In this document: in pieces, positions 1 to 64,000 of the stretch
How the letters are laid out: every line of letters begins with the position of its first letter
Position numbering within the stretch: position 1 is the first letter of the stretch
DNA from: an uncultured Actinomycetes bacterium
GTDB lineage: Bacteria; Actinomycetota; Thermoleophilia; RBG-16-64-13
Direction of reading: 5' to 3'
NCBI GenBank assembly: GCA_963706025.1
Contig: CAVPLM010000003.1
Coordinates: 384,001 to 448,000, forward strand
Length of the DNA: 64,000 nucleotides
The notes under the pieces: model-generated
Told to the model about the DNA's origin: nothing
The model's database searches: none
What the model saw: the letters and a program-made list of their open reading frames with translations, nothing else
Made by a program: the position numbers and the translations under genes

Positions 1-132
1 CATGATCGCTCGCGTTGGCCTCCGTGTGACAGTTAGCCCCTCTGGAGAGGCACTCCGCTAGACGCATTTTAGCCGACCGGAGGTTCCCCGAGAACTCGCC
101 ACCTCAAACTCGCCCGGTGGCGCGCCGCCACA

Positions 133-153
133 CTTGACATTATCGGACTCAGA
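133..153 (+). promoter_or_regulatory. HAIR-like HspR operator overlapping the -35 box
   Basis: CTTGACA-N7-ACTCAGA versus HAIR consensus CTTGAGT-N7-ACTCAAG (5/7 in each arm, correct spacing). hspR is in the same operon. Confidence 0.65.
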
Positions 154-162
154 TTTTATAAT
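134..162 (+). promoter_or_regulatory. sigma70/SigA-type promoter of the dnaK operon
   Basis: TTGACA at 134-139, 17-bp spacer, TATAAT at 157-162 (exact consensus). GGAGGA RBS precedes the ATG at 207. Confidence 0.9.
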
Positions 163-206
163 GCCTCCATGCTAATGCACGTGATTCGAGTTTTGGAGGA
201 TATGTA

Positions 207-2150
207 ATGGGCAAGATAATCGGCATCGACTTGGGCACGACCAACTCGGCCATGGCCGTGTTGGAAGGCGGCGAGCCGACCATCATTCCCAACGCCGAGG
301 GTGGCCGCACCACCCCGTCCGTTGTGGCTTTCACCAAGACCGGCGAACAACTGGTCGGTACCGTGGCGAAGCGCCAAGCAGTCACCAACCCTGAAAACAC
401 CGTTTTCTCCATCAAGCGCTTCATGGGTCGCAAATTCTCCAATGTAAGCGAAGAGATGAAGATCGTCCCCTACAAAGTGGTCGAAGGTCCGAATAGCGAC
501 GTGCGAGTGCAGGTCAAGGACGGGCAATTCTCTCCACCTGAGATATCGGCGAAGATCCTCCAGAAACTCAAGCGCGATGCTGAGGCCTTCCTGGGTACCG
601 AGGTGACCGAAGCGGTGATCACCGTACCGGCGTACTTCGATGATGCTCAGCGGCAGGCTACCAAAGACGCTGGGATCATCGCCGGCCTGGAGGTCAAGCG
701 GATTGTCAACGAGCCTACCGCTGCCTCTCTGGCCTACGGGCTCGACAAAGAGCACGAGCAGACCGTCCTGGTGTTCGACCTGGGCGGCGGCACCTTCGAC
801 GTCTCCATCCTGGAGTTGGGCGACGGGGTCTTCGAGGTCAAATCCACGAACGGTGACACCCATCTGGGCGGCGACAACTTCGACAAGGCCGTGGTGGATT
901 GGATCGTGACCGAGTTCCGGAAAGAGAAGGGTGTCGATCTGACCAAAGACCGTCAGGCCCTGCAACGCCTCTACGAAGCGGCCGAGAAGGCCAAGGTCGA
1001 GTTGTCCTCGGTGCTCGAGACAAGCATCAACCAGCCCTTCATCACGATGGATCAGAGCGGGCCGCTCCACCTGGAGATGACTCTCTCCCGAGCTAAGTTG
1101 GAGGAACTCACGCGAGAACTGCTCGACCGGGTGGTCGGTCCCACCAAACAGGCCATGACGGACGCCGGCCTCAAGACCGGCGATATCGACCAGGTGATCC
1201 TGGTAGGCGGCATGACCCGCATGCCCTCGGTACAGGCGAAGGTTCGAGAACTGACCGGCAAGGAGCCGCATAAGGGCATCAACCCGGACGAGGTCGTAGC
1301 CCTGGGCGCGGCCATCCAGGGTGGGGTGCTGGCCGGCGAGGTCAAAGACATCATCCTTCTCGACGTGACTCCGCTCTCCCTGGGTATCGAGACCAAGGGC
1401 GGCGTCTTCACCCGGCTCATCGATCGGAACACGACCATCCCCACCCGCAAAGGCGAGATCTTCTCCACGGCGGAGGATGGCCAGACTTCAGTAGAGATCC
1501 ACGTGCTCCAGGGCGAACGCGACCTGGCCGCCTATAACAAGACCCTGGGCAAATTCCAGCTCATGGGGATTCCGCCCGCTCCACGGGGCATCCCGCAGAT
1601 CGAGGTGACCTTCGACATCGACGCCAACGGCATCACCCATGTCTCGGCGAAAGATCTCGCCACCGGCAACGAGCAGAAGATCGTGATCAAGAGCTCGAGC
1701 GGCTTGAGCGACGACGAGATCAAGCAGATGATGCGTGACGCCGAGGTCAACGCCGAGGAAGACCGTAAGAAGAAGGAACTGGTCGACGCCAAGAACCAGG
1801 CGGAGCATCTGATCTACTCCACAAGGAAGTCGCTCAAGGACTTCGGAGACAAGGTAGACGGCGCCGCCCGCGGCGACATAGAGAACGCCTTGAGAGATCT
1901 AGAAGAAGCCATCAAGGGCGACAACATCGACCTTATCCGGAGCCGGATGAACACCCTTCAGGAAGCCGCGTACAAGCTCTCCGAGGCGGCTTACCAAGCA
2001 GCGCAAGCGCAGTATGCGGGCAGCGCAGGCGGTGGCGGCGGTGGCGGCGGCGGCGGCGCAGCGGGCGGCTCTGAGGGCGCCGGCTCGGGCCCGGCCGAGG
2101 ACGAAGTGGTCGAAGAGGCCGATTACGAGGTCATCGACGAAGACAAATAG
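207..2150 (+). CDS. dnaK: Chaperone DnaK (Hsp70)
   Basis: [39 protein letters not shown] and [15 protein letters not shown] motifs; Gly-rich acidic C-terminal tail. Confidence 0.99.
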
Positions 2151-2160
2151 GGTGCAAAAC

Positions 2161-2253
2161 CCGTTCGCCCCGCGCTGGTGGCGAGCGGACAACAGTAGAC
2201 TGACCGGCCGCCCCAGCGGCGGCCGGACCGTGCCCCACAGGAGGTGGGCGCGG
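2161..2253 (+). other. Three consecutive GC-rich stem-loops between dnaK and hsp20
   Basis: CCGTTCGCC/GGCGAGCGG (2161-2188), CCGGCCGCC/GGCGGCCGG (2204-2226), CCGTGCCCCAC/GTGGGCGCGG (2228-2253). Confidence 0.6.
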
Positions 2254-2277
2254 CGGAAAGAACAGGGAGGTACAGAA

Positions 2278-2760
2278 ATGGCATTGGTAAGGTGGGATCC
2301 GTTCCGCGATCTGACGGCGCTTCAGACAGAGGTGAACCGCTTGTTCTCCCGGGCCGGAACCGGCGACATGGCCGAGCGCCAGTCCTGGACGCCTTCGATC
2401 GACGTGATCGAGACCGATGACGCCATCAAGCTCAAAGCGGAGCTTGCCGGTTTGGAGCCGGACGACATCAACATCGAGGTCCAAGACAACGTCCTCACCA
2501 TGAGCGGCGAGCGCCGCTTCCAAGAGGAAGTGAGAGAAGACAAGTACTATCGGATCGAGCGGCGCTACGGTTCGTTCAGCCGCTCGATAGCTCTTCCTCA
2601 AACGGTGGATGAGAGCAAGATCGAAGCCAAGTACGAAAACGGGGTGCTCGAGGTCTCGGTGCCCAAAGCCGAGATCGCGAAGCCCAAGAAGATCACGGTA
2701 GCCGTGGGCGGAGAGACCCAGAAGACGGTCGAGGCCAGGGCCACCGAGGGCGAGGCGTAG
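2278..2760 (+). CDS. Small heat-shock protein (Hsp20/alpha-crystallin family)
   Basis: MALVRWDPF start with GGGAGG RBS; IERRYGSFSRSIALP and AKYENGVLEVSVPK motifs. The ORF-track start at 2014 is an upstream extension. Confidence 0.96.
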   Translation: MALVRWDPFRDLTALQTEVNRLFSRAGTGDMAERQSWTPSIDVIETDDAIKLKAELAGLEPDDINIEVQDNVLTMSGERRFQEEVREDKYYRIERRYGSFSRSIALPQTVDESKIEAKYENGVLEVSVPKAEIAKPKKITVAVGGETQKTVEARATEGEA

Positions 2761-2780
2761 ACGAAAGACGACTCATGTCG

Positions 2781-2805
2781 GGGCGGCGGCCGCAGGCCGC
2801 CGCCC
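2781..2805 (+). terminator. Perfect 11-bp hairpin after hsp20 (terminator or mRNA stabiliser)
   Basis: GGGCGGCGGCC-GCA-GGCCGCCGCCC; no U-tract. Confidence 0.5.
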
Positions 2806-2858
2806 GCCCCGCCAAGCGCAAAGTAGTGGAAGATAGGCGAGAGACGAGAGACAGGCTC

Positions 2859-3629
2859 ATGACTACCAGCAGACGGCGTATCCCGATCAACAATCATGCG
2901 TTCGCGAACCACGCGGCCACGGGCTCGGCCTCGAGCTATGCACACGCGTCCAAGCCTCAGGTGCCTGAGGCCACATCCTCTGGGGCCACGGGACCCGCCT
3001 TCCCGGGAAACGGGCCGGACGTCGCTCCGGGGCCCACGGGAGCTGAGGCGACGGAGCCCCAGATGCAGCGGTCTCATAGCAAGGGACCGCACGCCCCGGA
3101 CCCGCGCCTCGCGGAGCTGCAGGCTGCCGAGACGCTCCTGATCGAAGCACAAGCCGAGCTGGACAAGGTGACCGAGGAACGGGACGCTTTGACCGAATCG
3201 GTGCTGCGGCTGCGGGCCGAGTTTGAGAACTACCGCAAAAGGGCTACCCGCGAGCTGGTTCAAGCGCGGGATCGAGCTCAAGGAGAATTGCTCAGCGAGC
3301 TGCTACCGGTGTTGGACAATCTGGAGCGCGCCCTCGAGGCGGCCGAGCATCACGAAGAGGGCAAAGTGCTGGGCGGTGTACGGATGACCCGGGACATGTT
3401 CGCGGACCTGCTACGGCGTTCAGGAGTCGAGGAGATCGAGACCGTGGGCGTCAGGTTCGACCCTGTCGTCCACGAAGCTATGCTTCTGCAGCCCTCCGAT
3501 AGCGATGAGGGCATCGTGACCGCCGTGCTGGAGCGCGGATATCGACAGGGGGAACACGTTCTGCGGCCGGCGAGAGTGGCGGTATCCTCGGGACCCGGTG
3601 CCCCGGTCGGATCAGGCACCGCCGGGTAG
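2859..3629 (+). CDS. grpE: Nucleotide exchange factor GrpE with a long disordered N-terminus
   Basis: RLRAEFENYRKR, LLPVLDNLERAL, FDPVVHEA and GYRQGEHVLRPARVAV motifs. Start uncertain (2775 or 2859). Confidence 0.96.
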   Translation: MTTSRRRIPINNHAFANHAATGSASSYAHASKPQVPEATSSGATGPAFPGNGPDVAPGPTGAEATEPQMQRSHSKGPHAPDPRLAELQAAETLLIEAQAELDKVTEERDALTESVLRLRAEFENYRKRATRELVQARDRAQGELLSELLPVLDNLERALEAAEHHEEGKVLGGVRMTRDMFADLLRRSGVEEIETVGVRFDPVVHEAMLLQPSDSDEGIVTAVLERGYRQGEHVLRPARVAVSSGPGAPVGSGTAG

Positions 3630-4766
<1,137 letters not shown>

Positions 4767-4816
4767 GCAGGGAGGACCGGGGATGACCATGCGACTTAAT
4801 CTGACGGAGGCCGCAC

Positions 4817-5248
4817 ATGGCGTTTGAAGACAAGATGAGGCCGGTGTTCATGATCTCGGTGGCCGCTGAACTGGCCGAGATGCACCCGCAGACGTTGCGT
4901 ATGTACGAACGGCGGGGCTTGATCCGTCCCCGGCGGTCCTCGAAGAGCACTCGCCTGTATTCTATGGACGATGTGGACAAGCTTCGTCGCATCCAGCAGC
5001 TGGTGGCTGAATGCGGTCTCAATCTGGCTGGAGTGGAACGGGTCCTCGAGATGGAGGAGCAGTTGGTCACACTGCAAAGGCGGCTTGACCAGCTGGAGGC
5101 CGAGATGGACCGTCTGAGCGCACAGGCAGGGGAGGAACTGGAAGCAGTGCATCGTAGCTACCGCAAAGAGCTTGTGCCTCTCACCAGCCGGGGTGAGGTG
5201 CTGGTCGTGGCCCGCCAGCGTCGTTTCGGATCGCCGGGTTCCCGGTAG
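4817..5248 (+). CDS. hspR: MerR-family heat-shock repressor HspR
   Basis: FMISVAAELAEMHPQTLRMYERRGLIRP and GLNLAGV motifs; sits directly after dnaJ. Confidence 0.93.
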   Translation: MAFEDKMRPVFMISVAAELAEMHPQTLRMYERRGLIRPRRSSKSTRLYSMDDVDKLRRIQQLVAECGLNLAGVERVLEMEEQLVTLQRRLDQLEAEMDRLSAQAGEELEAVHRSYRKELVPLTSRGEVLVVARQRRFGSPGSR

Positions 5249-5251
5249 TTC

Positions 5252-5851
5252 TTGGCCGACGAGCTCTCATACGACGCCCAAGGGGTCGAGTCGGCTGAAG
5301 AGCCGGTAGGCGGCGAACTGCCCGCGGCTCGAGAGCAATTCTGTGCCAACCATCCTAGTCGCGCCACCATGGTGACCTGTAGCGCCTGTAGTAAGCCGCT
5401 CTGCCCCGATTGCATGGTGTACTCCGCGGTCGGCATCAAGTGCGAGGAATGCGCGCGAATGCCGCGATCGGCCCGAGTGACCCTGAGTGGCAGGCGCCTG
5501 CTGTGGGCTGTGGCGGCGGGCCTGTGGGCAGGCATTGCCCTTGGTTTCGCCTACTACTACATCCTCGGGAGCATCGGGTTCTTCTTCTTGTTCTTCTTCG
5601 CGGCCGCGGGCATCGGGTATCTTGTAGGCGAGGCCGTTTCAAGGGCCTCCGGCCGTTACCACGGGCTCAAGACGGCCCTGGTGGCGGCGCTCTCTACGGT
5701 GTGGGCCTTCTTGCTGCCACCGGTGACTGCCGCCTTCATCAGCTTCGGCGTGAGCTGGGATATAGTCGTGTTCACCCTTTCGACCCGCGGGGTCATCAAC
5801 TGGGTCGTGATGGCTTTTGCCGCCTACCTGGCCTGGTCGCGGAACCGGTGA
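5252..5851 (+). CDS. Membrane protein with N-terminal B-box-like zinc finger
   Basis: CANHPSR...CSACSKPLCPDC...CEEC followed by several hydrophobic helices; starts 3 nt after the hspR stop. Confidence 0.75.
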   Translation: MADELSYDAQGVESAEEPVGGELPAAREQFCANHPSRATMVTCSACSKPLCPDCMVYSAVGIKCEECARMPRSARVTLSGRRLLWAVAAGLWAGIALGFAYYYILGSIGFFFLFFFAAAGIGYLVGEAVSRASGRYHGLKTALVAALSTVWAFLLPPVTAAFISFGVSWDIVVFTLSTRGVINWVVMAFAAYLAWSRNR

Positions 5852-5999
5852 TCGTCGAGCGGTCGACGCAATGCCTGCGCAGTGGCGTGTCGCCCCGTGG
5901 GCCTGGCACTCTCATATGTAGAGTGCCAGCCGAAACCCTGCACAGCCGGCGCGTTTTTCGCTATACTTTGGCGGCGATGGATCAGGAGGTCTAGTAGCC

Positions 6000-6335
6000 T
6001 TGCCTACGTATGAGTATCGTTGCGTTTCGTGTGAGCATCAGTTCGAACGCTTCCAGCGGATGTCCGATGACCCGGTGAAAGAGTGCGAGGTCTGTGGGTC
6101 GTCCGTCAAGCGGCTGCTTTTCCCCGTGGCCATCCATTTCAAGGGTAGCGGGTTCTATAGCACCGACTACGCGCGGCGGAACGCCCTTGGCTCGGCAGGC
6201 ACCCACGCCGCGAACGGGAGCGGGTCCGAAAGCTCGTCGACATCAGACAGTGCTGCTTCCAACGACGGAGTCAAGTCCGCGGAGCCGCAGTCGAGCCCCT
6301 CGACCGTAGCCACCGCGGCCGCCAAGAACGACTGA
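6000..6335 (+). CDS. FmdB-family zinc-ribbon protein
   Basis: MPTYEYRCVSC...CEVCG...FKGSGFYSTDY; Ser/Ala-rich tail; GGAGG RBS. Confidence 0.9.
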   Translation: MPTYEYRCVSCEHQFERFQRMSDDPVKECEVCGSSVKRLLFPVAIHFKGSGFYSTDYARRNALGSAGTHAANGSGSESSSTSDSAASNDGVKSAEPQSSPSTVATAAAKND

Positions 6336-6352
6336 GTCCGTTTCCGCCCGCC

Positions 6353-7219
6353 ATGCCCGGTAGGGACGCAGAGGACTGCGCATTGGTCGGCTTCGGTCCC
6401 TCGCGCCCACTGATCGTCCTCACCAATGACGATGGGGTTTGGTCGCCCGGCCTGGCCGTGCTGAAGGCTTCTCTGGACCCCTTAGGCGAGATCCGCATCG
6501 TAGCCCCCGACCAGAACCGCTCGGGGGCCGCGAGGAGCATCACCATGCACTCCCCGCTCTGCGTGGAGGAGGTGGAGCTTCCCGACGGAACCCTGGCCTA
6601 CAGTACCGACGGCACTCCAGTAGATTGCGTACGCATGGCGGTCCTCGGCCTGCTCGACCGCACGCCCGACCTCATCGTCTCCGGGATAAACCTGGGCGGC
6701 AACATGGGTGACGACATCACCTACTCGGGTACCGTGGCCGCCGCTTTGGAGGGCATCATGCTGGATATCCCCGCGGTCGCGCTCTCGGCCGAGGGTTACC
6801 ATCCTGGTTATGATCTGTCGGTGCCCGCTCGTTTCGCGCACCGTCTGGTATCGGTGATGCTGGCAAGAGGTTTTCCTGCCAAGACGCTTCTCAATGTGAA
6901 CTGTCCGGACCGTCCCTGGGGAGCTTTGCGGGGCGCGCGCCTTACCACCCTCGGCAAGCGCATCTACGGTGACAAGGTGCAGTATCACGATACCCGGGAC
7001 GGCCGCCGCCGGTACTACATCTACAACGACAACCTCAGTTACCACCATGAAGCGGGTACCGATTTCGAGGCTATCGCCGGAGGCTGGGTGTCCATCACTC
7101 CCCTCCATTTCGATCTGATGTCTCACGATGCCCTCGATCGACTCCAGGGCTGGGAACAACACCTGGGTCCGTGGGGAGAGGGGCAGGCTCAGGAAGGCGA
7201 GAACGGAGGGCGACTCTGA
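6353..7219 (+). CDS. surE: 5'/3'-nucleotidase SurE
   Basis: LTNDDG, VAPDQNRSG, GTPVDCV, SGINLGGNMG, YSGTVAAA motifs. Confidence 0.96.
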   Translation: MPGRDAEDCALVGFGPSRPLIVLTNDDGVWSPGLAVLKASLDPLGEIRIVAPDQNRSGAARSITMHSPLCVEEVELPDGTLAYSTDGTPVDCVRMAVLGLLDRTPDLIVSGINLGGNMGDDITYSGTVAAALEGIMLDIPAVALSAEGYHPGYDLSVPARFAHRLVSVMLARGFPAKTLLNVNCPDRPWGALRGARLTTLGKRIYGDKVQYHDTRDGRRRYYIYNDNLSYHHEAGTDFEAIAGGWVSITPLHFDLMSHDALDRLQGWEQHLGPWGEGQAQEGENGGRL

Positions 7220-7257
7220 GCGGGCGCCCTCGTCGGGAGCGGGCCCCCGAAGGAAAC

Positions 7258-10049
<2,792 letters not shown>

Positions 10050-10072
<23 letters not shown>

Positions 10073-10880
10073 GAACGAGCCTCTCTCCGTCAGCGGTCGC
10101 TTCGAGGACTCGTTGCACTCGAGGCCGGCCCCCCTGGTCCCTTTCCATGTGGATGATCAGCGGTCCGACAGAGCGCAGGTGATCGGCCGTCTCCCTTTTC
10201 ATAGCGAGCCAGTCGGCGAGCGTGGCCTCGGGATCCGGCGTCGACACCGTCGCCAGCCCGGACGTCCCTTGGACCAGAGTCTCGAGGAACCCTGGGCCAT
10301 CTCGGCGGACCAAGTCGCGGGCTATCACCCAGTTCGGCTTCATCCCGGTGGCTTTGCGGAACACCGTGGCCCGGGCCGGGGTGCCGTGCTTCGCCGTGAG
10401 TTGCACCGTGAAGGAGCGGCCACGCAGGGCCGGCAGTTCTACTTGCCCGTCGTCGACCGTGACGATGCGCTCGTCGCGAGGCAAGAACTCGATAAGGGCG
10501 TTCATCAGGGTGGACTTTCCCACATCGGGACTGCCGCTGATGATCATGCTCCGCTTGAGTCCCAGACTGCCGTTGAAGTAGCGTGCATACCAGGGGCTAA
10601 CCGTGTTGTTGTCCACCAGGCTGCGAAGAGGCACATTGAGCACACGGTGCTCCCGGTCGGCGGCGGCGGCGGCGTACATCACCGACGTGGCAGCTTCAAG
10701 GGAGGGCGCCCGGTTGAATTGGTAGGAGTCGTAGGCATGCACCACCGCCTGGAGGAGCTGAACGATGAGCATCAGCTGGGCCCGTTCTTGCTCCGGAGGA
10801 TCCATCTCGCCGATAAGGTCGTCGGCGAGTTTCCTCAGGCGGTCCTCGTAGGCAATGAGTATCCGATCGAAAGTGGGCAC
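10050..10880 (-). CDS. Degenerate CpaF/VirB11-like P-loop ATPase
   Basis: Walker A ISGSPDVGKST and LPRDERIVTV follow the secretion-ATPase pattern; Walker B and His box have diverged. GTG start at 10880 is inferred. Confidence 0.65.
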
Positions 10881-11076
10881 TCTAGTTCTCCCGTCTTGTC
10901 GGGATGGTGCGATTCTACTCGGTCGCCGGTCTCGACGCCACGGCCTGGGCAAGGAGCACGCTGTCGGGTAGCCTGTGCTCCGGCAAACCGGGGAACGCAA
11001 GCAAGCGGCGAGACACGGTGCTGTGCGGTCCAATGTATTTCATGTATGCTTACAACTGATTTATGGGAGAGGTGAC

Positions 11077-11250
11077 ATGGATCTAGAGCAAGTCAAAGAA
11101 GCGGTCGAGCAGGCAGCGACGAACGGAGTGCTCACCTGCCACGATGCCCGCGCCCTCGCCGAACAGCTTGGAGTGGAATACTCGCTGGTGGGGCAGGCCT
11201 GCAACGAGGCGGGTATCAAGGTCCGCGCCTGCGAACTGGGCTGTTTCTGA
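11077..11250 (+). CDS. Small Cys-containing protein (57 aa) ending in CELGCF
   Basis: GGAGAGG RBS; LTCHDARALAEQLGV...GQACNEAGIKVRACELGCF resembles an uncharacterised small-protein family of anaerobes. Confidence 0.8.
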   Translation: MDLEQVKEAVEQAATNGVLTCHDARALAEQLGVEYSLVGQACNEAGIKVRACELGCF

Positions 11251-11307
11251 TAATCTCTGGCTCCGGCAGCTCTCTCCCCCACATAACGACTTTCGGGAGG
11301 ATCGGGG

Positions 11308-12264
11308 ATGAGAGTAGTCGAGAAGATGAGAGCCATGCGGTCGGACCGGCATCTGTGGCTCGCCCTATTGCTGGTGCTCGCAGTCGCCTTGGCTGTGGCT
11401 CCGCTTACCGCGGGGTGTGGTGAGGAAGAGGAGACTACGACCACAGCCGCGCAGTCGAGCACGACCGTCGCGCCTGAGACGACGACCACTGCAGCTGCCG
11501 AGACGACGACGACCGTCGCCAAATCAGACCTGGTACTAGCGTCGACCACGTCGACCCAGGACTCCGGTCTGTTCGATGTACTGATCCCTGCTTTCAGCGA
11601 AGCCTACCCGCAATACACCGTCAAAGTCGTCGCGGTGGGCAGCGGCGAGGCTCTTAAGCTTGGCGAGACAGGCGACGCCGACGTGCTTCTCGTCCACTCT
11701 CCGGCCGCCGAGGAAGAGTTCATGGCCAACGGCTACGGGGTGGAGCGCGAAGCGGTCATGTACAACGACTTCATTATCGTGGGTCCCGCGGAAGACCCCG
11801 CCAAGATCAAGGGCATGACCGACGCCTCCGATGCGTTCACGGCAATTGCCGCTGCCGAGGCTCTCTTCTTTAGCCGGGGTGACGATTCTGGCACGCACAA
11901 CAAGGAGAAAGCTGTCTGGAAAGAGGCCGGCATCACGCCCGAAGGGGATTGGTATCAGACCACCGGACAGGGCATGGGCGAGACCCTCACCATCACCGAC
12001 CAGAAGAGCGGCAACACCTTGGCCGATCGGGGCACCTACCTGTCGAAGAAGGACACGCTCTCGCTCGAGATCCTGGTGGAGGGAGACAAGGCGCTCTTCA
12101 ATCAGTACCACGTGATAACAGTGAAGGACGCGAAGAATCCGCAAGGCGGGACGGATTTCCTGAACTGGATCATCTCTCCGCCGGCGCAAGAGCTCATCGG
12201 CACCTTTGGAATCGAGGAGTTCGGCCAGCCGCTGTTCGTCCCCAACGCCGGCCAGGTCGAGTAG
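11308..12264 (+). CDS. tupA: Tungstate ABC transporter substrate-binding lipoprotein
   Basis: Lipobox TAGC, Thr-rich linker, ASTTSTQDSGL, DADVLLVH, MYNDFIIVGP and SRGDDSGTH motifs typical of TupA. Confidence 0.9.
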   Translation: MRVVEKMRAMRSDRHLWLALLLVLAVALAVAPLTAGCGEEEETTTTAAQSSTTVAPETTTTAAAETTTTVAKSDLVLASTTSTQDSGLFDVLIPAFSEAYPQYTVKVVAVGSGEALKLGETGDADVLLVHSPAAEEEFMANGYGVEREAVMYNDFIIVGPAEDPAKIKGMTDASDAFTAIAAAEALFFSRGDDSGTHNKEKAVWKEAGITPEGDWYQTTGQGMGETLTITDQKSGNTLADRGTYLSKKDTLSLEILVEGDKALFNQYHVITVKDAKNPQGGTDFLNWIISPPAQELIGTFGIEEFGQPLFVPNAGQVE

Positions 12265-12284
12265 GATAGACGGGAGGGTACAAT

Positions 12285-12318
12285 AGGGGGCGCCTCGCCA
12301 GACGGCGAGGCGCCCCCT
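12285..12318 (+). terminator. 15-bp perfect hairpin after tupA (intra-operon stabiliser or partial terminator)
   Basis: AGGGGGCGCCTCGCC-AGAC-GGCGAGGCGCCCCCT. Confidence 0.7.
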
Positions 12319-12340
12319 TCCTCACGAGGGCGATACTGAG

Positions 12341-13108
12341 TTGGGAATTTTCTGGGATTCGATAAAGCAAGCCGTCGTGCTCCTCTTCAGCGGTGACGCC
12401 TACGTCTACGAAGTCATGTGGATGTCGCTCCGGGTCGCGGGCAGCGCCACGCTCCTCGGCATGGTGGTAGGCATCCCGATAGGCTCTTGGCTGGCTGTCA
12501 AGCGTTTCTGGGGTTGGGGGACGGCGGCGACGGTTCTCAACGTGGGTCTCATGCTCCCACCCGTTGTGGTCGGGCTTTTTGTCTTTCTGCTTTTGTCCCG
12601 CCAAGGGCCGCTAGGTCCACTCGGCCTGCTCTATTCGCCGACGGCGATGATCATCGCCGAGTTCTTCATCGCCGCACCTGTCATAGCCGCCATCACCATG
12701 GGAGGAGTGGCCTCGGTCCCCAAGGACGTACGGCTGCAGGCCATGGGCTTAGGAGCGTCCCGCTGGCAGAGCACGTGGCTCGTGATACGCGAGGCCCGCG
12801 TCACTCTTCTGGCAGGGATCGTAGCCGGGTTCGGGGCGGCTATCAGCGAGGTGGGGGCCGTGATGATGGTCGGGGGGAATATCTCGATCGGCGGCAACAA
12901 CCTGACCGGCACGATGACCACAGCGACTATGGCCAAGGTGCGGCAGGGCGACTATGCCATGGCCATGGCCTTCGGCCTCATCCTGCTGTTGCTCGCGTTC
13001 GTGATCACCTTTTGCACTCACTCGTACGCAGCAGGGGATCCGGCGTCGGTGGCTGCAATCGTGACCGAGCTTGCCGCTGGGGAGGCTGCGACCAGGGGAA
13101 GAGTCTGA
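12341..13108 (+). CDS. tupB: Tungstate ABC transporter permease (probable extra T at ~13010; corrected stop at 13064)
   Basis: LPPVVVGL, LSRQGPLG and GFGAAISEVGAVMMVGGNI motifs. Removing one T gives the C-terminus TFALTRTQQGIRRRWLQS*. Confidence 0.9.
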   Translation: MGIFWDSIKQAVVLLFSGDAYVYEVMWMSLRVAGSATLLGMVVGIPIGSWLAVKRFWGWGTAATVLNVGLMLPPVVVGLFVFLLLSRQGPLGPLGLLYSPTAMIIAEFFIAAPVIAAITMGGVASVPKDVRLQAMGLGASRWQSTWLVIREARVTLLAGIVAGFGAAISEVGAVMMVGGNISIGGNNLTGTMTTATMAKVRQGDYAMAMAFGLILLLLAFVITFCTHSYAAGDPASVAAIVTELAAGEAATRGRV

Positions 13109-14231
13109 CAGGGTCGCCATCGAAGCTGGGGGCCTTGTCAAGACATACGGCGAGCGGACGGTCGTCTCGGTGGAGTCTCTGCGGGTCTTCGAAGGCGAGG
13201 TGCTCGCGATCCTGGGACCCAACGGCGCCGGCAAGACCACACTCTTCCGGCTCCTGGCTCTGTTGGAACGGCCTGATGCAGGATGGGTGGCCCACTTCGG
13301 CCGGCGAGTCGGGATCCACGACCTGGCGGCCCGCCGGCGAACCGCCGCGGTCTTCCAGCGGCCCCTGCTCTTTCAGGGCTCGGTGGATGAGAACGTGGGT
13401 TTTGGGCTCCGCTTTCGCCGGCTCCCGCGCAGGGACGTCAGGGCGAAGGTGCGCGCGACACTGGAGCTCATGGGCATATCCGGTCTGGCCGACGCCGACA
13501 TGCGCACTCTCTCCGGAGGGGAGATGCAGCGGGTTGCTCTGGCCCGGGCCCTGGTGCTCGAACCGGAAATACTCTTTCTGGACGAGCCGACCAGCAATCT
13601 CGATGTGCACGTCCGCCGCCGCTTCCGGGAGGATCTCAGACGAGTGGTCGATAGTCTGGCTGCCACGGTGGTCATCATCACGCACGAGCACAACGAGGCT
13701 TTGGCACTGGCTCGGCGGGTGGCCGTGATCCAGGACGGGTCAGTGGTGCAGATCGGCACGCCGGAGGACGTCTTCACCCACCCCCAGAACGCCTTTGTGG
13801 CAGATTTCACCGGCGCCGAGACCATCTGGCACGGTGAAGCGGTAGAGTGCCGTGAAGGGTTGTGCATCGTGAGAACCCTGGCAGGCATCCCAGTGGAAAC
13901 GGTCGCGGAGGTGGACGTCGGGAGGTCGGTGGTCCTGGCGATCCGACCGGAGGATGTCGCGCTGGAGCTCATGGGCGTCGCTGCGGCGCCGGCGACGACG
14001 AGCGTGCGCAACCGGTGGTGCGGAGAAGTCGACAGTGTCACCCCAGCCGGTCCTCTGGTGAGAGTGGTAGTGAGGCTCGATTGCGAGCCCGGGGTAACGC
14101 CTGTCTTCGGCGGCGAAGGTGAGGTAATCTCTCTCATCACGCGGGCGTCGGCCGACGAGCTCCAGATCGGAGCGGGACGACGGGTGACCGCCAGCGTCAA
14201 AGCCACGGCGCTGCATGTGCTCGCCGGCTGA
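13071..14231 (+). CDS. tupC: Tungstate ABC transporter ATPase with C-terminal TOBE domains
   Basis: GPNGAGKT, LSGGEMQRVALARAL, LFLDEPT; SVRN and ITRASADEL...VKATALH TOBE motifs. Confidence 0.88.
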   Translation: MPLGRLRPGEESDRVAIEAGGLVKTYGERTVVSVESLRVFEGEVLAILGPNGAGKTTLFRLLALLERPDAGWVAHFGRRVGIHDLAARRRTAAVFQRPLLFQGSVDENVGFGLRFRRLPRRDVRAKVRATLELMGISGLADADMRTLSGGEMQRVALARALVLEPEILFLDEPTSNLDVHVRRRFREDLRRVVDSLAATVVIITHEHNEALALARRVAVIQDGSVVQIGTPEDVFTHPQNAFVADFTGAETIWHGEAVECREGLCIVRTLAGIPVETVAEVDVGRSVVLAIRPEDVALELMGVAAAPATTSVRNRWCGEVDSVTPAGPLVRVVVRLDCEPGVTPVFGGEGEVISLITRASADELQIGAGRRVTASVKATALHVLAG

Positions 14232-14264
14232 GCAAAGAGCAAAGAAGGACGGCTTTCGGCACGA

Positions 14265-15509
14265 ATGACCACGGATATCGGTGACACGAAGACAAGTGAC
14301 ATGAGGAGTGCGAGTATCGAACCCGGTGAAGAAACCCGAGGGACCCTGTTCTGGCAGCCCTACCGGTCGGACGTGACCCTGGCGCTGTTGGCCGGAGGGT
14401 TATCGACGCGCATGGGAGAGGACAAGGCGTTCGCTGAGTTCGAGGGCGGCACGCTGATCGAGTGGATGCGGGACCGCACGGCTCCCCTTTTCCCTCATGT
14501 GTTCGTGGTCACGAGGGAGCCTTCCCGCTTCCACGGGTTGGGCATCCCCGTCGTCACCGACGCCCTGCCGGAGGGCGGCTCGGCTGTCGGCATATACACC
14601 GCGGTCCTGGCTTCTCCCACCGAGCGGGTGATCTGCGTTGCCTGCGACATGCCCTTCGTCACCCCTCGGCTACTGTGGGAGCTGGCGGACAGATCCACCG
14701 GCTTCGACGTCTTCGTACCCCGTCAAGGCGACTATCTGCAACCGCTGTGCGCCGTCTACGGCAAGCGGACACTGGATGCCTATCGGGAATTCATCATCTC
14801 TGGGGGCAGGCGCATAATCGACATCTATCCCGATTTCCACACCGGCTATCTGGACATGGACGACGGCCGCTACGGCGACCCCGAGAAGCTCTTCATGAAC
14901 GTGAACACTCCCGCCGAGTTGGAGGCTGCTCGGCAGGCTCTTGGGGAGAGTGGGGAAGGGGGCTGGCGCGCGGCGCTCCAGCCCCGGATCCAGGCCTTCA
15001 TGGACTCGTGCCCTCTGCCTATCGTGTCTTTCATCGGCAAGAAGAAATCAGGCAAGACGACGGTGGTTCTCGGCGTCATCAGAGAACTGCGCAGCCGTGG
15101 CTACCGGGTGGCGGCTCTCAAGCACGACACCCACGGGTTCGAGGTCGACATACCCGGTACCGATTCCTATCGCTTCCGGGAGATGGGGGCGGAAGTGGTG
15201 GGCATCTCCTCTCCGGACAAATACGTGTGGGTGAATAGCTGCCAGAAGGAGCATTCCCTCGGAGAGTTGGCCCGGCAGATACGGGAGCCGGTCGATCTGA
15301 TCATCACCGAAGGGTTCAAGCGGCAGGACGCTCCCAAGATCGAGGTGTCCCGCCGGGCCAGGAGCACCGAACTGGTGAGCACCCCTGACGAGTTGATAGG
15401 CATAACCAGCGACCAGAAGTTCCCCCACTATCCGGTGCCGCAGTTCGCGCTGGATGATTTCAGTGGATTGGCTGACCTGATCGAAAGGCGTATACTCGTC
15501 CGAGTATAA
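14265..15509 (+). CDS. mobAB: Fused MobA (Mo/W cofactor guanylyltransferase) and MobB
   Basis: LAGGLSTRMGEDKA, VACDMPF and FMNVNTP (MobA); GKKKSGKTT, LKHDTH, DIPGTDSYRF and EGFK (MobB). Confidence 0.92.
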   Translation: MTTDIGDTKTSDMRSASIEPGEETRGTLFWQPYRSDVTLALLAGGLSTRMGEDKAFAEFEGGTLIEWMRDRTAPLFPHVFVVTREPSRFHGLGIPVVTDALPEGGSAVGIYTAVLASPTERVICVACDMPFVTPRLLWELADRSTGFDVFVPRQGDYLQPLCAVYGKRTLDAYREFIISGGRRIIDIYPDFHTGYLDMDDGRYGDPEKLFMNVNTPAELEAARQALGESGEGGWRAALQPRIQAFMDSCPLPIVSFIGKKKSGKTTVVLGVIRELRSRGYRVAALKHDTHGFEVDIPGTDSYRFREMGAEVVGISSPDKYVWVNSCQKEHSLGELARQIREPVDLIITEGFKRQDAPKIEVSRRARSTELVSTPDELIGITSDQKFPHYPVPQFALDDFSGLADLIERRILVRV

Positions 15510-15543
15510 CGCTCAGGGGTCTCTTAGCGAAGGGTGCCGTCAA

Positions 15544-16524
15544 GTGAATCCGCCGATGGGTCAACTTGTTGATTATCTCCGTCTCTCCGTCACCGACCGG
15601 TGCAACTACCGCTGTGTCTACTGCATGCCGCCGGAGGGAGTGCCTTTCAAACCGCACGAGGAGGTGCTCTCCTATGAAGACATGGTGTTCTTCGTGCGCG
15701 CGGCCGTGCGTATGGGCATCTCGAAGGTCCGGGTGACCGGGGGCGAACCACTGGTGCGCCGGGACCTGCCCGATCTGATAGGGATGCTCCACGACCTACC
15801 GGAGATCCACGACATCTCGCTCACCACGAACGGGGTGCTGCTTCCCCGATTCGTCAGGGACCTCAAAGAGCAGGGGCTCGACCGAGTGAACATCAGTCTC
15901 GATTCGCTCGACCCGGGGCGCTATCGGCTGCTCACCCGGGGCGGCTCCTTGGAAGCGGCTCTCGCCGGGGTCGAAGCTGCTCTCCAGTTTGACGTTAGTC
16001 CGGTGAAGCTCAACGTGGTCCTGATGACCGAGTTGCTCGCCGAACTCCCCGACTTCGTGGCTCTGACCAAGGACCGGCCGCTTCACGTACGCTTCATCGA
16101 GTGGATGCCGGTAGGAGGTTGCGGTCCGCGGTCAACGAGTGAATCACTCTCCAAGGACCGGGTGATGGCTGCGCTGGGTGAGTTGGGGGCAGACGGATTG
16201 AGCGCCCTGGAGCCCGTTGCATCTCCCGGCGGGTGGGGCCCGGCCCGCTACTACCGCTTCCATGGACACGAGGGCACCCTGGGCTTCATCGGGTCTGTGT
16301 CGGATCACTTCTGTGGAGAGTGCAACCGCCTGCGTCTGACGGCCGACGGGCGGCTGAAGAACTGCCTGTTCTCGTGCGAGGAGATCGACGTCAAGAGCGC
16401 TCTGCAGGCTCGGGACGAAGAGGCCGTGCTGGCCGCGATCGCGGAATCCTTGGAGTGCAAGACCTTCGACAAGAACGTGCTGCCGGGCCGCACCGCCCGG
16501 GGGATGTCGCAGGTAGGAGGCTGA
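15544..16524 (+). CDS. moaA: GTP 3',8-cyclase MoaA
   Basis: [33 protein letters not shown]; C-terminal MSQVGG. Confidence 0.98.
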
Positions 16525-16525
16525 G

Positions 16526-17116
16526 ATGGACGAGCCTCATTTGACCCATGTCGACTCGAGCGGCGACGCCCGGATGGTCGACGTGGGCGGCAAGCAGCCT
16601 ACCCGGCGCGCGGCCCGGGCGGGCGCGCGCGTGTGGATGGCGCCTGCCACCATGCGATTGCTCGAGCAGCAGGCCTTGCCCAAGGGCGACGTCCTTACCG
16701 TGGCTAAGGTGGCCGGCATCATGGCGGCCAAGCGCACCTCGGAGCTGGTGCCGCTCTGCCACCCGCTTGCTCTCACCCGGGTCGATCTCACTTTCACTAT
16801 GGTGGGCGATGAGTCCCGGGTGGACATAGAGTGCCTTGCTAGTACCGAAGACCGTACCGGGGTGGAGATGGAGGCCCTGACCGGCGCGGCCGTGGCAGCC
16901 ATCACCATCTACGACATGTGCAAGGCAGTGGACAGGGCGATGATCATAGGCGATATCCGCCTGCTCGAGAAGACGGGCGGCAAGGAAGACTACATGAGGC
17001 CGGACGATGAGGCCGCGGTCTCCCCCGGCTCCGCGCCAACGGTCGCCGCCGGCTCCTGGCCAACGGTGGCCCCGGCTCCGCGCCAACGGTTGCCGTCGGG
17101 ACGGTCGTTGCGGTGA
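16526..17116 (+). CDS. moaC: Cyclic pyranopterin monophosphate synthase MoaC (probably fused to the next MOSC domain)
   Basis: [40 protein letters not shown]. Confidence 0.96.
17024..17094 (+). repeat. Three tandem 24-bp units (third is 23 bp) encoding an xGSxPTVA linker
   Basis: cccggctccgcgccaacggtcgcc / gccggctcctggccaacggtggcc / ccggctccgcgccaacggttgcc. Confidence 0.9.
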
Positions 17117-17601
17117 ACGTCAGCGAGGCCAAAGGCGAGCGCAAGAAGCCCGTAGCGGAAGTCTTCCTGCGTCCGGAGCATGGCATCGAGGGCGACGCGC
17201 ATGCCGGATCCTGGCACCGGCAGGTCAGCCTGTTGGCCCAGGAATCCATCGACAAGATGACTGCTCAGGGCTTGGATGTCGGCCCCGGAGACTTCGCCGA
17301 GAACGTCACGGTGTCCGGTTTGGAAGTGGCGGCGCTGCCCCTCGGGACCACCCTCGAATTGGGAGAGGCGCTGGTGGAGGTGACCCAGATCGGCAAGGAG
17401 TGCCATACTCGCTGCGCCATCTATCAGCAGGCCGGAGACTGCGTGATGCCCCGTGAAGGCATCTTCGTCCGCGTGCTGCGGGAAGGCCGCGTGGCGCCGG
17501 GAGACCCGGTCCGCGTCCGCGCCTGGGGCTTGGGCGATCAGGGCACCGCCGACCGCGGGCCCGTAGACCAGGGATCCGCCGACTCACGGGTGGGCTCGTG
17601 A
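17113..17601 (+). CDS. MOSC-domain protein
   Basis: [34 protein letters not shown] and CVMPREGIF. The same frame reads GTVVAV just upstream of the GTG. Confidence 0.9.
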
Positions 17602-18140
17602 CCGGCGCGAGCGCGAGCGACCCCCGTGCCCGGCGCCAAATGCGCGCGGCTGTGGTGACCCTGAGCGACAAGGCCAGCGTGGGCCTGCGAGCCGACGCCT
17701 CGGGACCCTTGCTGCGAGAACTGTTAGAAGGAGTGGGGGCAGTTGTGGTCGGTCCCTACGTGGTGCCCGACGAGCAGGCCCAGATCGAGCAGACCCTGGC
17801 CACTCTCGCGGATGAGGGTGATCTGGACCTGATCCTCACCACAGGGGGGACCGGCCTTGCGCCGCGCGATCGAACTCCTGAGGCTACCCGAGCGGTGGCC
17901 GATCGCCTCGCGCCGGGATTCGCCGAGGCCATGCGTGCCGCCTCCCTGTCGGTGACTCCTCATGCCATGTTGAGCCGGGCGACGGCCGCCGTGCGGGGGA
18001 GGACTCTCATCGTCAACATGCCGGGGAGCCCCAAGGCCTGCCGGGAGCATTTCGCCGTCATCGCCCCCGTCTTGGACCATGCGATAGAGACTCTGCGGGG
18101 GGAAGCGTTCGAGTGTGCTTCGCCGGAGGGCTCGGCCTAG
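17598..18140 (+). CDS. mog: Molybdopterin adenylyltransferase (MogA/MoaB family)
   Basis: VTLSDK, DASGP, TTGGTGLAPRDRTPEAT, AMLSR, NMPGSPKA. Confidence 0.93.
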   Translation: MTGASASDPRARRQMRAAVVTLSDKASVGLRADASGPLLRELLEGVGAVVVGPYVVPDEQAQIEQTLATLADEGDLDLILTTGGTGLAPRDRTPEATRAVADRLAPGFAEAMRAASLSVTPHAMLSRATAAVRGRTLIVNMPGSPKACREHFAVIAPVLDHAIETLRGEAFECASPEGSA

Positions 18141-18144
18141 GGTC

Positions 18145-19140
18145 CTAAGGGGTCGCCTGCTCCGCCTTTTGCTGCTTGGCTCGGTAGAGACTGGCGTCGG
18201 CTTCCTGCAGTAGGACCTCGGCTTCCACCCCGTCCTCGGGGCAGGCGGAAACGCCGAAGCTGACCTGGAGGCTGGTGAAAGACCGTCCCAGCTTGAACCG
18301 GGTCTTCGCCACCGATTCGGCGATTCTTCGTCCCACCATCTGGATGGCGTTCTTCTCCGCCTCCGGCATCAGGACTAAGAATTCGTCTCCACCGAACCGG
18401 CAGGGGATATCCACGTCCCGTACGTTCATCTGCATGAGCGTGCCCAGGTGCTTGAGAGCCGAGTCACCGGCCGCGTGTCCGAAGGTGTCGTTGACCCACT
18501 TGAGGTTGTCGAAATCGAGCATGAGAAGGGCGAACGGGTGGCGATAGCGCTTGTACATCTCTGCGTGCCGCTCCAGTTCCTGCTCTAGAAACCGACGATT
18601 GTGCAGCCCGGTCAGCGCGTCGGTGTGGGCCAGACGGTCGAGTTCGGTGCTCGACTGCTCGTGGTAGGCCTCAGCGGCCGAAGCGAAGATCTGGTGCAAC
18701 CCGCGACGCAGGATGCGCACCAAGTCCAGCACCTCCTGGTCCTGGTGGCGCATGTTCTCCGAAAGCCGGTCCCAGATCGCGTCCTCGAGATTGTCGAGAC
18801 TGTACGCCAGGGACCCGATCGTGCCACTCTCGCCTCTTTGAAGCAGGCCCAAGCTCGCGGCCTGGCCGTAGTAGAGACCGCCGGCCTCGAACTGGGCAAG
18901 AGTCGTCTCGTCTCCCAGGCAGTTGGCCAGCCCTTCGATAAGTTCCACCGACGTACGGATACTGTCCTGGGTGGGGAACCGCTCCAGGGCGTCGAGGTCG
19001 TCGATCTGACTGATGAGACGGCTGAGCCAGCTCTTGGTGATGTCGAGCTTGTACAGGTCGAGGATACGCCTGGCCTTTTCCAGAACTGCGCCGGGCTCGG
19101 TCACCGCACTCGGCCCCCCAGGATCGCTTACCCTTTGCAC
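18145..19140 (-). CDS. Diguanylate cyclase (GGDEF) with an all-helical cytoplasmic N-terminal domain
   Basis: TDALTGLHNRR, LKWVNDTFGHAAGD, RxxD I-site (RDVD) five residues before an intact GGDEF. Confidence 0.93.
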   Translation of the reverse strand: MQRVSDPGGPSAVTEPGAVLEKARRILDLYKLDITKSWLSRLISQIDDLDALERFPTQDSIRTSVELIEGLANCLGDETTLAQFEAGGLYYGQAASLGLLQRGESGTIGSLAYSLDNLEDAIWDRLSENMRHQDQEVLDLVRILRRGLHQIFASAAEAYHEQSSTELDRLAHTDALTGLHNRRFLEQELERHAEMYKRYRHPFALLMLDFDNLKWVNDTFGHAAGDSALKHLGTLMQMNVRDVDIPCRFGGDEFLVLMPEAEKNAIQMVGRRIAESVAKTRFKLGRSFTSLQVSFGVSACPEDGVEAEVLLQEADASLYRAKQQKAEQATP

Positions 19141-19304
19141 GGGCTAACCTCTTCGCTCAGGATGTAAACATACACTCATTTTATAATCTCTTTGCCCAAA
19201 CGCGCAAGCCCGTGACGCATGTCCTCTCTCTGATAGTATCTCGGATAGAAGTGGGTATATGTTTAGTGCGGACGGGCAGTAGGCGCAAGTGCGTTGGAGG
19301 CCCC

Positions 19305-20429
19305 GTGAGAATAGGATTCGACGCCAGAGCGATACGTTACCGGGGCATCGGGACCTATTCCCGGAACCTGCTTAGCCACTTGGCGGGTTCCGATATCGAG
19401 TTCGTCGTCTTCTGTCAGGACCAGGAGAAGGACACCATACCCCCGTCCGACTCGTTCACCCTGGTATCCGCCAACATGAACCCTCTGGCGCCGCACGGAC
19501 GGGCGGCCTTCAGGAACCTGGTGGAGAGAAGTGGGGTAGATCTGCTGCATGTGCCGAGTTCTTGGGCGCCCACCCCGGTACCGGTCCCCTTCGTGTCGAC
19601 CGTCCACGACGTTACCCCGCTCCTTTATCCGCGCAGCCTGCCACGGGTCCTTCGCCTGCGCTACAAGCGGCAGCTTGGACGCACCCTGCAGGAGGCGCGT
19701 CGGATCATCACCGTCTCGCAGATCTCCTTCTCGGCTCTCAGCGCGTACGCCGGGGTGGATGCCGCGAAGGTTAGGGTCATACACAACGGTGTGTCGGAGA
19801 GATTTCGGCCTCAGACCACGCCGGAAACGCTGCTGGCCGTACGGCACCGCTACGCACTGCCCGAGAGATTCGTCTTCTGGGTGGGCGACTTCCGCCCCGA
19901 GAAGAACCTGGTCTTTTTGATCCAGGCCTGGGCGCGGCTCCAAAAGAGGCTACCGGAGCCCTTGCCTCTGGTGTTGGCGGGAGCTCAGGCGGGAGAGTTC
20001 CAGAAGCTCAAGAAAGACGTGGGCCGGCACGGTATCGAAGGGGCGGTGCTCTTCCCGGGCTTCATCCGGGATGACGACCTGCCGGCTATGTATTCGGCGG
20101 CTACCGTGTTCGTGTTCCCCTCGCTGTACGAGGGTTTCGGCCTGCCTCCCCTCGAAGCCATGGCCTGCGGCACGCCCTGCGTGGTGTCCAACTCATCGTC
20201 TTTGCCCGAGGTGACAGGCTCCGCAGCCCTGCTGTTCAACCCCACTTCGCTCGACGACTTCGAAGACTGCATGCTCCGGGTCCTCACCCAGCCCGATCTC
20301 TACGAGAGGCTGCAGCAGGAGGGTTTGAAACAGTCGGCCCTTTTCCCCTGGAGCAAGGCGGCCGGCGAGACTCTCCAGGTCTACCGGGCAGTCTGGGACG
20401 AGACGCGGACGCAGGCACCCCGCCGCTGA
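19305..20429 (+). CDS. Glycosyltransferase family 4
   Basis: RIGFDAR...GIGTY, TVHD, RPEKNL and FPSLYEGFGLPPLEAMACG. GTG at 19305 follows GGAGG. Confidence 0.93.
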   Translation: MRIGFDARAIRYRGIGTYSRNLLSHLAGSDIEFVVFCQDQEKDTIPPSDSFTLVSANMNPLAPHGRAAFRNLVERSGVDLLHVPSSWAPTPVPVPFVSTVHDVTPLLYPRSLPRVLRLRYKRQLGRTLQEARRIITVSQISFSALSAYAGVDAAKVRVIHNGVSERFRPQTTPETLLAVRHRYALPERFVFWVGDFRPEKNLVFLIQAWARLQKRLPEPLPLVLAGAQAGEFQKLKKDVGRHGIEGAVLFPGFIRDDDLPAMYSAATVFVFPSLYEGFGLPPLEAMACGTPCVVSNSSSLPEVTGSAALLFNPTSLDDFEDCMLRVLTQPDLYERLQQEGLKQSALFPWSKAAGETLQVYRAVWDETRTQAPRR

Positions 20430-20464
20430 AGCCGCCCCCCAGGTGGGCCGGGCGGGCGGTAGGT

Positions 20465-20497
20465 TTGCTTATTCCTTCACAACCACTGTGCTAGACT
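20465..20497 (+). promoter_or_regulatory. Candidate Rex operator and extended -10 promoter of the rex-mqn operon
   Basis: TTGCTTA-TTCC-TTCACAA (20465-20482) versus Rex consensus TTGTGAA-N4-TTCACAA; TG-C-TAGACT at 20489-20497. Confidence 0.6.
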
Positions 20498-20549
20498 CGA
20501 CCCACGGTCCGGGTCGTCGGGCGATATTGGGCGTCGTTCTGGAGGCTGT

Positions 20550-21197
20550 GTGAGCAAGTCAGCGGGAAAGGCGGGTGTTCCCCAGGTGGCCGTTCCCCGG
20601 CTCGCCGGCTACCTGCGGCTGCTGCATCGTCTGGATAAACAGGGGATCAGCAGGATCTCCTCCCGAGAGATGGCCGACCGGTTGGAGGGCAATGCCGCTC
20701 AGATCCGCAAAGACCTCAGCTACTTCGGCGAGTTCGGAGTGCGGGGTGTCGGTTACCAGGTCAAGTTCCTCATCTCCGAGCTATCCCGCTGCCTGGGCGT
20801 CGACCGGAAGTGGAGCATGGTGATCCTGGGGGCTGGGCCGACGGGTCTGGCCTTGGCTCGCCATGGCGGTTTCGGGGGCGAGGGTTTCGACTGTGTAGGC
20901 GTGTTCGACCTTGACGGCGGGACCGTGGGAGAGCAGGTCGGCGGTCTCGCTGTGAGACCCATCGACGAGGCTGTGGATGTCATCCGCGATCGCCGCGCGC
21001 AGATCGCCGTGCTGGCAGTGCCTGCGGAGTCGGCGGTGGAGATGGCCATGCTGGCGGTGGAGGGAGGCGTCAAAGGCATCCTGAACTTTGCTCCGGTGCG
21101 GCTGCCGGCTTTCAAAGGTGTGTTCGTCCATCAACTGGATCTCTCCACCGAGCTTATGGTGATCAGCTTCCATCTGTCCCGGGAGCCTCAGCCGTGA
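20550..21197 (+). CDS. rex: Redox-sensing transcriptional repressor Rex
   Basis: RLAGYLRLL, ISSREMA, QIRKDLSYFGEFGVRGVGY, GAGPTG, GILNFAP. Confidence 0.95.
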   Translation: MSKSAGKAGVPQVAVPRLAGYLRLLHRLDKQGISRISSREMADRLEGNAAQIRKDLSYFGEFGVRGVGYQVKFLISELSRCLGVDRKWSMVILGAGPTGLALARHGGFGGEGFDCVGVFDLDGGTVGEQVGGLAVRPIDEAVDVIRDRRAQIAVLAVPAESAVEMAMLAVEGGVKGILNFAPVRLPAFKGVFVHQLDLSTELMVISFHLSREPQP

Positions 21198-21207
21198 CCC
21201 AACACGG

Positions 21208-22716
21208 ATGAAAGATCTGCGCGACTTCATCAAGCTCCTACGGGACCGCGGGCAGCTGGCCATCGTGGATACGCCGGTCGACCCGATCTTGGAGATCACC
21301 GAGATCGCGGACCGGGTGGTCAAGGCCGGAGGCCCCGCCCTGCTCTTCACGCGCCCGAAAGGTTACAGGGTGCCGGTCTTCATCAATCAGTTCGGCAGTG
21401 ACGAACGGATGTGCCTGGCTTTGCGTTCGGGATCTTACGACGACCTGGCAGCCCGCGTGGAGGGCCTGACCTCCCTGGAAGTGCCCGGCTCCACCTGGGA
21501 GAAGCTCAAAGCCCTGGCGCGGCTCAAGGAGCTGGCCTCGGTGCAGCCCCAGATAGTGAAGACCGGAGCCTGCCAGGACGTTGTCCTCACCGGGGATCAG
21601 ATCGATCTGGATATGCTCCCCATCCTGCAATGTTGGCCTTTGGACGGGGGTCGCTATATCACTTTGCCGCTGGTGTTCACGCGTCACCCGCAGACGGGCC
21701 GCCGGAACGTGGGCATGTACCGTCTTCAGGTCTACGACAAGCGCACCACCGGTCTGCACTGGCACCTGCACAAGGATGCCGCCGAGCACTACCGGGCAAC
21801 GGAGGGTCGCATGGAGGTGGCGGTAGCCATCGGCACCGATCCAGCGCTCACCTACGCCGCCACCGCCCCCTTGCCTGCCATGATCGATGAGATGACGTTC
21901 GCCGGTTTCTTACGCGACAAGGCGGTGGAGCTGGTCCGTTGCCGCACGGTCGATCTGCAGGTCCCCGCGCACGCCGAGTTCGTGCTCGAAGGCTACGTGG
22001 ATCTCGAGGAGTCCCGCGTGGAGGGGCCTTTCGGCGACCACACCGGTTACTACTCTCTGGCCGATCCGTATCCGGTCTTCCATCTTACCGCTCTCACGCA
22101 CCGGCGCGATCCCGTGTACTCCACGACCATCGTGGGCCGGCCACCGATGGAGGATACGTATCTAGGCAAGGCCACCGAGCGCCTGTTCCTGCCGCTTTTG
22201 CGCCTCATTCTCCCGGAGCTGGTGAATCTGGACCTGCCCCAAGAAGGTGGCTTCCACAACTGCGCCTTGGTATCGGTAGACAAGCGTTATCCCCTGCATT
22301 CGCGCAAGGTGATGCACGCTCTCTGGAGCACGGGGCAGATGCAGTTCTGCAAATGCATCGTGGTGTTGGATGCGGATGTCGATGTGCACGACTACGCCGA
22401 AGTCGCCTGGCGGGTGTTCAACAATGTCGATTGGAAGCGCGACGTGATGGTCTCGGACGGCCCGTTGGACGTGCTCGATCACTCGGCCCCGCAGCCGCTC
22501 TGGGGCGCCAAGATCGGTATCGACGCCACCAAGAAAGGCCCGAATGAGGGCCATGACCGCGAGTGGCCGCCCGACGTAGAGATGTCGGAGGAAGTGAAGG
22601 CGCGGATCGATGAGATGTGGCCCGGACTTAAGCTGGGCCAGTGGCCCGGGGCGGCCGGCGACGGGGCGGCTTCCGGCCAGGCGGCAGGAGACGAGGCGGG
22701 GGCCACGGGAGTCTAG
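21208..22716 (+). CDS. mqnL: Menaquinone-biosynthesis UbiD-family decarboxylase
   Basis: RNVGMYRLQ, EGPFGDHTGYY, VGRPPMED, GPLDVLDH, GIDATKK; lies in the futalosine operon. Confidence 0.88.
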   Translation: MKDLRDFIKLLRDRGQLAIVDTPVDPILEITEIADRVVKAGGPALLFTRPKGYRVPVFINQFGSDERMCLALRSGSYDDLAARVEGLTSLEVPGSTWEKLKALARLKELASVQPQIVKTGACQDVVLTGDQIDLDMLPILQCWPLDGGRYITLPLVFTRHPQTGRRNVGMYRLQVYDKRTTGLHWHLHKDAAEHYRATEGRMEVAVAIGTDPALTYAATAPLPAMIDEMTFAGFLRDKAVELVRCRTVDLQVPAHAEFVLEGYVDLEESRVEGPFGDHTGYYSLADPYPVFHLTALTHRRDPVYSTTIVGRPPMEDTYLGKATERLFLPLLRLILPELVNLDLPQEGGFHNCALVSVDKRYPLHSRKVMHALWSTGQMQFCKCIVVLDADVDVHDYAEVAWRVFNNVDWKRDVMVSDGPLDVLDHSAPQPLWGAKIGIDATKKGPNEGHDREWPPDVEMSEEVKARIDEMWPGLKLGQWPGAAGDGAASGQAAGDEAGATGV

Positions 22717-22725
22717 GGTGCCGGC

Positions 22726-23583
22726 GTGCTCATAACCTACGCTCGCCGCTTCGCCAGTCTGGTCAAGTTCGAACACTCCATCTTCGCTTTGCCCTTCGCC
22801 TATGCGGCGGCCTTCTTGGCCGAGATGGCCGTCCCCGGCTTCTGGCGCATGTTCTGGATCACGGTGGCCATGGTGTCCGCCCGCAGCTTCGGCATGGCCA
22901 TCAACCGGCTGATCGACGCAGAGATCGACGCTCGCAATCCGCGGACGGCCGGACGCGAGATCCCGGCGGGGCGGCTGAAGCGGTGGCAGGTGTGGCTCTT
23001 CGCGTTGGCTTCGTTGGTGATACTTGTCGTGGCCACCTTCAACCTGCCGGTCATCACCCGGTATCTATGGCCGTTGGTGGTCATCCCCATGGTCATCTAT
23101 CCGTACACCAAGCGCTGGACCTGGCTCTGCCACCTGGTGCTCGGGGTCGCCGACGGCCTGGGGCCGGTCGGCGCCTGGGTGGCGGTCACAGGCAAGGTGA
23201 CCTGGGAGCCCTTTCTTCTGGGCGCGGGCGTGGGTCTGTGGATCGCCGGGTTCGATGTGATCTACGCCTTCATGGACATCGCCGTCGACCGCGCCCAGGG
23301 ATTGCATTCCATCCCGGCTGATCTGGGGGAACGGGCCGGGTTGTGGAGCACCCGGGTCTTCCATGTGCTGGCGGTCGTGCTGCTGGCGCTCACCGGCTAC
23401 GCGCAGGGGACGAACTACGTGTACTACCTGGGAGTAGCGATCTGTGCCGCCCTTCTCTTCTATGAGAACTGGCTCATGCGAACAGCCGACCTCGAGAGAG
23501 TGGGGGTGGCTTTCATGACCATGAACGGCATCATCAGCGTGGTGTTCCTCTTCTTCACTACCCTCAGTCTCTTCGTCCCGTGA
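22726..23583 (+). CDS. mqnP: UbiA-like 1,4-dihydroxy-6-naphthoate polyprenyltransferase
   Basis: VKFEHSIFALPFA, NRLIDAEIDARNPRT, YPYTKR, GFDVIYA, GLHSIP. Confidence 0.9.
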   Translation: MLITYARRFASLVKFEHSIFALPFAYAAAFLAEMAVPGFWRMFWITVAMVSARSFGMAINRLIDAEIDARNPRTAGREIPAGRLKRWQVWLFALASLVILVVATFNLPVITRYLWPLVVIPMVIYPYTKRWTWLCHLVLGVADGLGPVGAWVAVTGKVTWEPFLLGAGVGLWIAGFDVIYAFMDIAVDRAQGLHSIPADLGERAGLWSTRVFHVLAVVLLALTGYAQGTNYVYYLGVAICAALLFYENWLMRTADLERVGVAFMTMNGIISVVFLFFTTLSLFVP

Positions 23584-24470
23584 GCAGGGGTGGACGCATG
23601 GGCGGCGGACGCATGAGCGGCGACGGGACGCGCGAAAGACGCAGTAGCGACCAGGTGGGGCGGACCAGACTAGATGCATCCCCGGAGCCGGGCAAAGTCC
23701 GGCAGATGTTCGACGGGATCGCCGGGTCCTATGACCTTCTGAACGACCTGATGACCGCCGGTCTCCACCACCGGTGGAGGGAGTTCGGGGTGATGGTGGC
23801 CCGGGTGGGTCCGGGAGCGGCAGCTCTGGACGTGTGTTGTGGCACAGGTGACTTCGCCTTCGCACTGCGGCGGGCCGTGGGTCCCAGGGGCCGGGTTGTG
23901 GGAGTGGATGTCTCGGAGGAGATGTTGGATGTAGCCCGGGAGAAAAGCGGGCGGAATCAGCTGTATGTCGAGTTTCGCCTCGGTGACGCGCTCGACCTGC
24001 CCTTCCCCGACGGCTGCGCCGGAGCGGCTCACGTCGGAGCGGCTCACGTCGGGGCGGCTCACGTCGGGGCGGCGGGCCGGCAAACCGCGCCGCCCGGCGA
24101 CCGCGCCGCCACCGGTTTCGACGCCTGTACCGTGGGTTTCGGTATCCGCAACGTCCCCGACATCGTGAAAGCGTTCAGCGAGATGCGCCGGGTGTGCCGT
24201 CCGGGGGGCAGGGTCGTGTGTCTGGAGATAACGCAGGCGCGAATCCCCGTGTTCAAGCAGTTCTACGGGTTCTGGTTCGACCATGCCGTACCCCGGTTGG
24301 GGAAGCTCGCGGCTCGGGAGGACTTCGCCTACAGCTACCTGCCCGCCTCGGTGCGACGGTTCCCTGATCCGAAGGAGTTGAAGGGTCTCATGGAGGAAGC
24401 AGGACTGCGGAACGTGCGCTATGAGATCTTGGCCGGCGGGATTATCGCCTTGCACCACGCGCTGGCGTAG
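23580..24470 (+). CDS. menG: Demethylmenaquinone methyltransferase (UbiE/MenG) with a repeat insertion
   Basis: VRQMFDGIAGSYDLLN, LDVCCGTGD, GFGIRNV, AYSYLPASV. Confidence 0.92.
   Translation: MSRGGRMGGGRMSGDGTRERRSSDQVGRTRLDASPEPGKVRQMFDGIAGSYDLLNDLMTAGLHHRWREFGVMVARVGPGAAALDVCCGTGDFAFALRRAVGPRGRVVGVDVSEEMLDVAREKSGRNQLYVEFRLGDALDLPFPDGCAGAAHVGAAHVGAAHVGAAGRQTAPPGDRAATGFDACTVGFGIRNVPDIVKAFSEMRRVCRPGGRVVCLEITQARIPVFKQFYGFWFDHAVPRLGKLAAREDFAYSYLPASVRRFPDPKELKGLMEEAGLRNVRYEILAGGIIALHHALA
24021..24073 (+). repeat. About 3.5 copies of a 15-bp unit GGRGCGGCTCACGTC (GAAHV) inside menG
   Basis: Copies start at 24021, 24036 and 24051, with a partial copy at 24066. Confidence 0.95.
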
Positions 24471-24553
24471 CTGCGCGGGCGGGCCGACGCGGGGGAGCGA
24501 AAGGCGGAGTTGAGAAAGGGGCCGGAGGCACCCGGCCGGAGGCCCCGCGACGT

Positions 24554-24565
24554 TGTGCTAGACTC
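24554..24565 (+). promoter_or_regulatory. Extended -10 promoter for a probable leaderless mqnE transcript
   Basis: TGTGCTAGACTC, the same 12-mer found at 20487-20498. TAGACT ends 6 nt before the ATG at 24571 and there is no SD. Confidence 0.6.
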
Positions 24566-24570
24566 CGGGT

Positions 24571-25720
24571 ATGCCCGCCAGCACGCGCGTTGATCCGCTT
24601 GCCATCGTCGAAGAGAAGGTAGCTCAGGGTGAGCGTCTCTCTGCCGCCGATGGGGTAGCCCTGTTCGAGTCCCCCGATCTTCTGCGTGTCGGACGGCTTG
24701 CCGACCGGGCGCGCCGGCAGCAGGTGGGCGACGATGTCTACTTCGTGGTCAACCGCCACATCAACTACACCAACGTGTGCAGGAACCGGTGTCGCTTCTG
24801 CGCTTTCTCGCGGGATGAAGGCGAGCCGGGGGCCTACACCCTGACGGTGGAGGAGGTCCTGGCCAAGGCGCGGGAGGCCATCGAAGAAGGCGCCACCGAG
24901 ATACACATCGTGGGTGGGGAACACCCGGCGCTTCCCTACGATTCGGTACGGGCGATGGTCTCGGGCATCCGGGGCTTTGCGCCCGACGTGCACGTGAAGG
25001 CCTTCACCGTTTCGGAGATCGTACATTTCGCCGAGACAGAGCGAGTATCGGCGGAGGACGTCCTACGAGATCTCCAGGCCGCCGGTCTGGACAGCCTGCC
25101 CGGCGGTGGGGCGGAGATATTCGCGGACAGGGTCCGCCAGCAGGTGTGCCCGGCGAAGATATCGGGAGAGCGGTGGCTGGAAGTGCACCAGCTCGCGCAT
25201 CGTCTGGGGCTGAGGACCAACGCCACCATGCTGTACGGTCACGTGGAGACCTATGAAGACCGGGTGGATCACCTGCTCGCGCCTCCGCGCCGGCCAGGAC
25301 GCCACCGGGGGTTTCCAGGCCTTCATCCCCCTCGCCTTTCAACCCAAGAACACGAGTTTGTCGCACCTTCCGCCCACGACGGGCGTGGACGATCTGAGGA
25401 CACTGGCGGTGTCTCGTCTTCTGCTGGACAACCTGCTCCACATCAAGACCTACTGGGTCATGACTGGGCTGAAACTGGCGCAGGTAGCCCTGTTCTTCGG
25501 GGCCAACGACATGGATGGCACCGTGGTCGAGGAGGTCATCTCCCTGTTGTCCGGGGCGGGCCACGGGCAGTCGGTGGCCAAATCGGAGCTTGTCCGCGTC
25601 ATCCGCGACGCCGGCCGAGCGCCGGTGGAGCGGGATGGGCTCTACAGGGTGGTGCGGCGGTTCGACGGGGGGCCGAGTCTCGGCGCGGCGCCGACTCCTG
25701 ACGTGGGGGCGGGGGCATGA
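24571..25720 (+). CDS. mqnE: Aminofutalosine synthase MqnE (radical SAM; one extra base near 25279)
   Basis: NRHINYTNVCRNRCRFCAF, PGGGAEIF, NATMLYGHVE; continues in another frame with FIPLAFQP, HIKTYWVM, GANDMDGTVVEE. Confidence 0.92.
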
Positions 25721-26736
25721 CCGTCAGAGTCGGGCACATCGGCTTTCTCAACTGCTATCCCCTCTATCACGGGCTGGAGCAGCGCGGGATTCTGGCCGAT
25801 GCCCCCGACCTCGACCGGCAGGGCAGGCCCGGGATCGAGCTGCTGCCGGGAGTGCCGACCGATCTCAACCGCTGGTTGATTCAGGGTGACATCGACCTCG
25901 GTCCTATCAGCTCGATCGCTTACGCGCGCTACCATCGACAGCTGCTGCTGTCCCGCCACCTGAGCATCTCGTCGCTCGGAGCCGTGGACAGCATCCAGTT
26001 GGTGGCGCGCAGGACTCTGAGAGAGATCAGGAGCGTCGCCCTGACCCGGCAGAGCGCCACCTCGGTCAGCCTGCTCAAGACCATCCTGAGGCTCCGCTTC
26101 GGGCAGGAAGTGCTCTACGGCGAGCTCGGCAGTTCCGTTGCCGAGGCTCTGCAGGAGTACGACGCGGCGCTGCTTATCGGCGATCAGGGGCTGGAGGCAC
26201 TGTACTTCTCTCAGCCGGGAACGACCTGTCACGATCTGGGAGCGCTCTGGCAAGAGTGGACCGGGCTGCCCATGGTCTACGCTGTGTGGGCCGCTCGGGA
26301 GGACTTCGCCCGGACCAACGGGTCGGAACTCCTGGCCGTGGAAGGGGAGCTCGTCAGATGCATGGACTACGGCCGAGAGCACCTTGCTGAAGTGGTCGAC
26401 TCCGCCCTGGGGCAGTGCAGGTTCGACCGCCCTAGCCTCACCCGCTATTTCACCGTTCTGCGGTATGACTTCACCGAAGAGTATCGACGGGGGCTGCGCC
26501 GCTTCTACGAGCTGGCGCATGAAGCCGGCGAACTCGAGGAAGCGCCTGAGTTGCGCTTCATCGACGAGGTGGCCGGTGGCGCCAGCGCCCGCCCGCCCGC
26601 CCCGCTCCAGACGAGCGGCGCCGGGCCGGAGGCGGCCGGCGCCCGGCCCGAGGAACAGCCCCTGACGCCGTCGGTCCTCGGGGCCGCGCACGCGTCGGCC
26701 CGGACAGTCGATGCGGGCGAAGTGGCGGCTCCATGA
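25717..26736 (+). CDS. mqnA: Chorismate dehydratase MqnA
   Basis: RVGHIGFLNCYPL, SATSVSLL, ALLIGDQGL, DLGALWQEWTGLPMVYAVWAAR. Confidence 0.93.
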   Translation: MTVRVGHIGFLNCYPLYHGLEQRGILADAPDLDRQGRPGIELLPGVPTDLNRWLIQGDIDLGPISSIAYARYHRQLLLSRHLSISSLGAVDSIQLVARRTLREIRSVALTRQSATSVSLLKTILRLRFGQEVLYGELGSSVAEALQEYDAALLIGDQGLEALYFSQPGTTCHDLGALWQEWTGLPMVYAVWAAREDFARTNGSELLAVEGELVRCMDYGREHLAEVVDSALGQCRFDRPSLTRYFTVLRYDFTEEYRRGLRRFYELAHEAGELEEAPELRFIDEVAGGASARPPAPLQTSGAGPEAAGARPEEQPLTPSVLGAAHASARTVDAGEVAAP

Positions 26737-27788
26737 GCCCCATGACCCGCCTGACCGAGCGTGAAGCCCTAGAGCTGCTGCGCTCGCGGGACCTGCTGGA
26801 AGTGGGGGCGCGAGCCCACGAAGTGCGCGAGCGCCTCGTCCCCGGCCGTCTCGCGACCTTCATAGTCGACCGCAACATCAACTACACCAACGTGTGTGTA
26901 TCCGGGTGCCGCTTCTGCGCTTTCCACTGCGCTCCCGGCGCGCCCGAAGCCTATGTCCTTTCCCGGGAGGCGATCCACGCCAAGATCCAGGAAACCCTGG
27001 ATCTTGGCGGCACGGCGGTCATGATGCAGGGCGGCCTGCACCCCGATCTCGACATCACCTATTTCGAGGCGCTCTTCCGCTCCATCAAAGAGCGCTTCGA
27101 CATCACCATCCATTCGCTCTCTGCCCCGGAGGTCGTCCACATCGCGAGGGTCAGCCACCTTCCAGTGGGCGAAGTGCTGCGGCGTCTGAAAGACGCGGGT
27201 CTCGATTCGCTGCCGGGCGGCGGGGCCGAGATACTGGTCGATCGGGTGCGCGAACAGGTGGCTCCGGGGAAGGCGGACACCAGGGCGTGGCTCGAGGTCA
27301 TGAGGGAAGCCCACCGGCAGGGCATTCCGGGGACGGCCACCATGATGTTTGGCAGCATCGAGACTCTGGAGGAACGGGTGGAGCACTTACGGGCCCTCCG
27401 GGACCTCCAGGACGAGACCGGCGGGTTCCGGGCCTTCATCCCCTGGAGCTTTCAGCCCGGGCACACTCCTTTGGAGGACACGACCGAACAGGCTACGGGC
27501 GTCGACTACCTCCTGACACTGGCGGTGTCCCGGCTCTATCTCGATAACATCTTTCACATCCAGGCCTCGTGGGTCACCCAGGGGCTCAAGTTGGGACAAG
27601 TCGCTCTGCGCTTCGGCGCCGACGATCTGGGCAGCACCATGATCGAGGAGAACGTTGTAGCCGCTGCCGGTGTCCGGGTCAGAGCCAACCGGGACGACCT
27701 GGTCCATGCCATACGAGAGGCTGGGTTCGTGCCCGCGCAGCGGCGCACGGACTACAGTCTGGTCGAGTCCGCGCCAGGCGACCACTAG
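26733..27788 (+). CDS. mqnC: Cyclic dehypoxanthine futalosine synthase MqnC (radical SAM)
   Basis: DRNINYTNVCVSGCRFCAF, MQGGLHP, TATMMFG, QASWVTQG, GADDLGSTMIEENVV. Confidence 0.95.
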   Translation: MSPMTRLTEREALELLRSRDLLEVGARAHEVRERLVPGRLATFIVDRNINYTNVCVSGCRFCAFHCAPGAPEAYVLSREAIHAKIQETLDLGGTAVMMQGGLHPDLDITYFEALFRSIKERFDITIHSLSAPEVVHIARVSHLPVGEVLRRLKDAGLDSLPGGGAEILVDRVREQVAPGKADTRAWLEVMREAHRQGIPGTATMMFGSIETLEERVEHLRALRDLQDETGGFRAFIPWSFQPGHTPLEDTTEQATGVDYLLTLAVSRLYLDNIFHIQASWVTQGLKLGQVALRFGADDLGSTMIEENVVAAAGVRVRANRDDLVHAIREAGFVPAQRRTDYSLVESAPGDH

Positions 27789-27799
27789 CTCGCCGGGTA

Positions 27800-28621
27800 T
27801 CAGTAGTGCGCCGGGGCCTTGAGGTACGTGGCGTAGCTCTCCGCTTCGTGCGAAAAGAAGATCTCAGCCCGGCGCTCTTCGGCGAGGGCCTTCAACCGGC
27901 GCATCGATCTGATCGAGGCGACCGGATCGTAGTGAAAGCCCGCGATGCACTCGAGGTCCAGGCTCCTCTGCGTGTAGATGGCATCGCCGGCGAAGATCAG
28001 CGAGGACCCTCCGCTCAACTCGACCATCAGGCTGTAGTGGCCCCTGGAATGGCCCGGTGTGGCAATGAGCTGGACGCCGGCGGCGATCTCGACGTCTCCC
28101 TCCACGGGGACGAACCGACCGTCCAGCTCGAGCGCCGGCCGGTCGCCTATCTCGGTCGCACCGGCGGGTCCGGTCTCCCCACGGCGGCGGCCGAGCTCGG
28201 AGGAGAAACTCAGATCGGAGTAGCCAAGGACCTCGAAGGGTTCAGGGCTTCCGGCAGCCTCGAACTCAAGTCGATGCGCCACCACCTTGGCCTCGGGCAG
28301 GTGCTTGATGCCGCCGCAGTGGTCGAAATGGAAGTGCGAGATGGCGATCGTCGAGATGTCATCCGGGCCCAGTCCGAGCAGCGCCAACTGCGCGGGTATG
28401 GTCTGCGACTCAATCTGCAGGGGTTTTTCGAAGGGAAGGACTCTGAGGACATGATCGAGGTCATACCCGGTGTCGTAGAGGATGTTTCCGTCGGGATGGA
28501 CGACGAGCACGCTGTAGCAGGGGATCCTCACGGGTCCTCCCGGGCCACGGTTCCAGAAGACATGGAAACCGTCCATTTCCAGAGTTCCGCCATCCAGCAG
28601 GTAGACTTCGCTTGCCGCCAT
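27800..28621 (-). CDS. 4-pyridoxolactonase (AHL-lactonase-like metallo-beta-lactamase)
   Basis: HFHFDH metal motif. VYLLDGG.L..DG.HVFWNRGPGG, DTGYD.DHV..VLPFEKP.Q, PFE.LGYSDLSFS and TPGHS.GHYSL match, from memory, Mesorhizobium loti 4-pyridoxolactonase. Confidence 0.88.
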   Translation of the reverse strand: MAASEVYLLDGGTLEMDGFHVFWNRGPGGPVRIPCYSVLVVHPDGNILYDTGYDLDHVLRVLPFEKPLQIESQTIPAQLALLGLGPDDISTIAISHFHFDHCGGIKHLPEAKVVAHRLEFEAAGSPEPFEVLGYSDLSFSSELGRRRGETGPAGATEIGDRPALELDGRFVPVEGDVEIAAGVQLIATPGHSRGHYSLMVELSGGSSLIFAGDAIYTQRSLDLECIAGFHYDPVASIRSMRRLKALAEERRAEIFFSHEAESYATYLKAPAHY

Positions 28622-28679
28622 GATCTCCCCCTGTCGTATCACTGAAGAAGCACGCGTTGCTTGACTCTAGGTTCACTAT

Positions 28680-28699
28680 TTGTTATATGGATAATACAT
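28680..28699 (-). promoter_or_regulatory. Candidate operator, copy 1, in the divergent lactonase/amidohydrolase promoter
   Basis: Minus strand reads ATGTATTATCCATATAACAA, 14/20 identical to 40274-40293. AT-rich island; TTGACT at 28661. Confidence 0.5.
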
Positions 28700-28826
28700 C
28701 CAAGTCCGCTGCGGCGGATTTGCCTGGGCGTCGTGTTTAGCATTGTGTCAATCCATGGTACCGGTTTCGTGTACCTGTCTTCGTGTCCTCTGGTCTGCGT
28801 AGCTTCATCGGCGAAGTAGGGGATGG

Positions 28827-29561
28827 ATGGTGTTTGACGCGCATATGCACGTGGGGGACTTCGGGATATTCGGGGTATCCCTGGATCGGGACGGGCTGGC
28901 CGAACTCATGCGCGCCAACGAGGTCTCCGTTGGGGTCGTCTTCAGCCCGGACAACGAGGCGACCCTCGCGGCGGTCGAGTCGATACCTGGGGCGTACGGT
29001 CTCTACTGGGCTGATCCCAATCAGCGCGGACACCTGGACGAAGCCCGCCGATTTCTGGATCACGCCAAGTTCCTGGGAGTCAAGCTGCACCCTCTCCTGG
29101 ACGGCTACTACCCGAACGACCCGGTCGTCTACCCCCTCATGGAGTTGCTCGCGGAGCTTGACCTCCCCGTCCTCGTGCACACAGGACATCCCATCTTCAC
29201 TCTCCCCTGGAGTGTGGAGGAATTGGCCGTCGCTTTTCCAGGAGTGAACGTGATCATGGGCCACATGGGTCACGGCAACGGGATCTACATCAATGCGGCC
29301 ATCGACGCAGCCTGCAGGAACCCGAACGTGTACCTGGAGACCTCGGGGATGCCCATGCACACGAAGATACGAGAGGCTGTGGAGCGGGCCGGTGCGCACA
29401 AGGTCCTCTACGGTTCCGACGTACCTTTTCATCATCCGCAGGTGGAGATGCTCAAAGTAAGGCTGAGCGGGCTCCCGGCCGATTTGGTCGAGCGAGTCCT
29501 GGACGGCAATGCCCGTGCCCTGTTTTTCGGGGACGAGCATGCGCAAGTACCTTTGTCGTAA
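28827..29561 (+). CDS. Amidohydrolase_2-family metalloenzyme
   Basis: DAHMH, GVKLHP, VLVHTG, GHMG and YGSDVPF motifs. Confidence 0.88.
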   Translation: MVFDAHMHVGDFGIFGVSLDRDGLAELMRANEVSVGVVFSPDNEATLAAVESIPGAYGLYWADPNQRGHLDEARRFLDHAKFLGVKLHPLLDGYYPNDPVVYPLMELLAELDLPVLVHTGHPIFTLPWSVEELAVAFPGVNVIMGHMGHGNGIYINAAIDAACRNPNVYLETSGMPMHTKIREAVERAGAHKVLYGSDVPFHHPQVEMLKVRLSGLPADLVERVLDGNARALFFGDEHAQVPLS

Positions 29562-29654
29562 GGATGCCGAGGGGGAGGTGAGCCGGCACGAAGTAGGCAG
29601 TGGTTGGGAGACCACGAGTCCGTCGAGTGGTATCAGAGAACGGGAGGGATCGTA

Positions 29655-30803
29655 ATGAGTTCACGTTGGACCCGGGCACTAGTACTCATAATGGTCGTCG
29701 CACTGCTGGCGACCGCCGCCATGGTCGTGGCGGCATGCGGCGGGGAAGAAGAGACCACTACCACGAGCATGGCGCCGGAGACCACGACGACCATGGCGCC
29801 GGAGACTACGACGACCATGGCGCCGGAGACGACCACCACCGGTGCCCCGACTGCGATGGTCAAGAAGATCGGGGTCATTGTCCCGGAAAAAGCTAACGAC
29901 TACGGTTGGAACCAGCAGCATGCCGAAGCCGGCCAGAAGATGGCCGAGAAGATCGGTGCTGAATTTGCTCTCGCCGATGGCGCCGGATACGGCGACATAG
30001 CTCCCATCATGCGGCAACTGGTGCAGGACGGTTGCGACTGGATCATGGCTGGGGCCAGCGGCTACATGACCGTAGCAAAGCAGGTCGCCCAGGAGACGAA
30101 GACGGTCAAGGTCAATGCCATCTTTGCTCAGGAGAACACCCCCAACATCCTCCAGGACATACAGACCTATGCGGAACAGGGCGCCTATCTTGCCGGCCAA
30201 CTGGCTGCGAAAACGACCAAGACAGGAACCGTCGGTATCGTCGTCTCGGCTGACGACGAGAACTGGACCAAAATGAGCGCCGGCTTCATCCTGGCAGCGC
30301 AGGCCACCAAGCCCGATATCAAGATCAAGCTCGCGCAGGTGGGTCAGGCTGCCTACGCTGACGCCGCGGCCGCCAAGCGGACCACCGAGACCGTCATCGC
30401 CGAGGGAGCCGACGTCATCTTCGGGATGGGCGACGGTTCCAGCTTCGGTATGATCCAGGCTGTCGAGACGGCTACGCCGCCAAGCGGTGCCGATAAGGTC
30501 TGGTTCATCGACGTTATCGGGGACAAAACCTCGCTGGATACGAAAGGCATATACCTTACCTCCGTGGTGTGGGACTACCTACCAGCTTGGGAGGCAGCGT
30601 ACGCCGACATTCAGGCCGGAACCTTCGGCACCAAGACCATCTTCATCGAGCTCAAGAACAACGGCATCGGCATTATCAAGACCCAGTGGATTGCGGACGA
30701 CGTTTGGGCGGAGATCGAAGCCACGAAGCAGGCCATCATCGACGGTACCATCCAGGTGCCGGCTATCAGCGACATGAATGAAATAAAGGCCCTGATCCAG
30801 TAG
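29655..30803 (+). CDS. BMP-family ABC transporter substrate-binding lipoprotein
   Basis: Lipobox VAAC, Thr-rich repeats, DYGWNQ, EQGAYLAGQLAAKTTKTGTVG, GADVIF. Confidence 0.9.
   Translation: MSSRWTRALVLIMVVALLATAAMVVAACGGEEETTTTSMAPETTTTMAPETTTTMAPETTTTGAPTAMVKKIGVIVPEKANDYGWNQQHAEAGQKMAEKIGAEFALADGAGYGDIAPIMRQLVQDGCDWIMAGASGYMTVAKQVAQETKTVKVNAIFAQENTPNILQDIQTYAEQGAYLAGQLAAKTTKTGTVGIVVSADDENWTKMSAGFILAAQATKPDIKIKLAQVGQAAYADAAAAKRTTETVIAEGADVIFGMGDGSSFGMIQAVETATPPSGADKVWFIDVIGDKTSLDTKGIYLTSVVWDYLPAWEAAYADIQAGTFGTKTIFIELKNNGIGIIKTQWIADDVWAEIEATKQAIIDGTIQVPAISDMNEIKALIQ
29769..29840 (+). repeat. Three 24-bp tandem repeats encoding MAPETTTT
   Basis: atggcgccggagac... units start at 29769, 29793 and 29817. 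Confidence 0.95.
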
Positions 30804-30840
30804 CTCTGGTCAACACGACGGCCACTACAGCAAGGTGATC

Positions 30841-32484
30841 ATGGCAGACAACAGCACAGTCGAACATCCCGCGGATCTGGGCGGGAGCATGGGAGCGACG
30901 GCGGGGGCTTTGGCCCCCGCCGTCGAACTCACAGGCATAACCAAGGCATTTCCAGGAGTGGTGGCCAACAAGGACATCACGCTGTCCCTACACAAGGGCG
31001 AGGTCCATTGCCTGCTCGGCGAGAACGGGGCCGGCAAGTCGACCCTCATGAACATCCTTTCCGGGATGTATCAGCCTGACGAGGGAACCATCAAAGTCGG
31101 CGGCAAAACGGTCGTTGTCGACACGCCCAAGACCGCGATCGAGTTGGGCATCGGCATGGTCTACCAGCACTCCACGATGATCCCGGTATTCACCGTCCTC
31201 GAGAACCTCATGCTGGGGGCGACCGAGAAGGTCCGGCTGGATCGAAAAGCGGCTGAGACTGCCCTCACAGATCTGGCCGGCAAGCTGGGTGTGGAGATCC
31301 AACCCGGAGCGGTCACCGGCAAACTCGCCCTCGGCCAGCAGCAGCAGGTTGAGATCATAAAGGCCCTGTGGTCCGGCTCGAGCGTGCTCATCCTCGACGA
31401 GCCCACGTCGATGCTGACCCCGCAGGGTATCGCCGACCTCGAACGAGTCTTGATGCAACTCAAGCAGCACGGGCTTGCGATGGTGTTCATCACGCACAAG
31501 CTGCACGAGGCTATTGAGATTGGGGACCGTATCTCCGTCCTCAAACAGGGCCGCGTGGTCGGGCGCCTGGAGCCGGAGGATCTGCGCGGGAAGTCTCCGG
31601 ACGACCTGCAGGCAACCATCGTGGGCATGATGTTCGGCGAAGAAGCGCGCTCGCTGAGCGAGGTGGCAGAGGTGAAGCAGTTATCTCGCCTTCAGCGGGA
31701 GAAGCGTGATCTCCCCCCCACCGTTGTGATGGAACTGAACGACGTGAGCGTGAAGGCCGGCCGGGGAGAGGTCGACGTCCATGGAGTCAGCCTGCAGGTG
31801 CGCCAGGGAGAGATCATGGGCATCGCGGGGGTAGACGGCAACGGCCAACGCGAGCTGGCCGAGGCCATAGCGGGCCAGCGTAGGCTGAACCATGGGGATA
31901 TCGTGCTCACGGGTCATTCTGTTGGCAAGTCCTCGGTGGCTGAGCGGCAGAAGCTTGGCCTCCGTTTCGTTACGGACGACCGGTTGGGGGAAGGCATGGT
32001 GGGCTCACTGCCGGTATCACTCAACCTTTTCCTGAAGAGGATCGGAGAGCGTCCCTTCTGGAAGGGTGGCCGGATCCAGGATGACCTAATATGCCAGTCT
32101 GCCGAGGACCTCGTGCGCGATTTCGATATTCGCACACCTACTGTGGAGACGCACTGCGGAGCGCTGTCCGGCGGCAACATCCAGAAGATGGTGTTGGCAA
32201 GAGAGCTCTCCTTCGAACCCAAGGTGGTCGTCTACAACAAACCCACGTACGGACTTGACGTGAAGACCACCCGGGATATCCGGGAGAGGATACGCGAGCT
32301 TTCCGAGAAAGAGGACGTCTCCGCGGTGCTCATATCCACCGACCTCGAGGAGCTGCTCGATCTCTGCGATCGCATCGGCGTTATGTTTCGCGGACGTCTG
32401 ACGGGCGTTGTGGAGAATCACGGTCCCGGTGTCGAGACTCAGGTCGGCAAGTTGATGCTGGGCGGAAAGGGTGATTCCAGTTGA
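30841..32484 (+). CDS. ABC transporter ATPase, two-domain nucleoside/CUT2 type
   Basis: FPGVVAN, GENGAGKSTL, LILDEPT, AGVDGNGQ, LSGGNIQK. Confidence 0.93.
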   Translation: MADNSTVEHPADLGGSMGATAGALAPAVELTGITKAFPGVVANKDITLSLHKGEVHCLLGENGAGKSTLMNILSGMYQPDEGTIKVGGKTVVVDTPKTAIELGIGMVYQHSTMIPVFTVLENLMLGATEKVRLDRKAAETALTDLAGKLGVEIQPGAVTGKLALGQQQQVEIIKALWSGSSVLILDEPTSMLTPQGIADLERVLMQLKQHGLAMVFITHKLHEAIEIGDRISVLKQGRVVGRLEPEDLRGKSPDDLQATIVGMMFGEEARSLSEVAEVKQLSRLQREKRDLPPTVVMELNDVSVKAGRGEVDVHGVSLQVRQGEIMGIAGVDGNGQRELAEAIAGQRRLNHGDIVLTGHSVGKSSVAERQKLGLRFVTDDRLGEGMVGSLPVSLNLFLKRIGERPFWKGGRIQDDLICQSAEDLVRDFDIRTPTVETHCGALSGGNIQKMVLARELSFEPKVVVYNKPTYGLDVKTTRDIRERIRELSEKEDVSAVLISTDLEELLDLCDRIGVMFRGRLTGVVENHGPGVETQVGKLMLGGKGDSS

Positions 32485-33665
32485 GTGATCCTATCGGTCC
32501 TATCGAGAGTGGGCTCGCCGCCGGTCCAGCAGACGGGTCGGCAGAGACCATCGGGAGCGCCGACGTTAGAGTCAGGACCATGGCCCGCAGCAGCTGGAAA
32601 AGGGGCTCGGGTCAGGTCACTCGGGCCATCATCGCCATAGTCGTAGCTCTCATCGTCGGGGGGATCATCCTTCTGCTCTTGGGGCGCAACCCGCTCGCCT
32701 TCTACGCCGACATCTTCAGGGCCGGTGTTCTGAACGGCGGCTGGCAGGATTCGATCACCCGCATGTCCGTCCTTCTGCTGATGGGCATGGGCTACGTCGT
32801 CGCTTTCCGGGGAGGCATCTGGAACATCGGCGGTGACGGCCAGTTCCTGCTGTCCGCAGCTCTCATCGCTGGGGCAGGGCCCGCCTTGTTCGCGGTCATG
32901 CCGCAGGGCTGGGCGCTCATCATCCTGGGCCTGATCGGCATCGTGGTCGGGGGCTCTTGGACTATCGTGCCCTCCTACCTGCGGGCCTCGTACGGGCTGA
33001 ATGAGATCATCACCTCGGTGATGATGTCCTTTCTCGGGATCTATCTCGCGAACATCTTGATCAAGGGGCCGTTCCGCAGTGAGGAGACCACGGTCCCGCA
33101 GACCGACGTTATGCCTTTCGATAAGCTGCTTCCGAAGATCCCGGGGACGACGATCCCCGTCGGTATCTTCGTCGCTCTGGCAGCCGTTGTCGGCCTGCAT
33201 TACGTGATGACCCGCACCTCGATCGGTCTGAGGCTGACAGTGATGGGCGCGAACGCTCGTGCGGCACTACATGCCGGCCTGAAAGTCAGGCGGCTCATCA
33301 TGGCGGCGTTCTTCGCGTCGGGTGCGTTCATCGGGCTCGGGGCCGCTATGGAGATCCTCGGGGTCTGGGGGTATATGCGCGCCGACTGGAATCCCAAGTA
33401 CGGGCTGACGCTTTTCGCGTTGGTGTTCCTCGCCCGTTTGAACGCCTTGGCAGTCATCCCCCTAACAGGCCTGTTCGCGGTTCTGACCATCGGTGGTCAC
33501 ACGGCCTCCAGGAACGCCGACCTGCCCAATGACTTCATGCTTCTGCTCGTCGGCCTCATCCTGCTGTTCATGACCCTTTCCGAGCTCATCAGCATCGGCA
33601 AGGCCAGACGCCGCGTCCTTGGTCAGCGGATCGTGCAGGCGCTTAGGTTGGGGAGGGAGCCATGA
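32481..33665 (+). CDS. ABC transporter permease 1 (nucleoside type)
   Basis: WNIGGDGQF, NEIITSVM and GANARAA motifs; polytopic membrane protein. Confidence 0.9.
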   Translation: MSDPIGPIESGLAAGPADGSAETIGSADVRVRTMARSSWKRGSGQVTRAIIAIVVALIVGGIILLLLGRNPLAFYADIFRAGVLNGGWQDSITRMSVLLLMGMGYVVAFRGGIWNIGGDGQFLLSAALIAGAGPALFAVMPQGWALIILGLIGIVVGGSWTIVPSYLRASYGLNEIITSVMMSFLGIYLANILIKGPFRSEETTVPQTDVMPFDKLLPKIPGTTIPVGIFVALAAVVGLHYVMTRTSIGLRLTVMGANARAALHAGLKVRRLIMAAFFASGAFIGLGAAMEILGVWGYMRADWNPKYGLTLFALVFLARLNALAVIPLTGLFAVLTIGGHTASRNADLPNDFMLLLVGLILLFMTLSELISIGKARRRVLGQRIVQALRLGREP

Positions 33666-34588
33666 CCGTCGCTTTTTGGACGTCGCTTCTAAGCGGGATG
33701 GTCCTTGCCGGGATGCCGCTGCTTTTCACCAGCCTGGGCGAGACGATCTCGGAGCAATCCGGCATTCTCAATATCGGTCTCGAAGGCATGATGCTCGTAG
33801 GGGCGTACGCGGGATTTGTGGCCGCCTTGTACTCGCACTCTCCCTGGGTGGGTGTGATTGCAGGTATCGCAGCCGGAATGGTCATGTCGTCTATCATGGC
33901 CGTCTTCTGTGTGCGTTTGGGCTTGGATCAGATCGTGGTCGGTATCGCCATCTTACTTCTCGGCGAAGGTTTGACCAGCCTCCTTCATGGGGCCCAATTC
34001 GGTACTTCCTACCCTCGCCTTGAGGGGATGATGAGAATCGAGATCCCTCTTCTGTCGAAGATCCCGGTCATCGGCCCGAGCATCTTCAGCCAGCCCCTGA
34101 TCTTCTGGGTGGGAATCGCCCTGGTGATCGTCGTGCGCTGGGTGCTCAGGTCCACCAACTGGGGACTTAATATCCGCGCCGCGGGGGAAAAGCCCGGTGC
34201 GTTGGACGCTGCCGGGGTCAACGTCACCTGGACCCGGACGGCGGCCGTTCTTGCGACCGGTGGTTTCGCGGGCATCGGCGGTGCCTACATGGCCATCGTT
34301 GCGTCGGGGATCTTCGTGCCCTTCATGACCAACGGCCTTGGGTTCATCGCCATCGTGATCACCATGCTCGCGCGGGGCCGCGCCTTGTGGGCACTGGTTG
34401 GCTCGTTCCTGTTCGGCATCTGTCTGCAGATCGGGACCTCGCTGCAGGTGGCGGGGATCAATATCCCCACCGACGTCATCTTCATGCTGCCGTTCTTGGT
34501 GGTCATGATCGTCCTCATCATCTCCGCCCGCCAGGCTTATCTGCCGGCGGCTCTTTGTGTCCCCTACAAGCGCGGGCAACGAGGATGA
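33662..34588 (+). CDS. ABC transporter permease 2 (nucleoside type)
   Basis: LGETISEQSGILNIGLEGMML, IRAAGEKP, GFIAI, PAALCVPY. Confidence 0.92.
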   Translation: MTVAFWTSLLSGMVLAGMPLLFTSLGETISEQSGILNIGLEGMMLVGAYAGFVAALYSHSPWVGVIAGIAAGMVMSSIMAVFCVRLGLDQIVVGIAILLLGEGLTSLLHGAQFGTSYPRLEGMMRIEIPLLSKIPVIGPSIFSQPLIFWVGIALVIVVRWVLRSTNWGLNIRAAGEKPGALDAAGVNVTWTRTAAVLATGGFAGIGGAYMAIVASGIFVPFMTNGLGFIAIVITMLARGRALWALVGSFLFGICLQIGTSLQVAGINIPTDVIFMLPFLVVMIVLIISARQAYLPAALCVPYKRGQRG

Positions 34589-34645
34589 GTCGCGGCGACC
34601 AGCTGGCGACCATCCCTCCTGGCCGAATGAAAGGAGTTGGTGCAG

Positions 34646-35821
34646 ATGCGCCCCGCTGATTTTACTGTGAGCGCAGGCCCCACCACGGTCTCGGCCGAGG
34701 TCATGGCGGCCATGGGTCAACCCATCATCTACCACTACGACCCCTCATTTCTGGAGACTTTCAAGAGAACCGTCGACAAGGCGGCCGAGGTCTTCGGGAC
34801 CAAAGAAGACGTGATACTGATGCAGGGAGAGGCGGTCGTTGGCCTCGAGGCCGCAGGCAGGGCTTGTGTCCGGCCGGGAATGAAGGTGGTCAACCTCGTT
34901 TCCGGGGTATTCGGCAAAGGCATGAGCGACTGGCTCAACATGTGGGGCGCGGACGTCATCGATATCACCGTGCCTTACAACGACGCCATAGCGCCCGAGG
35001 CCGTCGAGGAGGCTCTCAAGGAGCATCCCGACGTCGAGCTCGTGGCCATGGTGCACTCGGAGACGCCGTCGGGCACTCTCAATCCGGTGGCGGAGATCGG
35101 TCCGATGGTGCGGGCCCATGGGGCGGTCAGTATCGTAGACTGCGTCTCGTCGCTCGCCGGCATGCCGTTCCACCCGGATGAGTGGCAGTTGGACATCTGC
35201 GTCTCGGGGGCCCAGAAGTGCCTTTCCGGACCTCCCGGGATAACCCCGATGACTGTGAGCAAGCAGGCCTGGGCCCTCATCGACAAGAATCCGGCCGCGC
35301 CTCGCTGGTCTTTTGTGGCTCTGCTCGATTGGCGCGAGATCTATCTGAAGGGCGGTCGCTTCCCGTTTACCCCCTCGGTTTCCGACGTATTCGGACTGGA
35401 AGCCTGCCTCGACTGGGTGCTGGAGCAGGGCATCGACAATGCCATTGCCCAGCACACTATCGCCGCGGAGGCCTGCCGGGCGGGAGCGAAAGCCATGGGT
35501 CTCAAGCTGTGGGCCAGGAGCGAGGCCATTATGTCCACCTGCACCACGGCCATCACCGTTCCCGAGGGGTTGACCGACATCCAGGTGCGCAATCATGTGC
35601 GCGAGCGCTACGGGGTACAGATCTCAGCCGGCCAGAACGCCGGCAACCTGATCCGCATCGGCCACATGGGCGTCACCGCGCGGTCGCTGTACCCGGTCGT
35701 GGGGCTTTCCGCCGTCGGTCGCGGTCTCACTGACCTGGGGGCGAAGGTCGACGTGGGGGCTGGTGTCGAAGCTGCTCTCGAGATCATCAGCAGGGCTGCC
35801 GCACGAGGAGGTGCCAGTTGA
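34646..35821 (+). CDS. ppaT: Pyridoxamine-pyruvate aminotransferase (class V)
   Basis: Schiff-base Lys in GAQKCL; GEAVVGLEAA replaces the usual GSGTxAMEAA. YDP.F, SGVFGKG, VPYN.AI.P, NP.APR.S, FPFTPSVS and RIGHMG match, from memory, the M. loti enzyme. Confidence 0.85.
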   Translation: MRPADFTVSAGPTTVSAEVMAAMGQPIIYHYDPSFLETFKRTVDKAAEVFGTKEDVILMQGEAVVGLEAAGRACVRPGMKVVNLVSGVFGKGMSDWLNMWGADVIDITVPYNDAIAPEAVEEALKEHPDVELVAMVHSETPSGTLNPVAEIGPMVRAHGAVSIVDCVSSLAGMPFHPDEWQLDICVSGAQKCLSGPPGITPMTVSKQAWALIDKNPAAPRWSFVALLDWREIYLKGGRFPFTPSVSDVFGLEACLDWVLEQGIDNAIAQHTIAAEACRAGAKAMGLKLWARSEAIMSTCTTAITVPEGLTDIQVRNHVRERYGVQISAGQNAGNLIRIGHMGVTARSLYPVVGLSAVGRGLTDLGAKVDVGAGVEAALEIISRAAARGGAS

Positions 35822-36228
35822 GCCACGTGGAGTTCGACAAGGACAAGTGCACGGACTGTCGCATGTGCATGCAGATCTGTTCGATGAACAAGCTGGGGCG
35901 GGTTACGCCGGCAGCGGCGTGCATCCAGATCGATAGGGAGCGCTCCAAGTACTACGGCGACATGGGCTGCCGGGTCTGCGACATGACCCACGAGCGGGCC
36001 TGCGTGGATGCCTGTCCGGTGGAGGCGCTGATCTACGAGCCGGATCTGGACGTGGTCCGGTTCGACGCCGAGTTGTGCACGGAATGCCTGGCCTGTCTGG
36101 ACGTCTGCCCGAATGTGGCGAGAGATGTGAGGTCCGGCCGGATAATGATCTGCGACCTTTGCGACGGCGACCCCTTGTGTGTCAAGTGGTGCCCCGAAGG
36201 CGCGCTCTCATGGGGGGCAGAGGCATGA
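35818..36228 (+). CDS. 4Fe-4S dicluster protein, small subunit for AOR-1
   Basis: CTDCRMCMQIC, CRVC...CVDACP, CTECLACLDVCP, CDLC...CVKWCP; overlaps the AOR start (ATGA). Confidence 0.9.
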   Translation: MSHVEFDKDKCTDCRMCMQICSMNKLGRVTPAAACIQIDRERSKYYGDMGCRVCDMTHERACVDACPVEALIYEPDLDVVRFDAELCTECLACLDVCPNVARDVRSGRIMICDLCDGDPLCVKWCPEGALSWGAEA

Positions 36229-38030
36229 AATACGGCGGATACATGGGCAAGTTCCTCACCGTCGATCTTTCGACCGGTGCCACCGGCACTTGGGACACCC
36301 CGGACGAAATGGCGGAGAAGTACCTTGGCGGCCGCGGGTTCATCGCCAAGATGCTCTACGATCGGCTGGCGCCGAAGATCGATCCCTTGGGACCCGAGAA
36401 CGTGATCATCTTCGCCACCGGCCCGGCGACGGGGACTCTGGTGCCCACCACAGGGCGGATCGCCATCGGCGTGAAGAGCCCACTCACCAACACCATCTCG
36501 GCAAGCTACCTGGGCGGCCACTTCGCCGGTCAGGTGAAGTACGCGGGCTACGACGGGATCATCATCACGGGGGTCTCGCCGACGCCGGTGACCCTGGTGA
36601 TCGATGACGACAGAGTCAGTCTGCGCGATGCCTCGGGCATCTGGGGCAAAGACACCAAAGAGTCGCAGGACATCCTGCGGGCGGAGTTGGGCGAAGGCTT
36701 CGAGATCGGCGCCATCGGCCCGGCGGGAGAGAATCTGGTGCCCATCGCCACCTTCATGCACGTGCAGAGAGCAGCCGGTCGTGGTGGGTCCGGAGCGGTG
36801 TTCGGCTCCAAGAAACTGAAGGCCGTGGCGGTGCGCGGCACGGGCGGCATCAGCGTGGGGACGCCGGCGAACGAGTTCATCCAGGGTTGCAAGGAGATGC
36901 ACGACATCATCATGGCCAACCCGGTGCGGCCCGCCTTCCGGTATGCCGGCACGACGGGCATGCTCCCGGTAATGAACGAGGTCGTGGGGTTGCCCTACAT
37001 GAACCATCAGGACGACAAGGCTCCGGATGTGAGCTTCATCCACAACGAGGAGATCTACAAGTACGTCAACAAGATCGAATCATGCGCCGGCTGCAATGTG
37101 TTCTGCGGCGCGGTGGTGGAGTTCGAGCGAGGTGGGAAGCGCTATCGCACCGAGCGCTTGGATCACGAGTCGACCTGGGCTCTCGGTCCCAACTGCGGGA
37201 TCGTCGATCTCCCGGCTCTCATGGAAGCCAACATGCTCTGCGACTATCTGGGCCTCGACACCATGAGCGCGGGCGGCGCGATCTCCTGGGCCATGGAGAT
37301 GACGCAGCGGGGTCTGCTCAGCAAAGAGGAGACGGACGGCCTGGACTTCAGTTTTGGCAACGCCGACGTCTTGGCCCCCGCCATCCGGAGCATGGCCGCC
37401 CGGCAGGGATTCGGCGATCTCCTGGCCCGAGGCAGCCGGGAAGCGGCCCGACTCGTCGGCCGGGGTGAGGAATACGCCATGCAGGTGAAGGGGCTGGAGA
37501 TGTCGGCCTATGCGCCCCGGGGCTTCACCGGCATGGGCTTGAGCTTTGCCACCACCAGCCGAGGAGCCGATCACAACAAGGCCTTCACGGTGGCGGCCGA
37601 GTTTCTAGGGGTGCTCGGGAACTACGACCGTTACGCGCTGGAAGGCAAGCCTCATCTGGTCAAGACCATGCAGGACAGCACCTGCATCATCGACTCGCTC
37701 ATCATGTGTATGTTCACCGTGGACCTAGGGATCGGCATCGATCTGTATGCCAAGTGCGCGGCTCTGCCCACGGGAATGAGGTTCACCGAAGAGGACGTCT
37801 ACACGGTGGGTGAGCGCATCAATACGGTCGAGCGCCTGTTCAACATGAACGAGGGGTTCACTCGCGCTGACGACAATCTTCCGCCGCGTTTTGCCAGAGA
37901 AGCGGCGCCGTCCGATCCGGGGCACCACACCTTGGACGTGACGGCCGTTATGGACGAGTACTACGCGGAGCGCGAGTACGACAGCGAGGGTGTGCCCACT
38001 CCGGCTCTGCTGGAGAGATTGGGTATCTAG
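36225..38030 (+). CDS. Aldehyde:ferredoxin oxidoreductase family protein 1 (tungstopterin)
   Basis: GYMGKFLTVDL, YLGGRG, KSPLT, IGPAGENLV, AAGRGGSGAVFGSKKLKA, CAGCNVFC, CDYLGLDTMS, RGADH. Confidence 0.93.
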   Translation: MKYGGYMGKFLTVDLSTGATGTWDTPDEMAEKYLGGRGFIAKMLYDRLAPKIDPLGPENVIIFATGPATGTLVPTTGRIAIGVKSPLTNTISASYLGGHFAGQVKYAGYDGIIITGVSPTPVTLVIDDDRVSLRDASGIWGKDTKESQDILRAELGEGFEIGAIGPAGENLVPIATFMHVQRAAGRGGSGAVFGSKKLKAVAVRGTGGISVGTPANEFIQGCKEMHDIIMANPVRPAFRYAGTTGMLPVMNEVVGLPYMNHQDDKAPDVSFIHNEEIYKYVNKIESCAGCNVFCGAVVEFERGGKRYRTERLDHESTWALGPNCGIVDLPALMEANMLCDYLGLDTMSAGGAISWAMEMTQRGLLSKEETDGLDFSFGNADVLAPAIRSMAARQGFGDLLARGSREAARLVGRGEEYAMQVKGLEMSAYAPRGFTGMGLSFATTSRGADHNKAFTVAAEFLGVLGNYDRYALEGKPHLVKTMQDSTCIIDSLIMCMFTVDLGIGIDLYAKCAALPTGMRFTEEDVYTVGERINTVERLFNMNEGFTRADDNLPPRFAREAAPSDPGHHTLDVTAVMDEYYAEREYDSEGVPTPALLERLGI

Positions 38031-38073
38031 CCGGTTTTCGGATGCTTCTGGCCGAGGAAGAGGAGGAACGGCT

Positions 38074-38313
38074 ATGCGGGTGGAGGTAGCCTTGTTTGGT
38101 CAATACTCGCGGCTGCTCCCTCCGGAGAGCAAGAACGGGCGTGCGGCTCTCGAGGTGGATCAGGCGGCCACGGTCGGCCGAGTGCTGGACCGGCTCCAGA
38201 TACCTCCCGAGGGTCGGACCTACGTGACGGTGAACGACAAGCATGTCGGTCAAGAGACCGTCTTGTCGGAGGGCGACGAGATCCGGGTGATAGTCCCGCT
38301 CGGCGGCGGTTGA
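38074..38313 (+). CDS. MoaD/ThiS-family sulfur carrier
   Basis: 79 aa; LSEGDEIRVIVPLGGG di-Gly C-terminus; GGAGG RBS; follows an AOR gene. Confidence 0.9.
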   Translation: MRVEVALFGQYSRLLPPESKNGRAALEVDQAATVGRVLDRLQIPPEGRTYVTVNDKHVGQETVLSEGDEIRVIVPLGGG

Positions 38314-38362
38314 TGGCCTGCCGGCGGGCGATGGCGAGCGAGGGCCCTGGGGAGCAGTGTGA

Positions 38363-39154
38363 ATGATCAGACAGGCGCGCAACAAAGGTATTCCGCTGTA
38401 CTACCAGGTGATGCGGAGCCTGAAGGAGGACATCCTTTCGGGACGCTGCGCCCCCGAGAAGCAGCTTCCTTCAGAGGCTGAGCTCACGAAGATCTTCAAC
38501 GTGAGCCGTGTGGTGGTGCGGCAGGCGCTCGAGATGCTGGAAGATGAGGGTCTGATCGTGCGAGTCCGGGGCAAGGGGACCTTCGTATCCAAAGACGCGG
38601 CGGCGGATGAAGCCCCCGTGCTCTCCGGCTATATCGAGGATTTCCTGCGCGTAGGCTGGGCCCTTGAGGTGAAGGTACTGGAGTTCGGGCTCGTCAAGGC
38701 CAGTCCCGATCTGGCTTCGGTCTTCAAAGTGGCGGAGGCCAGCGATCTCTTCCACGTGAAACGGCTCCGCCTGGTCGAGAGCCGGCCGTTCTCGGTCGTC
38801 GAGAACTACCTACCCTACGAGTTGGGAAGGCATATTCCCATGGCGCTTCTGGAAGACGAGCCGCTCATGACCCTGATCGAGAAGCATGTGGGGGTCTCCA
38901 TCGAATGGGCGTCCCAGGTCTTTCAGGCGGTCTCGGCCGACGCCGATCTGGCCGCTCTTCTGGATGTCGACGTCATGGCTCCCATCTTGAAGATGACGCT
39001 CACCGCATACACCGCGGAGAGCGAAGCGGTGAATTTCGCCAACGTCTACTACCGGTCCGATCGTTACAACCATCACGGCTACCTGCGCCGGCGGCGAACA
39101 AGCGACCATCTGACGTGGACCGCGGTCGAACGCATCCACGCGATGGGGGCTTGA
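38363..39154 (+). CDS. GntR-family regulator (HutC/UTRA subfamily)
   Basis: PLYYQV, LPSEAEL, VSRVVVRQAL, RGKGTFV; UTRA-type C-terminal domain ending YYRSDRY. Confidence 0.93.
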   Translation: MIRQARNKGIPLYYQVMRSLKEDILSGRCAPEKQLPSEAELTKIFNVSRVVVRQALEMLEDEGLIVRVRGKGTFVSKDAAADEAPVLSGYIEDFLRVGWALEVKVLEFGLVKASPDLASVFKVAEASDLFHVKRLRLVESRPFSVVENYLPYELGRHIPMALLEDEPLMTLIEKHVGVSIEWASQVFQAVSADADLAALLDVDVMAPILKMTLTAYTAESEAVNFANVYYRSDRYNHHGYLRRRRTSDHLTWTAVERIHAMGA

Positions 39155-39182
39155 GTCCAGACGATCTCAAAAGGAGGATGGC

Positions 39183-40220
39183 ATGCGGGCTTTACGTCTC
39201 ATGGCGGCGGGGGATCTCAGGGTGGACGACGTACCCGATCCCCAGATCAAGAACGGCAAGAACGCCGTCCTCGCGGTCACCAAGACCGCCATATGCGGAG
39301 CCGATCTCCTGCCCTATTGGGGCTATGTGCCGGGTTTCGAATGGGGCACCACAATGGGGCACGAGTTCGTCGGCGTGGTTAAGGAGGTGGGCGCGGCGGT
39401 CGCTCAGGTCAAGCCCGGTGACCGGGTCGTGTGCTCCTCGATGACCTCGTGCGGTGTGTGCTGGGCCTGCCGCCGTGGGATGCAGCCACAGTGCGAGAAC
39501 CGGGCTCTTTTCGGCTTTTCCGGGGCGTACCCGCGGTTGGACGGAGGCCAGGCCGAGCAGGTGCTGGTCCCCAACGCCGACCGCGACCTGTGGCTACTCC
39601 CGCCTGAAGTGTCCGATGATGCCGGGGTGTTCGTGGCCGACATTCTCTCCACCGCCTTTCGTGGGGTCGAGCAGGCCGACGTCAAGATGGGCGATACGGT
39701 AGCGGTGGTCGGATGCGGTCCTGTCGGTCTCATGGCCATCCTGAGCGCACGGCTCATCGCGGGAATGGTCATCGCCGTGGACACGGTCCCAGCGCGGCTC
39801 GAACAGGCTCAGGCCATGGGGGCGGTGACCATCGATGCCTCCACTCAGGATGCCGTGGCCGCTGTGATGGACCTCACCGGCGGACGCGGTGCCAAGGCGG
39901 TCATCGAGTGCGCAGGCGGAGTCCCTGCACTCACGTCCGCCATGCAGATGGTGCGGGTGCGGGGCACCGTGAGCGTTATCGGCGCTCACTTCGAGCCCGA
40001 TTTCCCCTTGGACGCGGGAGGCATGTTCGCCAAGGAAACCACCTTGAGGTTCTCGATCGGAGCTCCAACCGACGATCGCGAGACAGTGCTCGACCTGCTC
40101 CGGCTGGGCAGGATCGATCCCACGCCCACGATCTCCCATCACATGAGTCTGGAAGATGCGCCCGAGGCCTACAAGCTTTTCGAGGCTCGGGAGGCCACCA
40201 AAGTGGTGTTGACGCCCTAG
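39183..40220 (+). CDS. Zn-dependent medium-chain alcohol dehydrogenase
   Basis: CGAD, GHEFVG, structural Zn site CGVCWAC...C, DILST, GCGPVG. Confidence 0.93.
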   Translation: MRALRLMAAGDLRVDDVPDPQIKNGKNAVLAVTKTAICGADLLPYWGYVPGFEWGTTMGHEFVGVVKEVGAAVAQVKPGDRVVCSSMTSCGVCWACRRGMQPQCENRALFGFSGAYPRLDGGQAEQVLVPNADRDLWLLPPEVSDDAGVFVADILSTAFRGVEQADVKMGDTVAVVGCGPVGLMAILSARLIAGMVIAVDTVPARLEQAQAMGAVTIDASTQDAVAAVMDLTGGRGAKAVIECAGGVPALTSAMQMVRVRGTVSVIGAHFEPDFPLDAGGMFAKETTLRFSIGAPTDDRETVLDLLRLGRIDPTPTISHHMSLEDAPEAYKLFEAREATKVVLTP

Positions 40221-40273
40221 CCGGTCTCGGGGGCGTCCTCAAAGCGAGGCGAGACTCGAATGATTACGTATAA

Positions 40274-40293
40274 ATGTATTAGAATGATGACAA
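40274..40293 (+). promoter_or_regulatory. Candidate operator, copy 2, overlapping a -10 box (TAGAAT) upstream of the Fe-ADH operon
   Basis: ATGTATTAGAATGATGACAA in an AT-rich island, 14/20 identical to the site at 28680-28699. Confidence 0.5.
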
Positions 40294-40312
40294 GTTAGGA
40301 GGGCAGTACATC

Positions 40313-41461
40313 ATGGCGAACGCGCAGTTCTTTTTCTTGGGTACGAGGCTGGTTCACGGTCTTGGTGCGGTCGCGGGCCTCGCGGGGCACGTGAAGGCCC
40401 TGGGCGGTACCAAGGTCTTCTTGTGCACGGACAAGGGTCTCAGCAGCGCGGGGGTGACCGAGAAGGTCGCCGGCGTCTTGGCGGCGGATGAGATCCCGTT
40501 CGTGACTTTCGACGACGTGCCGGAGGATCCCGGGGTCGCGGTGGTGGATGCGGGGGTTAAGCTTTTCCAAGAGGAGAAATGTGACCTGGTCGTGGCTCTC
40601 GGCGGCGGTAGCCCGATGTGCGCGGGCAAAGGCATCGCCCTGGTGGCCATGAACGGAGGCAAGCTGACCGACTACGAAGGATTCAACAAGGCAGCCAAGG
40701 CTCCGTATCCCGTGATAGCGATCCCCACGACCGCCGGGTCGGGCACCGAGGTGTCGAAGGTCAACATCCTCACCGATGAGGCCCGCAACTTCAAGATGTC
40801 CTTCCTGGACGAACGGACCTTCCCGAAGATCGCTCTTCTGGACGGGGAATTGATGGCGTCGCTTCCGGCAAGACCGGCGATCGTGGCCGGCATGGACGCA
40901 CTGGCCCACGCTCTGGATGCCCTGTGGTCCGTCAACTCCACCCAGATATCGGACAGCCTGGGGGTCGCGTCCGCGGCCACCATCTTCGAGACTCTGCCCC
41001 GAGCGGCGTTCACCGGCGACCTGGCAGCCAAGCAGAAGATGCTGGAGGCCAGCTCGATTGCCAACATCGCGCTGGGGACGGCACTCCCCGGCTTGGCTCA
41101 CGTACTGTCGCAGCCCCTGGGCAGGTATCACATGGCTCACGGCCTGGCCACGGGCATCATGCTTCCCTACACCATGGAGTTCAACCTTCCCGTGGCCGCG
41201 GCCAAGATGGCGCCCATCGCCCGGCTGCTCGGCGAGAGCGGGAGCGACCGGGAGCTGGCTGAGGTGTTGCTCGAGCGGCTGTGGGGACTCATGGGCGAGT
41301 TGGACTTCCCCACCTTCCTCGACCCCGAAGTGGTGAAGGAAGAAGACCTGCCCGTCTTGGTAGAACAGTGCACCAAGGTCGTCAACTACCGCCTGAACGT
41401 GAGGTTTGCTTCTCCCGCCGACCTCACCGGCCTGTATCTGTGTGCACTCGGAAAGGAGTGA
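40313..41461 (+). CDS. Iron-containing alcohol dehydrogenase
   Basis: ALGGGS, IPTTAGSGTEVS, GMDALAHA and GLAH...AHG metal ligands. Confidence 0.93.
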   Translation: MANAQFFFLGTRLVHGLGAVAGLAGHVKALGGTKVFLCTDKGLSSAGVTEKVAGVLAADEIPFVTFDDVPEDPGVAVVDAGVKLFQEEKCDLVVALGGGSPMCAGKGIALVAMNGGKLTDYEGFNKAAKAPYPVIAIPTTAGSGTEVSKVNILTDEARNFKMSFLDERTFPKIALLDGELMASLPARPAIVAGMDALAHALDALWSVNSTQISDSLGVASAATIFETLPRAAFTGDLAAKQKMLEASSIANIALGTALPGLAHVLSQPLGRYHMAHGLATGIMLPYTMEFNLPVAAAKMAPIARLLGESGSDRELAEVLLERLWGLMGELDFPTFLDPEVVKEEDLPVLVEQCTKVVNYRLNVRFASPADLTGLYLCALGKE

Positions 41462-41463
41462 CA

Positions 41464-43345
41464 ATGGAGGCGACACCTCGTGGCTCCTGGTGGGGCAGGA
41501 GTCCTTTTCGTCGATGTTGGTACCGGCGAGACGCGGGAGGAAGCCCTGGACTGGGACGCGGCCCGCGATTTCATCGGCGGGCGCGGCCTCGGAGCCTACT
41601 ACCTCTTCAAGCATCTGGTGCCGGGCACCGACCCCTTGAGCCCGGACAACCCGCTGATCTTCGCGGGCAGCCCCATGTCGGGCACCTCCTGCCCCGGCTC
41701 GGCCCGGGGCGCGGTGGTGACCAAGTCGCCCCAGAGCGGGATCTACACGTTCGCGATCACCGGGGGCGAGCTGGGACCGGCCCTCAAGCGGTCGGGCTAC
41801 GACGTGATCATCCTCACCGGCAAAGCCGAGAAGCCGGTCTACGTGGAAGTGGGTCCGGACGGCGCAGAACTACGTGACGCTTCTCATCTCTGGGGCTTGG
41901 ACACACAGTCGACCCAGGAACTCATCAAGAAAGAGCGACGGGGTGAAGACCTGGCCATCACCTGCATAGGGCAGGGAGGCGAGCGGCTGGTGCCTTACGC
42001 CTGCCTGATCAACGAGCGTCGCGCTCTTGGCCGGGGCGGTCCGGGTGCTGTCATGGGCTCGAAGAACGTGAAGGCCCTTGTGATCAAGAAAGACGGACCC
42101 GCGGCGCCGCTCGCCGATCCGGCGGCGTTTCGCGAGGCTGCGCGAAACGCCACCTTCCAGTGCCGCGACAACCCCTTTACCTCGGGGCCACTGAAGACGT
42201 TCGGGACGGTGAGCACTGTGGCAGTCACCGTCAACGGGGCCATCATGCCGGCGGACAACTGGCAGCGCATGACCACTGTCGAGGAGGGCAAGAACCTTTT
42301 CGGCAACGTGCTCCGCGAGAAGTTCTTGGTCAAAGACGTGGCCAGCGGCGAACCCTGCAACATCAAGTGCTCGAAGATCACGGTGGTGAAGGACGGACCC
42401 TTTGCCGGCGCCTCGACGGAAGGACCGGAGTACGAGACCATCTATGCTTTCGGCACCGGCTGCGGCATCTTCGACTTCGCGCCCATCATCGAAGCCGACA
42501 GGATGTGTGACCTCTATGGCATCGACACCATGTCGGTGGGAGTGACCATCATGTTCGCCATGGAATGCTACGAGAAGGGTCTCATCACCAAGGAAGACAC
42601 CGGCGGCATCGACCTGCGTTTCGGCAATGCCGAGGCCATGGTGAAGCTGGTGCACGACGCTGCTTTCCGGCAAGGCTTCGGCGAGAAGATCGCCAGGGGC
42701 TGCCGCGCCCTGGCTGCCGAGATCGGGCAAGGCAGCGAAGCCTTCGCCATGCACACCAAGGGCGTGGAGGTCGGCGGGTACGACCCGCGGGGCGCCAAGG
42801 GCATGGCCCTGGTCTACGGTTGCGGCCCCCGGGGCGGCTGCCACCACGCCGGTGGCTACACCGTCCAGTTGGAGTTCACCAATCCCGATATCGACCGCTA
42901 TGCCGACTCGGGCAAAGTCCCCATCGTCCTCATGACCCGTAACCGCAGGGCCGCGGCAGCGGACTCGGGCGGTACCTGCGCGTTCCTCACGGTGGGCATG
43001 GACAACGACGTCCTCGCCGGCATGCTCTCGGCAGCCACCGGCAATCCGATGACGGTGCAGGACATGATGCTGGCGGGCGAGCGGATCAGCATGCTGGAGC
43101 GGGTGCTCAACGTGCGCGAAGGTCTGCGGGCTGCAGACGACGTTATTCCCCGGCGGCTGATCGAGGAGAGCGTCCCCGACGGACCGACCGCGGGACACAT
43201 GGTCGATTGGGATCTCATGCATAGGGAGTTCTATCAAGCCAGCGAACTGGACCCGATAACGTCGCTCCCCACCAAGGATAAGCTTGCGAAGATGAACCTG
43301 ACCTGGGTGCTCGACGATCCTGTGGTCGCGGCCCTGGCCGGCTAA
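41464..43345 (+). CDS. Aldehyde:ferredoxin oxidoreductase family protein 2 (start 41464 with one extra base at ~41500, or GTG 41480)
   Basis: FIGGRGLG, TKSPQSG, GRGGPGAVMGSKNVKA, EGPEYET, CDLYGIDTMS, YDPRG, RGGCH. The AAGGAG RBS precedes ATG 41464. Confidence 0.92.
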
Positions 43346-43354
43346 GGAGGAGAA

Positions 43355-44950
43355 GTGGCCTACTACCGCGACTTCAGGGAGTACGTCGCGAAGCTGGATG
43401 AGATGGGCCTGTTGCGGCGGGTCTCCACCCCCATCAACAAGGATACGGAGCTGATGCCGCTGGTCAGGCTCCAGTTCCGGGGACTACCGCCGGAACAGCG
43501 TACCGCCTGGGTGTTCGACAACATCCACGACGTGCTGGGCAAGAAGTACAACGGGTCTCTGGCCGTCTGCGTGCTCGGCGGAAATCGCGCGATCTATGCG
43601 GCAGCCCTGGGCTGCGAACCGGAAGAGATCAGCAAGAAGTGGGCCCAGGCCCACCAGAGCTGCATCGAGCCGAAGCTGGTCAAGGACGGGCCCTGCAAGG
43701 AAGAGATCCACGTGGGCGACAACCTGCTCGAGCACGACGGCATCCTGGAGTTCCCCCATCCCATATCGACGCCCGGCTTCGATCCCGCGCCCTTTTTTAC
43801 GTCGCCCTACTGGGTGACGAAGGACCCCGAGACCGGCCAGCGCAACATCGGCACGTACCGGGCCATGGTCAAAGGACCGGCCCGCACCGGGGTGATGGCC
43901 CACCAGTCGCAGCACATAGGTATCCACTTCCAGAAGATCCAGCGGCAGGGTGAGCATCGCCTGGATGCCGCGGTGGTCATCGGCTGCGCACCGGCCGTGG
44001 GTTTGTGCAGCGTGGCCAAGGTGCCGTACTCGGTGGACGAATACACGCTGGCGGGGGGTATCGCGGGCGAGCCCATCGAGCTGGTGAAGTGCGAGACTGT
44101 TGACCTGGAGGTGCCGGCGACGGCCGAGATCGTCATCGAAGGCTGGGTGGACACCACCTTCCGGGAGAAGGAAGCCCCCTTCGGCGAGTACACCGGGTAC
44201 ATGGGCGGCCGGGTGATCAACCCGGTCTTCAACGTGACCGCCATCACCCACCGTAAGAACCCCATCTATCAGGCGTTCCTCAGCCAGTTCCCTCCCTCAG
44301 AGAGCAGCCTCATCCGCAAGCTGGCCTATGACGCCGCCTATCTCAAATTCCTGCAGCACGACTGCAACATCCCAGGCGTGCTCGATGTGCAGTTGCATGA
44401 GTCCACCGGCAGTTACGGGCTGATGGTGATCCAACTCAATAAGACCCATCCGGCCCAGCCTTGGCAGGCTTTGAACGCGGCCGTGGCCTTCGATCCCACT
44501 ATCGGCAAGGTGATCGTGGCCGTGGACGACGACATCGATCCCAACGACGCCGACGCCGTGAACTGGGCCATGGCCTTCCGCATGCAGCCTCACCTCGACA
44601 CTCGGATCACCACCGGCAAGGCGTCCATCCTCGATCCCTCGTCGGCGCCGCCGGAGGCTTCGGTGGACGTGCAGCGCTTCCCGCCGCCGGTGGGGACGTC
44701 GTCTCTGCTCATCGATGCCACGAGGAAGTGGGGCTACCCGCCCACTTCGCTCCCGGCCAAGGAGTTCATGGAGGCGGCGCTCGAACGGTGGCAGGCGGAG
44801 GGCCTGCCGGCGCTCAGTCTCAAGAAACCATGGTTCGGCTACGAGCTGGGCCACTGGACCGACGAAGAACGCGAGGACGCCGCCAAAGCCATCCGCGGCG
44901 AGTACCTCGACACCGGCGAGAAGCTTCAACAACATCGCGAGGATCTGTGA
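43355..44950 (+). CDS. UbiD-family (prFMN-dependent) decarboxylase, catabolic paralogue
   Basis: RNIGTYR, VPATAEIVIEG, EAPFGEYTGY, FPPSES, VDDDIDP, LIDATRK. Confidence 0.92.
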   Translation: MAYYRDFREYVAKLDEMGLLRRVSTPINKDTELMPLVRLQFRGLPPEQRTAWVFDNIHDVLGKKYNGSLAVCVLGGNRAIYAAALGCEPEEISKKWAQAHQSCIEPKLVKDGPCKEEIHVGDNLLEHDGILEFPHPISTPGFDPAPFFTSPYWVTKDPETGQRNIGTYRAMVKGPARTGVMAHQSQHIGIHFQKIQRQGEHRLDAAVVIGCAPAVGLCSVAKVPYSVDEYTLAGGIAGEPIELVKCETVDLEVPATAEIVIEGWVDTTFREKEAPFGEYTGYMGGRVINPVFNVTAITHRKNPIYQAFLSQFPPSESSLIRKLAYDAAYLKFLQHDCNIPGVLDVQLHESTGSYGLMVIQLNKTHPAQPWQALNAAVAFDPTIGKVIVAVDDDIDPNDADAVNWAMAFRMQPHLDTRITTGKASILDPSSAPPEASVDVQRFPPPVGTSSLLIDATRKWGYPPTSLPAKEFMEAALERWQAEGLPALSLKKPWFGYELGHWTDEEREDAAKAIRGEYLDTGEKLQQHREDL

Positions 44951-44981
44951 GAACCATTGAAGGAATTGAAGGAGGGCACTG

Positions 44982-46208
44982 ATGGCCGATCTATCCGTCG
45001 ATTTTGCGGGTCTTAAGCTCAAGAACCCGTTCATCATCGCGTCGTCCGAGCTGACCAACAAGATCGACAAGATCAAGATCGCCGAGGAGCATGGAGCCGC
45101 GGCCGTCAGCACCAAGCTGACCTTCTTGCAGATCCCTCTGTACGCCCGTCCCTATCACATCATCGAAAAGGAGGGCGCCTTCTACTCGCCTTCCGGTGAG
45201 CGCATGCGGGTAGATCAGACCCAGCGACTCGTCCAGCAGTGCAAGGAGCAGACCGACCTCAAGGTCATCGCCAACATGATGGGTCCGGGTGAGGATCTGG
45301 AGGGCTGGGCGAAGCTGGCCCGCGCTCTGGAAGAAGCCGGCGCCGACATGCTGGAGCTCAACATGTCCTGCCCGAACCTGGGTCTGATGGCAAAGCAGAT
45401 GGGTGTGGACGAGGAGCCGGAGCTGGGGGCGACACTCGGCAAGGACCCGGTGCTGGCCGGGAAAGTGACCAAGGCCGTCACCGACGCCGTGAAGATCCCT
45501 GTCATGCCCAAGATGACCCCTGAGGCCAACACCATGATGGTGTCGAAGTCGGTCCAGAAGAACGGCGCCGCGGCCGTCTCGGCCATCAACTGCCCACAGT
45601 CGCTGCCCCCGCTGGACATCGACCACGGTGGCCGGCCGTTCTATCCCTCCACCGGCAACCAGTCCTACGCCGGCCTCTGCGGTCCTTGGATCCGGCCGCT
45701 GGCCTATCGGCACGTGGCTCAGATGCGCACCGTCTGCCCCGACCTGCCCATCGCCGGCGGCGGCGGGCTGATGAACTGGCGCCATTCGGTAGAGATGATC
45801 ATGTACGGCGCCACCGTGCTCACTTACTGTTCGCTGCTCTACCTCAAGGGCTACAAGGCCTTCACCAAGATAGAGCCGGGCATGCACAAGTTCATGGACG
45901 AGCACGGCTACAAGACCCTGGCCGACATGCGGGGGATCGCGCTCGAGTACATCGTCACCCCCAAAGAGGTGGACTACATACCGATGCTCCCGGAGTTCGA
46001 CCTGGAGAAGTGCAACGGTTGCGGGCTGTGCGCCGCGCCGGGGCATTGTGAGTGCATCGAGATCGTGGACAAGAAGGCCGTGCTGGTGCAACCGAAGGAA
46101 TGCTATTCCTGCGCCGTCTGCTACTTCCTCTGCCCGAAAGACGCGATCACCATGAAGAACGCGCCGATCGAAGAGACCCGGGCAGGTGTGGCGCTGATGG
46201 AGCAGTGA
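44982..46208 (+). CDS. PreA-like (dihydropyrimidine/dihydroorotate dehydrogenase family) FMN reductase with C-terminal 2x[4Fe-4S] domain
   Basis: LSVDFAGLKLKNPFIIAS, ELNMSCPN (catalytic Cys), KMTP, GPWIRPLA; CNGCGLC and CYSCAVCYFLCP. Confidence 0.85.
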   Translation: MADLSVDFAGLKLKNPFIIASSELTNKIDKIKIAEEHGAAAVSTKLTFLQIPLYARPYHIIEKEGAFYSPSGERMRVDQTQRLVQQCKEQTDLKVIANMMGPGEDLEGWAKLARALEEAGADMLELNMSCPNLGLMAKQMGVDEEPELGATLGKDPVLAGKVTKAVTDAVKIPVMPKMTPEANTMMVSKSVQKNGAAAVSAINCPQSLPPLDIDHGGRPFYPSTGNQSYAGLCGPWIRPLAYRHVAQMRTVCPDLPIAGGGGLMNWRHSVEMIMYGATVLTYCSLLYLKGYKAFTKIEPGMHKFMDEHGYKTLADMRGIALEYIVTPKEVDYIPMLPEFDLEKCNGCGLCAAPGHCECIEIVDKKAVLVQPKECYSCAVCYFLCPKDAITMKNAPIEETRAGVALMEQ

Positions 46209-46233
46209 CCGGCTGCGGGAAGGAGTGTGAGGC

Positions 46234-47127
46234 ATGAAGGCTTTTGAATACCTGCGTCCGGCGTCGATCGAGGAGGCGTGCGCGCTCCTGGCCGCCGGTG
46301 ATGGCTCGGTGAAAGTCCTGGCCGGCGGGACCGACCTGCTTGTGCAGATGAAGCAGGGGAAGCTGCAGCCGGAAGCGCTGATCAGCCTTAGGGACGTCCC
46401 CGGGCTTTCGTTCATCCGGCTGGATGGTGACGGGGGCCTTTCACTGGGGGCGGCCACTCCTCTGGGGTCAGTAGAGAGGTCCCCCGAGGTGATCAAGGGC
46501 TTCCCGGCCATTGCGGAGGCGGCCTCATGGATCGGGTCCGTGCAGGTGCGCAGCCGGGCCACCGTGGGAGGCAACCTGTGCAACGCCGCTCCCTCCGCCG
46601 ACATGGCCCCCATCTTGATCGCATTCGGAGCTGAGGCGGTCATTGCTGACGGAGGCGCCGAGCGCACGGTGCCGCTCGAAGACTTCTTCACCGGACCGGG
46701 CCGGACGGCGCTCGGGCCGGGTGAACTGCTCAAGGCCATCAAAGTACCACCGGCGCCCGCCAGGAGTTTTGGAAAATACGTCAAGGCCTACCGGTCCGCG
46801 ATGGACCTCGCCACGGTGGGGGTGGGGGCGCTGGTGGTCTTCGCGCCTGGTTCCGCGCGCTCCCCGGGTGTCGTGGAGGACGTTCGCTTGGTCCTCGGGG
46901 CCGTGGCGCCCACGCCCATCCGTGCGCGCGAAGCCGAGCGGATGCTGACCGGTCACACGCTGGATGAGGAGGTGATCGCGCAGGCGAGCCGCAAAGCCGC
47001 GGAGGAAGCCCGGCCGATCACCGACGTACGCGCCTCGGCCGAGTACCGGACCACCCTGGTGGAGGTCCTGTCTCGCAGGGCTCTTCTTGCGGCGTACTCC
47101 TGGGCCGGAAAAGGAGGACGAGAGTGA
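46234..47127 (+). CDS. Xanthine-dehydrogenase-family FAD subunit (CoxM type)
   Basis: FEYLRP, LAGGTDL, QVRSRATVGGNLCNAAPSAD, GAVAPTP, DVRASAEYR. Confidence 0.95.
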   Translation: MKAFEYLRPASIEEACALLAAGDGSVKVLAGGTDLLVQMKQGKLQPEALISLRDVPGLSFIRLDGDGGLSLGAATPLGSVERSPEVIKGFPAIAEAASWIGSVQVRSRATVGGNLCNAAPSADMAPILIAFGAEAVIADGGAERTVPLEDFFTGPGRTALGPGELLKAIKVPPAPARSFGKYVKAYRSAMDLATVGVGALVVFAPGSARSPGVVEDVRLVLGAVAPTPIRAREAERMLTGHTLDEEVIAQASRKAAEEARPITDVRASAEYRTTLVEVLSRRALLAAYSWAGKGGRE

Positions 47128-47606
47128 AGAGAGAGCTGCACATAACGGTCAACGGCGATGAGTACCATCTGTTCGTCGATGTGCGCCGCACCCTCCTCGA
47201 TGTGATCCGGGAAGACATCGGTCTGACCGGCACCAAGAACAGCTGCGGCGCCGGTGAATGCGGCGCCTGCACGGTATTGCTCGACAACGAGCCGGTCAAC
47301 TCCTGCCTGGTGCTCGCTCACGAGGCCGATGGGCAGGACGTGGTGACCATCGAGGGCCTTGCCCAGGGAGGCGTGCTTCATCCGGTCCAGGAGGCCTTTG
47401 TGGAGCAGGGCGCCATCCAGTGCGGCTTCTGCACGCCGGGCATGGTCATGTCCACGAAGGCCCTGCTCGACCGGAAGCCCAATCCGACCCGGGACGAGAT
47501 CCTCCACGGGCTGAAAGGGAACCTCTGCCGGTGCACAGGCTACGTGAAGATCATCGACGCCGTCGAAGCGGCGAGCTGCCTGCTCGGGGAAGGGGAGTCC
47601 GCATGA
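47124..47606 (+). CDS. Xanthine-dehydrogenase-family 2x[2Fe-2S] subunit (CoxS type)
   Basis: CGAGECGACTV, QCGFCTPG, GNLCRCTGY. Confidence 0.97.
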   Translation: MKRELHITVNGDEYHLFVDVRRTLLDVIREDIGLTGTKNSCGAGECGACTVLLDNEPVNSCLVLAHEADGQDVVTIEGLAQGGVLHPVQEAFVEQGAIQCGFCTPGMVMSTKALLDRKPNPTRDEILHGLKGNLCRCTGYVKIIDAVEAASCLLGEGESA

Positions 47607-49885
47607 ACACCTGCGTGATCGGGAAAGGACTTCCGCGCATCGACGCGGTCCCCAAGGTGACGGGTGAGGCGCAGTACACCGTCGATCTCAAGATGCCGGG
47701 GCTACTCATAGGCAAGATCCTGCGAAGCCCACATCCTCATGCCCTGATCAAGTCCATCGACACCTCGGCCGCGAAGGATCTCAAGGGGGTGCGGGCGGTC
47801 ATCACGGCCGCGGACGTCCCCGAGAACCTCTTCAGCTTCTATCAATGGCTGGCCGACAAGAACATCCTGTGTCGCAGCAGGGTCCGGTACGTGGGTGACG
47901 AGGTCGCCGCGGTGGCGGCTGTTGACGAGGATACGGCCGAAGAGGCGCTCTCGCTCATCAAGGTCGAGTACGAACCTCTTCCCGCGGTCTTCACCCTGGA
48001 GGAGGCAATGCAGCCCGGGGCGCCCCTGGTGCACGAGGACAAAGAGAGCAACGCGACTTGGAGCGTTCAACGCCTGTTCGGCGACCCCGACACGGCCTTC
48101 GCCGAGTGCGACTACGTGATCGAAGGCACGTATGTCACCCACCAGGTGGCGCACACCTGCTTCGAGGTATCCAACTGCATCGCCAAGTGGGACGCCAAAG
48201 ACCGTCTGACCATCTGGACGAACACCCAGGCGCCTCACACGCAGAGACAAGAGGTGGCTCGGATCCTGGGCATCCCCAAACGCAACGTGCGCGTCATCAG
48301 CTCTTACATGGGCGGGGGCTTCGGCTCCAAGCTGGTCATGGACATGAAGCTGCCCATCGCCGCCGTTTTGTCGAAGATGTGCGGGCGCCCGGTGCGCATC
48401 GTGAACACCAGGAGCGAGGAGTTCACTACCGCGAAGACCCGCTATCCCTACACCATGTATCTGAAGACCGGGGCCACCAAAGACGGCCGGATCGTGGCCC
48501 GGGAGCTCAAGGTTCTTGCGGACGCTGGTGCATATCACGACAAAGGGCCCGCCACGATCAACTTCGCCAGCATGATGTTCGGCACCCTCTACAACGTGGC
48601 CAACATGCGCTTCGACGGTCAACTGGTATACACCAACAAGGAGATGGGCACTGCCTTTCGCGGCTTCGGGAATCCGCAGGTTTCCTTCGCCACCGAGACA
48701 CAACTCGACGAACTGGCCGAGAAGATGGGCATGGACCCGCTGGAGCTCCGGCTCAAGAACTCCAACCAGGCCGGTGTGGAGACCGCCTGCGGCGCCGAGG
48801 TCTGCGGGTGCGCGATGACCGAATGCATAGTGGCCGCGGCCGAAGGCATCGAGTGGGACAAGAAGAGGGGCAAGAAGGCGAACGGCAGGCTGCGCGGCGT
48901 GGGCATGGCCAACATGGTCCATACCGGTGGCGGCGGACGCTTCTACGGATACAACTCGGCGGAAGCCTTCGTGAAGCTCTCGGATGAGGGGACGGTGACC
49001 CTCATCACTTCCGCCCTCGACATGGGCCAGGGAGCGCATACGGCCATGGCGATGATCGTGGCCGAAGAGCTGGGAGTCAATCTGGGCGACATCAACGTGC
49101 TGTCCCACGACACCGACCTCACGCCCTACGACCTGGGCTCCTGGGGGAGCCGGGCCACGTTCATGAACGGCAACGCCGTTCTTGCGGCAGCCCGGGACGC
49201 GAGGAACGCGGTGGGAGAGGCCGCGGCCGAGATGTTGGAGGCCGACGCGAAGGACATTATCGTGGAGGGAGGCAAGGTCTGGGTCAGAGGCTCGGAAGAG
49301 AAGCACGACCTGGCCGAGATCGTCGAGCACGCGGTGAACGCCCATGGCTCTCCGCTCTCCGGGACGGGCAAGTTCGTCGACTCTCTGCCCGCGGGGTATA
49401 CGATCCCCACCGCCTTCATCAAGAACATCCCCTGCTTCTCGTTCGGCACCCAGGCGGCCGAAGTGGAGATAGACCCGGAAACCGGTCAGGTGAAAGTCCT
49501 CAAGGTGGTGGCCGCCCACGAGACGGGTACCACCATCAACCAGACCATGGTCGAGGGGCAGATCGAGGGCAGCGTGGCTCAAGGTGTGGGCTACGCTCTG
49601 GTGGAGCAGTTGATCCGCGATGAGAGCGGTAAGATCCTCAACGACAGCTTCCTCGATTACAAGATCGCCAACATCGGAGACATACCGGAAATCGTAGCCA
49701 TCGGGGTGGAGAGTCTGGGCACGAACGGCCCCTACGGCGCGAAGGGCATCGGAGAGCCGGGTCTGGTCCCGACTGCCCCGGCGATAGCCAACGCGATCTT
49801 CGACGCGATCGGGGTCCGGTTCTACGAATTGCCCATCACGCCTGACAAGGTACTGAGAGCACTGGAAGCGAAGAGATCGAAGTAG
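47603..49885 (+). CDS. Xanthine-dehydrogenase-family molybdopterin large subunit
   Basis: KVTGEAQY, GGGFGSK, AFRGFGNPQ, DMGQG, EGQIEG, GAKGIGEP. Lacks the CO-dehydrogenase AYxCSFR loop. Confidence 0.95.
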   Translation: MNTCVIGKGLPRIDAVPKVTGEAQYTVDLKMPGLLIGKILRSPHPHALIKSIDTSAAKDLKGVRAVITAADVPENLFSFYQWLADKNILCRSRVRYVGDEVAAVAAVDEDTAEEALSLIKVEYEPLPAVFTLEEAMQPGAPLVHEDKESNATWSVQRLFGDPDTAFAECDYVIEGTYVTHQVAHTCFEVSNCIAKWDAKDRLTIWTNTQAPHTQRQEVARILGIPKRNVRVISSYMGGGFGSKLVMDMKLPIAAVLSKMCGRPVRIVNTRSEEFTTAKTRYPYTMYLKTGATKDGRIVARELKVLADAGAYHDKGPATINFASMMFGTLYNVANMRFDGQLVYTNKEMGTAFRGFGNPQVSFATETQLDELAEKMGMDPLELRLKNSNQAGVETACGAEVCGCAMTECIVAAAEGIEWDKKRGKKANGRLRGVGMANMVHTGGGGRFYGYNSAEAFVKLSDEGTVTLITSALDMGQGAHTAMAMIVAEELGVNLGDINVLSHDTDLTPYDLGSWGSRATFMNGNAVLAAARDARNAVGEAAAEMLEADAKDIIVEGGKVWVRGSEEKHDLAEIVEHAVNAHGSPLSGTGKFVDSLPAGYTIPTAFIKNIPCFSFGTQAAEVEIDPETGQVKVLKVVAAHETGTTINQTMVEGQIEGSVAQGVGYALVEQLIRDESGKILNDSFLDYKIANIGDIPEIVAIGVESLGTNGPYGAKGIGEPGLVPTAPAIANAIFDAIGVRFYELPITPDKVLRALEAKRSK

Positions 49886-49906
49886 TCACGTGCAGTAGTC
49901 ACGTGC
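49881..49906 (+). repeat. 13-bp tandem duplication at the junction of the Mo subunit and yqeC
   Basis: AGTAGTCACGTGC twice; each copy contains TAG and GTG. Confidence 0.9.
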
Positions 49907-51411
49907 AGGCCACCGCGCACGAAACTCTCTCCGGCGCCCTTGGTCTGGGGCGCCGGGAGTTGGTGGCGCTGGTTGGCGGGGGCGGCAAGACCGGCGCGCT
50001 GCGCCTTCTTGCCCGCGAGTTGACCGCGCCTGGGCGCCGCGTGGTGGCAACGACGACGACGGCCATGTTCCTCCGAGAGTTGAGCGAGGCCGGTCCGGTG
50101 GTCATGGGCGCGACCCTGCCCGACTTGCTGGCGGGCGTCGAAGAGGCTCTCGCGCAGGGAGCGGCGCAGGGAGCGGCGGTGGGGGCCGCGCGCATGCCTG
50201 TCGACCAGGACAAGGTGATGGGCCTTCCTGCCGACTGGGTGGATCGGCTCTGGGCGAAGGGCGCGGAAGGGCGCGACCCCTTGGAGATGGTCTGCGGAGC
50301 GGCTGCTCCAACGGTCGACTTTCCCGCCCCACTTGACTACCTGCTCGTCGAGGCCGACGGGAGCCGGGGAAGGCCGCTCAAGGCCTTCGGGGCTCACGAG
50401 CCCCAGGTTCCTGACGCGACGACCACCGTCGTGCAGGTCGCCGGATTGGATGCCCTCGGTGCCCCGCTGACCGAAGAGTACGTGCATCGCGCCGGTTTGC
50501 TTGCCTCCGCGTTGCGGGTGCCGGTCGGCTCGAAGATAACGGCCCCTGTCTTCGCGGGCTGTCTGCGCGAGCAGGTGCAGGTGATCAGGCGCCGCTGGCC
50601 GGATGTCCGGGTCGTCACCCTGCTGAACAAGGCCGAAAGGCCGGAGGATGAAGCCGCAGGACTGGAGTTGGCCGGGGAGTTGCTGGGGGCGCCTGTCGGC
50701 AATGGCGGGGGCGATGCCCGAGGCTACAGGCCGGACTCCGTCGTAGTGGGCAGTCTTCAGGAGAGGCGCTTCGTGCGCGCCCGAAAGAGCGTGTCGGTCG
50801 CCGCGATCGTGCTGGCTGCAGGCCTCGGGACCCGGATGGGAGGCCAGAAGGTACTGTTTCCCCTGGGGGAACGTTCATTGGTGCAATGGGTAGTGGATGC
50901 AGCCCTGGGCTCGGGGGCTGCCGAGACGATCTTGGTGGTGGGGCATGAGGCGGGATCGGTGGCCGACGCGGTGAAAGACCGGCCGGTGAACGTGGTGGTC
51001 AACCCTGATCACGCCGAGGGCATGAGTACTTCTCTTCAGGCCGGGGTGCGGGCCGTCCGGCCGGACTGCGACGCGGCCGTCTTCATGCTTGGGGATCAGC
51101 CGTTCGTCACGTCGGCGCTCGTGGATGGGCTGATCGAGCGGTTCGCCGAGAACGAAGCCTGGGTGGTCAGACCCGTTCTTGGGAACCGGCCTATCCACCC
51201 GGTGCTCATGAGCGCGGCGCTCTTCCCGGAGATCTTGAGTCAGCGCGGCGACATCGGCGGCCGCGAGATCGCCCGGCGTCATCCGGAGCGGGTCAGCCTG
51301 GTGCCTGTGGACGACAGTCGGTTAGACTTGGACGTCGATACGGGTGAGGACTACGAGGAGGCCCTTCGGATCCGGGGCTGCTCGGCGGAGCGAGTGGCAG
51401 GAGACCAATGA
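49903..51411 (+). CDS. yqeC: YqeC (Se-dependent Mo-hydroxylase accessory protein) fused to a MocA-like cytidylyltransferase
   Basis: VGGGGKT, TTTT and LVEADGSRGRPLKA...HEP (YqeC); LAAGLGTRMGGQK, GMSTSL, LGDQP, GDIGGR and DVDT (MocA). Confidence 0.88.
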   Translation: MQATAHETLSGALGLGRRELVALVGGGGKTGALRLLARELTAPGRRVVATTTTAMFLRELSEAGPVVMGATLPDLLAGVEEALAQGAAQGAAVGAARMPVDQDKVMGLPADWVDRLWAKGAEGRDPLEMVCGAAAPTVDFPAPLDYLLVEADGSRGRPLKAFGAHEPQVPDATTTVVQVAGLDALGAPLTEEYVHRAGLLASALRVPVGSKITAPVFAGCLREQVQVIRRRWPDVRVVTLLNKAERPEDEAAGLELAGELLGAPVGNGGGDARGYRPDSVVVGSLQERRFVRARKSVSVAAIVLAAGLGTRMGGQKVLFPLGERSLVQWVVDAALGSGAAETILVVGHEAGSVADAVKDRPVNVVVNPDHAEGMSTSLQAGVRAVRPDCDAAVFMLGDQPFVTSALVDGLIERFAENEAWVVRPVLGNRPIHPVLMSAALFPEILSQRGDIGGREIARRHPERVSLVPVDDSRLDLDVDTGEDYEEALRIRGCSAERVAGDQ

Positions 51412-52244
51412 GGAGACAGGAGCTATACGCGCAGATGGCCGACCTCACCGGACGAGGGGTGCCGTTCGTCCTTGCCACCATCATCGGGACTTCAGGCTCC
51501 AGCCCGCGCGGCGTGGGGACGAAGATGCTCGTCATGGGAGACGGCAAGACCGTCGAGACGATCGGCGGAGGAGCACTGGAGAAGCAGGTCATAGCCGATG
51601 CTCTGACCTGTCTTGTCTCCGGGGCGTCCCGCATCGAGCGTTACGAACTGCGCGCGCAGGGAGATCACGCTCTGGGTACTTTGTGCGGAGGGGAGGCTAC
51701 GGTCTTCCTGGAGGCGCACGTGCCGGATCGCACTCTTCTCATCGTGGGAGCCGGCCACGTGGGCCGTAGTCTCTGCCGGTGCGCCAAGCTGCTCGACTAT
51801 CAGGTGGTGGTGCTGGACCCCCGGGAAGACATGGTGACTCCGGAACGCTATCCCGAGGCCGACCGGTTGATCTGCGGCGATCCGGCGCAGACCGCGGACC
51901 TGTTCCCCATCTCGTCGACGACCCACGTGGTCATCGTTACCCACGGCCATCAGCTCGACAAAGACGCCCTGCTTTCGGTGATCGGTTCTCCCGCCGCCTA
52001 CATCGGGATGATGGGGAGCGCCACCAAAGTGCGGGCCGTTCTCGCTCAGCTCCGGGAGGCCGGGGTCGATCCAGGACTGCTCGACCGGGTTCATGCTCCC
52101 ATAGGTCTGGATATCGGGGCTGAGACCCCCGCCGAGCTGGCGCTTTGCATCATGGCCGAGATAGTGGCCGATGGCTACGGCAGGCTGAGCGGACTGAGAA
52201 ACGCAGCCGCTGAGACTGGAGTCCGGGAGGGGTGTGGGGAGTGA
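51408..52244 (+). CDS. xdhC: XdhC/CoxI-family molybdenum-cofactor insertion chaperone
   Basis: GSSPRGVGTKM, TIGGGALE, CGG, GAGHVG, YIGMMGS, PIGLDIGAETPAELA. Confidence 0.92.
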   Translation: MRRQELYAQMADLTGRGVPFVLATIIGTSGSSPRGVGTKMLVMGDGKTVETIGGGALEKQVIADALTCLVSGASRIERYELRAQGDHALGTLCGGEATVFLEAHVPDRTLLIVGAGHVGRSLCRCAKLLDYQVVVLDPREDMVTPERYPEADRLICGDPAQTADLFPISSTTHVVIVTHGHQLDKDALLSVIGSPAAYIGMMGSATKVRAVLAQLREAGVDPGLLDRVHAPIGLDIGAETPAELALCIMAEIVADGYGRLSGLRNAAAETGVREGCGE

Positions 52245-53095
52245 TGACGGTCTCCGCGCCCGTGACCCCCGTCAGTCCCAGCCGGCGGCCGGTGGCTCTG
52301 GTCAAAGGGGCCGGGGACCTGGCGAGCGGGATAGCCGTTAGGCTTCATCGGGCCGGGTTCGCGGTGGTGATGACCGAGATCGACCGTCCGACCGCGGTGC
52401 GCCGCACTGTGGCTTTCGCGGAAGCCGTCTATGAAGGGTCCGTGGAGGTGGAAGGCATCGAGGGAGTGAAGGCGCCGGACGCGGAAACGGTCCGGCGGCT
52501 CCTCGCGGCCGGGAAGATTCCCGTGATAGTCGACCCTGAGGCCCTCATCAGACGCGAAATCGCGCCACTCCTCGTGGTCGACGCCATCCTGGCCAAGCGC
52601 AACCTGGGCACCCGGATCACGGATGCCCCGGCCGTGGTAGCGCTGGGGCCGGGATTCGTCGCCGGAGTCGACGCGCACGCCGTCGTCGAGACGAAACGCG
52701 GCCATGCTCTGGGCAGGGTGATCTGGCGAGGGGAGGCCTACCCCGACACCGGCGTTCCCGGAGAGGTGGGCGGCTTTGGAGAGGAGCGCGTGCTTCGCGC
52801 GCCCGGACCGGGAGTGTTCGAGGGCACGAAGGAGATCGGCGCCATGGTCGCGGCGGGCGAGATCGTGGGCCAGGTCGGAGACGCTCCGGTCCGGGCTCGT
52901 CTGGACGGAGTGCTGCGCGGCCTGCTTCGCTCCGGATTGGAGGTGACCGGCGGGTCCAAGCTGGGCGATGTCGATCCCCGGGCCACCCGGGAAAACTGCT
53001 TTCTGGTCTCGGATAAGGCTTTGGCGATCGCGGGCGGAGTGCTTGAAGCCGCCTGTGGTCTTTTGGGCGGCGTGCGTTTCGTGGTCGATCGCTGA
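52244..53095 (+). CDS. yqeB: YqeB-family selenium-dependent Mo-cofactor protein
   Basis: VKGAGDLASG, AVRRTVAFAEA, DAILAKRNLGT, ETKRGHALG, KLGDVDPR, SDKALAIAGGVLEA. Confidence 0.92.
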   Translation: MTVSAPVTPVSPSRRPVALVKGAGDLASGIAVRLHRAGFAVVMTEIDRPTAVRRTVAFAEAVYEGSVEVEGIEGVKAPDAETVRRLLAAGKIPVIVDPEALIRREIAPLLVVDAILAKRNLGTRITDAPAVVALGPGFVAGVDAHAVVETKRGHALGRVIWRGEAYPDTGVPGEVGGFGEERVLRAPGPGVFEGTKEIGAMVAAGEIVGQVGDAPVRARLDGVLRGLLRSGLEVTGGSKLGDVDPRATRENCFLVSDKALAIAGGVLEAACGLLGGVRFVVDR

Positions 53096-53113
53096 ATTAG
53101 AAGGAGGTTCATC

Positions 53114-54118
53114 GTGAAGTCCTACACTACTCTCATCAAGGGCGCCCGACTGGTCGTCGAGACCTGCTTCGCCGTGAAGGCCGGCGATGCGGTGCTCATC
53201 ATCTGTGACGAGGATCACCGGCGTGAAGCGGAGGCTATAGCCGGGGTGGCGGTGTCGCTGGGCGCCTATCCGGTGGTCGCCGACATCTCCCATCATGTCA
53301 GCTCGGCGCTCGCGTCGATGAAGGTTCCCATGGAGCCGGCCAAGAACCTGGCAGCCGCGATGGAGGCTTCGGACGTCATCATCATCACCACCAACCTGGA
53401 GTGGGCCAACCGCTTCGCCCACGTCAATCCTGTGGCCGCCAGCGTGAGCAAAGGGGCCAAGATCGGCTCGGTGGAAGAGGGCATGGCCGACTGGGATCTG
53501 ACCAAGGAGGAGATCGACCAGACCGTCGCCCGGGCAGAGAAGCTCATGGCCGCGCTTGAAGGGGTGGAGTGGGTGCGGGTGACCAACCCGGCCGGTACGG
53601 ACGTCAAGGTCTGCATCAAAGACCGTCCGCCCCTGAAGGTGGTGCCCATCAAGGGTGCGGGAGAGATGATGGGCCCGGTGCCCCTGTGGGGCGAAGTGGC
53701 CTATGCCGCGGTGGAAGACAAGACCGAGGGCGTGATAGTCGTCGATGGCATCATGCTGGGAGTGGGGGTCTTCGGCTCACTGCAGAACACCATCACGTGG
53801 GTCATCAAGGACGGCCGGGCGGTGGAGATCACCGGCGGAGCCGAAGCCGAGCGGCTGCGCAACGTGGTAGCCGGTTCGGACGAGAACGCCAATGTCGTGG
53901 CCGAGTTCGCCATGGGGACCAGCACCAAATCGCCGCGAGGCTCGGCGTCGGAGAAAGGGCTGCTCGGCACGGTGCATTTCGCCCTGGGTGACAACTCCCA
54001 CTGCTATCCCGGGGGCTGCAGCCACAGCAGTCTGCACCTCGACGGCAACCTGCTGAACGTGACGGTCGAGACCGGCGATGGCCGCGTGCTCATCAAGGAC
54101 GGGGAGTTGGTGATCTGA
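53114..54118 (+). CDS. M29/aminopeptidase-T-like metalloprotein (fold shared with NicX)
   Basis: GTD, GEV...EGVIVVDG, AEFAMG, GTVHFALGDN...GG...LHLDG...IKDG. Confidence 0.78.
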   Translation: MKSYTTLIKGARLVVETCFAVKAGDAVLIICDEDHRREAEAIAGVAVSLGAYPVVADISHHVSSALASMKVPMEPAKNLAAAMEASDVIIITTNLEWANRFAHVNPVAASVSKGAKIGSVEEGMADWDLTKEEIDQTVARAEKLMAALEGVEWVRVTNPAGTDVKVCIKDRPPLKVVPIKGAGEMMGPVPLWGEVAYAAVEDKTEGVIVVDGIMLGVGVFGSLQNTITWVIKDGRAVEITGGAEAERLRNVVAGSDENANVVAEFAMGTSTKSPRGSASEKGLLGTVHFALGDNSHCYPGGCSHSSLHLDGNLLNVTVETGDGRVLIKDGELVI

Positions 54119-54550
54119 ATGGGTGAGGATACGGGGGACGGCGAGAAGAGAGCCGGCGGGATCAACGACGTCGAAAGCGCACTCGAGAAGATATGCGTGG
54201 TCGATCTCAGCGAGGGTAAACGGACCGACCTGCCCGACGGAAGCTGGGTGTGCGAATTGGTATCGAAGGCCTTGAACGGGGCGGAGGGCACCTGCATGGG
54301 CTTCTCCACGTGGAAGCCGGGGGCCTCGACGAAGCAGATGGTGCACGAGACCGAGGAGATGGCCTATATCGTCTGCGGCGAAGGTAAGCTCTCGGTCGGC
54401 GACAAGTTTGTCTCGTACAAGGCCGGCCAGGGAGTGCTCATCCCGGCGGGGGTCCCGCACGGAGTGGTCAACGATTCCGATGAGGATATGACCATGGTCT
54501 ACATCTTCTCCTATCCAGAGTACCCGCCGACGAAGGCGGCCGGAGAGTAG
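54119..54550 (+). CDS. Cupin-domain protein
   Basis: HETEEMAYIVCGEG and GVLIPAGVPHGVVN cupin motifs. Confidence 0.85.
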   Translation: MGEDTGDGEKRAGGINDVESALEKICVVDLSEGKRTDLPDGSWVCELVSKALNGAEGTCMGFSTWKPGASTKQMVHETEEMAYIVCGEGKLSVGDKFVSYKAGQGVLIPAGVPHGVVNDSDEDMTMVYIFSYPEYPPTKAAGE

Positions 54551-54665
54551 GGACGGTAGGGGCCGGGATCCGCCCGACGAGGGAGCCGGGCGCAGCCGCG
54601 CGAGGGGACGCCCGTCGGTGGCAGGACTGCGGACTGGGACGCCCGTCGGCTATGGGCTATGAGGC

Positions 54666-56151
54666 TCAGCTCCCGCAGGCGCGGATGATCACGTCCCGGT
54701 AGATCTCCACGCATCGGTGGAGATCGACGAGGGGCACGTGCTCGTTGGGCTTGTGGATGTTCCCCGCAGCCTGGCCGGGGCCGAAGACGATCGTGTCCAT
54801 GCCCGCTTCCCGGTAGACAGGGGCTTCCGTGGTACCGCTCTTCAGCTCCGGCTCCAGTGGTAGACCGCGCGTGCCCAACTCGACCATCAGCGCGGCCAGC
54901 ATGTCTGAGTCATCGACGGCCCGGAAGGGGGCGCTTTCGAGGATCCTCTCGGTGCCGAGCCTCAGACCCTCGCCGTGAGGGGGGCTCAGATCCTCCAGGG
55001 CTTTGAGCGCGGTTTCGTGGGCGTCGAGCATCTCGGTCGGCAACTCCCCCGGGACCGTCCTGACGTCGAGCACGTACGACAAACGGGCCTGGTCCAAGCT
55101 CACCAGTCCATTGTTGACGGTGCTGAACGGAGGATCGAATCCAGGTGCCTCGCAAGGCGCGCAGTCCTCGTTCCAGATCGCGGGTAAGAGAGTGGACAGT
55201 GAGGAGCAGCCTGGCGAGCTCTGGGGACCAGACTGCGTCCCCGGAGGGCACGGCAGGTTCAACGCTGCAACTGACGCCTGCCGCAGCTGCCGCGGGAGTC
55301 AGAAGGCTGCCCGCGTCAGGAGCGGTGCCGGCGACCACGACGGCCTCACACCGGGCGGCCACCTTGTTGACGGCGTCCCCGCCCCGGACTGAGACTATCG
55401 CGGGGACGTCATACGCACCGCTGCTCTCTGCCGCCCCGGTCAGAGACGCCAACGCATCGAGGCAGGCGGTGTTGGCCGAAGCCCCTCGGTGAGGCTGGGA
55501 CGAGTGCGCGGCGATACCCGCAAACACCAGGCGCCAGCAGGGCAGGGATGGGATTCGCAGCGGAGTCGGGTCACTGCCCTCGGTGCGGAACTCCAGGTAG
55601 CCCTTGTGCGCGGTACAGGGTCGTAGGCCCGTGGGCTCGCCTACCAGGACGCAGCGCGGAACGGCTCCGCTGCCGCGTACCTGCAACTCCCGCACCAGCA
55701 GCTTCGCGCCATAGCGGCCGGTCTCCTCTCCGTACGTGGCCGCCAGGGCCACGTTGTGGCGCAGATGGACGTCACGAAGCGACTCCAAGGCCAGCAGCTT
55801 GCAGAGCAGATCGAGCTTCACGTCGGCAGTGCCCAGTCCGTAGAGCAGGCCCTCGTGCTGGGTGAGGGAGAAGGGGTCACCCTCCGTGGCCGTCCACAGC
55901 GAGGCATCTCCCGGAGGCACGGTGTCGGTGTGGGTCGCCAGAAGAAGCGTGTCTCGGTCGAGTGGCCCGCGGGAGGCGAGCAGGTTGTACTGCTGCACCC
56001 CCCCTTGGGTCTCTTGTTGAAGTGAGGTCTCCAGACCGGCAAGTTGGCACAGGGGGATCAGGAACTCGATGAGCCCGATATTCGAGACAGCCGATCTGGT
56101 GTCGATGGCGATCATCCGTCGAGCGAGCGAAAGGAGATCGAGGGTCGTCAT
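54666..56151 (-). CDS. M20 metallopeptidase/deacylase (ArgE/DapE-like; frameshift near 55150)
   Basis: THTDTVP, GLGTADVK, GEE, VGEPT, AHSSQP; second frame has TEAP and FGPG...HKPNE. Confidence 0.85.
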
Positions 56152-56275
56152 CCGCGCCGTCCTTTCCGATCCGAAGCCGGGTGCTGTGTCTGTTCGGGGA
56201 GATCCTGGTCCGCGAACGTGCCGCGTGCTTGAATGTAGGCTGCAAGAGGGGGTTTTGCAAGACGGGAAAGAGGCT

Positions 56276-56941
56276 GTGAGGGGAAGAAGGGCTCGAGGGT
56301 CGAGATCGCGCTGGGTGGGCCTTGTGGTCGGAGGGGCGCTGGTCGCGGCCGTCGCCCTTGGCGGAATCGCCGGTGCTTCGGGCTGCGGCCCGGATCCGTC
56401 CGCCGGCGAAGCATCCGGACAAGCACCCGAGCAGACCTCAAGTTCCCTCAGCCCCATGATGCGGGCGTACTATGAAGCTCACCCCACCCTGGTCGACGGG
56501 CCCCTCCAGCCTGCTCCGACGCCGACCGACGAGATCGTGGCCGACATCCGGATGGGCCTCGAGGTCGGAGAGGACGTCTGGCTGCCCGATTATCTCCCTG
56601 CTGGTTTCGTGCTGGCCGCACCCTACAACGGCGACGGCAGCGGGTCGGCCTATCCAAATCCATACGCCGTCGGCAGGGGATACAGCGTCACCTACACCGA
56701 CGGTGTCGGCTATATCATGGTGATGAAAAACTCCGAAGACGACCTTTCGGGGGGCGAGTGGGTCCCCCTCGCCGAGACACTGGCCGGGCGGCGTCTGCGC
56801 CTGCTGCGGGACGCGGAGGTCACGTTGGTGGCGACAGTAGATGATGGGGAGGACAGCCTGCTGGTGGCGGGGGCGGGTTTTGGAGGCGAGCGATTGGCAG
56901 CGGAGTTGACCCGGGTTGCGGCGAGTCTATCGATGCGCTAG
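56276..56941 (+). CDS. Hypothetical lipoprotein
   Basis: Arg-rich n-region, hydrophobic h-region, ASGC lipobox; WLPDYLPAGF motif. Start inferred. Confidence 0.6.
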   Translation: MRGRRARGSRSRWVGLVVGGALVAAVALGGIAGASGCGPDPSAGEASGQAPEQTSSSLSPMMRAYYEAHPTLVDGPLQPAPTPTDEIVADIRMGLEVGEDVWLPDYLPAGFVLAAPYNGDGSGSAYPNPYAVGRGYSVTYTDGVGYIMVMKNSEDDLSGGEWVPLAETLAGRRLRLLRDAEVTLVATVDDGEDSLLVAGAGFGGERLAAELTRVAASLSMR

Positions 56942-57022
56942 GGGCAGAAGAACTCCCTGGAAATGAGCCTCTTTCCTCGACAGCTCGACGTCCATAGGCG
57001 GTCTGTGACAGGACTGTCCAGG

Positions 57023-57031
57023 TGATATAAT
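57023..57031 (+). promoter_or_regulatory. Extended -10 promoter of the hdr-flx operon
   Basis: TG-A-TATAAT about 110 bp upstream of the hdrC start; GAGGAGG RBS at 57126. Confidence 0.65.
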
Positions 57032-57138
57032 TGCACGCTGGTGTGCCGCACCAGCCCGCCCGCCCGCTTTTCATTGATTGCCGCTGGTCGCGGCCGCGCG
57101 CACACCCCGGGCCGTCTTTCCCAGTGAGGAGGGTTGGT

Positions 57139-57846
57139 TTGATCCGATACGACGCAACACAGGCAGCGTTCTATCGGGAGAAGTTGATCAAGAGGGTCGA
57201 GGCGGACGTTCGAGACTGCTACCAGTGCGGCAACTGCTCCGCTGGCTGTCCGGCCGCTTTCACCTTCGACTACACTCCCAACCAGGTCATGCGGATGCTC
57301 CAGGTGGGCCTGGTCGACAAGGTGCTGGATTCCACGGCGGTGCAGCTGTGCGTCCAGTGCCTGACCTGCACGGCCCGCTGCCCGCGCGACATCGACATCG
57401 CCGGCATCTTCGAAGACCTGAAGACCATCGCCACCGCCCAGGAGCGCGAGGTCCCCGAGCATGCGAAGACCTTCAACAAGGCCTTCATGGGCGCGGTGGC
57501 CCGCTTCGGCCGGCTGCCCGAGCTCTACATGATGGGCATGTTCTACCTGGGCACCATGAACCCGAAGATGGCCATGGGCGACGTCGGTCTGGCGATCCCC
57601 ATGGTGACCAAGGGCAAGATGAAGTTCATCCCGCGCAAGGCCAAGGGCGCCGACGAGGTGGCCCGCATCTACAAGAAGACCATGGAGAAGGCCAAGGCGC
57701 GCGAGAAAGCCGAGGCGCGAGGCTCGAGAAGCCGCCGCTGAGGCGGCCAAGGCGGCTGCGGCGGCCAAGGCAGCAGCCGCGGCCGGGACGGCGCCGCCGC
57801 CCACGGGGCCTCCGCCCCTAACGCCGAAAGCGAGGTGGCCGAATGA
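57139..57846 (+). CDS. hdrC: Heterodisulfide reductase subunit C-like (frameshifted Ala/Lys tail after ~57720)
   Basis: CYQCGNCSAGCP and CVQCLTCTARCPRDID; GRLPE. Confidence 0.9.
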
Positions 57847-58884
57847 GCCTCGCCTACTATCCCGGGCTGCTCTCTGCGCCATTCCTCGGCCGAGTTCGAC
57901 GTCTCCACCCGCAAGGTGCTCGCCGCGCTGGGCGTGGAGTACAAGGAAGTGCCCGACTGGACCTGCTGCGGCTCCACGCCGGCGCACATGATGGACCACC
58001 TGCTGGCCCAGGCTCTGGCCGCGCGCAACCTGCGCCAGGCGGCCGAGGTGGGCGACGAGCTGCTGGCTCCCTGCCCCTCCTGCTATCAGCGGGAGAAGAA
58101 CGCCGAGCTCGAGATCCACAAGAGCGACGCCTTCCGGGCCGAGGTCAACGAGGTCCTCGACAAGCCCTACACGGGCCAGGTCAAGGTCTACGCGCTGCCC
58201 GAGTACCTGATGAAGTTCGTGGGCGAGGAGAAGATCGCCTCCCTGGTCAAGACCGACCTCTCCCAGCTCAAGGTCGTCCCCTACTACGGCTGCCTGCTCG
58301 GCCGTCCGAGCGAGCTGACCGGCGAATGCGACAACGAGCAGCCCATGATGATGGACCTGCTGCTGCAGGCCGCGGGCGTCGACGTCAAGTGGTGGAACTA
58401 CAAGACCGAGTGCTGCGGCGCCAGCGTGGGCATGCCCAAGATGGAGATCCAGCGGCGGCTGAGCGGCAAGATCATCGAGCAGGCGCTGGCCGCGGGCGCG
58501 GAGGCCATCGTGGTGTGCTGCCCGCTCTGCCACGTCAACCTCGACCTCAAGCAGGCCCAGATCAACAGCTTCCTGGGCACCGACTACAAGGTGCCCATCC
58601 TCTACCTGCCGCAGGTGCTGGGACTGGCCCTCGGGCCTGAGCGCCGACGACGTCATGCTGAGCAAGAACATCGTCGACCCCGAGCCGCTGGTCAAGAAGG
58701 CCATCGCCGAGGCCGCGGCCGTCAGGGCCGAGGAAGAGCGCAAGGCGGCTGAGAAGGCGGCCAAGGCGGCGGCGCGTGAGGCCAAGGCGGCGGCCGACGC
58801 AGAGGCCGCCGAGCCGGCCGCGACGGCCGCGACGGCCGCGACCGGCGCGACGCCGAAGCCGCGGACGCGGAGGCGCAGCCATGA
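57843..58884 (+). CDS. hdrB: Heterodisulfide reductase subunit B-like (frameshifts near 57867, 58640 and probably 58850)
   Basis: YYPG(C), DWTCCGS, CPSC, YYGCLL, ECCGAS and CPLCHVNLD CCG domains. Confidence 0.92.
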
Positions 58885-60850
58885 GGATAGGAGTCTTCGT
58901 CTGCCACTGCGGCAGCAACATCGCCGGCACGGTCGACGTGGCCGGCGTGGCCAAGCGGGCCCTCAGCCTCAAGGACGTCGTCCACGCCGAGAACATCATG
59001 TACACCTGCTCCGAGCCGGGCCAGGCCGCCATCCAGAAGGCCATCCAGGAGAAGAAGCTCGACCGGGTGGTCGTGGCGGCCTGCTCGCCCCACATGCACG
59101 AGGTCACCTTCCGGCGCTGCGTCGACAACGGGGGCCTCAACCCCTACCTCTTCGAGATGGCCAACATCCGCGAGCACTGCTCCTGGATCCACACCGACAT
59201 GCCGGTGGCCACCGAGAAGGCCTGGGACATCATCAAGATGTCCGTGGCCAAGGCCCGCCAACTCGAGCCCCTCTGGTCCAACGAGGTGGAGGTCAACAAG
59301 GACGTCCTCGTCATCGGCGGCGGGGTGGCCGGCATCCAGGCCGCTCTCGACCTGGCCGACGCCGGTCTCAAGGTGACCATCGTCGAGAGAGAGACCACCA
59401 TCGGCGGGGTCATGGCCAAGCTGGACAAGACCTTCCCCACCATCGACTGCTCGGCCTGCATCCTCACGCCGCGCATGGTCGACTGCGCCCAGCACGAGAA
59501 CATCGACCTCATGGCCTACTGCGAGGTCGACAAGGTCTCGGGCTACGTGGGCAACTTCACCGTCGATATCCGCAAGAAGGCGTCCATGGTCGACTGGACC
59601 AAGTGCATCGGCTGCGAGATCTGCGTGCAGAAATGCCCGTCCAAAGCCCCCGACATCTTCAACGTGGGGCTGGAGCCCACCAAGGCCATCTACATCCCCT
59701 TCCCGCAGGCGGTGCCCAAGCGGGCGGCCATCCAGGTGGACTACTGCCGCTGGTTCACCCAGGGCAAGTGCAGGGTGTGCGAGCGGGTCTGCCCGGCCGA
59801 CGCCATCGACTACGAGCAGAAGGAAGAGATCGTCCAGAAGCGTTTCGGCGCCATCGTGGTGGCCACCGGCCTGGACGTCTTCCCCTGGGAGGAGCACTAC
59901 CACGAATACGGCTCGGGCAAGATCAAGGACGTCATCTCCGGCCTTCAGTACGAGCGGATGCTGAACGCCTCCGGTCCGTACGGCGGCCACGTCCACCGGC
60001 TCTCCAACGGCGAGGACCCGAAGACGGTGGTCTTCATCCAGTGCGTGGGCTCGCGGGACGAGTCGGTGGGCCGGCCCTACTGCTCCAGCGTGTGCTGCAT
60101 GTACACGGCGAAGCAGGCGCTGCTGACCAAGGACCACTGCGGCATGGACACCGAGGTCTACGTCTTCTACATCGACATCCGCGCCACCGGCAAGGGCTAC
60201 GAGGAGTTCATCAAGCGGGTCCAGACCGAGTTCGGCGTCAAGTACGTGCGGGGCCGGGTCTCCAAGCTCTACGAGGAGGACGGCAAGGTCATGGTGCGCG
60301 GCATCGGACACCCTGCTGGGCGAGCAGGTGGAGATCGCCGCCGACCTGGTGGTGCTGGCGAGCGGCATCACTGGCCGCCGACGGCGCCAAGGAGCTGGCC
60401 CAGAAGCTCAACATCAGCTACGACGAGTTCGGCTTCATCAAAGAAGGCCATCCCGAAGCTGCGCCCGGTCGAGACCAACACGGCCGGCGTCTTCCTGGCC
60501 GGCGCCTGCCAGGCGCCCAAGGACATCCCGGCCACGGTGGCCCAGGCCTCCGGCACGGCCTCCAAGGTCATCGGCCTGCTGGCCAAGGACAAGCTCAAGA
60601 CCAGCCCGATGATCGCCGTCGTCGGCCAGAAGGACTGCGTGTCCTGCTGGAAGTGCATCGAGGTGTGCCCGTTCAGCGCTCCCGAGAAGCAGGAGGTGCG
60701 CCCGGGCGAGTTCAAGAGCCACGTGATCGAGACGGTCTGCCAGGGCTGCGGCGTATGCGTCGCCACCTGCCCGGTGAACTGCATCTCGCTCAAGGGATTC
60801 CCGACCGACGCCATCCTCGACCAGATCGAGGAAGTCCTCACTGGTCATAG
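58881..60850 (+). CDS. hdrA: Heterodisulfide reductase subunit A-like flavoprotein (indels at ~60305-60450)
   Basis: RIGVFVCHCGSNI, VVAACSP, ANIREHCSW, GGGVAG, KTFPTIDCSACI, QCVGSRD, CSSVCC, FLAGACQAPKDI; C-terminal ferredoxin domain. Confidence 0.96.
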
Positions 60851-60863
60851 AAAGGCGGTGAAG

Positions 60864-61360
60864 ATGGCCGAAGCAACGACAACTCAAGCCAGCGGCGCCG
60901 CCTCCAGAGCGCCGCGCCCGGCGGCCGGCGCCGGCCGCCGCCGCGGCCGGCGACCGTCCGGTCAAGATCATCGGCATCGTCTGCAACTGGTGCAGCTACG
61001 CCGGCGCCGACACCGCCGGTGTGGGCCGCTTCAAGCAGCCGGCCAACCTCCGGCTGGTGCGCGTGCCCTGCACGGGCCGCATCGACCCGCTGTTCGCCCT
61101 CAAGGCCTTCGAGAAGGGGGCCGACGGCGTGCTCATCAGCGGCTGCCACCCCGGCGACTGCCACTACTCCGAAGGCAACTACTACGCCCGGCGCAAGTTC
61201 GAGCTGCTCGAGCGGATGATCCACCACCTGGGCATCCCCAAGGAGCGCTTCAAGTGGACCTGGGTCTCGGCTTCGGAAGGGCCAGCGCTGGCAGAAGGTG
61301 GTCACCGAGTTCGTGGCCGGGGTGGAGAAGCTCGGCCCTCGCGAGGGGAGGGCCCTGTGA
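60864..61360 (+). CDS. flxD: MvhD-like [2Fe-2S] subunit FlxD (frameshifted)
   Basis: 60961 onward reads VKIIGIVCNWCSYAGADTAG...RVPCTGRIDP...GCHPGDCHY.EGNY...WVSASEG. Confidence 0.9.
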
Positions 61361-62329
61361 GCCGGCAAGACCACATCCGCGAGTTCGCCGCCGCTGCGCT
61401 GCGGCGACGGCCGAGTGGACTACTTCATCGGCTGGAAGCAGGGCCACAACTCGTCCGAGGTCATCCCGGCCTTCGTGAAAGACCCGGCCGAGGTCGACCA
61501 GCTCGTCTGGAACCCGCTCTGCCACCACAACCTGGTGACCTTCCTCAAGCGCAACATGCCCGACCCGGCCGGCGCCAAGATCGGCGTCTGCGTCAAGGGC
61601 TGCGACAGCCGCACCCTGGTGGCGCTGCTCCAGGAAGAGCTGGTCGACAAGGACAAGCTCTACGTGGTGGGCGTGCCCTGCGACGGCATCGTCGACCGGC
61701 GCAAGCTGGAGAAGGAGTTCGCCGACGAGATCGTCGACATCGCCTTCTCCGGAACGGCAAGGTGGCCGTCACCACCCGGCAAGGGAGCGGGAAAGAATTC
61801 GCCAAAGACGCGGTGCTGCTCGATGTCTGCGGCCGCTGCCGCTACCCCAACCCCGTCTACGCGGACGACACCGCCGGTCCGCTGGTAGACGGAGCCCGAT
61901 CGCAAGCACGCGGAGCCCGACTGGAGCGACATCGCCGACTACGAGAACCTCTCCGACGACGACAAGCAGGCCCTGCTGGAGCAGATCTACTCGACCTGCG
62001 TCCGCTGCTTCGCCTGCATCAACGTGTGCCCGGTGTGCTTCTGCTGGGACAAGTGCGTGAACCGCTCGCGCCAGCCCGAGCTGGTGAGCCAGAAGGTAGG
62101 GCCCAAGGAGAACCTGCTGTTCCAGATGGTGCACATGTTCCACGTGGCCGGCCGCTGCCCGTCGTGCGGCGCCTGCGACCGGGCCTGCCCGGTGGAGATC
62201 CCGCTCTACCTGCTGCACCGGAAGATGAACAAGGAGATCTACGACATGTTCGGATTCGAGCCGGGCACCAAGCTCGACGAGAAGCCGGTGTTCCAGGTGT
62301 TCGACCTCACCGACCAATTCGGCGACTGA
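61357..62329 (+). CDS. flxC: FlxC Fe-S subunit (frameshifted)
   Basis: KGCDSR, GVPCDG, CxxCRYPNP, CVRCFACINVCPVCFCWDKC, HVAGRCPSCGACDRACP. Confidence 0.85.
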
Positions 62330-62340
62330 AAGGAGGGACG

Positions 62341-63495
62341 ATGGCGATCAAGTACTTGAGCGCAGATCAGCTGCCGGCCTTCCTGGGCTCTCTGGCCGAG
62401 AAGGCGCGCGTGGTGGCGCCGATCAAGACCGACGGCGTGGTGCAGTTCCAGCCCTGGGCGGCGGGCAAGGACGTGGAGCTCGACGTCCTGCTGGCCAAGC
62501 AGTCGCCCAAGGAGTACGTGTTCCTGCAGACCGAGACCTTTCTGAAGTTCGGGTACAGCATGGCCGCCGCCGCGGAGGACGCCGAGGGTGAAGCGGAGAA
62601 GGTTCCGAACCGGCGATCCCCTACGAGACGGTGGACGTCGAGGCTCTGAACGAGGCTCCGGCCCAGGTGATCTTCGGCCTGCGCCCCTGCGACGCCCGCG
62701 GCTTCGTGCAGATGGACAACGTGTTCGGCGGCTACGGCGGCTTCTACTTCGATCCGCTGTACAACGCGCGGCGCGAGGCGACCACCCTGCTGGCCGTCAC
62801 CTGCCGCGACCCCCGGTCCACCTGCTTCTGCACGGCCATCGGCGGCTGCCCGGCCGGCCACGAGGGCGTCGACGCGCTCTTCACCCAGGTGGAGGGCGGC
62901 TTCGCGGTCGAGGCCTTCACCGAGAAGGGCGAGGCGGCGACTCGCGTTCGCCGGCCTTGGCGACGCCAGCGACGCCCAAGCGAGCGAAGCGGCCGAGGTG
63001 AAGCTGCAGGCCACCGGGAAGGTGGACGTGCCCTTCGCCCTCGAAGGCATCCGCGACAACCTGCACGACAACATCGGGGGCGAGGGCTGGCACGACCTGT
63101 GCATGCGCTGCATCTCCTGCGGCACCTGCACCTACGTGTGTCCCAACTGCTACTGCTTCTCCATCAACGACGAGCTGGTGGAGAGCACCGGCGAGCGCTA
63201 CCGCGTCTGGGACAACTGCTTCAATCCCCTCTACACCGAGGAGACCTCGGGCCACAACCCGCGGGCGGCCAAGTCCAACCGGTTCCGCAACCGCTTCAGC
63301 CACAAGTTCTGGTACTACCCCGACAAGTACGACAGCCTGCTCTGCTCCGGCTGCGGCCGCTGCATCATGCACTGCCCGACGCGCATCGACATCCGCGAGG
63401 TGCTGCGGGTGATGGGGACGCCGGTCGGGACGGCTGCCGGCCCAGGCGATCGCCGCGCGCCGCGCCGCGGAGTGCCGGCCGCCGGTAGCGCCTAG
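62341..63495 (+). CDS. flxB: FlxB (AsrA-like) Fe-S subunit (frameshifted; true stop may be 63530)
   Basis: SPKEYVF, FGLRPCDA, TCFC, CISCGTCTYVCPNCYCF, RFRNRFSHKF, CSGCGRCIMHCP. Confidence 0.87.
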
Positions 63496-63530
63496 CCGCG
63501 CCCGCCTCGGCCGACGGGAAGGAGGCGTAG

Positions 63531-64000
63531 ATGGCTGACAACGGCAAGACCCGCCTCACCGCGGCCGACGTGGTCGCCGGCGCCAGCACGGCCCGCGCGG
63601 GCAAGCTGGGCGGCAACCCCTACCTGCCCGAGATCGCGACCGTCGATCGAGATCATCCAGGAGACCCCCAACATCAAGACCTTCCGCCTGCGGTTCGACG
63701 ACCCCGCCGTGCAGGAGAGCTTCAGCTTCCTGCCCGGCCAGGTGGGCCAGCTGGGCATCTTCGGCGTGGGCGAGTCGACCTTCGCCATCACCTCCAAGCC
63801 CTCCGAGAAGGAGTTCATCCAGTTCTCGGTCATGAAGGCCGGCGAGGTCACCAAGGCCATCCACAACCTCTCCGAAGGCGACAAGGTGGGCATCCGCGCC
63901 CCCATGGGCTGCGGCTTCCCGGTGGAGGCCTGGAAGGGCAAGAAGATCCTCTACGTCATGGGCGGCATCGGCTCGGCCGCGCTCAAGGCCACCATCGAGT
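63531..64000 (+). CDS. flxA: FlxA FAD/NAD-binding subunit (partial; frameshift near 63645)
   Basis: NPYLPE...ETPNIKTFRL, FLPGQ, FGVGESTF, IRAPMGCGFP, GGIG. GGAGG RBS; runs off the window end. Confidence 0.87.
   Translation, partial: MADNGKTRLTAADVVAGASTARAGKLGGNPYLPEIATVDRDHPGDPQHQDLPPAVRRPRRAGELQLPARPGGPAGHLRRGRVDLRHHLQALREGVHPVLGHEGRRGHQGHPQPLRRRQGGHPRPHGLRLPGGGLEGQEDPLRHGRHRLGRAQGHHR

Follow-up and report, generated by a model that had tools for sequence, protein, structure and literature searches.

The locus described here raises the question of whether a gene of the UbiD family could serve the breakdown of vitamin B6 without oxygen. To our knowledge, vitamin B6 degradation has not been described outside aerobes, and the known routes depend on oxidases together with a ring-opening oxygenase; the literature searched contained neither an anaerobic B6 route nor a UbiD acting on a B6-derived substrate. 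The gene lies at 43355-44950 of the window, the whole 64-kb stretch of DNA that was analyzed (C3:384001-448000). On balance, we favor the reading that it encodes the working prFMN decarboxylase of an oxygen-independent B6 catabolic cluster (probability about 0.58), with its activity inferred. The B6 reading is itself an inference from genomic context and comparison, without biochemical evidence.

The UbiD protein and its cofactor supply

The open reading frame is exact, begins with GTG, and encodes a 531-residue protein that is a genuine member of the UbiD family with conserved catalytic residues. It matches the Pfam families UbiD (PF01977; 210.6 bits, E 1.8e-62), UbiD_C (PF20696; 77.7 bits), and UbiD_N (PF20695; 24.3 bits, exactly its cut-off), and its fold matches that of solved UbiDs. 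The only NCBIfam model passed is the generic TIGR00148, 'UbiD family decarboxylase' (255.7 vs 244.85), while the protein stays below the cut-off of every substrate-specific NCBIfam model, including mena_SCO4490 (the MqnL model TIGR03701; 213.8, cut-off 495.9), VdcC (NF041204; 210.7, cut-off 650), and UbiD PRK10922 (159.3, cut-off 788). R169, E273, and E278 are invariant in all 24 aligned clade members and fall within UbiD motifs aligned to HmfF, matching the E(D)-R-E network that is conserved in UbiD enzymes (PMC8988006); the assignment of single residues to positions of that network rests partly on general background. About 80 further residues, also conserved, form a C-terminal region modeled with helices at 469-481, 503-513, and 517-525, and Q184, R270, and Y354/G355 are among the residues specific to the subclade.

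The gene starts 10 bases after the end of the AOR2 gene and ends 31 bases before that for the PreA-like reductase, and it is the sole decarboxylase-type gene among the cluster open reading frames scanned. Neither a VdcB/VdcD-type small partner subunit nor a ubiX was found adjoining it. A second gene of the window, at 21208-22716, passes the MqnL model (637.8 vs 495.9) and is just 27% identical to the UbiD protein. Working from sequence alone, the earlier note had placed a UbiD at this position, between an AOR and a reductase, had called it clearly different from the menaquinone MqnL, and had seen no ubiX in the window; all four statements held, the third because of this low identity. A search of the whole genome located one ubiX above cut-off (C3:46494-47036, minus strand; TIGR00421, 243 bits vs 108.9), about 337 kb from the UbiD gene on the same contig.

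Vitamin B6 markers and neighboring genes

The cluster carries enzymes specific to B6 degradation (Table 1), among which the 4-pyridoxolactonase scores above its curated cut-off, and the PPAT-like aminotransferase and the binding protein score below theirs. The latter two assignments are weaker, as both fall under NCBIfam equivalog cut-offs. The aminotransferase reaches 432.9 bits against NF046070 (cut-off 600; next family 210), and the binding protein has as its sole NCBIfam match NF047927, 'putative B6 ABC transporter substrate-binding protein' (356.1 vs cut-off 400). Against the PDB, the aminotransferase scores 365.5 bits with 2Z9U-2Z9X, the PPAT of M. loti (PMC6698932), and 150.6 with the next match. 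It keeps the residues aligned to PPAT E68, T146, D171, K197, and R345, has phenylalanine at the Y95 position, and places R336 in an alignment gap; the roles of these seven PPAT residues are general background.

Table 1. Features of the cluster and their positions in the window
Feature	Position	Strand	Basis
4-Pyridoxolactonase	27800-28642	-	NF047925, 380.1 bits vs curated cut-off 325; next family 119
Conserved protein without family assignment, transcribed divergently to importer operon	28737-29615	-	No Pfam or NCBIfam match
BMP/PnrA-type ABC substrate-binding protein, B6-type	29604-30803	+	Pfam Bmp
ABC ATPase (30835-32484) and permeases (32481-33665, 33662-34588)	30835-34588	+	Pfam ABC_tran, BPD_transp_2
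Pyridoxamine-pyruvate aminotransferase (PPAT)-like class V aminotransferase	34637-35821	+	PDB and NCBIfam matches
Aldehyde:ferredoxin oxidoreductase 1 (AOR1), tungsten AOR family	36075-38030	+	Pfam AFOR_N 250.4, AFOR_C 393 bits
GntR/HutC-type regulator with UTRA domain	38363-39154	+	Pfam GntR, UTRA
Zinc-type alcohol dehydrogenase	39183-40220	+	Pfam ADH_N, ADH_zinc_N; no NCBIfam model above cut-off
Iron-type alcohol dehydrogenase	40313-41461	+	Pfam Fe-ADH, ADH_Fe_C
Aldehyde:ferredoxin oxidoreductase 2 (AOR2)	41480-43345	+	Pfam AFOR_N 231.4, AFOR_C 378.6 bits
UbiD-family (prFMN) decarboxylase	43355-44950	+	Pfam, NCBIfam, fold matches, clade alignment
PreA/dihydropyrimidine-dehydrogenase-like flavin and Fe-S reductase	44982-46208	+	Pfam DHO_dh and 4Fe-4S domains
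XDH-family molybdenum hydroxylase: FAD (46234-47127), 2Fe-2S (47124-47606), Mo (~47606-49885)	46234-49885	+	Pfam
Cofactor maturation: YqeC-MocA fusion (49903-51411), XdhC (51408-52244), YqeB (52232-53095)	49903-53095	+	
NicX-fold/M29-superfamily metalloenzyme, candidate ring-opening step	53114-54118	+	AlphaFold model, pLDDT 88
M20 ArgE/DapE-type deacylase	54910-56457	-	Pfam Peptidase_M20; 148 bits with acetylornithine deacetylase model (under cut-off)

Downstream of the UbiD gene, the PreA-like reductase scores 232.3 bits with the PreA model (cut-off 335) and 107 bits with pig DPD, and for the XDH-family enzyme, too, even the best NCBIfam models are not passed (4-hydroxybenzoyl-CoA reductase alpha, 670 vs 995; XdhA, 620 vs 780). 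Among the maturation genes, XdhC was identified from Pfam, whereas YqeB (TIGR03309, 353.7 vs 220) and YqeC (TIGR03172, 128.8 vs 73) exceed the cut-offs of models that are both named for selenium-dependent molybdenum cofactor biosynthesis. The best fold match of the NicX-fold protein is NicX itself (7CN3; TMq 0.80, E 7e-24), followed by M29 aminopeptidases (TMq 0.61-0.68); plain phmmer against the PDB gave no matches, and the relationship emerged from profile and fold searches. The protein of unknown family has a 38%-identical homolog in locus L118, which is likewise divergent beside a binding-protein gene. Membership of the M20 deacylase is uncertain because it occurs in just 9 of the 31 related loci, and Hdr-like genes follow at 57031-61478. 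A search for shared 12-mers with at most one mismatch and for 6+6 palindromes, made upstream of three putative transcription units, yielded nothing convincing as an operator common to the importer, AOR1, and GntR regions.

Several activities were also sought across the genome, which is 92% complete. No close relative of the aerobic class II aldolase-fold decarboxylase was found in it, the best class II aldolase-fold protein matching fuculose-phosphate aldolase at 102.7 bits, with 2Z7B at 60 bits as rank 25 of its 38 matches. The genome search also found no heme-copper or bd terminal oxidase and no FHMPC-dehydrogenase near the cut-off (best 223 vs 500).

Distribution and related clusters

The arrangement around the UbiD gene is conserved among close relatives. 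Among 31 loci whose UbiD is at least 69% identical, the PreA-like gene is present in 27 and AOR2 in 23, with misses mostly at contig ends, and a PPAT-like gene occurs in 16 of the 18 loci having 10 kb upstream. Several loci whose fetched sequence extends well beyond the PreA-like gene (L009, L011, L012, L036) show no XDH genes within it. When 90 clade members and an outgroup were placed on a tree, the 20 UbiDs of B6-type context grouped into one clade (SH-aLRT 100) with one label change. Within the class sample, 12 of 251 genomes carry an orthologue of the UbiD, and all 12 have a PPAT-like gene on the same contig, 4.5-13 kb away; conversely, the orthologue is missing from 17 of the 29 genomes with a PPAT-like gene. 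The phylum sample of 301 genomes was uninformative, returning just one 42%-identical paralogue besides the genome of the window itself, and all UbiD carriers found are metagenome-assembled genomes. These synteny counts are not independent, since every B6-context locus comes from one bacterial class.

At 49-60% identity, UbiD relatives are surrounded by tricarboxylate or ABC transporters, CoA ligases, and benzoyl-CoA-reductase-like genes. No conserved operon was detected around these distant relatives in 68 metagenome loci and three genome loci, the commonest neighboring family appearing at 10 of 62 loci. Given such varied contexts, clade membership alone is uninformative on substrate.

Relatives of the cluster that lack the UbiD bear on how tightly the gene is tied to B6. 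The six examined carry the importer and PPAT module without other catabolic genes, except for L116 and L118, where an XDH-FAD-like and a NicX-like gene lie nearby. In four of the six, orthologues of the Hdr-like genes of the window come immediately after this module, and the 21-kb block from AOR1 to M20, which holds the UbiD gene, is absent between PPAT and those genes. The UbiD block thus looks like a separable insert, and the B6 link rests partly on adjacency; the importer/PPAT module could possibly serve B6 salvage.

A second line of comparison comes from Chloroflexota, where B6 markers accompany a NicX-like gene of 52-66% identity on all three contigs with enough flank. L125 encodes two AORs and a B6-type binding protein alongside a pyridoxolactonase-like protein (291 vs 325), and L127 a lactonase homolog (45% identity) and XDH genes. 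L126, whose importer, NicX-like, and XDH genes are shared with the window cluster, encodes a B6-type binding protein (384.6 vs 400) together with a class II aldolase/adducin-fold protein and an FHMPC-dehydrogenase-like protein that scores 429 against a cut-off of 500, the next family reaching 213. In L126, the pair of FHMPC-dehydrogenase-like and class II aldolase-fold genes occupies the slot of AOR2 and UbiD in the window, showing that the decarboxylase position in a cluster of another phylum is taken by a different fold; the class II aldolase-fold protein itself matches 2Z7B with 67.5 bits at rank 6 of 16 only. No UbiD was found in the Chloroflexota B6-marker clusters.

The same importer/PPAT module is also present on a plasmid of Rhizobium daejeonense, where a NicX-type gene and catabolic genes of B6 type lie next to it. 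The window's ABC ATPase and permeases are 46-54% identical to the plasmid importer, its binding protein is 42% identical to the counterpart next to the PPAT gene, and its NicX-fold protein is 26.6% identical to a gene of the PPAT cluster annotated '2,5-dihydroxypyridine 5,6-dioxygenase'. Separately, a PPAT-like gene was noticed on a Haematobacter plasmid, where the gene context is uninformative.

Proposed route, rival explanations and known systems

The favored reading rests on inference for the substrate, for the sequence of steps, and for all that follows decarboxylation. B6 vitamers would be imported via the BMP-type ABC importer; pyridoxamine would be converted to pyridoxal by the PPAT-like aminotransferase and pyridoxine to pyridoxal by an alcohol dehydrogenase. 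Pyridoxal would then yield 4-pyridoxate, either via the lactone and 4-pyridoxolactonase or directly by an AOR, and the 5'-hydroxymethyl group would be oxidized by the second alcohol dehydrogenase and AOR2 to give 3-hydroxy-2-methylpyridine-4,5-dicarboxylate. This dicarboxylate is, from context only, the most likely substrate of the UbiD, although which B6-derived acid is actually used remains unresolved. The enzyme, with prFMN supplied by the ubiX elsewhere on the contig, would take off one carboxyl, most likely the C4 carboxylate (ortho to the 3-hydroxyl), leaving 3-hydroxy-2-methylpyridine-5-carboxylate. The molybdenum hydroxylase with its selenium-type maturation genes may subsequently hydroxylate the ring next to the nitrogen, after which the PreA-like enzyme would reduce the ring and the NicX-fold enzyme would open it.

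A bolder version, to which we give slightly less than even credence, holds that decarboxylation by the UbiD is a step in a B6 route of anaerobic Thermoleophilia that is undescribed and wholly independent of oxygen. Equally short of an even chance is its corollary that every O2-dependent or flavin-oxidase textbook step has been replaced and that this is the first UbiD on a pyridine dicarboxylate. The AORs and alcohol dehydrogenases would here oxidize the side chains, the prFMN UbiD would replace the class II aldolase-fold decarboxylase, and the ring-opening oxygenase would give way to the molybdenum hydroxylase, a DPD-like ring reductase, and the NicX-fold metalloenzyme, which has a glutamate ligand of aminopeptidase type.

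The rival that survives best, and remains possible, is that the target of the UbiD and the AOR/ADH/XDH block is another (hetero)aromatic alcohol, aldehyde, or acid, for instance the pyrimidine part of thiamine or a pyridine or phenolic compound of plant origin, the block having merely landed beside a B6 uptake or salvage module. Its support comes from the four of six relatives in which the block is missing and the importer/PPAT module stands without other catabolic genes (two of six having XDH-FAD-like and NicX-like genes nearby), the resemblance of the PreA-like enzyme to pyrimidine reductases, the varied aromatic-acid contexts of UbiD relatives at 49-60% identity, and transcription units without a common operator. 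Against it, NicX-like, XDH, and AOR genes co-occur with B6 markers in an independent phylum, on three of three flanked contigs, and co-occurrence is also seen on the Rhizobium plasmid; moreover, two alcohol dehydrogenases and two AORs suit the two hydroxymethyl groups of pyridoxine, and the window itself contains an equivalog-level lactonase.

Very unlikely is the second rival, in which the protein would be an HmfF orthologue within a furfural/5-hydroxymethylfurfural-degrading cluster, with HMF oxidized by the AORs and alcohol dehydrogenases and the molybdenum enzyme acting as furoyl-CoA dehydrogenase. HmfF is indeed the best solved relative (195.6 bits, TM 0.86 normalized to target), HMF oxidation likewise requires alcohol and aldehyde steps, and HmfABC is an XDH-family enzyme. 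However, identity to HmfF is just 34%, and H297, key to furan specificity (PMC7976604; index 296 in the 6H6X chain), corresponds to a serine in the clade-invariant SQFPPSESS motif of the UbiD protein. The positions of HmfF R304 and R331, whose functional roles are general background, are tyrosines; no CoA ligase or hydratase (AMP-binding or crotonase-type) was found among the cluster open reading frames scanned; and the neighboring markers indicate B6 or pyridine rather than furan. The furan reading was rejected on the grounds of the unconserved histidine, the missing CoA-pathway genes, and the B6/pyridine neighbors.

A third rival, also very unlikely, makes the UbiD mainly a carboxylase that adds CO2 to activate a hydroxypyridine ring, or else catalytically inactive. 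UbiD reactions are reversible and UbiD-type carboxylases have been proposed in some anaerobes (PMC8988006), for phenol, benzene, and naphthalene, and by chemical reasoning the B6 ring has an unsubstituted C6 para to its 3-hydroxyl. Nevertheless, the cluster lacks both an additional UbiD-like subunit and any partner that is ATP-dependent or phosphorylating, AOR2 directly upstream is proposed to make a carboxylate, which is consistent with decarboxylation, and the catalytic residues are intact. Purine or pyrimidine catabolism, suggested by the BMP-type transporter, XDH, and PreA-like genes, was rejected as the binding protein, aminotransferase, and lactonase match B6-specific models.

B6 catabolism thus remains the preferred reading, and the remaining claims of the earlier note can be judged against it. 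Its description of the aerobic decarboxylase as a class II aldolase-fold enzyme held (PMC11841055; HMPDdc, PDB 2Z7B), whereas its proposals of non-orthologous replacement and of a new UbiD substrate are supported by context and comparison only. It had named grouping with a UbiD clade of known unrelated substrate as part of a refutation, and no such grouping was seen; this was judged by PDB and NCBIfam score rankings, not by a tree. If the reading is true, the UbiD/prFMN family would gain hydroxypyridine dicarboxylates as a substrate class, of relevance to biocatalytic pyridine (de)carboxylation, and UbiD and class II aldolase folds would stand side by side in related clusters as a clean non-orthologous replacement. 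It would also hint at vitamin recycling in anoxic soils and sediments.

Among known systems, the closest solved enzyme is HmfF, the 2,5-furandicarboxylate decarboxylase of Pelotomaculum thermopropionicum (6H6V/6H6X) and Cupriavidus basilensis, which has the same UbiD fold (TM 0.80-0.86 normalized to target, rmsd 2.1-2.7) and a heteroaromatic dicarboxylate as substrate (PMC7976604), as proposed for the UbiD protein. The latter differs in its C-terminal extra region and in the absence of hmf-type CoA genes (furoyl-CoA synthetase, hydratase) around it. A similar logic is found in the nicotinate fermentation of Eubacterium barkeri, which proceeds by a selenium-dependent molybdenum hydroxylase, then a ring reductase, then a ring-opening hydrolase. 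A pyridine carboxylate is attacked there without O2 and a hydroxyl is added next to the nitrogen, and the pathway is not known to include a UbiD step or side-chain oxidation; orthology with the window enzymes has not been shown.

The aerobic B6 pathway I of M. loti and the Rhizobium daejeonense cluster have in common with the window the PPAT (44.5% identity), the BMP-type importer (42-54%), and the lactonase; a GntR regulator and a NicX-type gene are further features of the Rhizobium cluster. Where the aerobic pathway uses oxidase, SDR, and oxygenase steps, the window has alcohol dehydrogenases, AORs, a UbiD, a molybdenum hydroxylase, and a PreA-like reductase. Within that pathway, HMPDdc of Mesorhizobium loti (3-hydroxy-2-methylpyridine-4,5-dicarboxylate 4-decarboxylase; Mlr6791; EC 4.1.1.51) catalyzes the very reaction proposed for the UbiD, at the equivalent position after oxidation of the 5'-carbon. 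Its fold, a Mn(II) class II aldolase (PMC11841055), is unrelated to that of the prFMN enzyme, as is its cofactor, and the resemblance is one of analogy, not homology. Given its UbiD fold, the window's protein would therefore be, at most, a functional analogue of HMPDdc rather than a member of its family.

Identity and setting of the UbiD gene

The UbiD gene is an intact open reading frame encoding 531 amino acids with a GTG start, and its product carries three UbiD domains (PF01977, 210.6 bits; PF20696, 77.7; PF20695, 24.3, exactly at the cut-off). The sole NCBIfam model passed is that of the generic UbiD subfamily, TIGR00148 (255.7 vs. a cut-off of 244.85), and the substrate-specific models all fail widely, namely those for the MqnL type (213.8 vs. 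495.9), VdcC (210.7 vs. 650), ubiquinone UbiD (159.3 vs. 788), BagN/FevL and both phenylphosphate carboxylase subunits. R169, E273 and E278, located in the motifs that bear the E(D)-R-E network of the family, are unchanged in all 24 aligned sequences, and a C-terminal extension of about 80 residues with a conserved PWxGYxLGxW motif is common to the whole clade.

The gene starts 10 bases after the second of two aldehyde:ferredoxin oxidoreductase genes (AOR2), and 31 bases separate its end from a PreA/dihydropyrimidine-dehydrogenase-like gene. The other UbiD of the window passes the MqnL model and is only 27% identical to it, and the observation in the earlier note of a second UbiD, distinct from MqnL and lying between AOR2 and the reductase, thus held in every particular. 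The ubiX that the note proposed to find elsewhere in the genome is indeed present outside the window (C3:46494-47036, 243 bits vs. 108.9), as the single above-cut-off copy, on the same contig about 337 kb away.

MqnL belongs to a futalosine-route menaquinone gene set (20550-27788), in which the partial match of one reading frame to MqnE and the unmatched frame following it suggest that the mqnE-like gene may be split or frameshifted. Five UbiD-family matches occur in the genome. One of them, at a separate locus (L007, G000:C3:858327-861938), is a VdcC-like paralogue (397.9 vs. 650) with 29% identity to the UbiD studied here; a further lactonase paralogue, scoring 276 vs. 325 against the pyridoxolactonase model, overlaps its start by 10 bases, and a class III aminotransferase gene lies next, so that a second, related lactone/acid decarboxylation module is conceivable.

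Coordinates of window features, with model scores against cut-offs
Feature	Position	Strand	Model match
Rex-like regulator	20550-21197		
MqnL	21208-22716		637.8 vs. 495.9
UbiA-type prenyltransferase	22726-23583		
UbiE-type methyltransferase	23580-24470		
MqnE-like frame	24571-25701		model positions 1-225 of 351 only
Open reading frame	25717-26736		no NCBIfam match
MqnC	26733-27788		497 vs. 428
4-Pyridoxolactonase	27800-28642	-	380.1 vs. 325; next family 119
292-aa open reading frame	28737-29615	-	no family match
BMP-type ABC importer genes	29604-34588	+	
PPAT-like class V aminotransferase	34637-35821		432.9 vs. 600 (NF046070); next family 210
AOR1 to M20 gene block (~21 kb)	~35900-56900		
AOR1	36075-38030		
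AOR2	41480-43345		
UbiD	43355-44950	+	255.7 vs. 244.85 (TIGR00148)
PreA-like reductase	44982-46208		
Molybdenum hydroxylase (XDH) genes	46234-49885		
NicX-fold protein	53114-54118	+	
HdrC-like, unknown and HdrA-like Fe-S flavoprotein genes	57031-61478	+	

Phylogeny and conservation of the cluster

Thermoleophilia genomes, together with metagenomes, supplied the close relatives of the UbiD (72-93% identity), and the next tier (49-62%) was drawn from Chloroflexota, Desulfobacterales, Pelotomaculum, Tectomicrobia and Rhodocyclaceae. Their source names are generic ("UbiD family decarboxylase" or the like), with one exception, "Phenolic acid decarboxylase subunit C". Of the 31 loci whose UbiD reaches 69% identity or more, 27 carry the PreA-like gene; three of the four misses have a contig end less than 120 bases from the UbiD, and the fourth (L035) lacks it in 10 kb of downstream sequence. 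AOR2 was found in 23 of the 31, five misses having no upstream sequence, and one locus (L015) retains AOR2 pieces below the coverage threshold, separated from the UbiD by about 4.8 kb without cluster matches. A gene resembling pyridoxamine-pyruvate aminotransferase (PPAT) occurs in 16 of the 18 loci having 10 kb upstream, and XDH genes are missing from the fetched stretch of L009, L011, L012 and L036. Of 251 sampled genomes of the class, 12 contain the UbiD orthologue, in every case with a PPAT-like gene 4.5-13 kb from it on one contig.

None of the AOR2, PreA-like or PPAT-like neighbours was found at 68 metagenome loci (UbiD of 49-60% identity) and three genome loci, where contexts are mixed (TctABC and ABC transporters, CoA ligases, acyl-CoA dehydrogenases, extra UbiD paralogues and XDH-type genes) and include, in a Rhodocyclaceae genome, a benzoyl-CoA-reductase-like set. 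On that contig (L023, 3457-15836), a 58%-identical homologue is flanked on one side by the four-gene benzoyl-CoA-reductase-like set and an aldehyde dehydrogenase and on the other by two acyl-CoA dehydrogenases and a CoA ligase, a content from which an uncharacterised anaerobic aromatic-acid module may be inferred. In a quick LG+G4 tree of 90 clade members with an MqnL outgroup, from which one short-contig row with an interrupted reading frame was excluded, the 20 cluster-context UbiDs group in a single clade (SH-aLRT 100, one change of label). Since all 20 derive from one class, a coherent subfamily is shown, not independent events.

The association is not obligatory. A further 17 genomes of the class sample have the PPAT-like gene without a UbiD orthologue, and six of these keep the importer and PPAT-like gene as a module. 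Four of the six examined (L115, L117, L119 and L120) lack the AOR1-to-M20 block, and orthologues of the Hdr-like genes of the window (61-87% identity) come immediately after the module, so that relative to these genomes the block is an insert; it behaves as an inserted or deleted catabolic island. The other two (L116 and L118) have XDH-FAD-like and NicX-like genes (49-55% identity) near the module and no UbiD. The Hdr-like genes, directly after the cluster in the window, could re-oxidise AOR-reduced ferredoxin, yet they are conserved in relatives without the cluster. No shared operator was found in the window cluster.

Markers of vitamin B6 catabolism

The strongest single B6 marker within the window is the 4-pyridoxolactonase, which passes the curated NCBIfam model; its gene lies outside the UbiD coordinates, divergent from the importer operon and about 1 kb from it. 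The unassigned frame between them has a 38%-identical homologue at the same divergent position in L118, and is thus probably a real gene of the module. The aminotransferase best matches PDB 2Z9U-2Z9X (365.5 bits; next 150.6), the Mesorhizobium loti PPAT (PMC6698932), and the importer binding protein has as its sole NCBIfam match "putative B6 ABC transporter substrate-binding protein" (356.1 vs. 400), both proteins remaining under their equivalog cut-offs. At L013 and similar loci, the aminotransferase slot holds a protein for which the PPAT model is also best (351.9 bits); these two PPAT-like types, about 35% identical, occupy one position in otherwise syntenic clusters. Cluster genes also pass the YqeB and YqeC models, by which the maturation genes of the XDH-type enzyme are marked as selenium-type; no selenium-type molybdenum hydroxylase other than nicotinate dehydrogenase is known to act on a pyridine.

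The closest fold to the AlphaFold model of the NicX-fold protein (pLDDT 88) is NicX 7CN3 (TMq 0.80, E 7e-24), ahead of M29 aminopeptidases (TMq 0.61-0.68), and its family has 921 matches at E<=1e-5, including 60-70%-identical relatives in Anaerolineae/Chloroflexi and Thermodesulfobacteriota. Invariant H308 and D310 align with the NicX ligands H318 and D320, whereas at the position of the third ligand, H265, the family has an invariant glutamate like that of M29 peptidases. COX1 and cytochrome bd subunit I were not found in the genome, which is 92% complete, so their absence is not proven. Given this glutamate and the lack of detected oxidases, oxygenolytic ring opening and hydrolytic opening after PreA-like reduction are both left open, and the protein could act hydrolytically.

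A Rhizobium daejeonense plasmid offers a known parallel, in which an annotated PPAT (44.5% identical to the PPAT-like protein of the window) adjoins genes for a GntR regulator and for an importer homologous (42-54%) to that of the window, with lactonase, SDR and GMC genes nearby and an annotated 2,5-dihydroxypyridine 5,6-dioxygenase 26.6% identical to the NicX-fold protein. Judged by context, on the lactonase, PPAT-like gene, binding protein, plasmid, NicX fold and YqeB/YqeC, the cluster probably serves vitamin B6 catabolism.

Among 351 Chloroflexota genomes, four have a NicX-like homologue, three on contigs with useful flanks (L125, L126 and L127, from G608, G694 and G776). L125 has an AOR, NicX-like (66%), a second AOR, alanine dehydrogenase, a pyridoxolactonase-like gene (291 vs. 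325) and a B6-type importer; L127 has NicX-like, XDH and Zn-ADH genes and a lactonase homologue (45% identity). L126 encodes XDH Mo and 2Fe-2S subunits, NicX-like (55%), a GntR regulator, a B6-type binding protein (384.6 vs. 400), a class II aldolase/adducin-fold protein and a homologue (429.2 vs. 500; next family 213) of FHMPC dehydrogenase, the enzyme making 3-hydroxy-2-methylpyridine-4,5-dicarboxylate. NicX-like, XDH and AOR genes hence accompany B6-specific markers in a second phylum. An LLM-class oxidoreductase also occurs among these variant clusters, none of which contains a UbiD.

Proposed reaction and comparison with known systems

The UbiD would be a prFMN-dependent decarboxylase that most likely acts on what its immediate upstream neighbour makes. 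Oxidation of 5-formyl-3-hydroxy-2-methylpyridine-4-carboxylate by AOR2 would give the 4,5-dicarboxylate, from which the UbiD would remove one carboxylate; that at C4, ortho to the ring hydroxyl, is electronically activated for UbiD-type chemistry, for which electrophilic substitution or cycloaddition on (hetero)aromatics has been proposed (PMC7976604). C6 hydroxylation downstream would yield a 2,5-dihydroxypyridine pattern suiting the NicX-fold enzyme, and ring opening would be oxygenolytic, or hydrolytic following PreA-like reduction. A B6-derived acid as substrate is modestly favoured (probability roughly 0.58), inferred from context without biochemical data; the exact 4,5-dicarboxylate is held with less confidence, and a full oxygen-independent degradation pathway is judged somewhat less likely than not. 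That the chemistry is inferred is a weakness of the case.

Within B6 metabolism, the UbiD may instead act on 4-pyridoxate directly or on a 6-hydroxylated intermediate. The importer and PPAT-like module, retained without the UbiD in six genomes, could by itself serve salvage.

For the preferred reading, decarboxylation of a B6-derived acid, the comparison bearing most on the UbiD is that with L126, where a 4,5-dicarboxylate-making step and a decarboxylase of aerobe-type fold occupy the slot of AOR2 and UbiD. By sequence score (67.5 bits, rank 6 of 16, against 2Z7B, the M. loti 4-decarboxylase of class II aldolase fold), that protein falls in a branch containing decarboxylases, but clear orthology to the M. 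loti enzyme is lacking. The genome from which the window comes has no FHMPC dehydrogenase match better than 223 (vs. 500), and its best class II aldolase-fold protein resembles fuculose-phosphate aldolase, at 102.7 bits, with 2Z7B at rank 25 of 38 (60 bits). The literature searched, which left most subscription journals uncovered, held no paper on an anaerobic B6 degradation route or on UbiDs acting on B6-derived acids. The UbiD represents a new subfamily within a well-known enzyme family; its substrate class, inferred from context, is probably new as well, and its cluster may represent an undescribed oxygen-independent route of B6 degradation.

The aerobic B6 pathway likewise removes the C4 carboxylate. 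Among solved structures (40 distinct sequences matched), HmfF of Pelotomaculum thermopropionicum scores highest by sequence (6H6X, 195.6 bits; 6H6V, 186.3; PMC8988006 for 6H6V), ahead of E. coli UbiD (141), VdcC (117) and AroY (114). HmfF also superposes best on the AlphaFold model built from 24 clade members (mean pLDDT 86.1), with a target-normalised TM of 0.80-0.86, rmsd of 2.1-2.7 and 33-34% identity. HmfF R304 and R331 bind the second carboxylate, and tyrosines align at both positions; Y354/G355, at R331, are among 27 positions, with Q184 and R270, fixed in the cluster-context subclade and rare elsewhere. The two enzymes therefore share a fold at about 34% identity, whereas the histidine described as key to furan specificity in HmfF (H297, index 296 in the PDB chain; PMC7976604) is replaced in the window UbiD by a serine within the clade-invariant SQFPPSESS motif.

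Follow-up and report, generated by a model that had tools for sequence, protein, structure and literature searches.

The window, by which we mean the whole stretch of 64,000 nucleotides that was analyzed, holds a cluster of plus-strand genes in which a PreA-like FMN/2×[4Fe-4S] reductase (P0001, 44982..46208) lies between a decarboxylase and the subunits of a molybdenum hydroxylase. The decarboxylase (43355..44950) was assigned to the UbiD family by Pfam and NCBIfam, and 31 nt separate its stop codon from the ATG of P0001; its nearest solved relative is 6h6x/6h6v, which we take to be the furandicarboxylate decarboxylase HmfF. A second UbiD gene of the window (21208-22716) has no PreA-like partner. 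On the other side, 25 nt lie between the stop codon of P0001 and the ATG of a xanthine-dehydrogenase-family FAD subunit (46234..47127), which is followed by a 2×[2Fe-2S] subunit of the same family (47124..47606), both identified by profile matches, and by a Mo-binding subunit (47603..49885), a probable ring hydroxylase whose ATG overlaps the preceding stop (ATGA). The Mo subunit was found to match the alpha subunit of 4-hydroxybenzoyl-CoA reductase (477 bits) and two chains of nicotinate dehydrogenase (300 and 214 bits) in the PDB. The genes that follow (49903..53095) encode a YqeC-MocA fusion, XdhC and YqeB, which NCBIfam assigns to the maturation of selenium-dependent Mo hydroxylases (YqeB, 353.7 bits, cut-off 220; YqeC, 128.8 bits, cut-off 73).

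Further downstream are (i) a metalloprotein of NicX fold (M29-like; 53114..54118), which we regard as a candidate ring-opening hydrolase; (ii) a small cupin identified by Pfam (54119..54550), paired with the NicX-fold gene; and (iii) on the minus strand, an M20 (ArgE/DapE-like) amidohydrolase (54910..56457). A direct sequence search of the PDB with the NicX-fold protein gave no significant match; NicX surfaced only with the family's profile and by fold comparison, in which Foldseek ranked NicX 7cn3 first (E 6e-23, TMq 0.80). The metal ligands H308 and D310 are kept, while Glu264 stands for NicX His265 and Ala290 for the iron ligand Ser302, a site that we presume to be more like that of an M29 hydrolase than the iron site of NicX. 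Upstream of the decarboxylase, the plus strand carries a BMP-family ABC transporter (29604..34588), a class V aminotransferase with pyridoxamine-pyruvate transaminase as its best match (34637..35821), a polyferredoxin of 136 aa (35818..36228), an aldehyde:ferredoxin oxidoreductase (AOR1, 36075..38030), a GntR/UTRA regulator (38363..39154), Zn-dependent and Fe-dependent alcohol dehydrogenases (39183..41461), and a second AOR identified by Pfam (AOR2, 41480..43345). The coordinates of AOR1 are those of the longest open reading frame; its AFOR_N domain begins at residue 58, and the real start is probably near 36230, with the polyferredoxin gene 5′ of it. Pfam detected no gene of the Amidohydro_1 family, which includes the dihydropyrimidinase PydB, SsnA and HyuA, in the window.

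Fold and substrate pocket of P0001

The original prediction of a PreA-like FMN barrel with a catalytic cysteine in an NMSCPN loop and a ferredoxin tail was borne out, as the reading frame is exact and both fold and motifs were confirmed. P0001 is a protein of 408 aa with the fold of domains IV and V of dihydropyrimidine dehydrogenase (DPD), and its gene starts 6-7 nt downstream of a GAAGGAGG ribosome-binding site. Membership of the superfamily is indicated by the Pfam DHO_dh profile (PF01180), which scored 82.2 bits over residues 4-305 against a cut-off of 27. Pig DPD was the top match of the PDB sequence search, over its residues 531-823 and more weakly over 912-1006. An AlphaFold model of P0001 (pLDDT 91.2, pTM 0.90) was likewise closest to DPD (1gth, TMq 0.84) in the fold search, with DHODB second. 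The architecture is that of PreA, with an FMN barrel, a catalytic Cys loop and a C-terminal 2×[4Fe-4S] domain; the NCBIfam PreA model (NF006183) gave 232.3 bits, under its cut-off of 335, and the PyrD model gave 157.6 bits, under its cut-off of 269.

The Cys loop (N127-M-S-C130-P-N132, 45360..45377) is invariant in all 33 family rows of the alignment, with N127 and C130 corresponding to N668 and C671 of pig DPD, and is followed by an 8-residue insertion that is specific to the family relative to pig DPD. The C-terminal ferredoxin-like domain (45999..46166), which aligns weakly to DPD 912-1006, carries eight invariant cysteines (344/347/350/356 and 374/377/380/384). The clearest departure from PreA is at the A-I-N203-C204 motif (45582..45593), where N203 corresponds to DPD N736 and C204 to DPD T737, the Thr of the PreA I-N-T that we take to have a role in uracil binding. 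The predicted replacement of the usual INT by AINC holds across the family: Cys204 was found in 32 of the 33 family rows, the sole exception being a frameshifted assembly, while the corresponding motif is I-N-T in all 19 canonical PreA rows and V-N-T in the PyrD of the same genome. P0001 thus lacks the uracil-type I-N-T of PreA, having Cys204 for Thr.

The original prediction had also suggested a comparison of active-site residues with PreA and PyrD. Made here by alignment, this comparison showed a shared core (K45, N127, S129, C130, P131, K177 and N203 are common to P0001, PreA and PyrD) together with six residues that distinguish the family from PreA, namely R74 (E in PreA), N98 (S), N132 (Q), C204 (T), Q206 (K) and C233 (S); the alignment near the position of DPD Asn609 is uncertain. 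Arg74 (45201..45203), which is Arg in 33/33 family rows and Glu in 19/19 PreA rows, is a candidate carboxylate binder. These alignments support the view that the substrate pocket of P0001 differs from that of PreA. In a tree built in quick search mode, the family fell into a single clade (32 rows, SH-aLRT 99), separate from that of PreA+PreT. Relatives of P0001 are labeled ‘PreA’, ‘DHOD’ or ‘tRNA-dihydrouridine synthase’ in public records. For the P0001 family these labels are probably wrong.

Missing NAD(P)H module and conserved gene neighborhood

Pfam profile searches detected neither a PreT-type gene (Fer4_20/Pyr_redox_2) nor PyrK within the window, in agreement with the predicted absence of both, and a PreT-like gene was found within 10 kb in none of the 32 family loci scored. 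By comparison, PreT is directly adjacent in 19 of 40 scored distant loci (29-41% identical to P0001), these 19 being the canonical PreA loci; Pfam confirmed the assignment in the 4/4 Bacillota loci examined. No fused family member was detected among proteins of 715-2040 aa, where the 19 hits at E ≤ 1e-20 were all ≤32% identical. The genome at large, which the original prediction had proposed searching for preT, does hold PreT-like paralogues, with every Fer4_20 match located either on a different contig or no closer than 72 kb; the five that were run through NCBIfam proved to be GltD/NuoF-fused types. The genuine PyrD-PyrK pair of the genome sits together on another contig (C5), with PyrD scoring 293 bits. 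An HdrA-like flavoprotein is encoded at 58776, 12.5 kb downstream of P0001, and is conserved beside the gene in 0/36 loci, whose flanks reach only 10 kb. P0001 is, from these data, a stand-alone enzyme of the DPD/DHOD family that works without a PreT or PyrK module.

Such an orphan state is not unprecedented, contrary to what had first been supposed, as the literature already describes PydA homologues that depend on ferredoxin and have no FAD/NAD(P)H module (PydAc, PMC7332683; UacX, PMC12507026). PydAc of Clostridium chromiireducens is described as reducing uracil with ferredoxin or reduced methyl viologen and, like P0001, lacks the FAD/NAD(P)H module and occurs in anaerobes (PMC7332683). It differs in keeping both ferredoxin domains, with four clusters, whereas the barrel of P0001 begins at residue 1-4 and only the C-terminal cluster pair is present; by its description, to which our comparison is confined, PydAc also belongs to a Pyd cluster with PydB and PydC (PMC7332683), while Pfam detected no Amidohydro_1 gene in the P0001 window. 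UacX, which is the PydA homologue in the pathway for reductive uric acid breakdown of Clostridium difficile, is assigned the dearomatization of the purine yanthine beside an XDH homologue (PMC12507026). In its published outline it resembles P0001 as a DHO_dh-family reductase that lacks the FAD domain and works with a Mo enzyme of the XDH family and with amidohydrolases in the anaerobic dearomatization and opening of an N-heterocycle (PMC12507026). Compared again by description only, the neighbors of UacX are SsnA, HyuA, UacY, YgeY and YgeX (PMC12507026), whereas those of P0001 are UbiD, the AORs, the aminotransferase, the NicX-fold protein and the cupin; the SsnA, HyuA and YgeX families are absent from the Pfam/NCBIfam results for the window. 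PreA/PydA2, the bacterial DPD subunit that corresponds to domains IV-V of pig DPD (1gth), shares with P0001 the architecture, the fold (TMq 0.84), the length class, the FMN lysines, the N-x-S-C-P Cys loop and the Asn of I-N-T; it differs by its PreT partner, the INT Thr, and its clade and gene neighborhood.

The neighborhood of P0001 was found to be conserved in at least seven named lineages (Thermoleophilia/Actinomycetota, Aerophobetes, Chloroflexota, Spirochaetota, SAR324, Deltaproteobacteria/Desulfobacterales and Bacillota). UbiD is directly adjacent, on either side and with a gap of ≤490 nt, in 31 of the 36 family loci. Among the 21 loci with full flanks, the cupin and AOR were present in all 21, the NicX-fold gene in 20, UbiD in 19, the polyferredoxin in 18, the aminotransferase and the Mo subunit in 15 each, and the M20 amidohydrolase in 10, while UbiD, NicX-fold, cupin and aminotransferase genes were each found at 0 of 43 non-family comparison loci. 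The Mo subunit is less constant: it occurs in the locus in 19/36 family loci, and the Mo hydroxylase is missing from 6/21 full-flank loci. Its orthologue sits on a different contig in two genomes (L010, L011), and in three others (L023, L024, L027) the Mo hydroxylase homologues are only 40-44% identical.

Since AORs are present in 21/21 full-flank loci and the polyferredoxin in 18/21, reduced ferredoxin is a reasonable donor for P0001; that the AORs supply it, as the original prediction had it, is something that we infer from this co-occurrence. Two further PreT-less clades (L055, L057) have a ferredoxin-type gene or a ferredoxin-AOR pair adjoining.

Candidate role in the breakdown of a B6-like pyridine

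Several neighbors carry signals of vitamin B6 metabolism. The aminotransferase of the window scored 432.9 bits with the NCBIfam model of pyridoxamine-pyruvate transaminase (cut-off 600), and this model was the top match, at 366-454 bits, for the aminotransferases of four lineages (that of the window and three others). A gene of the deltaproteobacterial cluster had FHMPC dehydrogenase as its top match (328 bits, cut-off 500), and the only NCBIfam match of the BMP-type binding protein was ‘putative B6 ABC transporter substrate-binding protein’ (356.1 bits, cut-off 400). As all three fall under their cut-offs, the actual substrate could resemble B6 without being B6 itself. The NicX fold is in addition the fold of an enzyme that cleaves 2,5-dihydroxypyridine, and the Mo hydroxylase, marked as selenium-dependent by YqeB/YqeC, matches nicotinate dehydrogenase in its Mo subunit; together the neighbors support an assignment to hydroxypyridine/vitamin B6 chemistry. 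To our knowledge, bacterial breakdown of vitamin B6 is established only as an O2-dependent pathway, and a literature search, judged on titles and the openings of abstracts, returned no anaerobic route. Carriers of the cluster include Desulfobacterales, Syntrophomonadaceae and Peptococcaceae, lineages known as strict anaerobes.

The placement of P0001 beside B6-breakdown-like genes in sediment bacteria that avoid O2 suggests that it may reduce a pyridine ring in preparation for O2-free opening. Our main reading, to which we would give a probability of roughly 0.45, is that P0001 is a ferredoxin-fed C=C reductase that would dearomatize a B6-derived hydroxypyridine or pyridone in place of an oxygenase step, with the substrate, direction, donor and order of steps all proposed from gene content and homology. 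By homology with DPD, two electrons would enter singly from a low-potential donor, most likely ferredoxin reduced by the two tungsten-type AORs of the same operon, and pass through the two clusters of P0001 to reduce FMN. A hydride would then be transferred from N5 of FMN to the beta carbon of the N-C=C-C(=O) unit of the substrate, and the alpha carbon would be protonated by Cys130 of the mobile loop. The most likely substrate would be a B6-derived hydroxypyridine carboxylate, or a 2-pyridone made by the adjoining selenium-type Mo hydroxylase. In the pathway that we envisage, (i) the tungsten AORs would oxidize the side chains; (ii) UbiD would remove one carboxyl; (iii) the selenium-type Mo hydroxylase would add a water-derived hydroxyl; (iv) P0001, fed with ferredoxin that reuses the AOR electrons, would reduce the ring; and (v) the reduced ring would be opened hydrolytically by the NicX-fold protein, repurposed as a hydrolase. 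The original prediction of a pyridone ring reductase is thereby upheld as far as a PreT-less enzyme of DPD type with a distinct pocket in a B6-like cluster is concerned, and left less secure in three respects: the Mo hydroxylase is not universal, so the hydroxylated (pyridone) form of the substrate is not secured; the NicX homologue could mean O2-dependent ring cleavage, in which case the reductase would act on a ring-opened product and not on the intact ring; and reduced ferredoxin is a candidate donor only. The close association of the gene with UbiD might also reflect some coupling other than the one that we envisage.

Two known systems frame this proposal. In nicotinate fermentation by Eubacterium barkeri, a selenium-dependent Mo hydroxylase makes a 2-pyridone, which 6-hydroxynicotinate reductase then reduces with ferredoxin before the ring is opened by hydrolysis; this reductase would be the functional analogue of P0001. 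In the aerobic B6 pathway, MHPC oxygenase acts after side-chain oxidation and the loss of one carboxyl and makes the substituted 3-hydroxypyridine ring cleavable, the same pathway position as that proposed for P0001. The two solutions would differ in chemistry, as MHPC oxygenase, a flavin monooxygenase that requires O2, carries out the ring opening on its own, whereas hydroxylation from water, reduction and hydrolysis are proposed here; the dearomatizing reduction would thus take the place of the oxygenase. The general outline of the nicotinate pathway is supported by PMC9304392. It is a tentative further suggestion, held with less confidence than the reaction itself, that P0001 would be the first pyridine dearomatizer of the DPD family and an O2-free substitute for MHPC oxygenase in an undescribed anaerobic B6 pathway of sediment bacteria of many phyla. 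If true, this would show O2-free recycling of a cofactor ring, add pyridines to the pyrimidines and purines on which the DPD/DHOD family acts, and provide one defined candidate per pathway step and hence a directly testable pathway.

Other substrates for the same kind of chemistry have to be weighed. The cluster might degrade another hydroxymethyl- or aminomethyl-heteroaromatic whose ring P0001 reduces, such as the thiamine pyrimidine (HMP or aminomethylpyrimidine), a furan (HMF/FDCA), a pyrrole or another pyridine. That every B6-model match is under its cut-off would fit such a compound, as would the presumed HmfF relationship of the UbiD protein (6h6x/6h6v), the usual preference of the enzyme family for pyrimidines, and the Pfam name of the BMP family, whose binding proteins often bind nucleosides. 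We nonetheless consider it unlikely, if a serious contender, since B6 is indicated by three independent neighbors and a dihydroxypyridine by the NicX fold, the uracil-type Thr is Cys in P0001, and a furan would need neither an aminotransferase nor amidohydrolases; the two AORs and the alcohol dehydrogenases would also seem a better fit for B6, with its two side chains, than for compounds with a single one. Somewhat more doubtful is a reduction after ring cleavage, in which P0001 would saturate the C=C of an enamide left by ring opening, for example an acetamidomethylene-succinate- or maleamate-type product of the NicX-fold or cupin proteins. NicX proper is described as a ring-cleaving dioxygenase (PMC7910607), and the fold match is strong. 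The acyclic N-CH=C-COO unit would resemble the reaction center of uracil or orotate, and the inconstancy of the Mo hydroxylase could be read in the same direction. Against this order of events are the strict-anaerobe lineages among the carriers, the tungsten-type AORs of the clusters, the Glu and Ala of the NicX-fold family at the His265 and Ser302 positions, and the partnership of the reductase with UbiD, an enzyme of aromatic acids, and not with the NicX-fold gene.

The remaining explanations depart further from a catabolic ring or enamide reductase. Since relatives are publicly annotated as PreA or DHOD and the core catalytic residues are kept, P0001 could be a PydAc-like ferredoxin-dependent uracil/thymine reductase or a dihydroorotate dehydrogenase that is in the cluster by chance; we find this very improbable given the scores under both the PreA and PyrD cut-offs, the distinct clade and pocket substitutions, the lack of an Amidohydro_1 dihydropyrimidinase (PydB) in the window by Pfam, the PyrD/PyrK pair that the genome already has, and a synteny with UbiD, NicX-fold and cupin genes that is fixed across phyla and seen at 0/43 non-family loci. 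An oxidative role may also be imagined, given that family chemistry is reversible, as DHOD and DPD illustrate, and that reduced ferredoxin is a candidate donor only. P0001 would then oxidize a dihydro ring or saturated lactam, with its Fe-S clusters relaying the electrons to ferredoxin or some different acceptor. The chance of this appears equally slight, as ferredoxin accepts electrons poorly from oxidations of this kind and the two AOR steps, the alcohol dehydrogenases and the hydroxylase would already yield a surplus of reductant for which a sink is needed. P0001 could, lastly, serve the adjacent UbiD and not the pathway substrate, for instance as redox partner in the anaerobic maturation of the prenylated flavin of UbiD, for which we know of no precedent; adjacency in 31/36 loci, on either side, would be in keeping with it, yet the other UbiD gene of the window (21208-22716) has no such partner and P0001 has a complete substrate-type Cys loop with family-specific pocket residues, so that we hold this to be the most far-fetched of the explanations considered.

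Environmental occurrence and assembly artefacts

A protein of 703 aa with DHO_dh and FAD_binding_5 domains (P0105) was considered as a fusion of the reductase to the xanthine-dehydrogenase-family FAD subunit and rejected as a frameshift-riddled read-through; P0044, P0091 and P0118 were found to be frameshifted too. The cluster occurs in freshwater and wetland sediment metagenomes and in metagenome-assembled genomes of many anaerobic lineages. Runs X18 and X20, both metatranscriptomes from a single study, and runs X17 and X19, whose type is uncertain, yielded short contigs (150-420 nt) that map to cluster genes. As such libraries may contain DNA, these contigs show neither transcripts nor expression levels, and they are evidence of presence only and no proof of expression. 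Most of the placed pieces are just 90-95% alike and therefore derive from relatives, and the rise in depth over 47253-47916 is due to the conserved 2Fe-2S region, to which many organisms contribute. One contig, at 45299-45465 inside the PreA-like gene, matched the window with 0 differences.

Fold, active site, and clade of the PreA-like protein

The PreA-like gene was found to span window positions 44982 to 46208 on the + strand, as an exact ORF with the 408-aa product P0001. A GAAGGAGG ribosome-binding site was detected 5′ of its ATG, which is positioned 31 nt past the UbiD stop codon; the Xdh FAD subunit gene starts (ATG) 25 nt past the P0001 stop codon, and the Xdh Mo subunit gene at an ATGA overlap with the gene before it. 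Based on the short gaps, the ribosome-binding site, and the ATGA overlap, the UbiD, PreA-like, and Xdh genes were read as a single operon.

P0001 matched Pfam DHO_dh at 82 bits, and its best solved sequence relative was pig dihydropyrimidine dehydrogenase (DPD), aligned over residues 531 to 823 and more weakly over 912 to 1006. An AlphaFold model (alignment of 33 homologues, pLDDT 91.2, pTM 0.90) retrieved DPD entries at the top of a fold search (TMq about 0.84), with class 1B DHOD behind. The motifs N127-M-S-C130-P-N132 and A-I-N203-C204 were identified, as were eight Cys forming two cluster motifs at residues 344 to 384. The original prediction of an FMN barrel with the Cys loop NMSCPN and a ferredoxin tail was thus borne out by Pfam, the DPD fold match, and the eight Cys. 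When aligned to pig DPD, residues K45, N127, C130, K177, N203, and C204 of P0001 corresponded to K574, N668, C671, K709, N736, and T737, respectively, whose roles we take to be those described in the DPD structure papers. The reading of AINC as a replacement of INT also held, as C204 aligns with T737 of DPD and with Thr in PreA. The observation made at this gene is confirmed.

P0001 scored 232 bits against the NCBIfam PreA model (cut-off 335) and was likewise under the cut-offs of the PyrD models. In a quick IQ-TREE search (73 rows, one frameshifted row removed), the 32 rows of the P0001 family formed one branch (SH-aLRT 99) and the PreA rows accompanied by PreT another (support 100), with the closest neighbors of the family being four Bathyarchaeota proteins of other gene context. 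Comparison of alignment columns with PreA and PyrD revealed that the catalytic core was kept (K45, N127, S129, C130, P131, K177, and N203 are common to all three), while pocket-type positions were changed. R74 was present in 33 of 33 family rows and is Glu in 19 of 19 PreA rows; the other family-specific residues were N98 (Ser in PreA), N132 (Gln), C204 (Thr), Q206 (Lys), C233 (Ser), and G260 (Ile). Judged from the alignment, these are candidate pocket residues. P0001 also carries an 8-residue insertion behind the Cys loop relative to pig DPD, and the column at DPD Asn609 was variable within the family, in a stretch that is poorly aligned.

Absence of a PreT or PyrK partner

Neither PreT-type (Fer4_20/Pyr_redox_2) nor PyrK genes were found in the 64-kb window by Pfam, in agreement with the original prediction. 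The source genome (3.66 Mb, 30 contigs, 92% complete) was also searched. DHO_dh was detected at three places, corresponding to a genuine PyrD, P0001, and one weak match; the PyrD, on contig C5 (293 bits, cut-off 269), has a PyrK-like gene directly upstream. Fer4_20 was detected at six places, the nearest at least 72 kb from the P0001 gene, and the five of these proteins checked by NCBIfam were GltD-like or NuoF-fused, with none named PreT.

As a control, 80 loci of P0001 relatives were examined (one genome per species), of which 72 had a clean ORF and eight were left out (ORF outside 370 to 480 aa or match <330 aa). A PreT-like gene directly adjoined in 19 of the 72, all 30 to 32% identical to P0001, whereas the 32 loci at ≥57% identity all lacked one within 10 kb. 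Pfam placed PreT immediately upstream in all four Bacillota loci inspected. No fused form of the P0001 family was found among proteins of 715 to 2040 aa; the 19 matches at E ≤ 1e-20 were fused PreT-PreA/DPD forms only, at most 32% identical to P0001. One public homologue, P0105, was considered as a fusion of the PreA-like protein with the Xdh FAD subunit and rejected as a frameshifted read-through; together with P0044, P0091, and P0118 it is a frameshifted translation from an error-prone assembly with long out-of-frame Arg/Pro-rich stretches.

Two further ORFs of the source genome were noted. One, at positions 501196 to 502446 of contig C3 (L006:1018-2268) with a second copy on C21, combines an Xdh/4-hydroxybenzoyl-CoA-reductase-beta-like FAD domain with a GltD-like NAD(P)-binding part; since tblastn spreads it over two frames, a frameshift or assembly duplication is possible. 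The other, at positions 74056 to 75375 of contig C19 (L090:8057-9376), encodes a remote DHO_dh-like protein with 4Fe-4S motifs (439 aa) and no PreT, neighbored by a class I/II aminotransferase, a PLP-dependent decarboxylase, and pyrogallol-hydroxytransferase-like Mo enzymes.

Conserved neighborhood and substrate clues

The cluster runs on the + strand from a BMP-family ABC transporter (29604 to 34588) through a class V aminotransferase, polyferredoxin, aldehyde:ferredoxin oxidoreductase (AOR) 1, GntR regulator, Zn-ADH, Fe-ADH, AOR2, UbiD, the PreA-like gene, the Xdh FAD, 2Fe-2S, and Mo subunits, YqeC-MocA, XdhC, YqeB, an M29-like gene, and a cupin, past which an M20 hydrolase lies on the opposite strand. 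An Amidohydro_2 gene (PF04909; 28827 to 29561, + strand; no NCBIfam match), which immediately precedes the gene for the B6-type binding protein, may be a further member. When the window proteins were scored against the 80 loci by tblastn, 36 were family loci, from Thermoleophilia and other Actinomycetota, Aerophobetes, Chloroflexota, Spirochaetota, SAR324, Deltaproteobacteria/Desulfobacterales, Peptococcaceae, Syntrophomonadaceae, and other Bacillota. In 31 of the 36, the PreA-like gene directly adjoined UbiD (gap ≤490 nt), which lies upstream in actinobacterial loci and downstream elsewhere; at least three of the remaining five lie at contig ends. Among the 21 family loci whose flanks reach ≥8 kb on both sides, a cupin and an AOR were always present, followed by the M29-like gene (20), UbiD (19), polyferredoxin (18), aminotransferase and Xdh Mo subunit (15 each), and M20 (10). 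UbiD, M29-like, cupin, and aminotransferase genes were each found in 0 of 43 loci of more distant homologues, and Pfam bore out the neighbor assignments in five loci of different lineages. The window also carries a general set of Mo cofactor genes (14265 to 18140; MobA/MobB, MoaA, MoaC, MOSC, and MoCF_biosynth) and a second, selenium-linked set (49903 to 53095; YqeC-MocA, XdhC, and YqeB). Downstream of the cluster, genes for an HdrA-like flavoprotein, an MvhD-like protein, and a sulfhydrogenase-beta-like Fe-S protein (58776 to 63488) could form a ferredoxin-linked electron module, which was not seen within the 10-kb flanks of related loci.

Several neighbors were related to vitamin B6 proteins. 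Pyridoxamine-pyruvate transaminase was the best NCBIfam model for the window aminotransferase (433 bits, cut-off 600) and for those of a deltaproteobacterial (396 bits), a spirochaete (366 bits), and a second Thermoleophilia locus (454 bits), with the runner-up reaching only 210 to 272 bits in the four. The deltaproteobacterial locus has, between UbiD and the M29-like gene, a 3-hydroxyacyl-CoA-dehydrogenase-family gene whose best model was 5-formyl-3-hydroxy-2-methylpyridine-4-carboxylate 5-dehydrogenase (328 bits, cut-off 500, next 268). The sole model matched by the ABC binding protein was "putative B6 ABC transporter substrate-binding protein" (356 bits, cut-off 400). All these scores are under the curated cut-offs; they indicate relatedness, not the same function. 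YqeB and YqeC, markers of selenium-dependent Mo hydroxylases, scored above theirs. In the PDB, the Xdh Mo subunit matched 4-hydroxybenzoyl-CoA reductase alpha at 477 bits and, at 300 and 214 bits, the two chains of nicotinate dehydrogenase from Eubacterium barkeri, and the nearest solved relative of UbiD was 6h6x/6h6v, which we take to be furandicarboxylate decarboxylase, a heteroaromatic dicarboxylate enzyme.

The M29-like protein (53114 to 54118) has a NicX fold: its Atlas clusters bear PF26233 NicX, a profile of 22 orthologues matched NicX 7cn3 (E 3e-4), and its model (pLDDT 87.0) had NicX as top fold match (E 6e-23, TMq 0.80), with M29 aminopeptidases behind. NicX is described as cleaving 2,5-dihydroxypyridine with iron ligands His265, Ser302, His318, and Asp320 (PMC7910607). 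In the family alignment, the His/Asp pair of this site is kept (His308/Asp310), with His265 replaced by an invariant Glu (Glu264) and Ser302 by Ala (Ala290). Such a site is presumably more like the hydrolase metal site of M29 enzymes. The protein is probably not a dioxygenase, as it is found in lineages regarded as strict anaerobes.

Proposed pathway and relation to known systems

Building on the aerobic B6 pathway, we infer a route that would assign P0001 its substrate, electron donor, direction, and place among the steps. Pyridoxamine would be transaminated to pyridoxal, both side chains oxidized to carboxylates by the alcohol dehydrogenases and two AORs, which would reduce ferredoxin, and one carboxyl group lost through UbiD. 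The Mo hydroxylase would then place a water-derived hydroxyl beside the ring nitrogen, giving a 5-hydroxy-2-pyridone (2,5-dihydroxypyridine-type ring), of which P0001 would reduce the carbonyl-conjugated C=C, with hydride passing from FMN N5 to the beta carbon and a proton from Cys130 to the alpha carbon; the NicX-fold protein would open the lactam hydrolytically. Electrons would enter from ferredoxin through the two [4Fe-4S] clusters. Two other PreT-less clades of PreA-like proteins adjoin a DUF3470 ferredoxin-type gene in a Rhodobacteraceae locus (L055:9986-11641) and a ferredoxin and AOR pair in a deltaproteobacterial MAG (L057:6908-11200), respectively, a hint that PreT-less members often have ferredoxin as a partner.

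The original prediction of a pyridone ring reductase was partly supported: the neighbors point to a pyridine, B6-like substrate, but the Xdh hydroxylase, on which the pyridone version depends, was absent from six of the 21 full-flank loci. The genomes of loci L010 and L011 encode an 80 to 82% identical orthologue on another contig, and those of L023, L024, and L027 only 40 to 44% identical homologues; in L023 the hydroxylase position is taken by a third AOR together with a GlpC/HdrD-like protein. Direct reduction of a 3-hydroxypyridine carboxylate is therefore a further candidate reaction beside that of the pyridone. The AOR-family (676 aa) and CCG Fe-S (679 aa) genes of this Thermoleophilia subgroup (L023:11119-15218, also L024 and L025) lie between the PreA-like and NicX-fold genes, where the window has its Xdh genes.

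DPD-family reductases lacking the NAD(P)H module are a known kind: PydAc is described as reducing uracil with ferredoxin, which shows that this donor can drive the family (PMC7332683), and UacX as the C. difficile replacement for YgfK in the reductive breakdown of uric acid, where it is accompanied by amidohydrolases and a homologue of XDH (PMC12507026). New in P0001 are the separate clade with an apparently altered pocket, an architecture in which the C-terminal cluster pair is the only one, the fixed UbiD pairing, and gene neighbors that suggest a pyridine, vitamin B6-like substrate; fold, motifs, lack of PreT, clade, and synteny are established here. Among the titles and abstracts searched, none dealt with anaerobic degradation of B6, and the chief interest of the cluster is that an oxygen-free vitamin B6 pathway becomes testable.

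Short contigs matching several cluster genes, with few or no differences, came from two metatranscriptome runs, both from a single study; this is evidence of presence in RNA libraries only. The stretch was also found in DNA runs of several studies labelled freshwater, sediment, and wetland metagenomes.

What the first reader, a model, noticed from the sequence alone, without database searches (positions are those of the whole stretch)
46234..53095. Mo enzyme with its own selenium/MCD maturation kit
Seen: FAD, Fe-S and Mo subunits followed directly by yqeC-mocA (fused), xdhC and yqeB. Known: yqeB/yqeC mark the labile-selenium Mo-hydroxylase trait, as in nicotinate, xanthine and purine hydroxylases of anaerobes. 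The large subunit has AFRGFG, and the FAD subunit lacks the [4Fe-4S] insert of 4-hydroxybenzoyl-CoA reductase. That favours hydroxylation (C6 is the only free ring carbon next to N) over reductive dehydroxylation, although GSWGSRATFMNGNA recalls HcrA. Inference: a new Se-dependent pyridine hydroxylase, in a pathway that would need W, Mo and Se.
Basis: partly seen in the sequence, partly recalled or inferred. Interest (0 to 1): 0.72.

Follow-up and report, generated by a model that had tools for sequence, protein, structure and literature searches.

The report
Selenium-type molybdenum hydroxylase in B6 cluster
Six adjacent genes encode a xanthine-oxidase-family molybdenum enzyme and the helper proteins that mark the rare selenium-containing form of such enzymes, set inside a gene cluster that looks like an oxygen-free route for breaking down vitamin B6.

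Summary
Window 46234-53095 (+) holds, gene after gene, an FAD subunit, a 2x[2Fe-2S] subunit, a 760-aa Mo subunit (true start 47603), a YqeC-MocA fusion, an XdhC-like gene and YqeB. YqeB and YqeC pass NCBIfam's curated cut-offs, and selD is in the genome.

Compared half by half, the closest solved relative is the Mo=Se nicotinate dehydrogenase of Eubacterium barkeri, ahead of 4-hydroxybenzoyl-CoA reductase (HCR). HCR's hallmarks are absent: its cut-off is not reached, there is no [4Fe-4S] insert, and the motif is AFRGFG, not AMRGHG.

The neighbours read as vitamin B6 catabolism: a 4-pyridoxolactonase equivalog, a pyridoxamine-pyruvate transaminase homologue, two alcohol dehydrogenases, two AOR-family enzymes and a UbiD decarboxylase. 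A DPD-like reductase sits directly upstream of the enzyme. A protein whose model matches 2,5-dihydroxypyridine dioxygenase NicX sits directly after the kit. Hydroxylation of a 3-hydroxypyridine at C6 would give exactly a 2,5-dihydroxypyridine.

Best reading (about 0.5): a selenium-dependent hydroxylase of a B6-derived pyridine carboxylate.

Caveats:
- Two related genomes keep the B6 cluster without this cassette, and their only close copy lies in a phloroglucinol-type cluster.
- Reductive family members without the insert are now known.
- Nothing is biochemically shown.

New member of a known kind; no published anaerobic B6 pathway was found.

The parts
46234..47127 (+). FAD-binding medium subunit (297 aa), CoxM/CutM type, without a [4Fe-4S] insert
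   Evidence: PF00941 175.5 bits and PF03450 95.2 bits. Best solved match is CutM 1ffu_C, 143.8 bits, colinear over 3-289. HcrB 1rm6_B aligns only over 4-117.
47124..47606 (+). [quoted passage not shown]
   Evidence: PF01799 119.5 bits and PF00111 34.5 bits. NCBIfam hits to XdhC_XDHase, 4-HBCR gamma and PucE are all below their cut-offs.
47603..49885 (+). Molybdopterin (MCD) large subunit, 760 aa, unsplit. It has the hydroxylase-type motifs TNTQAP, GGGFGSKL, AFRGFG and GIGEPG.
   Evidence: Start fixed from the sequence. Pfam domains PF01315, PF02738 and PF20256. PDB halves: NdhL 301.4 bits against HcrA 272.9; NdhM 214.8 against HcrA 183.4. TIGR03194 669.6 bits, below its 994.55 cut-off.
49903..51411 (+). 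YqeC-MocA fusion (502 aa): putative Se-cofactor accessory domain plus Mo-cofactor cytidylyltransferase domain
   Evidence: TIGR03172 128.8 bits, above the 73.05 cut-off. TIGR03310 162.4 bits, below 186.45. PF19842 over 21-197 and PF12804 over 301-462. The fusion is hit in 14 of 32 related loci. The two genes are separate in the second kit on contig C28.
51408..52244 (+). XdhC-like Mo-cofactor insertion chaperone (278 aa)
   Evidence: PF02625 79.4 bits and PF13478 150.6 bits. NF045664 243.5 bits and TIGR02964 138.7 bits, both below cut-off. Adjacent XdhC + TIGR03309 genes mirror the fused forms described in PMC2276186 (passages).
52232..53095 (+). YqeB (287 aa), the marker of the labile-selenium Mo-hydroxylase trait
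   Evidence: TIGR03309 353.7 bits, above the 220 cut-off.
44982..46208 (+). PreA/DPD-like FMN reductase with a C-terminal 2x[4Fe-4S] part (408 aa), 25 nt upstream of the FAD subunit
   Evidence: PF01180. NF006183 PreA 232.3 bits, below 335. Best solved match is pig DPD residues 531-823, 107.1 bits. It lies directly upstream of the trio in 16 of the 19 loci with enough flank.
53114..54118 (+). NicX-fold protein (334 aa), 18 nt after yqeB
   Evidence: Precomputed PF26233 NicX on the window's own protein P0272. Atlas clusters carry NicX in 96-100% of members. AF2 model has pLDDT 91. Best fold match is 7cn3_A NicX, E 3.9e-23, TM 0.80/0.77.
54119..54550 (+). Small cupin (143 aa)
   Evidence: PF07883 63.7 bits. 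Conserved after the NicX-like gene.
54910..56457 (-). M20 ArgE/DapE-type deacylase; the true start is probably later than the longest ORF
   Evidence: PF01546 and PF07687. TIGR01892 148.3 bits, below cut-off. Relatives align from about residue 65-98 onward.
43355..44950 (+). UbiD-family (prFMN) decarboxylase
   Evidence: TIGR00148 255.7 bits, above 244.85. Best solved match is 6h6x, 195.6 bits. UbiX is in the genome.
41480..43345 (+). AOR-family (tungsten-type) aldehyde:ferredoxin oxidoreductase 2
   Evidence: PF02730 and PF01314.
40313..41461 (+). Fe-type alcohol dehydrogenase
   Evidence: PF00465 and PF25137.
39183..40220 (+). Zn-type alcohol dehydrogenase
   Evidence: PF08240 and PF00107.
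38363..39154 (+). GntR/UTRA regulator
   Evidence: PF00392 and PF07702.
36075..38030 (+). AOR-family aldehyde:ferredoxin oxidoreductase 1
   Evidence: PF02730 and PF01314.
34637..35821 (+). Pyridoxamine-pyruvate transaminase homologue
   Evidence: NF046070 432.9 bits, below 600. M. loti PPAT 2z9u scores 365.5 bits; the next best solved chain scores 150.6.
29604..34588 (+). Bmp-type ABC uptake system: binding protein, ATPase and two permeases
   Evidence: NF047927 'putative B6 ABC transporter substrate-binding protein' 356.1 bits, below 400. PF02608, PF00005 and PF02653.
27800..28642 (-). 4-pyridoxolactonase equivalog
   Evidence: NF047925 380.1 bits, above the 325 cut-off.

Best explanation
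The six genes form a self-contained cassette for a three-subunit xanthine-oxidase-family molybdenum hydroxylase. Electrons would flow from Mo-MCD through 2x[2Fe-2S] to FAD.

The Mo centre is matured locally. MocA makes the cytosine dinucleotide cofactor and XdhC inserts it. YqeB and YqeC, using selenophosphate from SelD, give the Mo a labile selenido ligand, as in nicotinate dehydrogenase of Eubacterium barkeri.

The proposed reaction takes the B6-derived pyridine carboxylate left after the upstream steps: transamination, two alcohol oxidations, two aldehyde oxidations and UbiD decarboxylation. The most likely substrate is 2-methyl-3-hydroxypyridine-5-carboxylate. The enzyme adds a water-derived OH at C6, the only free carbon next to the ring N. 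The product is a 2,5-dihydroxypyridine-type pyridone. The flanking DPD-like reductase, the NicX-fold protein, the cupin and the M20 deacylase would then reduce, open and deacylate it.

Shown: gene content, family memberships, motif pattern, selD, conserved neighbourhood.
Inferred: Se in the enzyme, direction of the reaction, substrate and position, order of the later steps.
For: 1. Family and kit. YqeB and YqeC are above their curated cut-offs. selD scores 388 bits.

2. YqeB as Se marker. YqeB is restricted to selD-positive genomes and linked to Se-dependent Mo hydroxylases (PMC2276186, passages). yqeB and selD are needed for growth on xanthine and urate in C. difficile (PMC11448449, abstract). 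DOPDH purified from a selD mutant is inactive (bioRxiv 10.1101/2025.04.24.650524, passages).

3. Closest solved relative. In both halves it is the Mo=Se nicotinate dehydrogenase: 301.4 against 272.9 bits, and 214.8 against 183.4 bits for HcrA. Shared motifs are AFRGFG, GGGFG-KL and G-GEP.

4. Motif conservation. Among the 120 homologues, all but 3 (P0043, P0063, P0093) gave FRGFG as the first match of my motif pattern. In the tree, the xRGHG HcrA-like representatives form a separate clade.

5. B6 context. 4-pyridoxolactonase equivalog above cut-off. PPAT homologue 365.5 bits against 150.6 for the next chain. B6-type binding protein. Two ADHs, two AORs and one UbiD match the two hydroxymethyl groups of pyridoxine.

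6. Flanking genes. DPD-like reductase upstream in 16 of 19 loci. NicX-fold protein downstream in 10 of 14 loci. A C6-OH on a 3-hydroxypyridine gives the 2,5-dihydroxypyridine pattern that NicX cleaves between C5 and C6 (PMC7910607, passages).

7. Possible linkage in other phyla. This suggests linkage beyond Thermoleophilia but does not prove it.
Against: 1. Detached copies. In two related genomes (G001, G002) the B6-type cluster runs UbiD-PreA-NicX-like with no Mo trio or kit between. Their only close Mo copy (80-82% identity) sits among pyrogallol-transhydroxylase-like, BKACE, SDR, 3-HCDH and cyclase genes with an IclR regulator. That is a phloroglucinol-type context (shown for G001; for G002 one search shows only that no B6-cluster genes lie nearby). 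These copies form their own clade. L032 has the trio but no kit.

2. Best NCBIfam model. The top hit for the Mo subunit is HcrA (669.6 bits), although below its cut-off.

3. Reductive family members. Ucdh is a three-subunit, NADH-driven phenol dehydroxylase. Se-dependent DOPDH runs physiologically in reverse.

4. Weak points in the Se argument. The yqeC mutant of C. difficile had no phenotype. One of three relatives examined (G003) has no selD above cut-off; its completeness is unknown. The MocA domain is below its cut-off.

5. Oxygen problem. The only characterised NicX is an O2-dependent dioxygenase. This genome shows no haem-copper or bd oxidase at 92% completeness.

6. No experimental data of any kind.
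Confidence: 0.5

Rival explanations
1. Reductive dehydroxylase. The enzyme runs with inverted electron flow, like 4-hydroxybenzoyl-CoA reductase or urolithin C dehydroxylase. It removes the phenol-type 3-OH of a B6-derived pyridine carboxylate, for example while the 4-carboxylate is still ortho to it. In the detached copies it would remove an OH from a polyphenol.
For: HcrA is the best NCBIfam model (669.6 bits) and the best full-length solved hit (477.2 bits). GSWGSRATFMNGNA is close to HcrA's GSYSSRVTFMVGNA. Ucdh shows that a three-subunit family member can dehydroxylate with NADH. Close copies sit in a polyphenol/phloroglucinol-type cluster.
Against: The score is below the HcrA cut-off. There is no [4Fe-4S] insert. 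The motif is AFRGFG, not AMRGHG. xRGHG relatives form another clade. None of the ORFs I scanned shows a CoA ligase domain. All Se-dependent members named in the papers I read act at a carbon next to a ring N. A dehydroxylated product would not fit a NicX-fold neighbour.
Confidence: 0.13
2. Hydroxylase of another N-heterocycle or aromatic acid, not of a B6 intermediate. Candidates are nicotinate-like or picolinate-like compounds, or a hydroxy-aromatic acid. The cassette would be a mobile module that merely landed between PreA and NicX-like in most Thermoleophilia.
For: The cassette is absent from that position in G001 and G002 and lies elsewhere. The closest solved enzyme acts on nicotinate. 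The PPAT and binding-protein models are below their equivalog cut-offs.
Against: The trio lies between PreA and NicX-like in most loci with enough flank: PreA upstream in 16 of 19, NicX-like downstream in 10 of 14. Spacing is operon-like, with 17-31 nt gaps or overlaps between UbiD and the cupin. The lactonase equivalog is above cut-off. In G001 and G002 there is only one close copy, which could serve the B6 cluster in trans.
Confidence: 0.17
3. Aldehyde oxidoreductase. The enzyme oxidises pyridoxal, or the 5-formyl intermediate, to the acid, as eukaryotic aldehyde and pyridoxal oxidases of this family do. That eukaryotic role is recalled, not taken from any call.
For: The family includes aldehyde oxidoreductases. 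Glyceraldehyde dehydrogenase and D. gigas-type AOR models and chains hit all three subunits. XdhC's best model is 'XdhC family aldehyde oxidoreductase maturation factor', 243.5 bits, below cut-off.
Against: Two AOR-family enzymes already cover the two aldehyde steps. The aldehyde-oxidoreductase models score well below the HcrA, XdhA and Ndh matches. No Se-dependent aldehyde oxidoreductase appears in the papers read.
Confidence: 0.07
4. Ordinary sulfido-type Mo hydroxylase. This rival is independent of the substrate question. The enzyme carries Mo=S, and YqeB/YqeC have another role or serve another enzyme.
For: The biochemical role of YqeB and YqeC is unproven, and a yqeC deletion had no phenotype. 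L032, G001 and G002 keep the trio without an adjacent kit. The genome has further yqeB-yqeC copies elsewhere.
Against: The kit directly follows the Mo gene in 9 of 14 loci. YqeB is above cut-off. selD is present. The nearest solved structure is the Mo=Se enzyme.
Confidence: 0.22

Closest known systems
Nicotinate dehydrogenase NdhFSLM of Eubacterium barkeri (PDB 3hrd), a Se-dependent Mo hydroxylase
   Same: It is the best solved match for both halves of the Mo subunit: 301.4 and 214.8 bits. It shares the motifs AFRGFG, GGGFG-KL and G-GEP. It has separate FAD and 2x[2Fe-2S] subunits and acts on a pyridine carboxylate. The Se trait is implied here by YqeB/YqeC.
   Different: Ndh's Mo subunit is split into L (425 aa) and M (330 aa), whereas here it is one 760-aa chain. 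The FAD subunit here is closer to CutM (143.8 bits) than to NdhF (88.7 bits). Nicotinate's C6 position carries a methyl group in B6 compounds, so the attacked carbon would be the one next to the carboxyl-bearing carbon. I did not look for nicotinate-fermentation genes as neighbours.
4-hydroxybenzoyl-CoA reductase HcrABC of Thauera aromatica (PDB 1rm6)
   Same: It is the best full-length solved hit (477.2 bits) and the best NCBIfam model. The G-S-x-x-SR-x-TFM-x-GNA stretch is similar.
   Different: The score is below the TIGR03194 cut-off (669.6 against 994.55). HcrA has AMRGHG and GGGFGAR where the query has AFRGFG and GGGFGSK. There is no [4Fe-4S] insert in the FAD subunit. No CoA ligase is seen nearby. 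HCR is not linked to a Se kit; that point is recalled.
Se-dependent purine enzymes: XDH and purine hydroxylase of clostridia, and 2,8-dioxopurine dehydrogenase DOPDH
   Same: Same trait markers, selD and YqeB/YqeC. In each case a Mo enzyme is followed by a DPD-like reductase and by hydrolases, including an M20 protein. The DPD-like nature of DOPOR/YgfK is recalled.
   Different: All xanthine-dehydrogenase NCBIfam models are below cut-off: 619.1 against 780, 591.2 against 916, 489.7 against 783.65. The context is B6, not purine.
Urolithin C dehydroxylase UcdhABC of Enterocloster bolteae
   Same: Three-subunit XO-family enzyme with an XdhC helper, from an anaerobe.
   Different: It is reductive and NADH-driven, and its authors place it closest to 4-HBCR. 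The word 'selenium' does not occur in that text.
Aerobic vitamin B6 degradation pathway I (Mesorhizobium loti / Pseudomonas MA-1) and the NicX step of aerobic nicotinate degradation
   Same: PPAT homologue, 4-pyridoxolactonase equivalog and NicX fold. NicX cleaves between the OH-bearing C5 and C6 of 2,5-dihydroxypyridine. That maps onto the C2-C3 bond that MHPC oxygenase opens; this mapping is my own, and the aerobic pathway itself is recalled.
   Different: The oxidases and oxygenases of the aerobic route are replaced here by AOR-family enzymes, UbiD, a Mo hydroxylase and a DPD-like reductase. The genome shows no terminal oxidase.

Membership tests
Xanthine oxidase / CO dehydrogenase family, three-subunit type | Hammerhead plus two MoCo-binding domains in the large subunit; Fer2 + Fer2_2 in the small subunit; FAD_binding_5 + CO_deh_flav_C in the medium subunit | tested here: met
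   All seven Pfam domains are far above their gathering scores.
Xanthine oxidase / CO dehydrogenase family, three-subunit type | Active-site Gln, the FRGFG loop and the C-terminal catalytic Glu (G-GEP) | tested here: met
   TNTQAP, AFRGFG and GIGEPG align with the same motifs of NdhL and NdhM. The roles of these residues are recalled from bovine XDH.
Selenium-dependent molybdenum hydroxylase (SDMH) trait | YqeB (TIGR03309) present | tested here: met
   353.7 bits against a 220 cut-off, three genes after the Mo subunit gene.
Selenium-dependent molybdenum hydroxylase (SDMH) trait | YqeC (TIGR03172) and MocA/YgfJ (TIGR03310) present | tested here: met
   YqeC scores 128.8 bits against 73.05. The MocA domain scores 162.4 bits, below 186.45, but PF12804 gives 132.8 bits.
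Selenium-dependent molybdenum hydroxylase (SDMH) trait | selD in the genome | tested here: met
   G000:C5:742679-743602, 388.1 bits against 125, with one in-frame TGA.
Selenium-dependent molybdenum hydroxylase (SDMH) trait | Labile, cyanide-releasable Se on Mo that is required for activity | not testable with these tools
   Needs purified enzyme, with ICP-MS, 75Se or 77Se EPR.
4-hydroxybenzoyl-CoA reductase | Alpha subunit reaches the TIGR03194 equivalog cut-off | tested here: not met
   669.6 bits against 994.55. A representative with AMRGHG (P0164) reaches 960.3 bits.
4-hydroxybenzoyl-CoA reductase | [4Fe-4S]-binding insert in the FAD subunit | tested here: not met
   297 aa, colinear with CutM. 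HcrB (324 aa) aligns only over 4-117. TIGR03195 scores 130.5 bits against 404.55.
4-hydroxybenzoyl-CoA reductase | CoA-thioester substrate, implied by a CoA ligase in the cluster | tested here: not met
   No AMP-binding or CoA-ligase domain in the ORFs scanned. Only selected ORFs of the window were scanned.
Nicotinate dehydrogenase NdhFSLM | Mo subunit split into L and M chains | tested here: not met
   A single 760-aa frame from 47603 to 49885.
Nicotinate dehydrogenase NdhFSLM | Orthology shown by a tree with the characterised enzyme | not testable with these tools
   No NdhL or NdhM sequence could be obtained. Only pairwise scores against 3hrd are available.
Xanthine dehydrogenase (XdhA / PucD equivalogs) | Reaches the curated cut-off of any XDH equivalog model | tested here: not met
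   NF043082 619.1 against 780; NF007426 591.2 against 916; TIGR03196 489.7 against 783.65; TIGR03311 378.6 against 830.45.
NicX (2,5-dihydroxypyridine 5,6-dioxygenase), for the neighbouring gene | Fold, plus the Fe(II) ligands His265, Ser302, His318 and Asp320 | tested here: inconclusive
   The fold is met: 7cn3_A, TM 0.80, E 3.9e-23. PF26233 is precomputed on the protein. An invariant H308-x-D310 exists in the family alignment. No residue-level alignment to NicX was obtained, and phmmer finds no solved relative.

The most novel reading that the evidence does not exclude
The cassette is the oxygen-independent ring-activating step of a so far undescribed anaerobic pathway for vitamin B6 degradation. 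A selenium-containing Mo hydroxylase installs a water-derived OH at C6, in place of the O2-dependent MHPC oxygenase. The resulting 2,5-dihydroxypyridine-type intermediate is then reduced by a DPD-like enzyme and opened by a NicX-fold protein that works without O2. The pathway as a whole would need W, Mo, Se and prenylated FMN, and it occurs in several anaerobic phyla.
Probability: 0.33. Interest if true: 0.8.

Novelty: new member of a known kind. Interest (0 to 1): 0.6.

Why it matters
Only a handful of selenium-dependent Mo hydroxylases are known, acting on nicotinate, xanthine, purine and 2,8-dioxopurine. How YqeB and YqeC load selenium is still unsolved. A compact operon that holds the enzyme and the kit (a MocA-YqeC fusion, XdhC and YqeB) is a convenient unit for reconstitution.

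If the substrate assignment holds, it gives the first O2-independent way to attack the vitamin B6 ring. It would also show how anaerobes in sediments and soils recycle a cofactor. Four literature searches found no description of such a pathway.

The NicX-fold protein in an apparent strict anaerobe is a separate puzzle. It is either a non-oxygenase use of that fold or an O2-scavenging step.

Tried and rejected
1. No sequence of a characterised enzyme could be obtained, so I did not build it. Substitutes were half-wise scores against solved chains. I also built a FastTree of 154 sequences: 12 orthologues, 141 of the 150 representatives (those between 690 and 830 aa, with P0164 trimmed), and the C21 paralogue as root. 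Nine representatives were dropped for length.

2. tblastn against plasmids, to find annotated anchors. It returned 578 records, all below 60% identity. The 40 listed rows were 41.2-41.5% identical and were either unannotated or named only 'xanthine dehydrogenase family protein'. Not used.

3. The metagenome scan returned mostly relatives of 79-99% identity, plus two weaker partial matches at 69% and 50%. Gene context in other phyla therefore stays untested. The only hint is equal longest-contig lengths.

4. phmmer of the NicX-like protein against solved structures found nothing below E 0.2. Only the fold search linked it to NicX.

5. HCR membership and xanthine-dehydrogenase membership: rejected on cut-offs and motifs.

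6. Earlier-findings look-ups by place and by words returned nothing.

7. I considered a complex prediction for the DPD-like protein with the trio. I did not send it, because I do not claim that they bind.

Full report
OBSERVATION

The interval 46234-53095 holds six co-directional genes with overlaps or gaps of at most 17 nt.
- FAD subunit, 46234-47127, 297 aa.
- 2x[2Fe-2S] subunit, 47124-47606, 160 aa.
- Mo subunit. The longest frame starts at 47258. The real start is the ATG at 47603, in an ATGA overlap with the Fe-S stop, giving 760 aa.
- YqeC-MocA, 49903-51411, one 502-aa frame.
- XdhC-like, 51408-52244.
- YqeB, 52232-53095.

YqeB (TIGR03309, 353.7 against 220 bits) and YqeC (TIGR03172, 128.8 against 73.05 bits) pass NCBIfam's curated cut-offs. 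The MocA part (TIGR03310) scores 162.4 bits, just below 186.45, but it is a clear NTP_transf_3 domain. The only correction is the start of the Mo gene.

WHAT THE ENZYME RESEMBLES

Over its full length, the best solved chain is HcrA of 4-hydroxybenzoyl-CoA reductase (477.2 bits). The best NCBIfam model is also HcrA (669.6 bits, far below its 994.55 cut-off). This ranking is partly an artefact, because nicotinate dehydrogenase of E. barkeri has its Mo subunit split in two chains.

Queried in halves, NdhL beats HcrA for residues 1-420 (301.4 against 272.9 bits). NdhM beats HcrA for residues 431-760 (214.8 against 183.4 bits).

The alignments show three diagnostic positions:
- Query GTAFRGFGNPQ and NdhL SGAFRGFGVPQ, against HcrA CGAMRGHGTVD.
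- Query GGGFGSKL and Ndh GGGFGGKL, against HcrA GGGFGART.
- Query GAKGIGEPGL and NdhM GAKGVGEPAL, against HcrA GAKEASEGML.

The FAD subunit is an ordinary CutM-type protein, colinear over 3-289. HcrB aligns only up to residue 117, so the [4Fe-4S] insert is absent.

All but 3 of the 120 closest homologues gave FRGFG as the first match of my motif pattern. I built a FastTree of 154 sequences, rooted on the genome's distant C21 paralogue. In it the orthologues form a tight clade among FRG[FY]G-bearing representatives. The representatives with xRGHG form a separate subclade that joins only nine nodes up; one of them, P0164, reaches 960 bits on the HcrA model.

SELENIUM

selD is present (388 bits, one in-frame TGA, so the organism also decodes selenocysteine). 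The refutation condition 'no selD' is therefore not met.

The literature basis for the trait:
[quoted passage not shown] The adjacent XdhC-like and YqeB genes here look like the split form of that fusion.
- yqeB and selD, but not yqeC, are needed for growth on xanthine and urate in C. difficile (PMC11448449, abstract).
- DOPDH purified from a selD mutant is inactive (bioRxiv 10.1101/2025.04.24.650524, passages).

Selenium in this enzyme is a well-founded inference, not a demonstration.

CONTEXT

The surrounding genes read as a vitamin B6 catabolic cluster:
- A 4-pyridoxolactonase equivalog above cut-off (27800-28642, minus strand; 380.1 against 325 bits).
- A Bmp-type binding protein whose best model is 'putative B6 ABC transporter' (356 against 400 bits).
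- A class-V transaminase that matches M. loti pyridoxamine-pyruvate aminotransferase at 365.5 bits, against 150.6 for the next solved chain.
- A GntR regulator, a Zn-ADH and an Fe-ADH.
- Two AOR-family enzymes.
- A UbiD decarboxylase, whose best solved relative is 6h6x. I recall that entry as a furandicarboxylate decarboxylase.
- UbiX elsewhere in the genome.

Two alcohol and two aldehyde oxidations plus one decarboxylation match what pyridoxine's two hydroxymethyl groups require to reach a pyridine monocarboxylate. The aerobic pathway I compare this with is recalled.

Directly upstream of the FAD gene lies a DPD-like FMN/[4Fe-4S] reductase. Directly after yqeB lies a 334-aa protein that Pfam's newer release files under NicX (PF26233, precomputed on the window's own protein; Atlas). 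Its AlphaFold model (pLDDT 91) matches P. putida NicX best: TM 0.80, E 3.9e-23, ahead of the M29 peptidases at TM 0.65-0.70.

NicX cleaves 2,5-dihydroxypyridine between C5 and C6 (PMC7910607, passages). A 3-hydroxypyridine hydroxylated at C6 is a 2,5-dihydroxypyridine. The C5-C6 bond then maps onto the C2-C3 bond of the B6 ring. A cupin follows the NicX-like gene, and an M20 ArgE-type deacylase lies next on the opposite strand. This neighbour is the strongest new argument for hydroxylation and against removal of the 3-OH.

CONSERVATION

I examined 32 related loci, mostly from Thermoleophilia MAGs and metagenome contigs.
- The DPD-like gene precedes the trio in 16 of the 19 loci with enough upstream flank.
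- YqeB follows in 9 of the 14 loci with at least 3.3 kb downstream.
- NicX-like follows in 10 of those 14.

Twelve pairs of Mo-subunit and NicX-like homologues at about 55-71% identity report identical longest-contig lengths. One pair is named Thermodesulfobacteriota. This hints at linkage in other phyla.

RESULTS AGAINST THE READING

L018, L019 and L021 carry the trio at 79-82% identity in a different setting, and L018 and L019 form their own clade (L021 was left out of that tree because its frame holds stops).

In L018 the neighbours are pyrogallol-transhydroxylase-like genes, BKACE, an SDR, a 3-hydroxyacyl-CoA dehydrogenase, a cyclase and an IclR regulator. That is a phloroglucinol-type cluster, with no kit.

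The genomes holding L018 and L021 (G001, G002) have only this one close copy. Yet they keep the B6-type cluster, where the DPD-like gene is followed directly by NicX-like. Their single yqeB lies about 2.5 kb from a split, NdhL-like half gene.

L032 has the trio followed at once by NicX-like, without the kit. G003 shows no selD above cut-off.

The cassette is therefore movable. The enzyme either works in trans in those genomes or is not tied to B6.

The family also now contains reductive members without the HCR insert:
- Ucdh, a three-subunit, NADH-driven dehydroxylase.
- The Se-dependent DOPDH, which runs physiologically in reverse.

Finally, the known NicX needs O2. This 92%-complete genome shows neither a haem-copper nor a bd oxidase, so the NicX-fold protein here may do different chemistry.

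MECHANISM PROPOSED

- MocA makes MCD and XdhC inserts it.
- YqeB and YqeC, with SelD-derived selenophosphate, give a Mo=Se centre.
- The enzyme abstracts hydride from C6 of the B6-derived pyridine carboxylate and adds OH from water.
- Electrons leave through the two [2Fe-2S] clusters and FAD to an unknown acceptor.
- The neighbouring DPD-like reductase could take up two electrons again. That would make the pair redox-neutral, as in nicotinate fermentation (recalled).
- Ring opening and removal of an N-acyl group would fall to the NicX-fold protein, the cupin and the M20 enzyme.

Family membership, motifs, kit, selD and neighbourhood are shown. Substrate, position, direction and selenium content are inferred.

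COMPARISON AND NOVELTY

The enzyme works like the Se-dependent nicotinate dehydrogenase. It is not a member of that enzyme's own orthologous group as far as I could test: it is unsplit, has a different FAD subunit and a different context. It is not HCR and not a xanthine dehydrogenase.

It is best filed as a new member of the selenium-dependent Mo hydroxylases, with a probable new substrate class.

Four literature searches found no anaerobic B6 pathway. The library excludes most subscription journals, and I read no supplements.

An earlier finding of this scan in another genome (e1-5167129) reached the same reading. It is not independent evidence. I re-derived its two main points here: Ndh as the closest solved relative, and the B6 neighbourhood.

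VERDICT

Observation confirmed. Interpretation supported as far as sequence can carry it, with confidence of about 0.5 for the specific function. Interest 0.6.

Noticed in passing
window 53114-54118 (+): A NicX-fold protein (PF26233; TM 0.80 to 7cn3) sits in a genome with no detectable haem-copper or bd oxidase at 92% completeness. The only characterised NicX is an O2- and Fe(II)-dependent ring-cleaving dioxygenase. Here the fold may serve an oxygen-free reaction, or the organism meets traces of O2.
   Followed up: partly
window 27800-28642 (-) and 28827-29561 (+): A 4-pyridoxolactonase equivalog (NF047925, 380 against 325 bits) lies on the minus strand. Next to it is an Amidohydro_2 (PF04909) ORF, just upstream of the B6-type ABC transporter. 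Both extend the B6 cluster to about 27.8 kb.
   Followed up: partly
G000:C28:62-4549 (locus L027): A second yqeB, yqeC and mocA set, here as three separate genes, directly follows an AOR-family (tungsten-type) gene at a contig start, with no XDH-family gene on that 22-kb contig. It is followed by a Peripla_BP_6 binding protein and an isochorismatase-family gene. A third, frameshifted copy lies on C23.
   Followed up: partly
G000:C21 (locus L028 3360-7094, minus strand): This is the only other XDH-family large subunit in the genome (29% identical). It is paired with an FAD_binding_5 domain fused to a DPD-type Fer4_20 domain and a pyridine-nucleotide-disulphide-oxidoreductase-like domain, a YgfK/YgfM-like arrangement.
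   Followed up: no
L018 1-22277; G001:C27 and G002:C26: A close copy of the FAD/Fe-S/Mo trio (79-82% identity) sits with an IclR regulator. In L018 it lies among three pyrogallol-transhydroxylase-like gene pairs and phloroglucinol-pathway-like genes (BKACE, SDR, 3-HCDH, cyclase). The same genomes keep a B6-type cluster that lacks the trio.
   Followed up: yes
G001:C16:269970-274440 and G002:C31:29252-33735: In these relatives the single yqeB lies about 2.5 kb from a 450-485-aa ORF that matches only the N-terminal half of the Mo subunit (40-42% identity). This is a split, NdhL-like large subunit and so possibly a nicotinate-dehydrogenase-type enzyme.
   Followed up: no
G000:C5:742679-743602 (-): selD carries one in-frame TGA, as do the selD genes of G001 and G002. 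This indicates a selenocysteine-containing SelD and a working Sec-decoding system.
   Followed up: no
window 11308-18140 (+): A molybdate/tungstate-type ABC transporter (PBP_like_2, and an ABC ATPase with TOBE) is followed by MobA-MobB, MoaA, MoaC, a MOSC-domain protein and a MoaB/Mog-like gene. This is a cofactor supply block 11 kb upstream of the B6 cluster. Futalosine-type menaquinone genes lie at 21208-27788.
   Followed up: no
window 58776-63488 (+): HdrA2-like flavoprotein (748.7 bits, below cut-off), an MvhD/FlpD-domain protein and a further Fe-S protein lie downstream of the cluster. They are conserved next to it in L017, L034, G001 and G002. They are possible electron-bifurcating partners for the ferredoxin-linked steps.
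   Followed up: no
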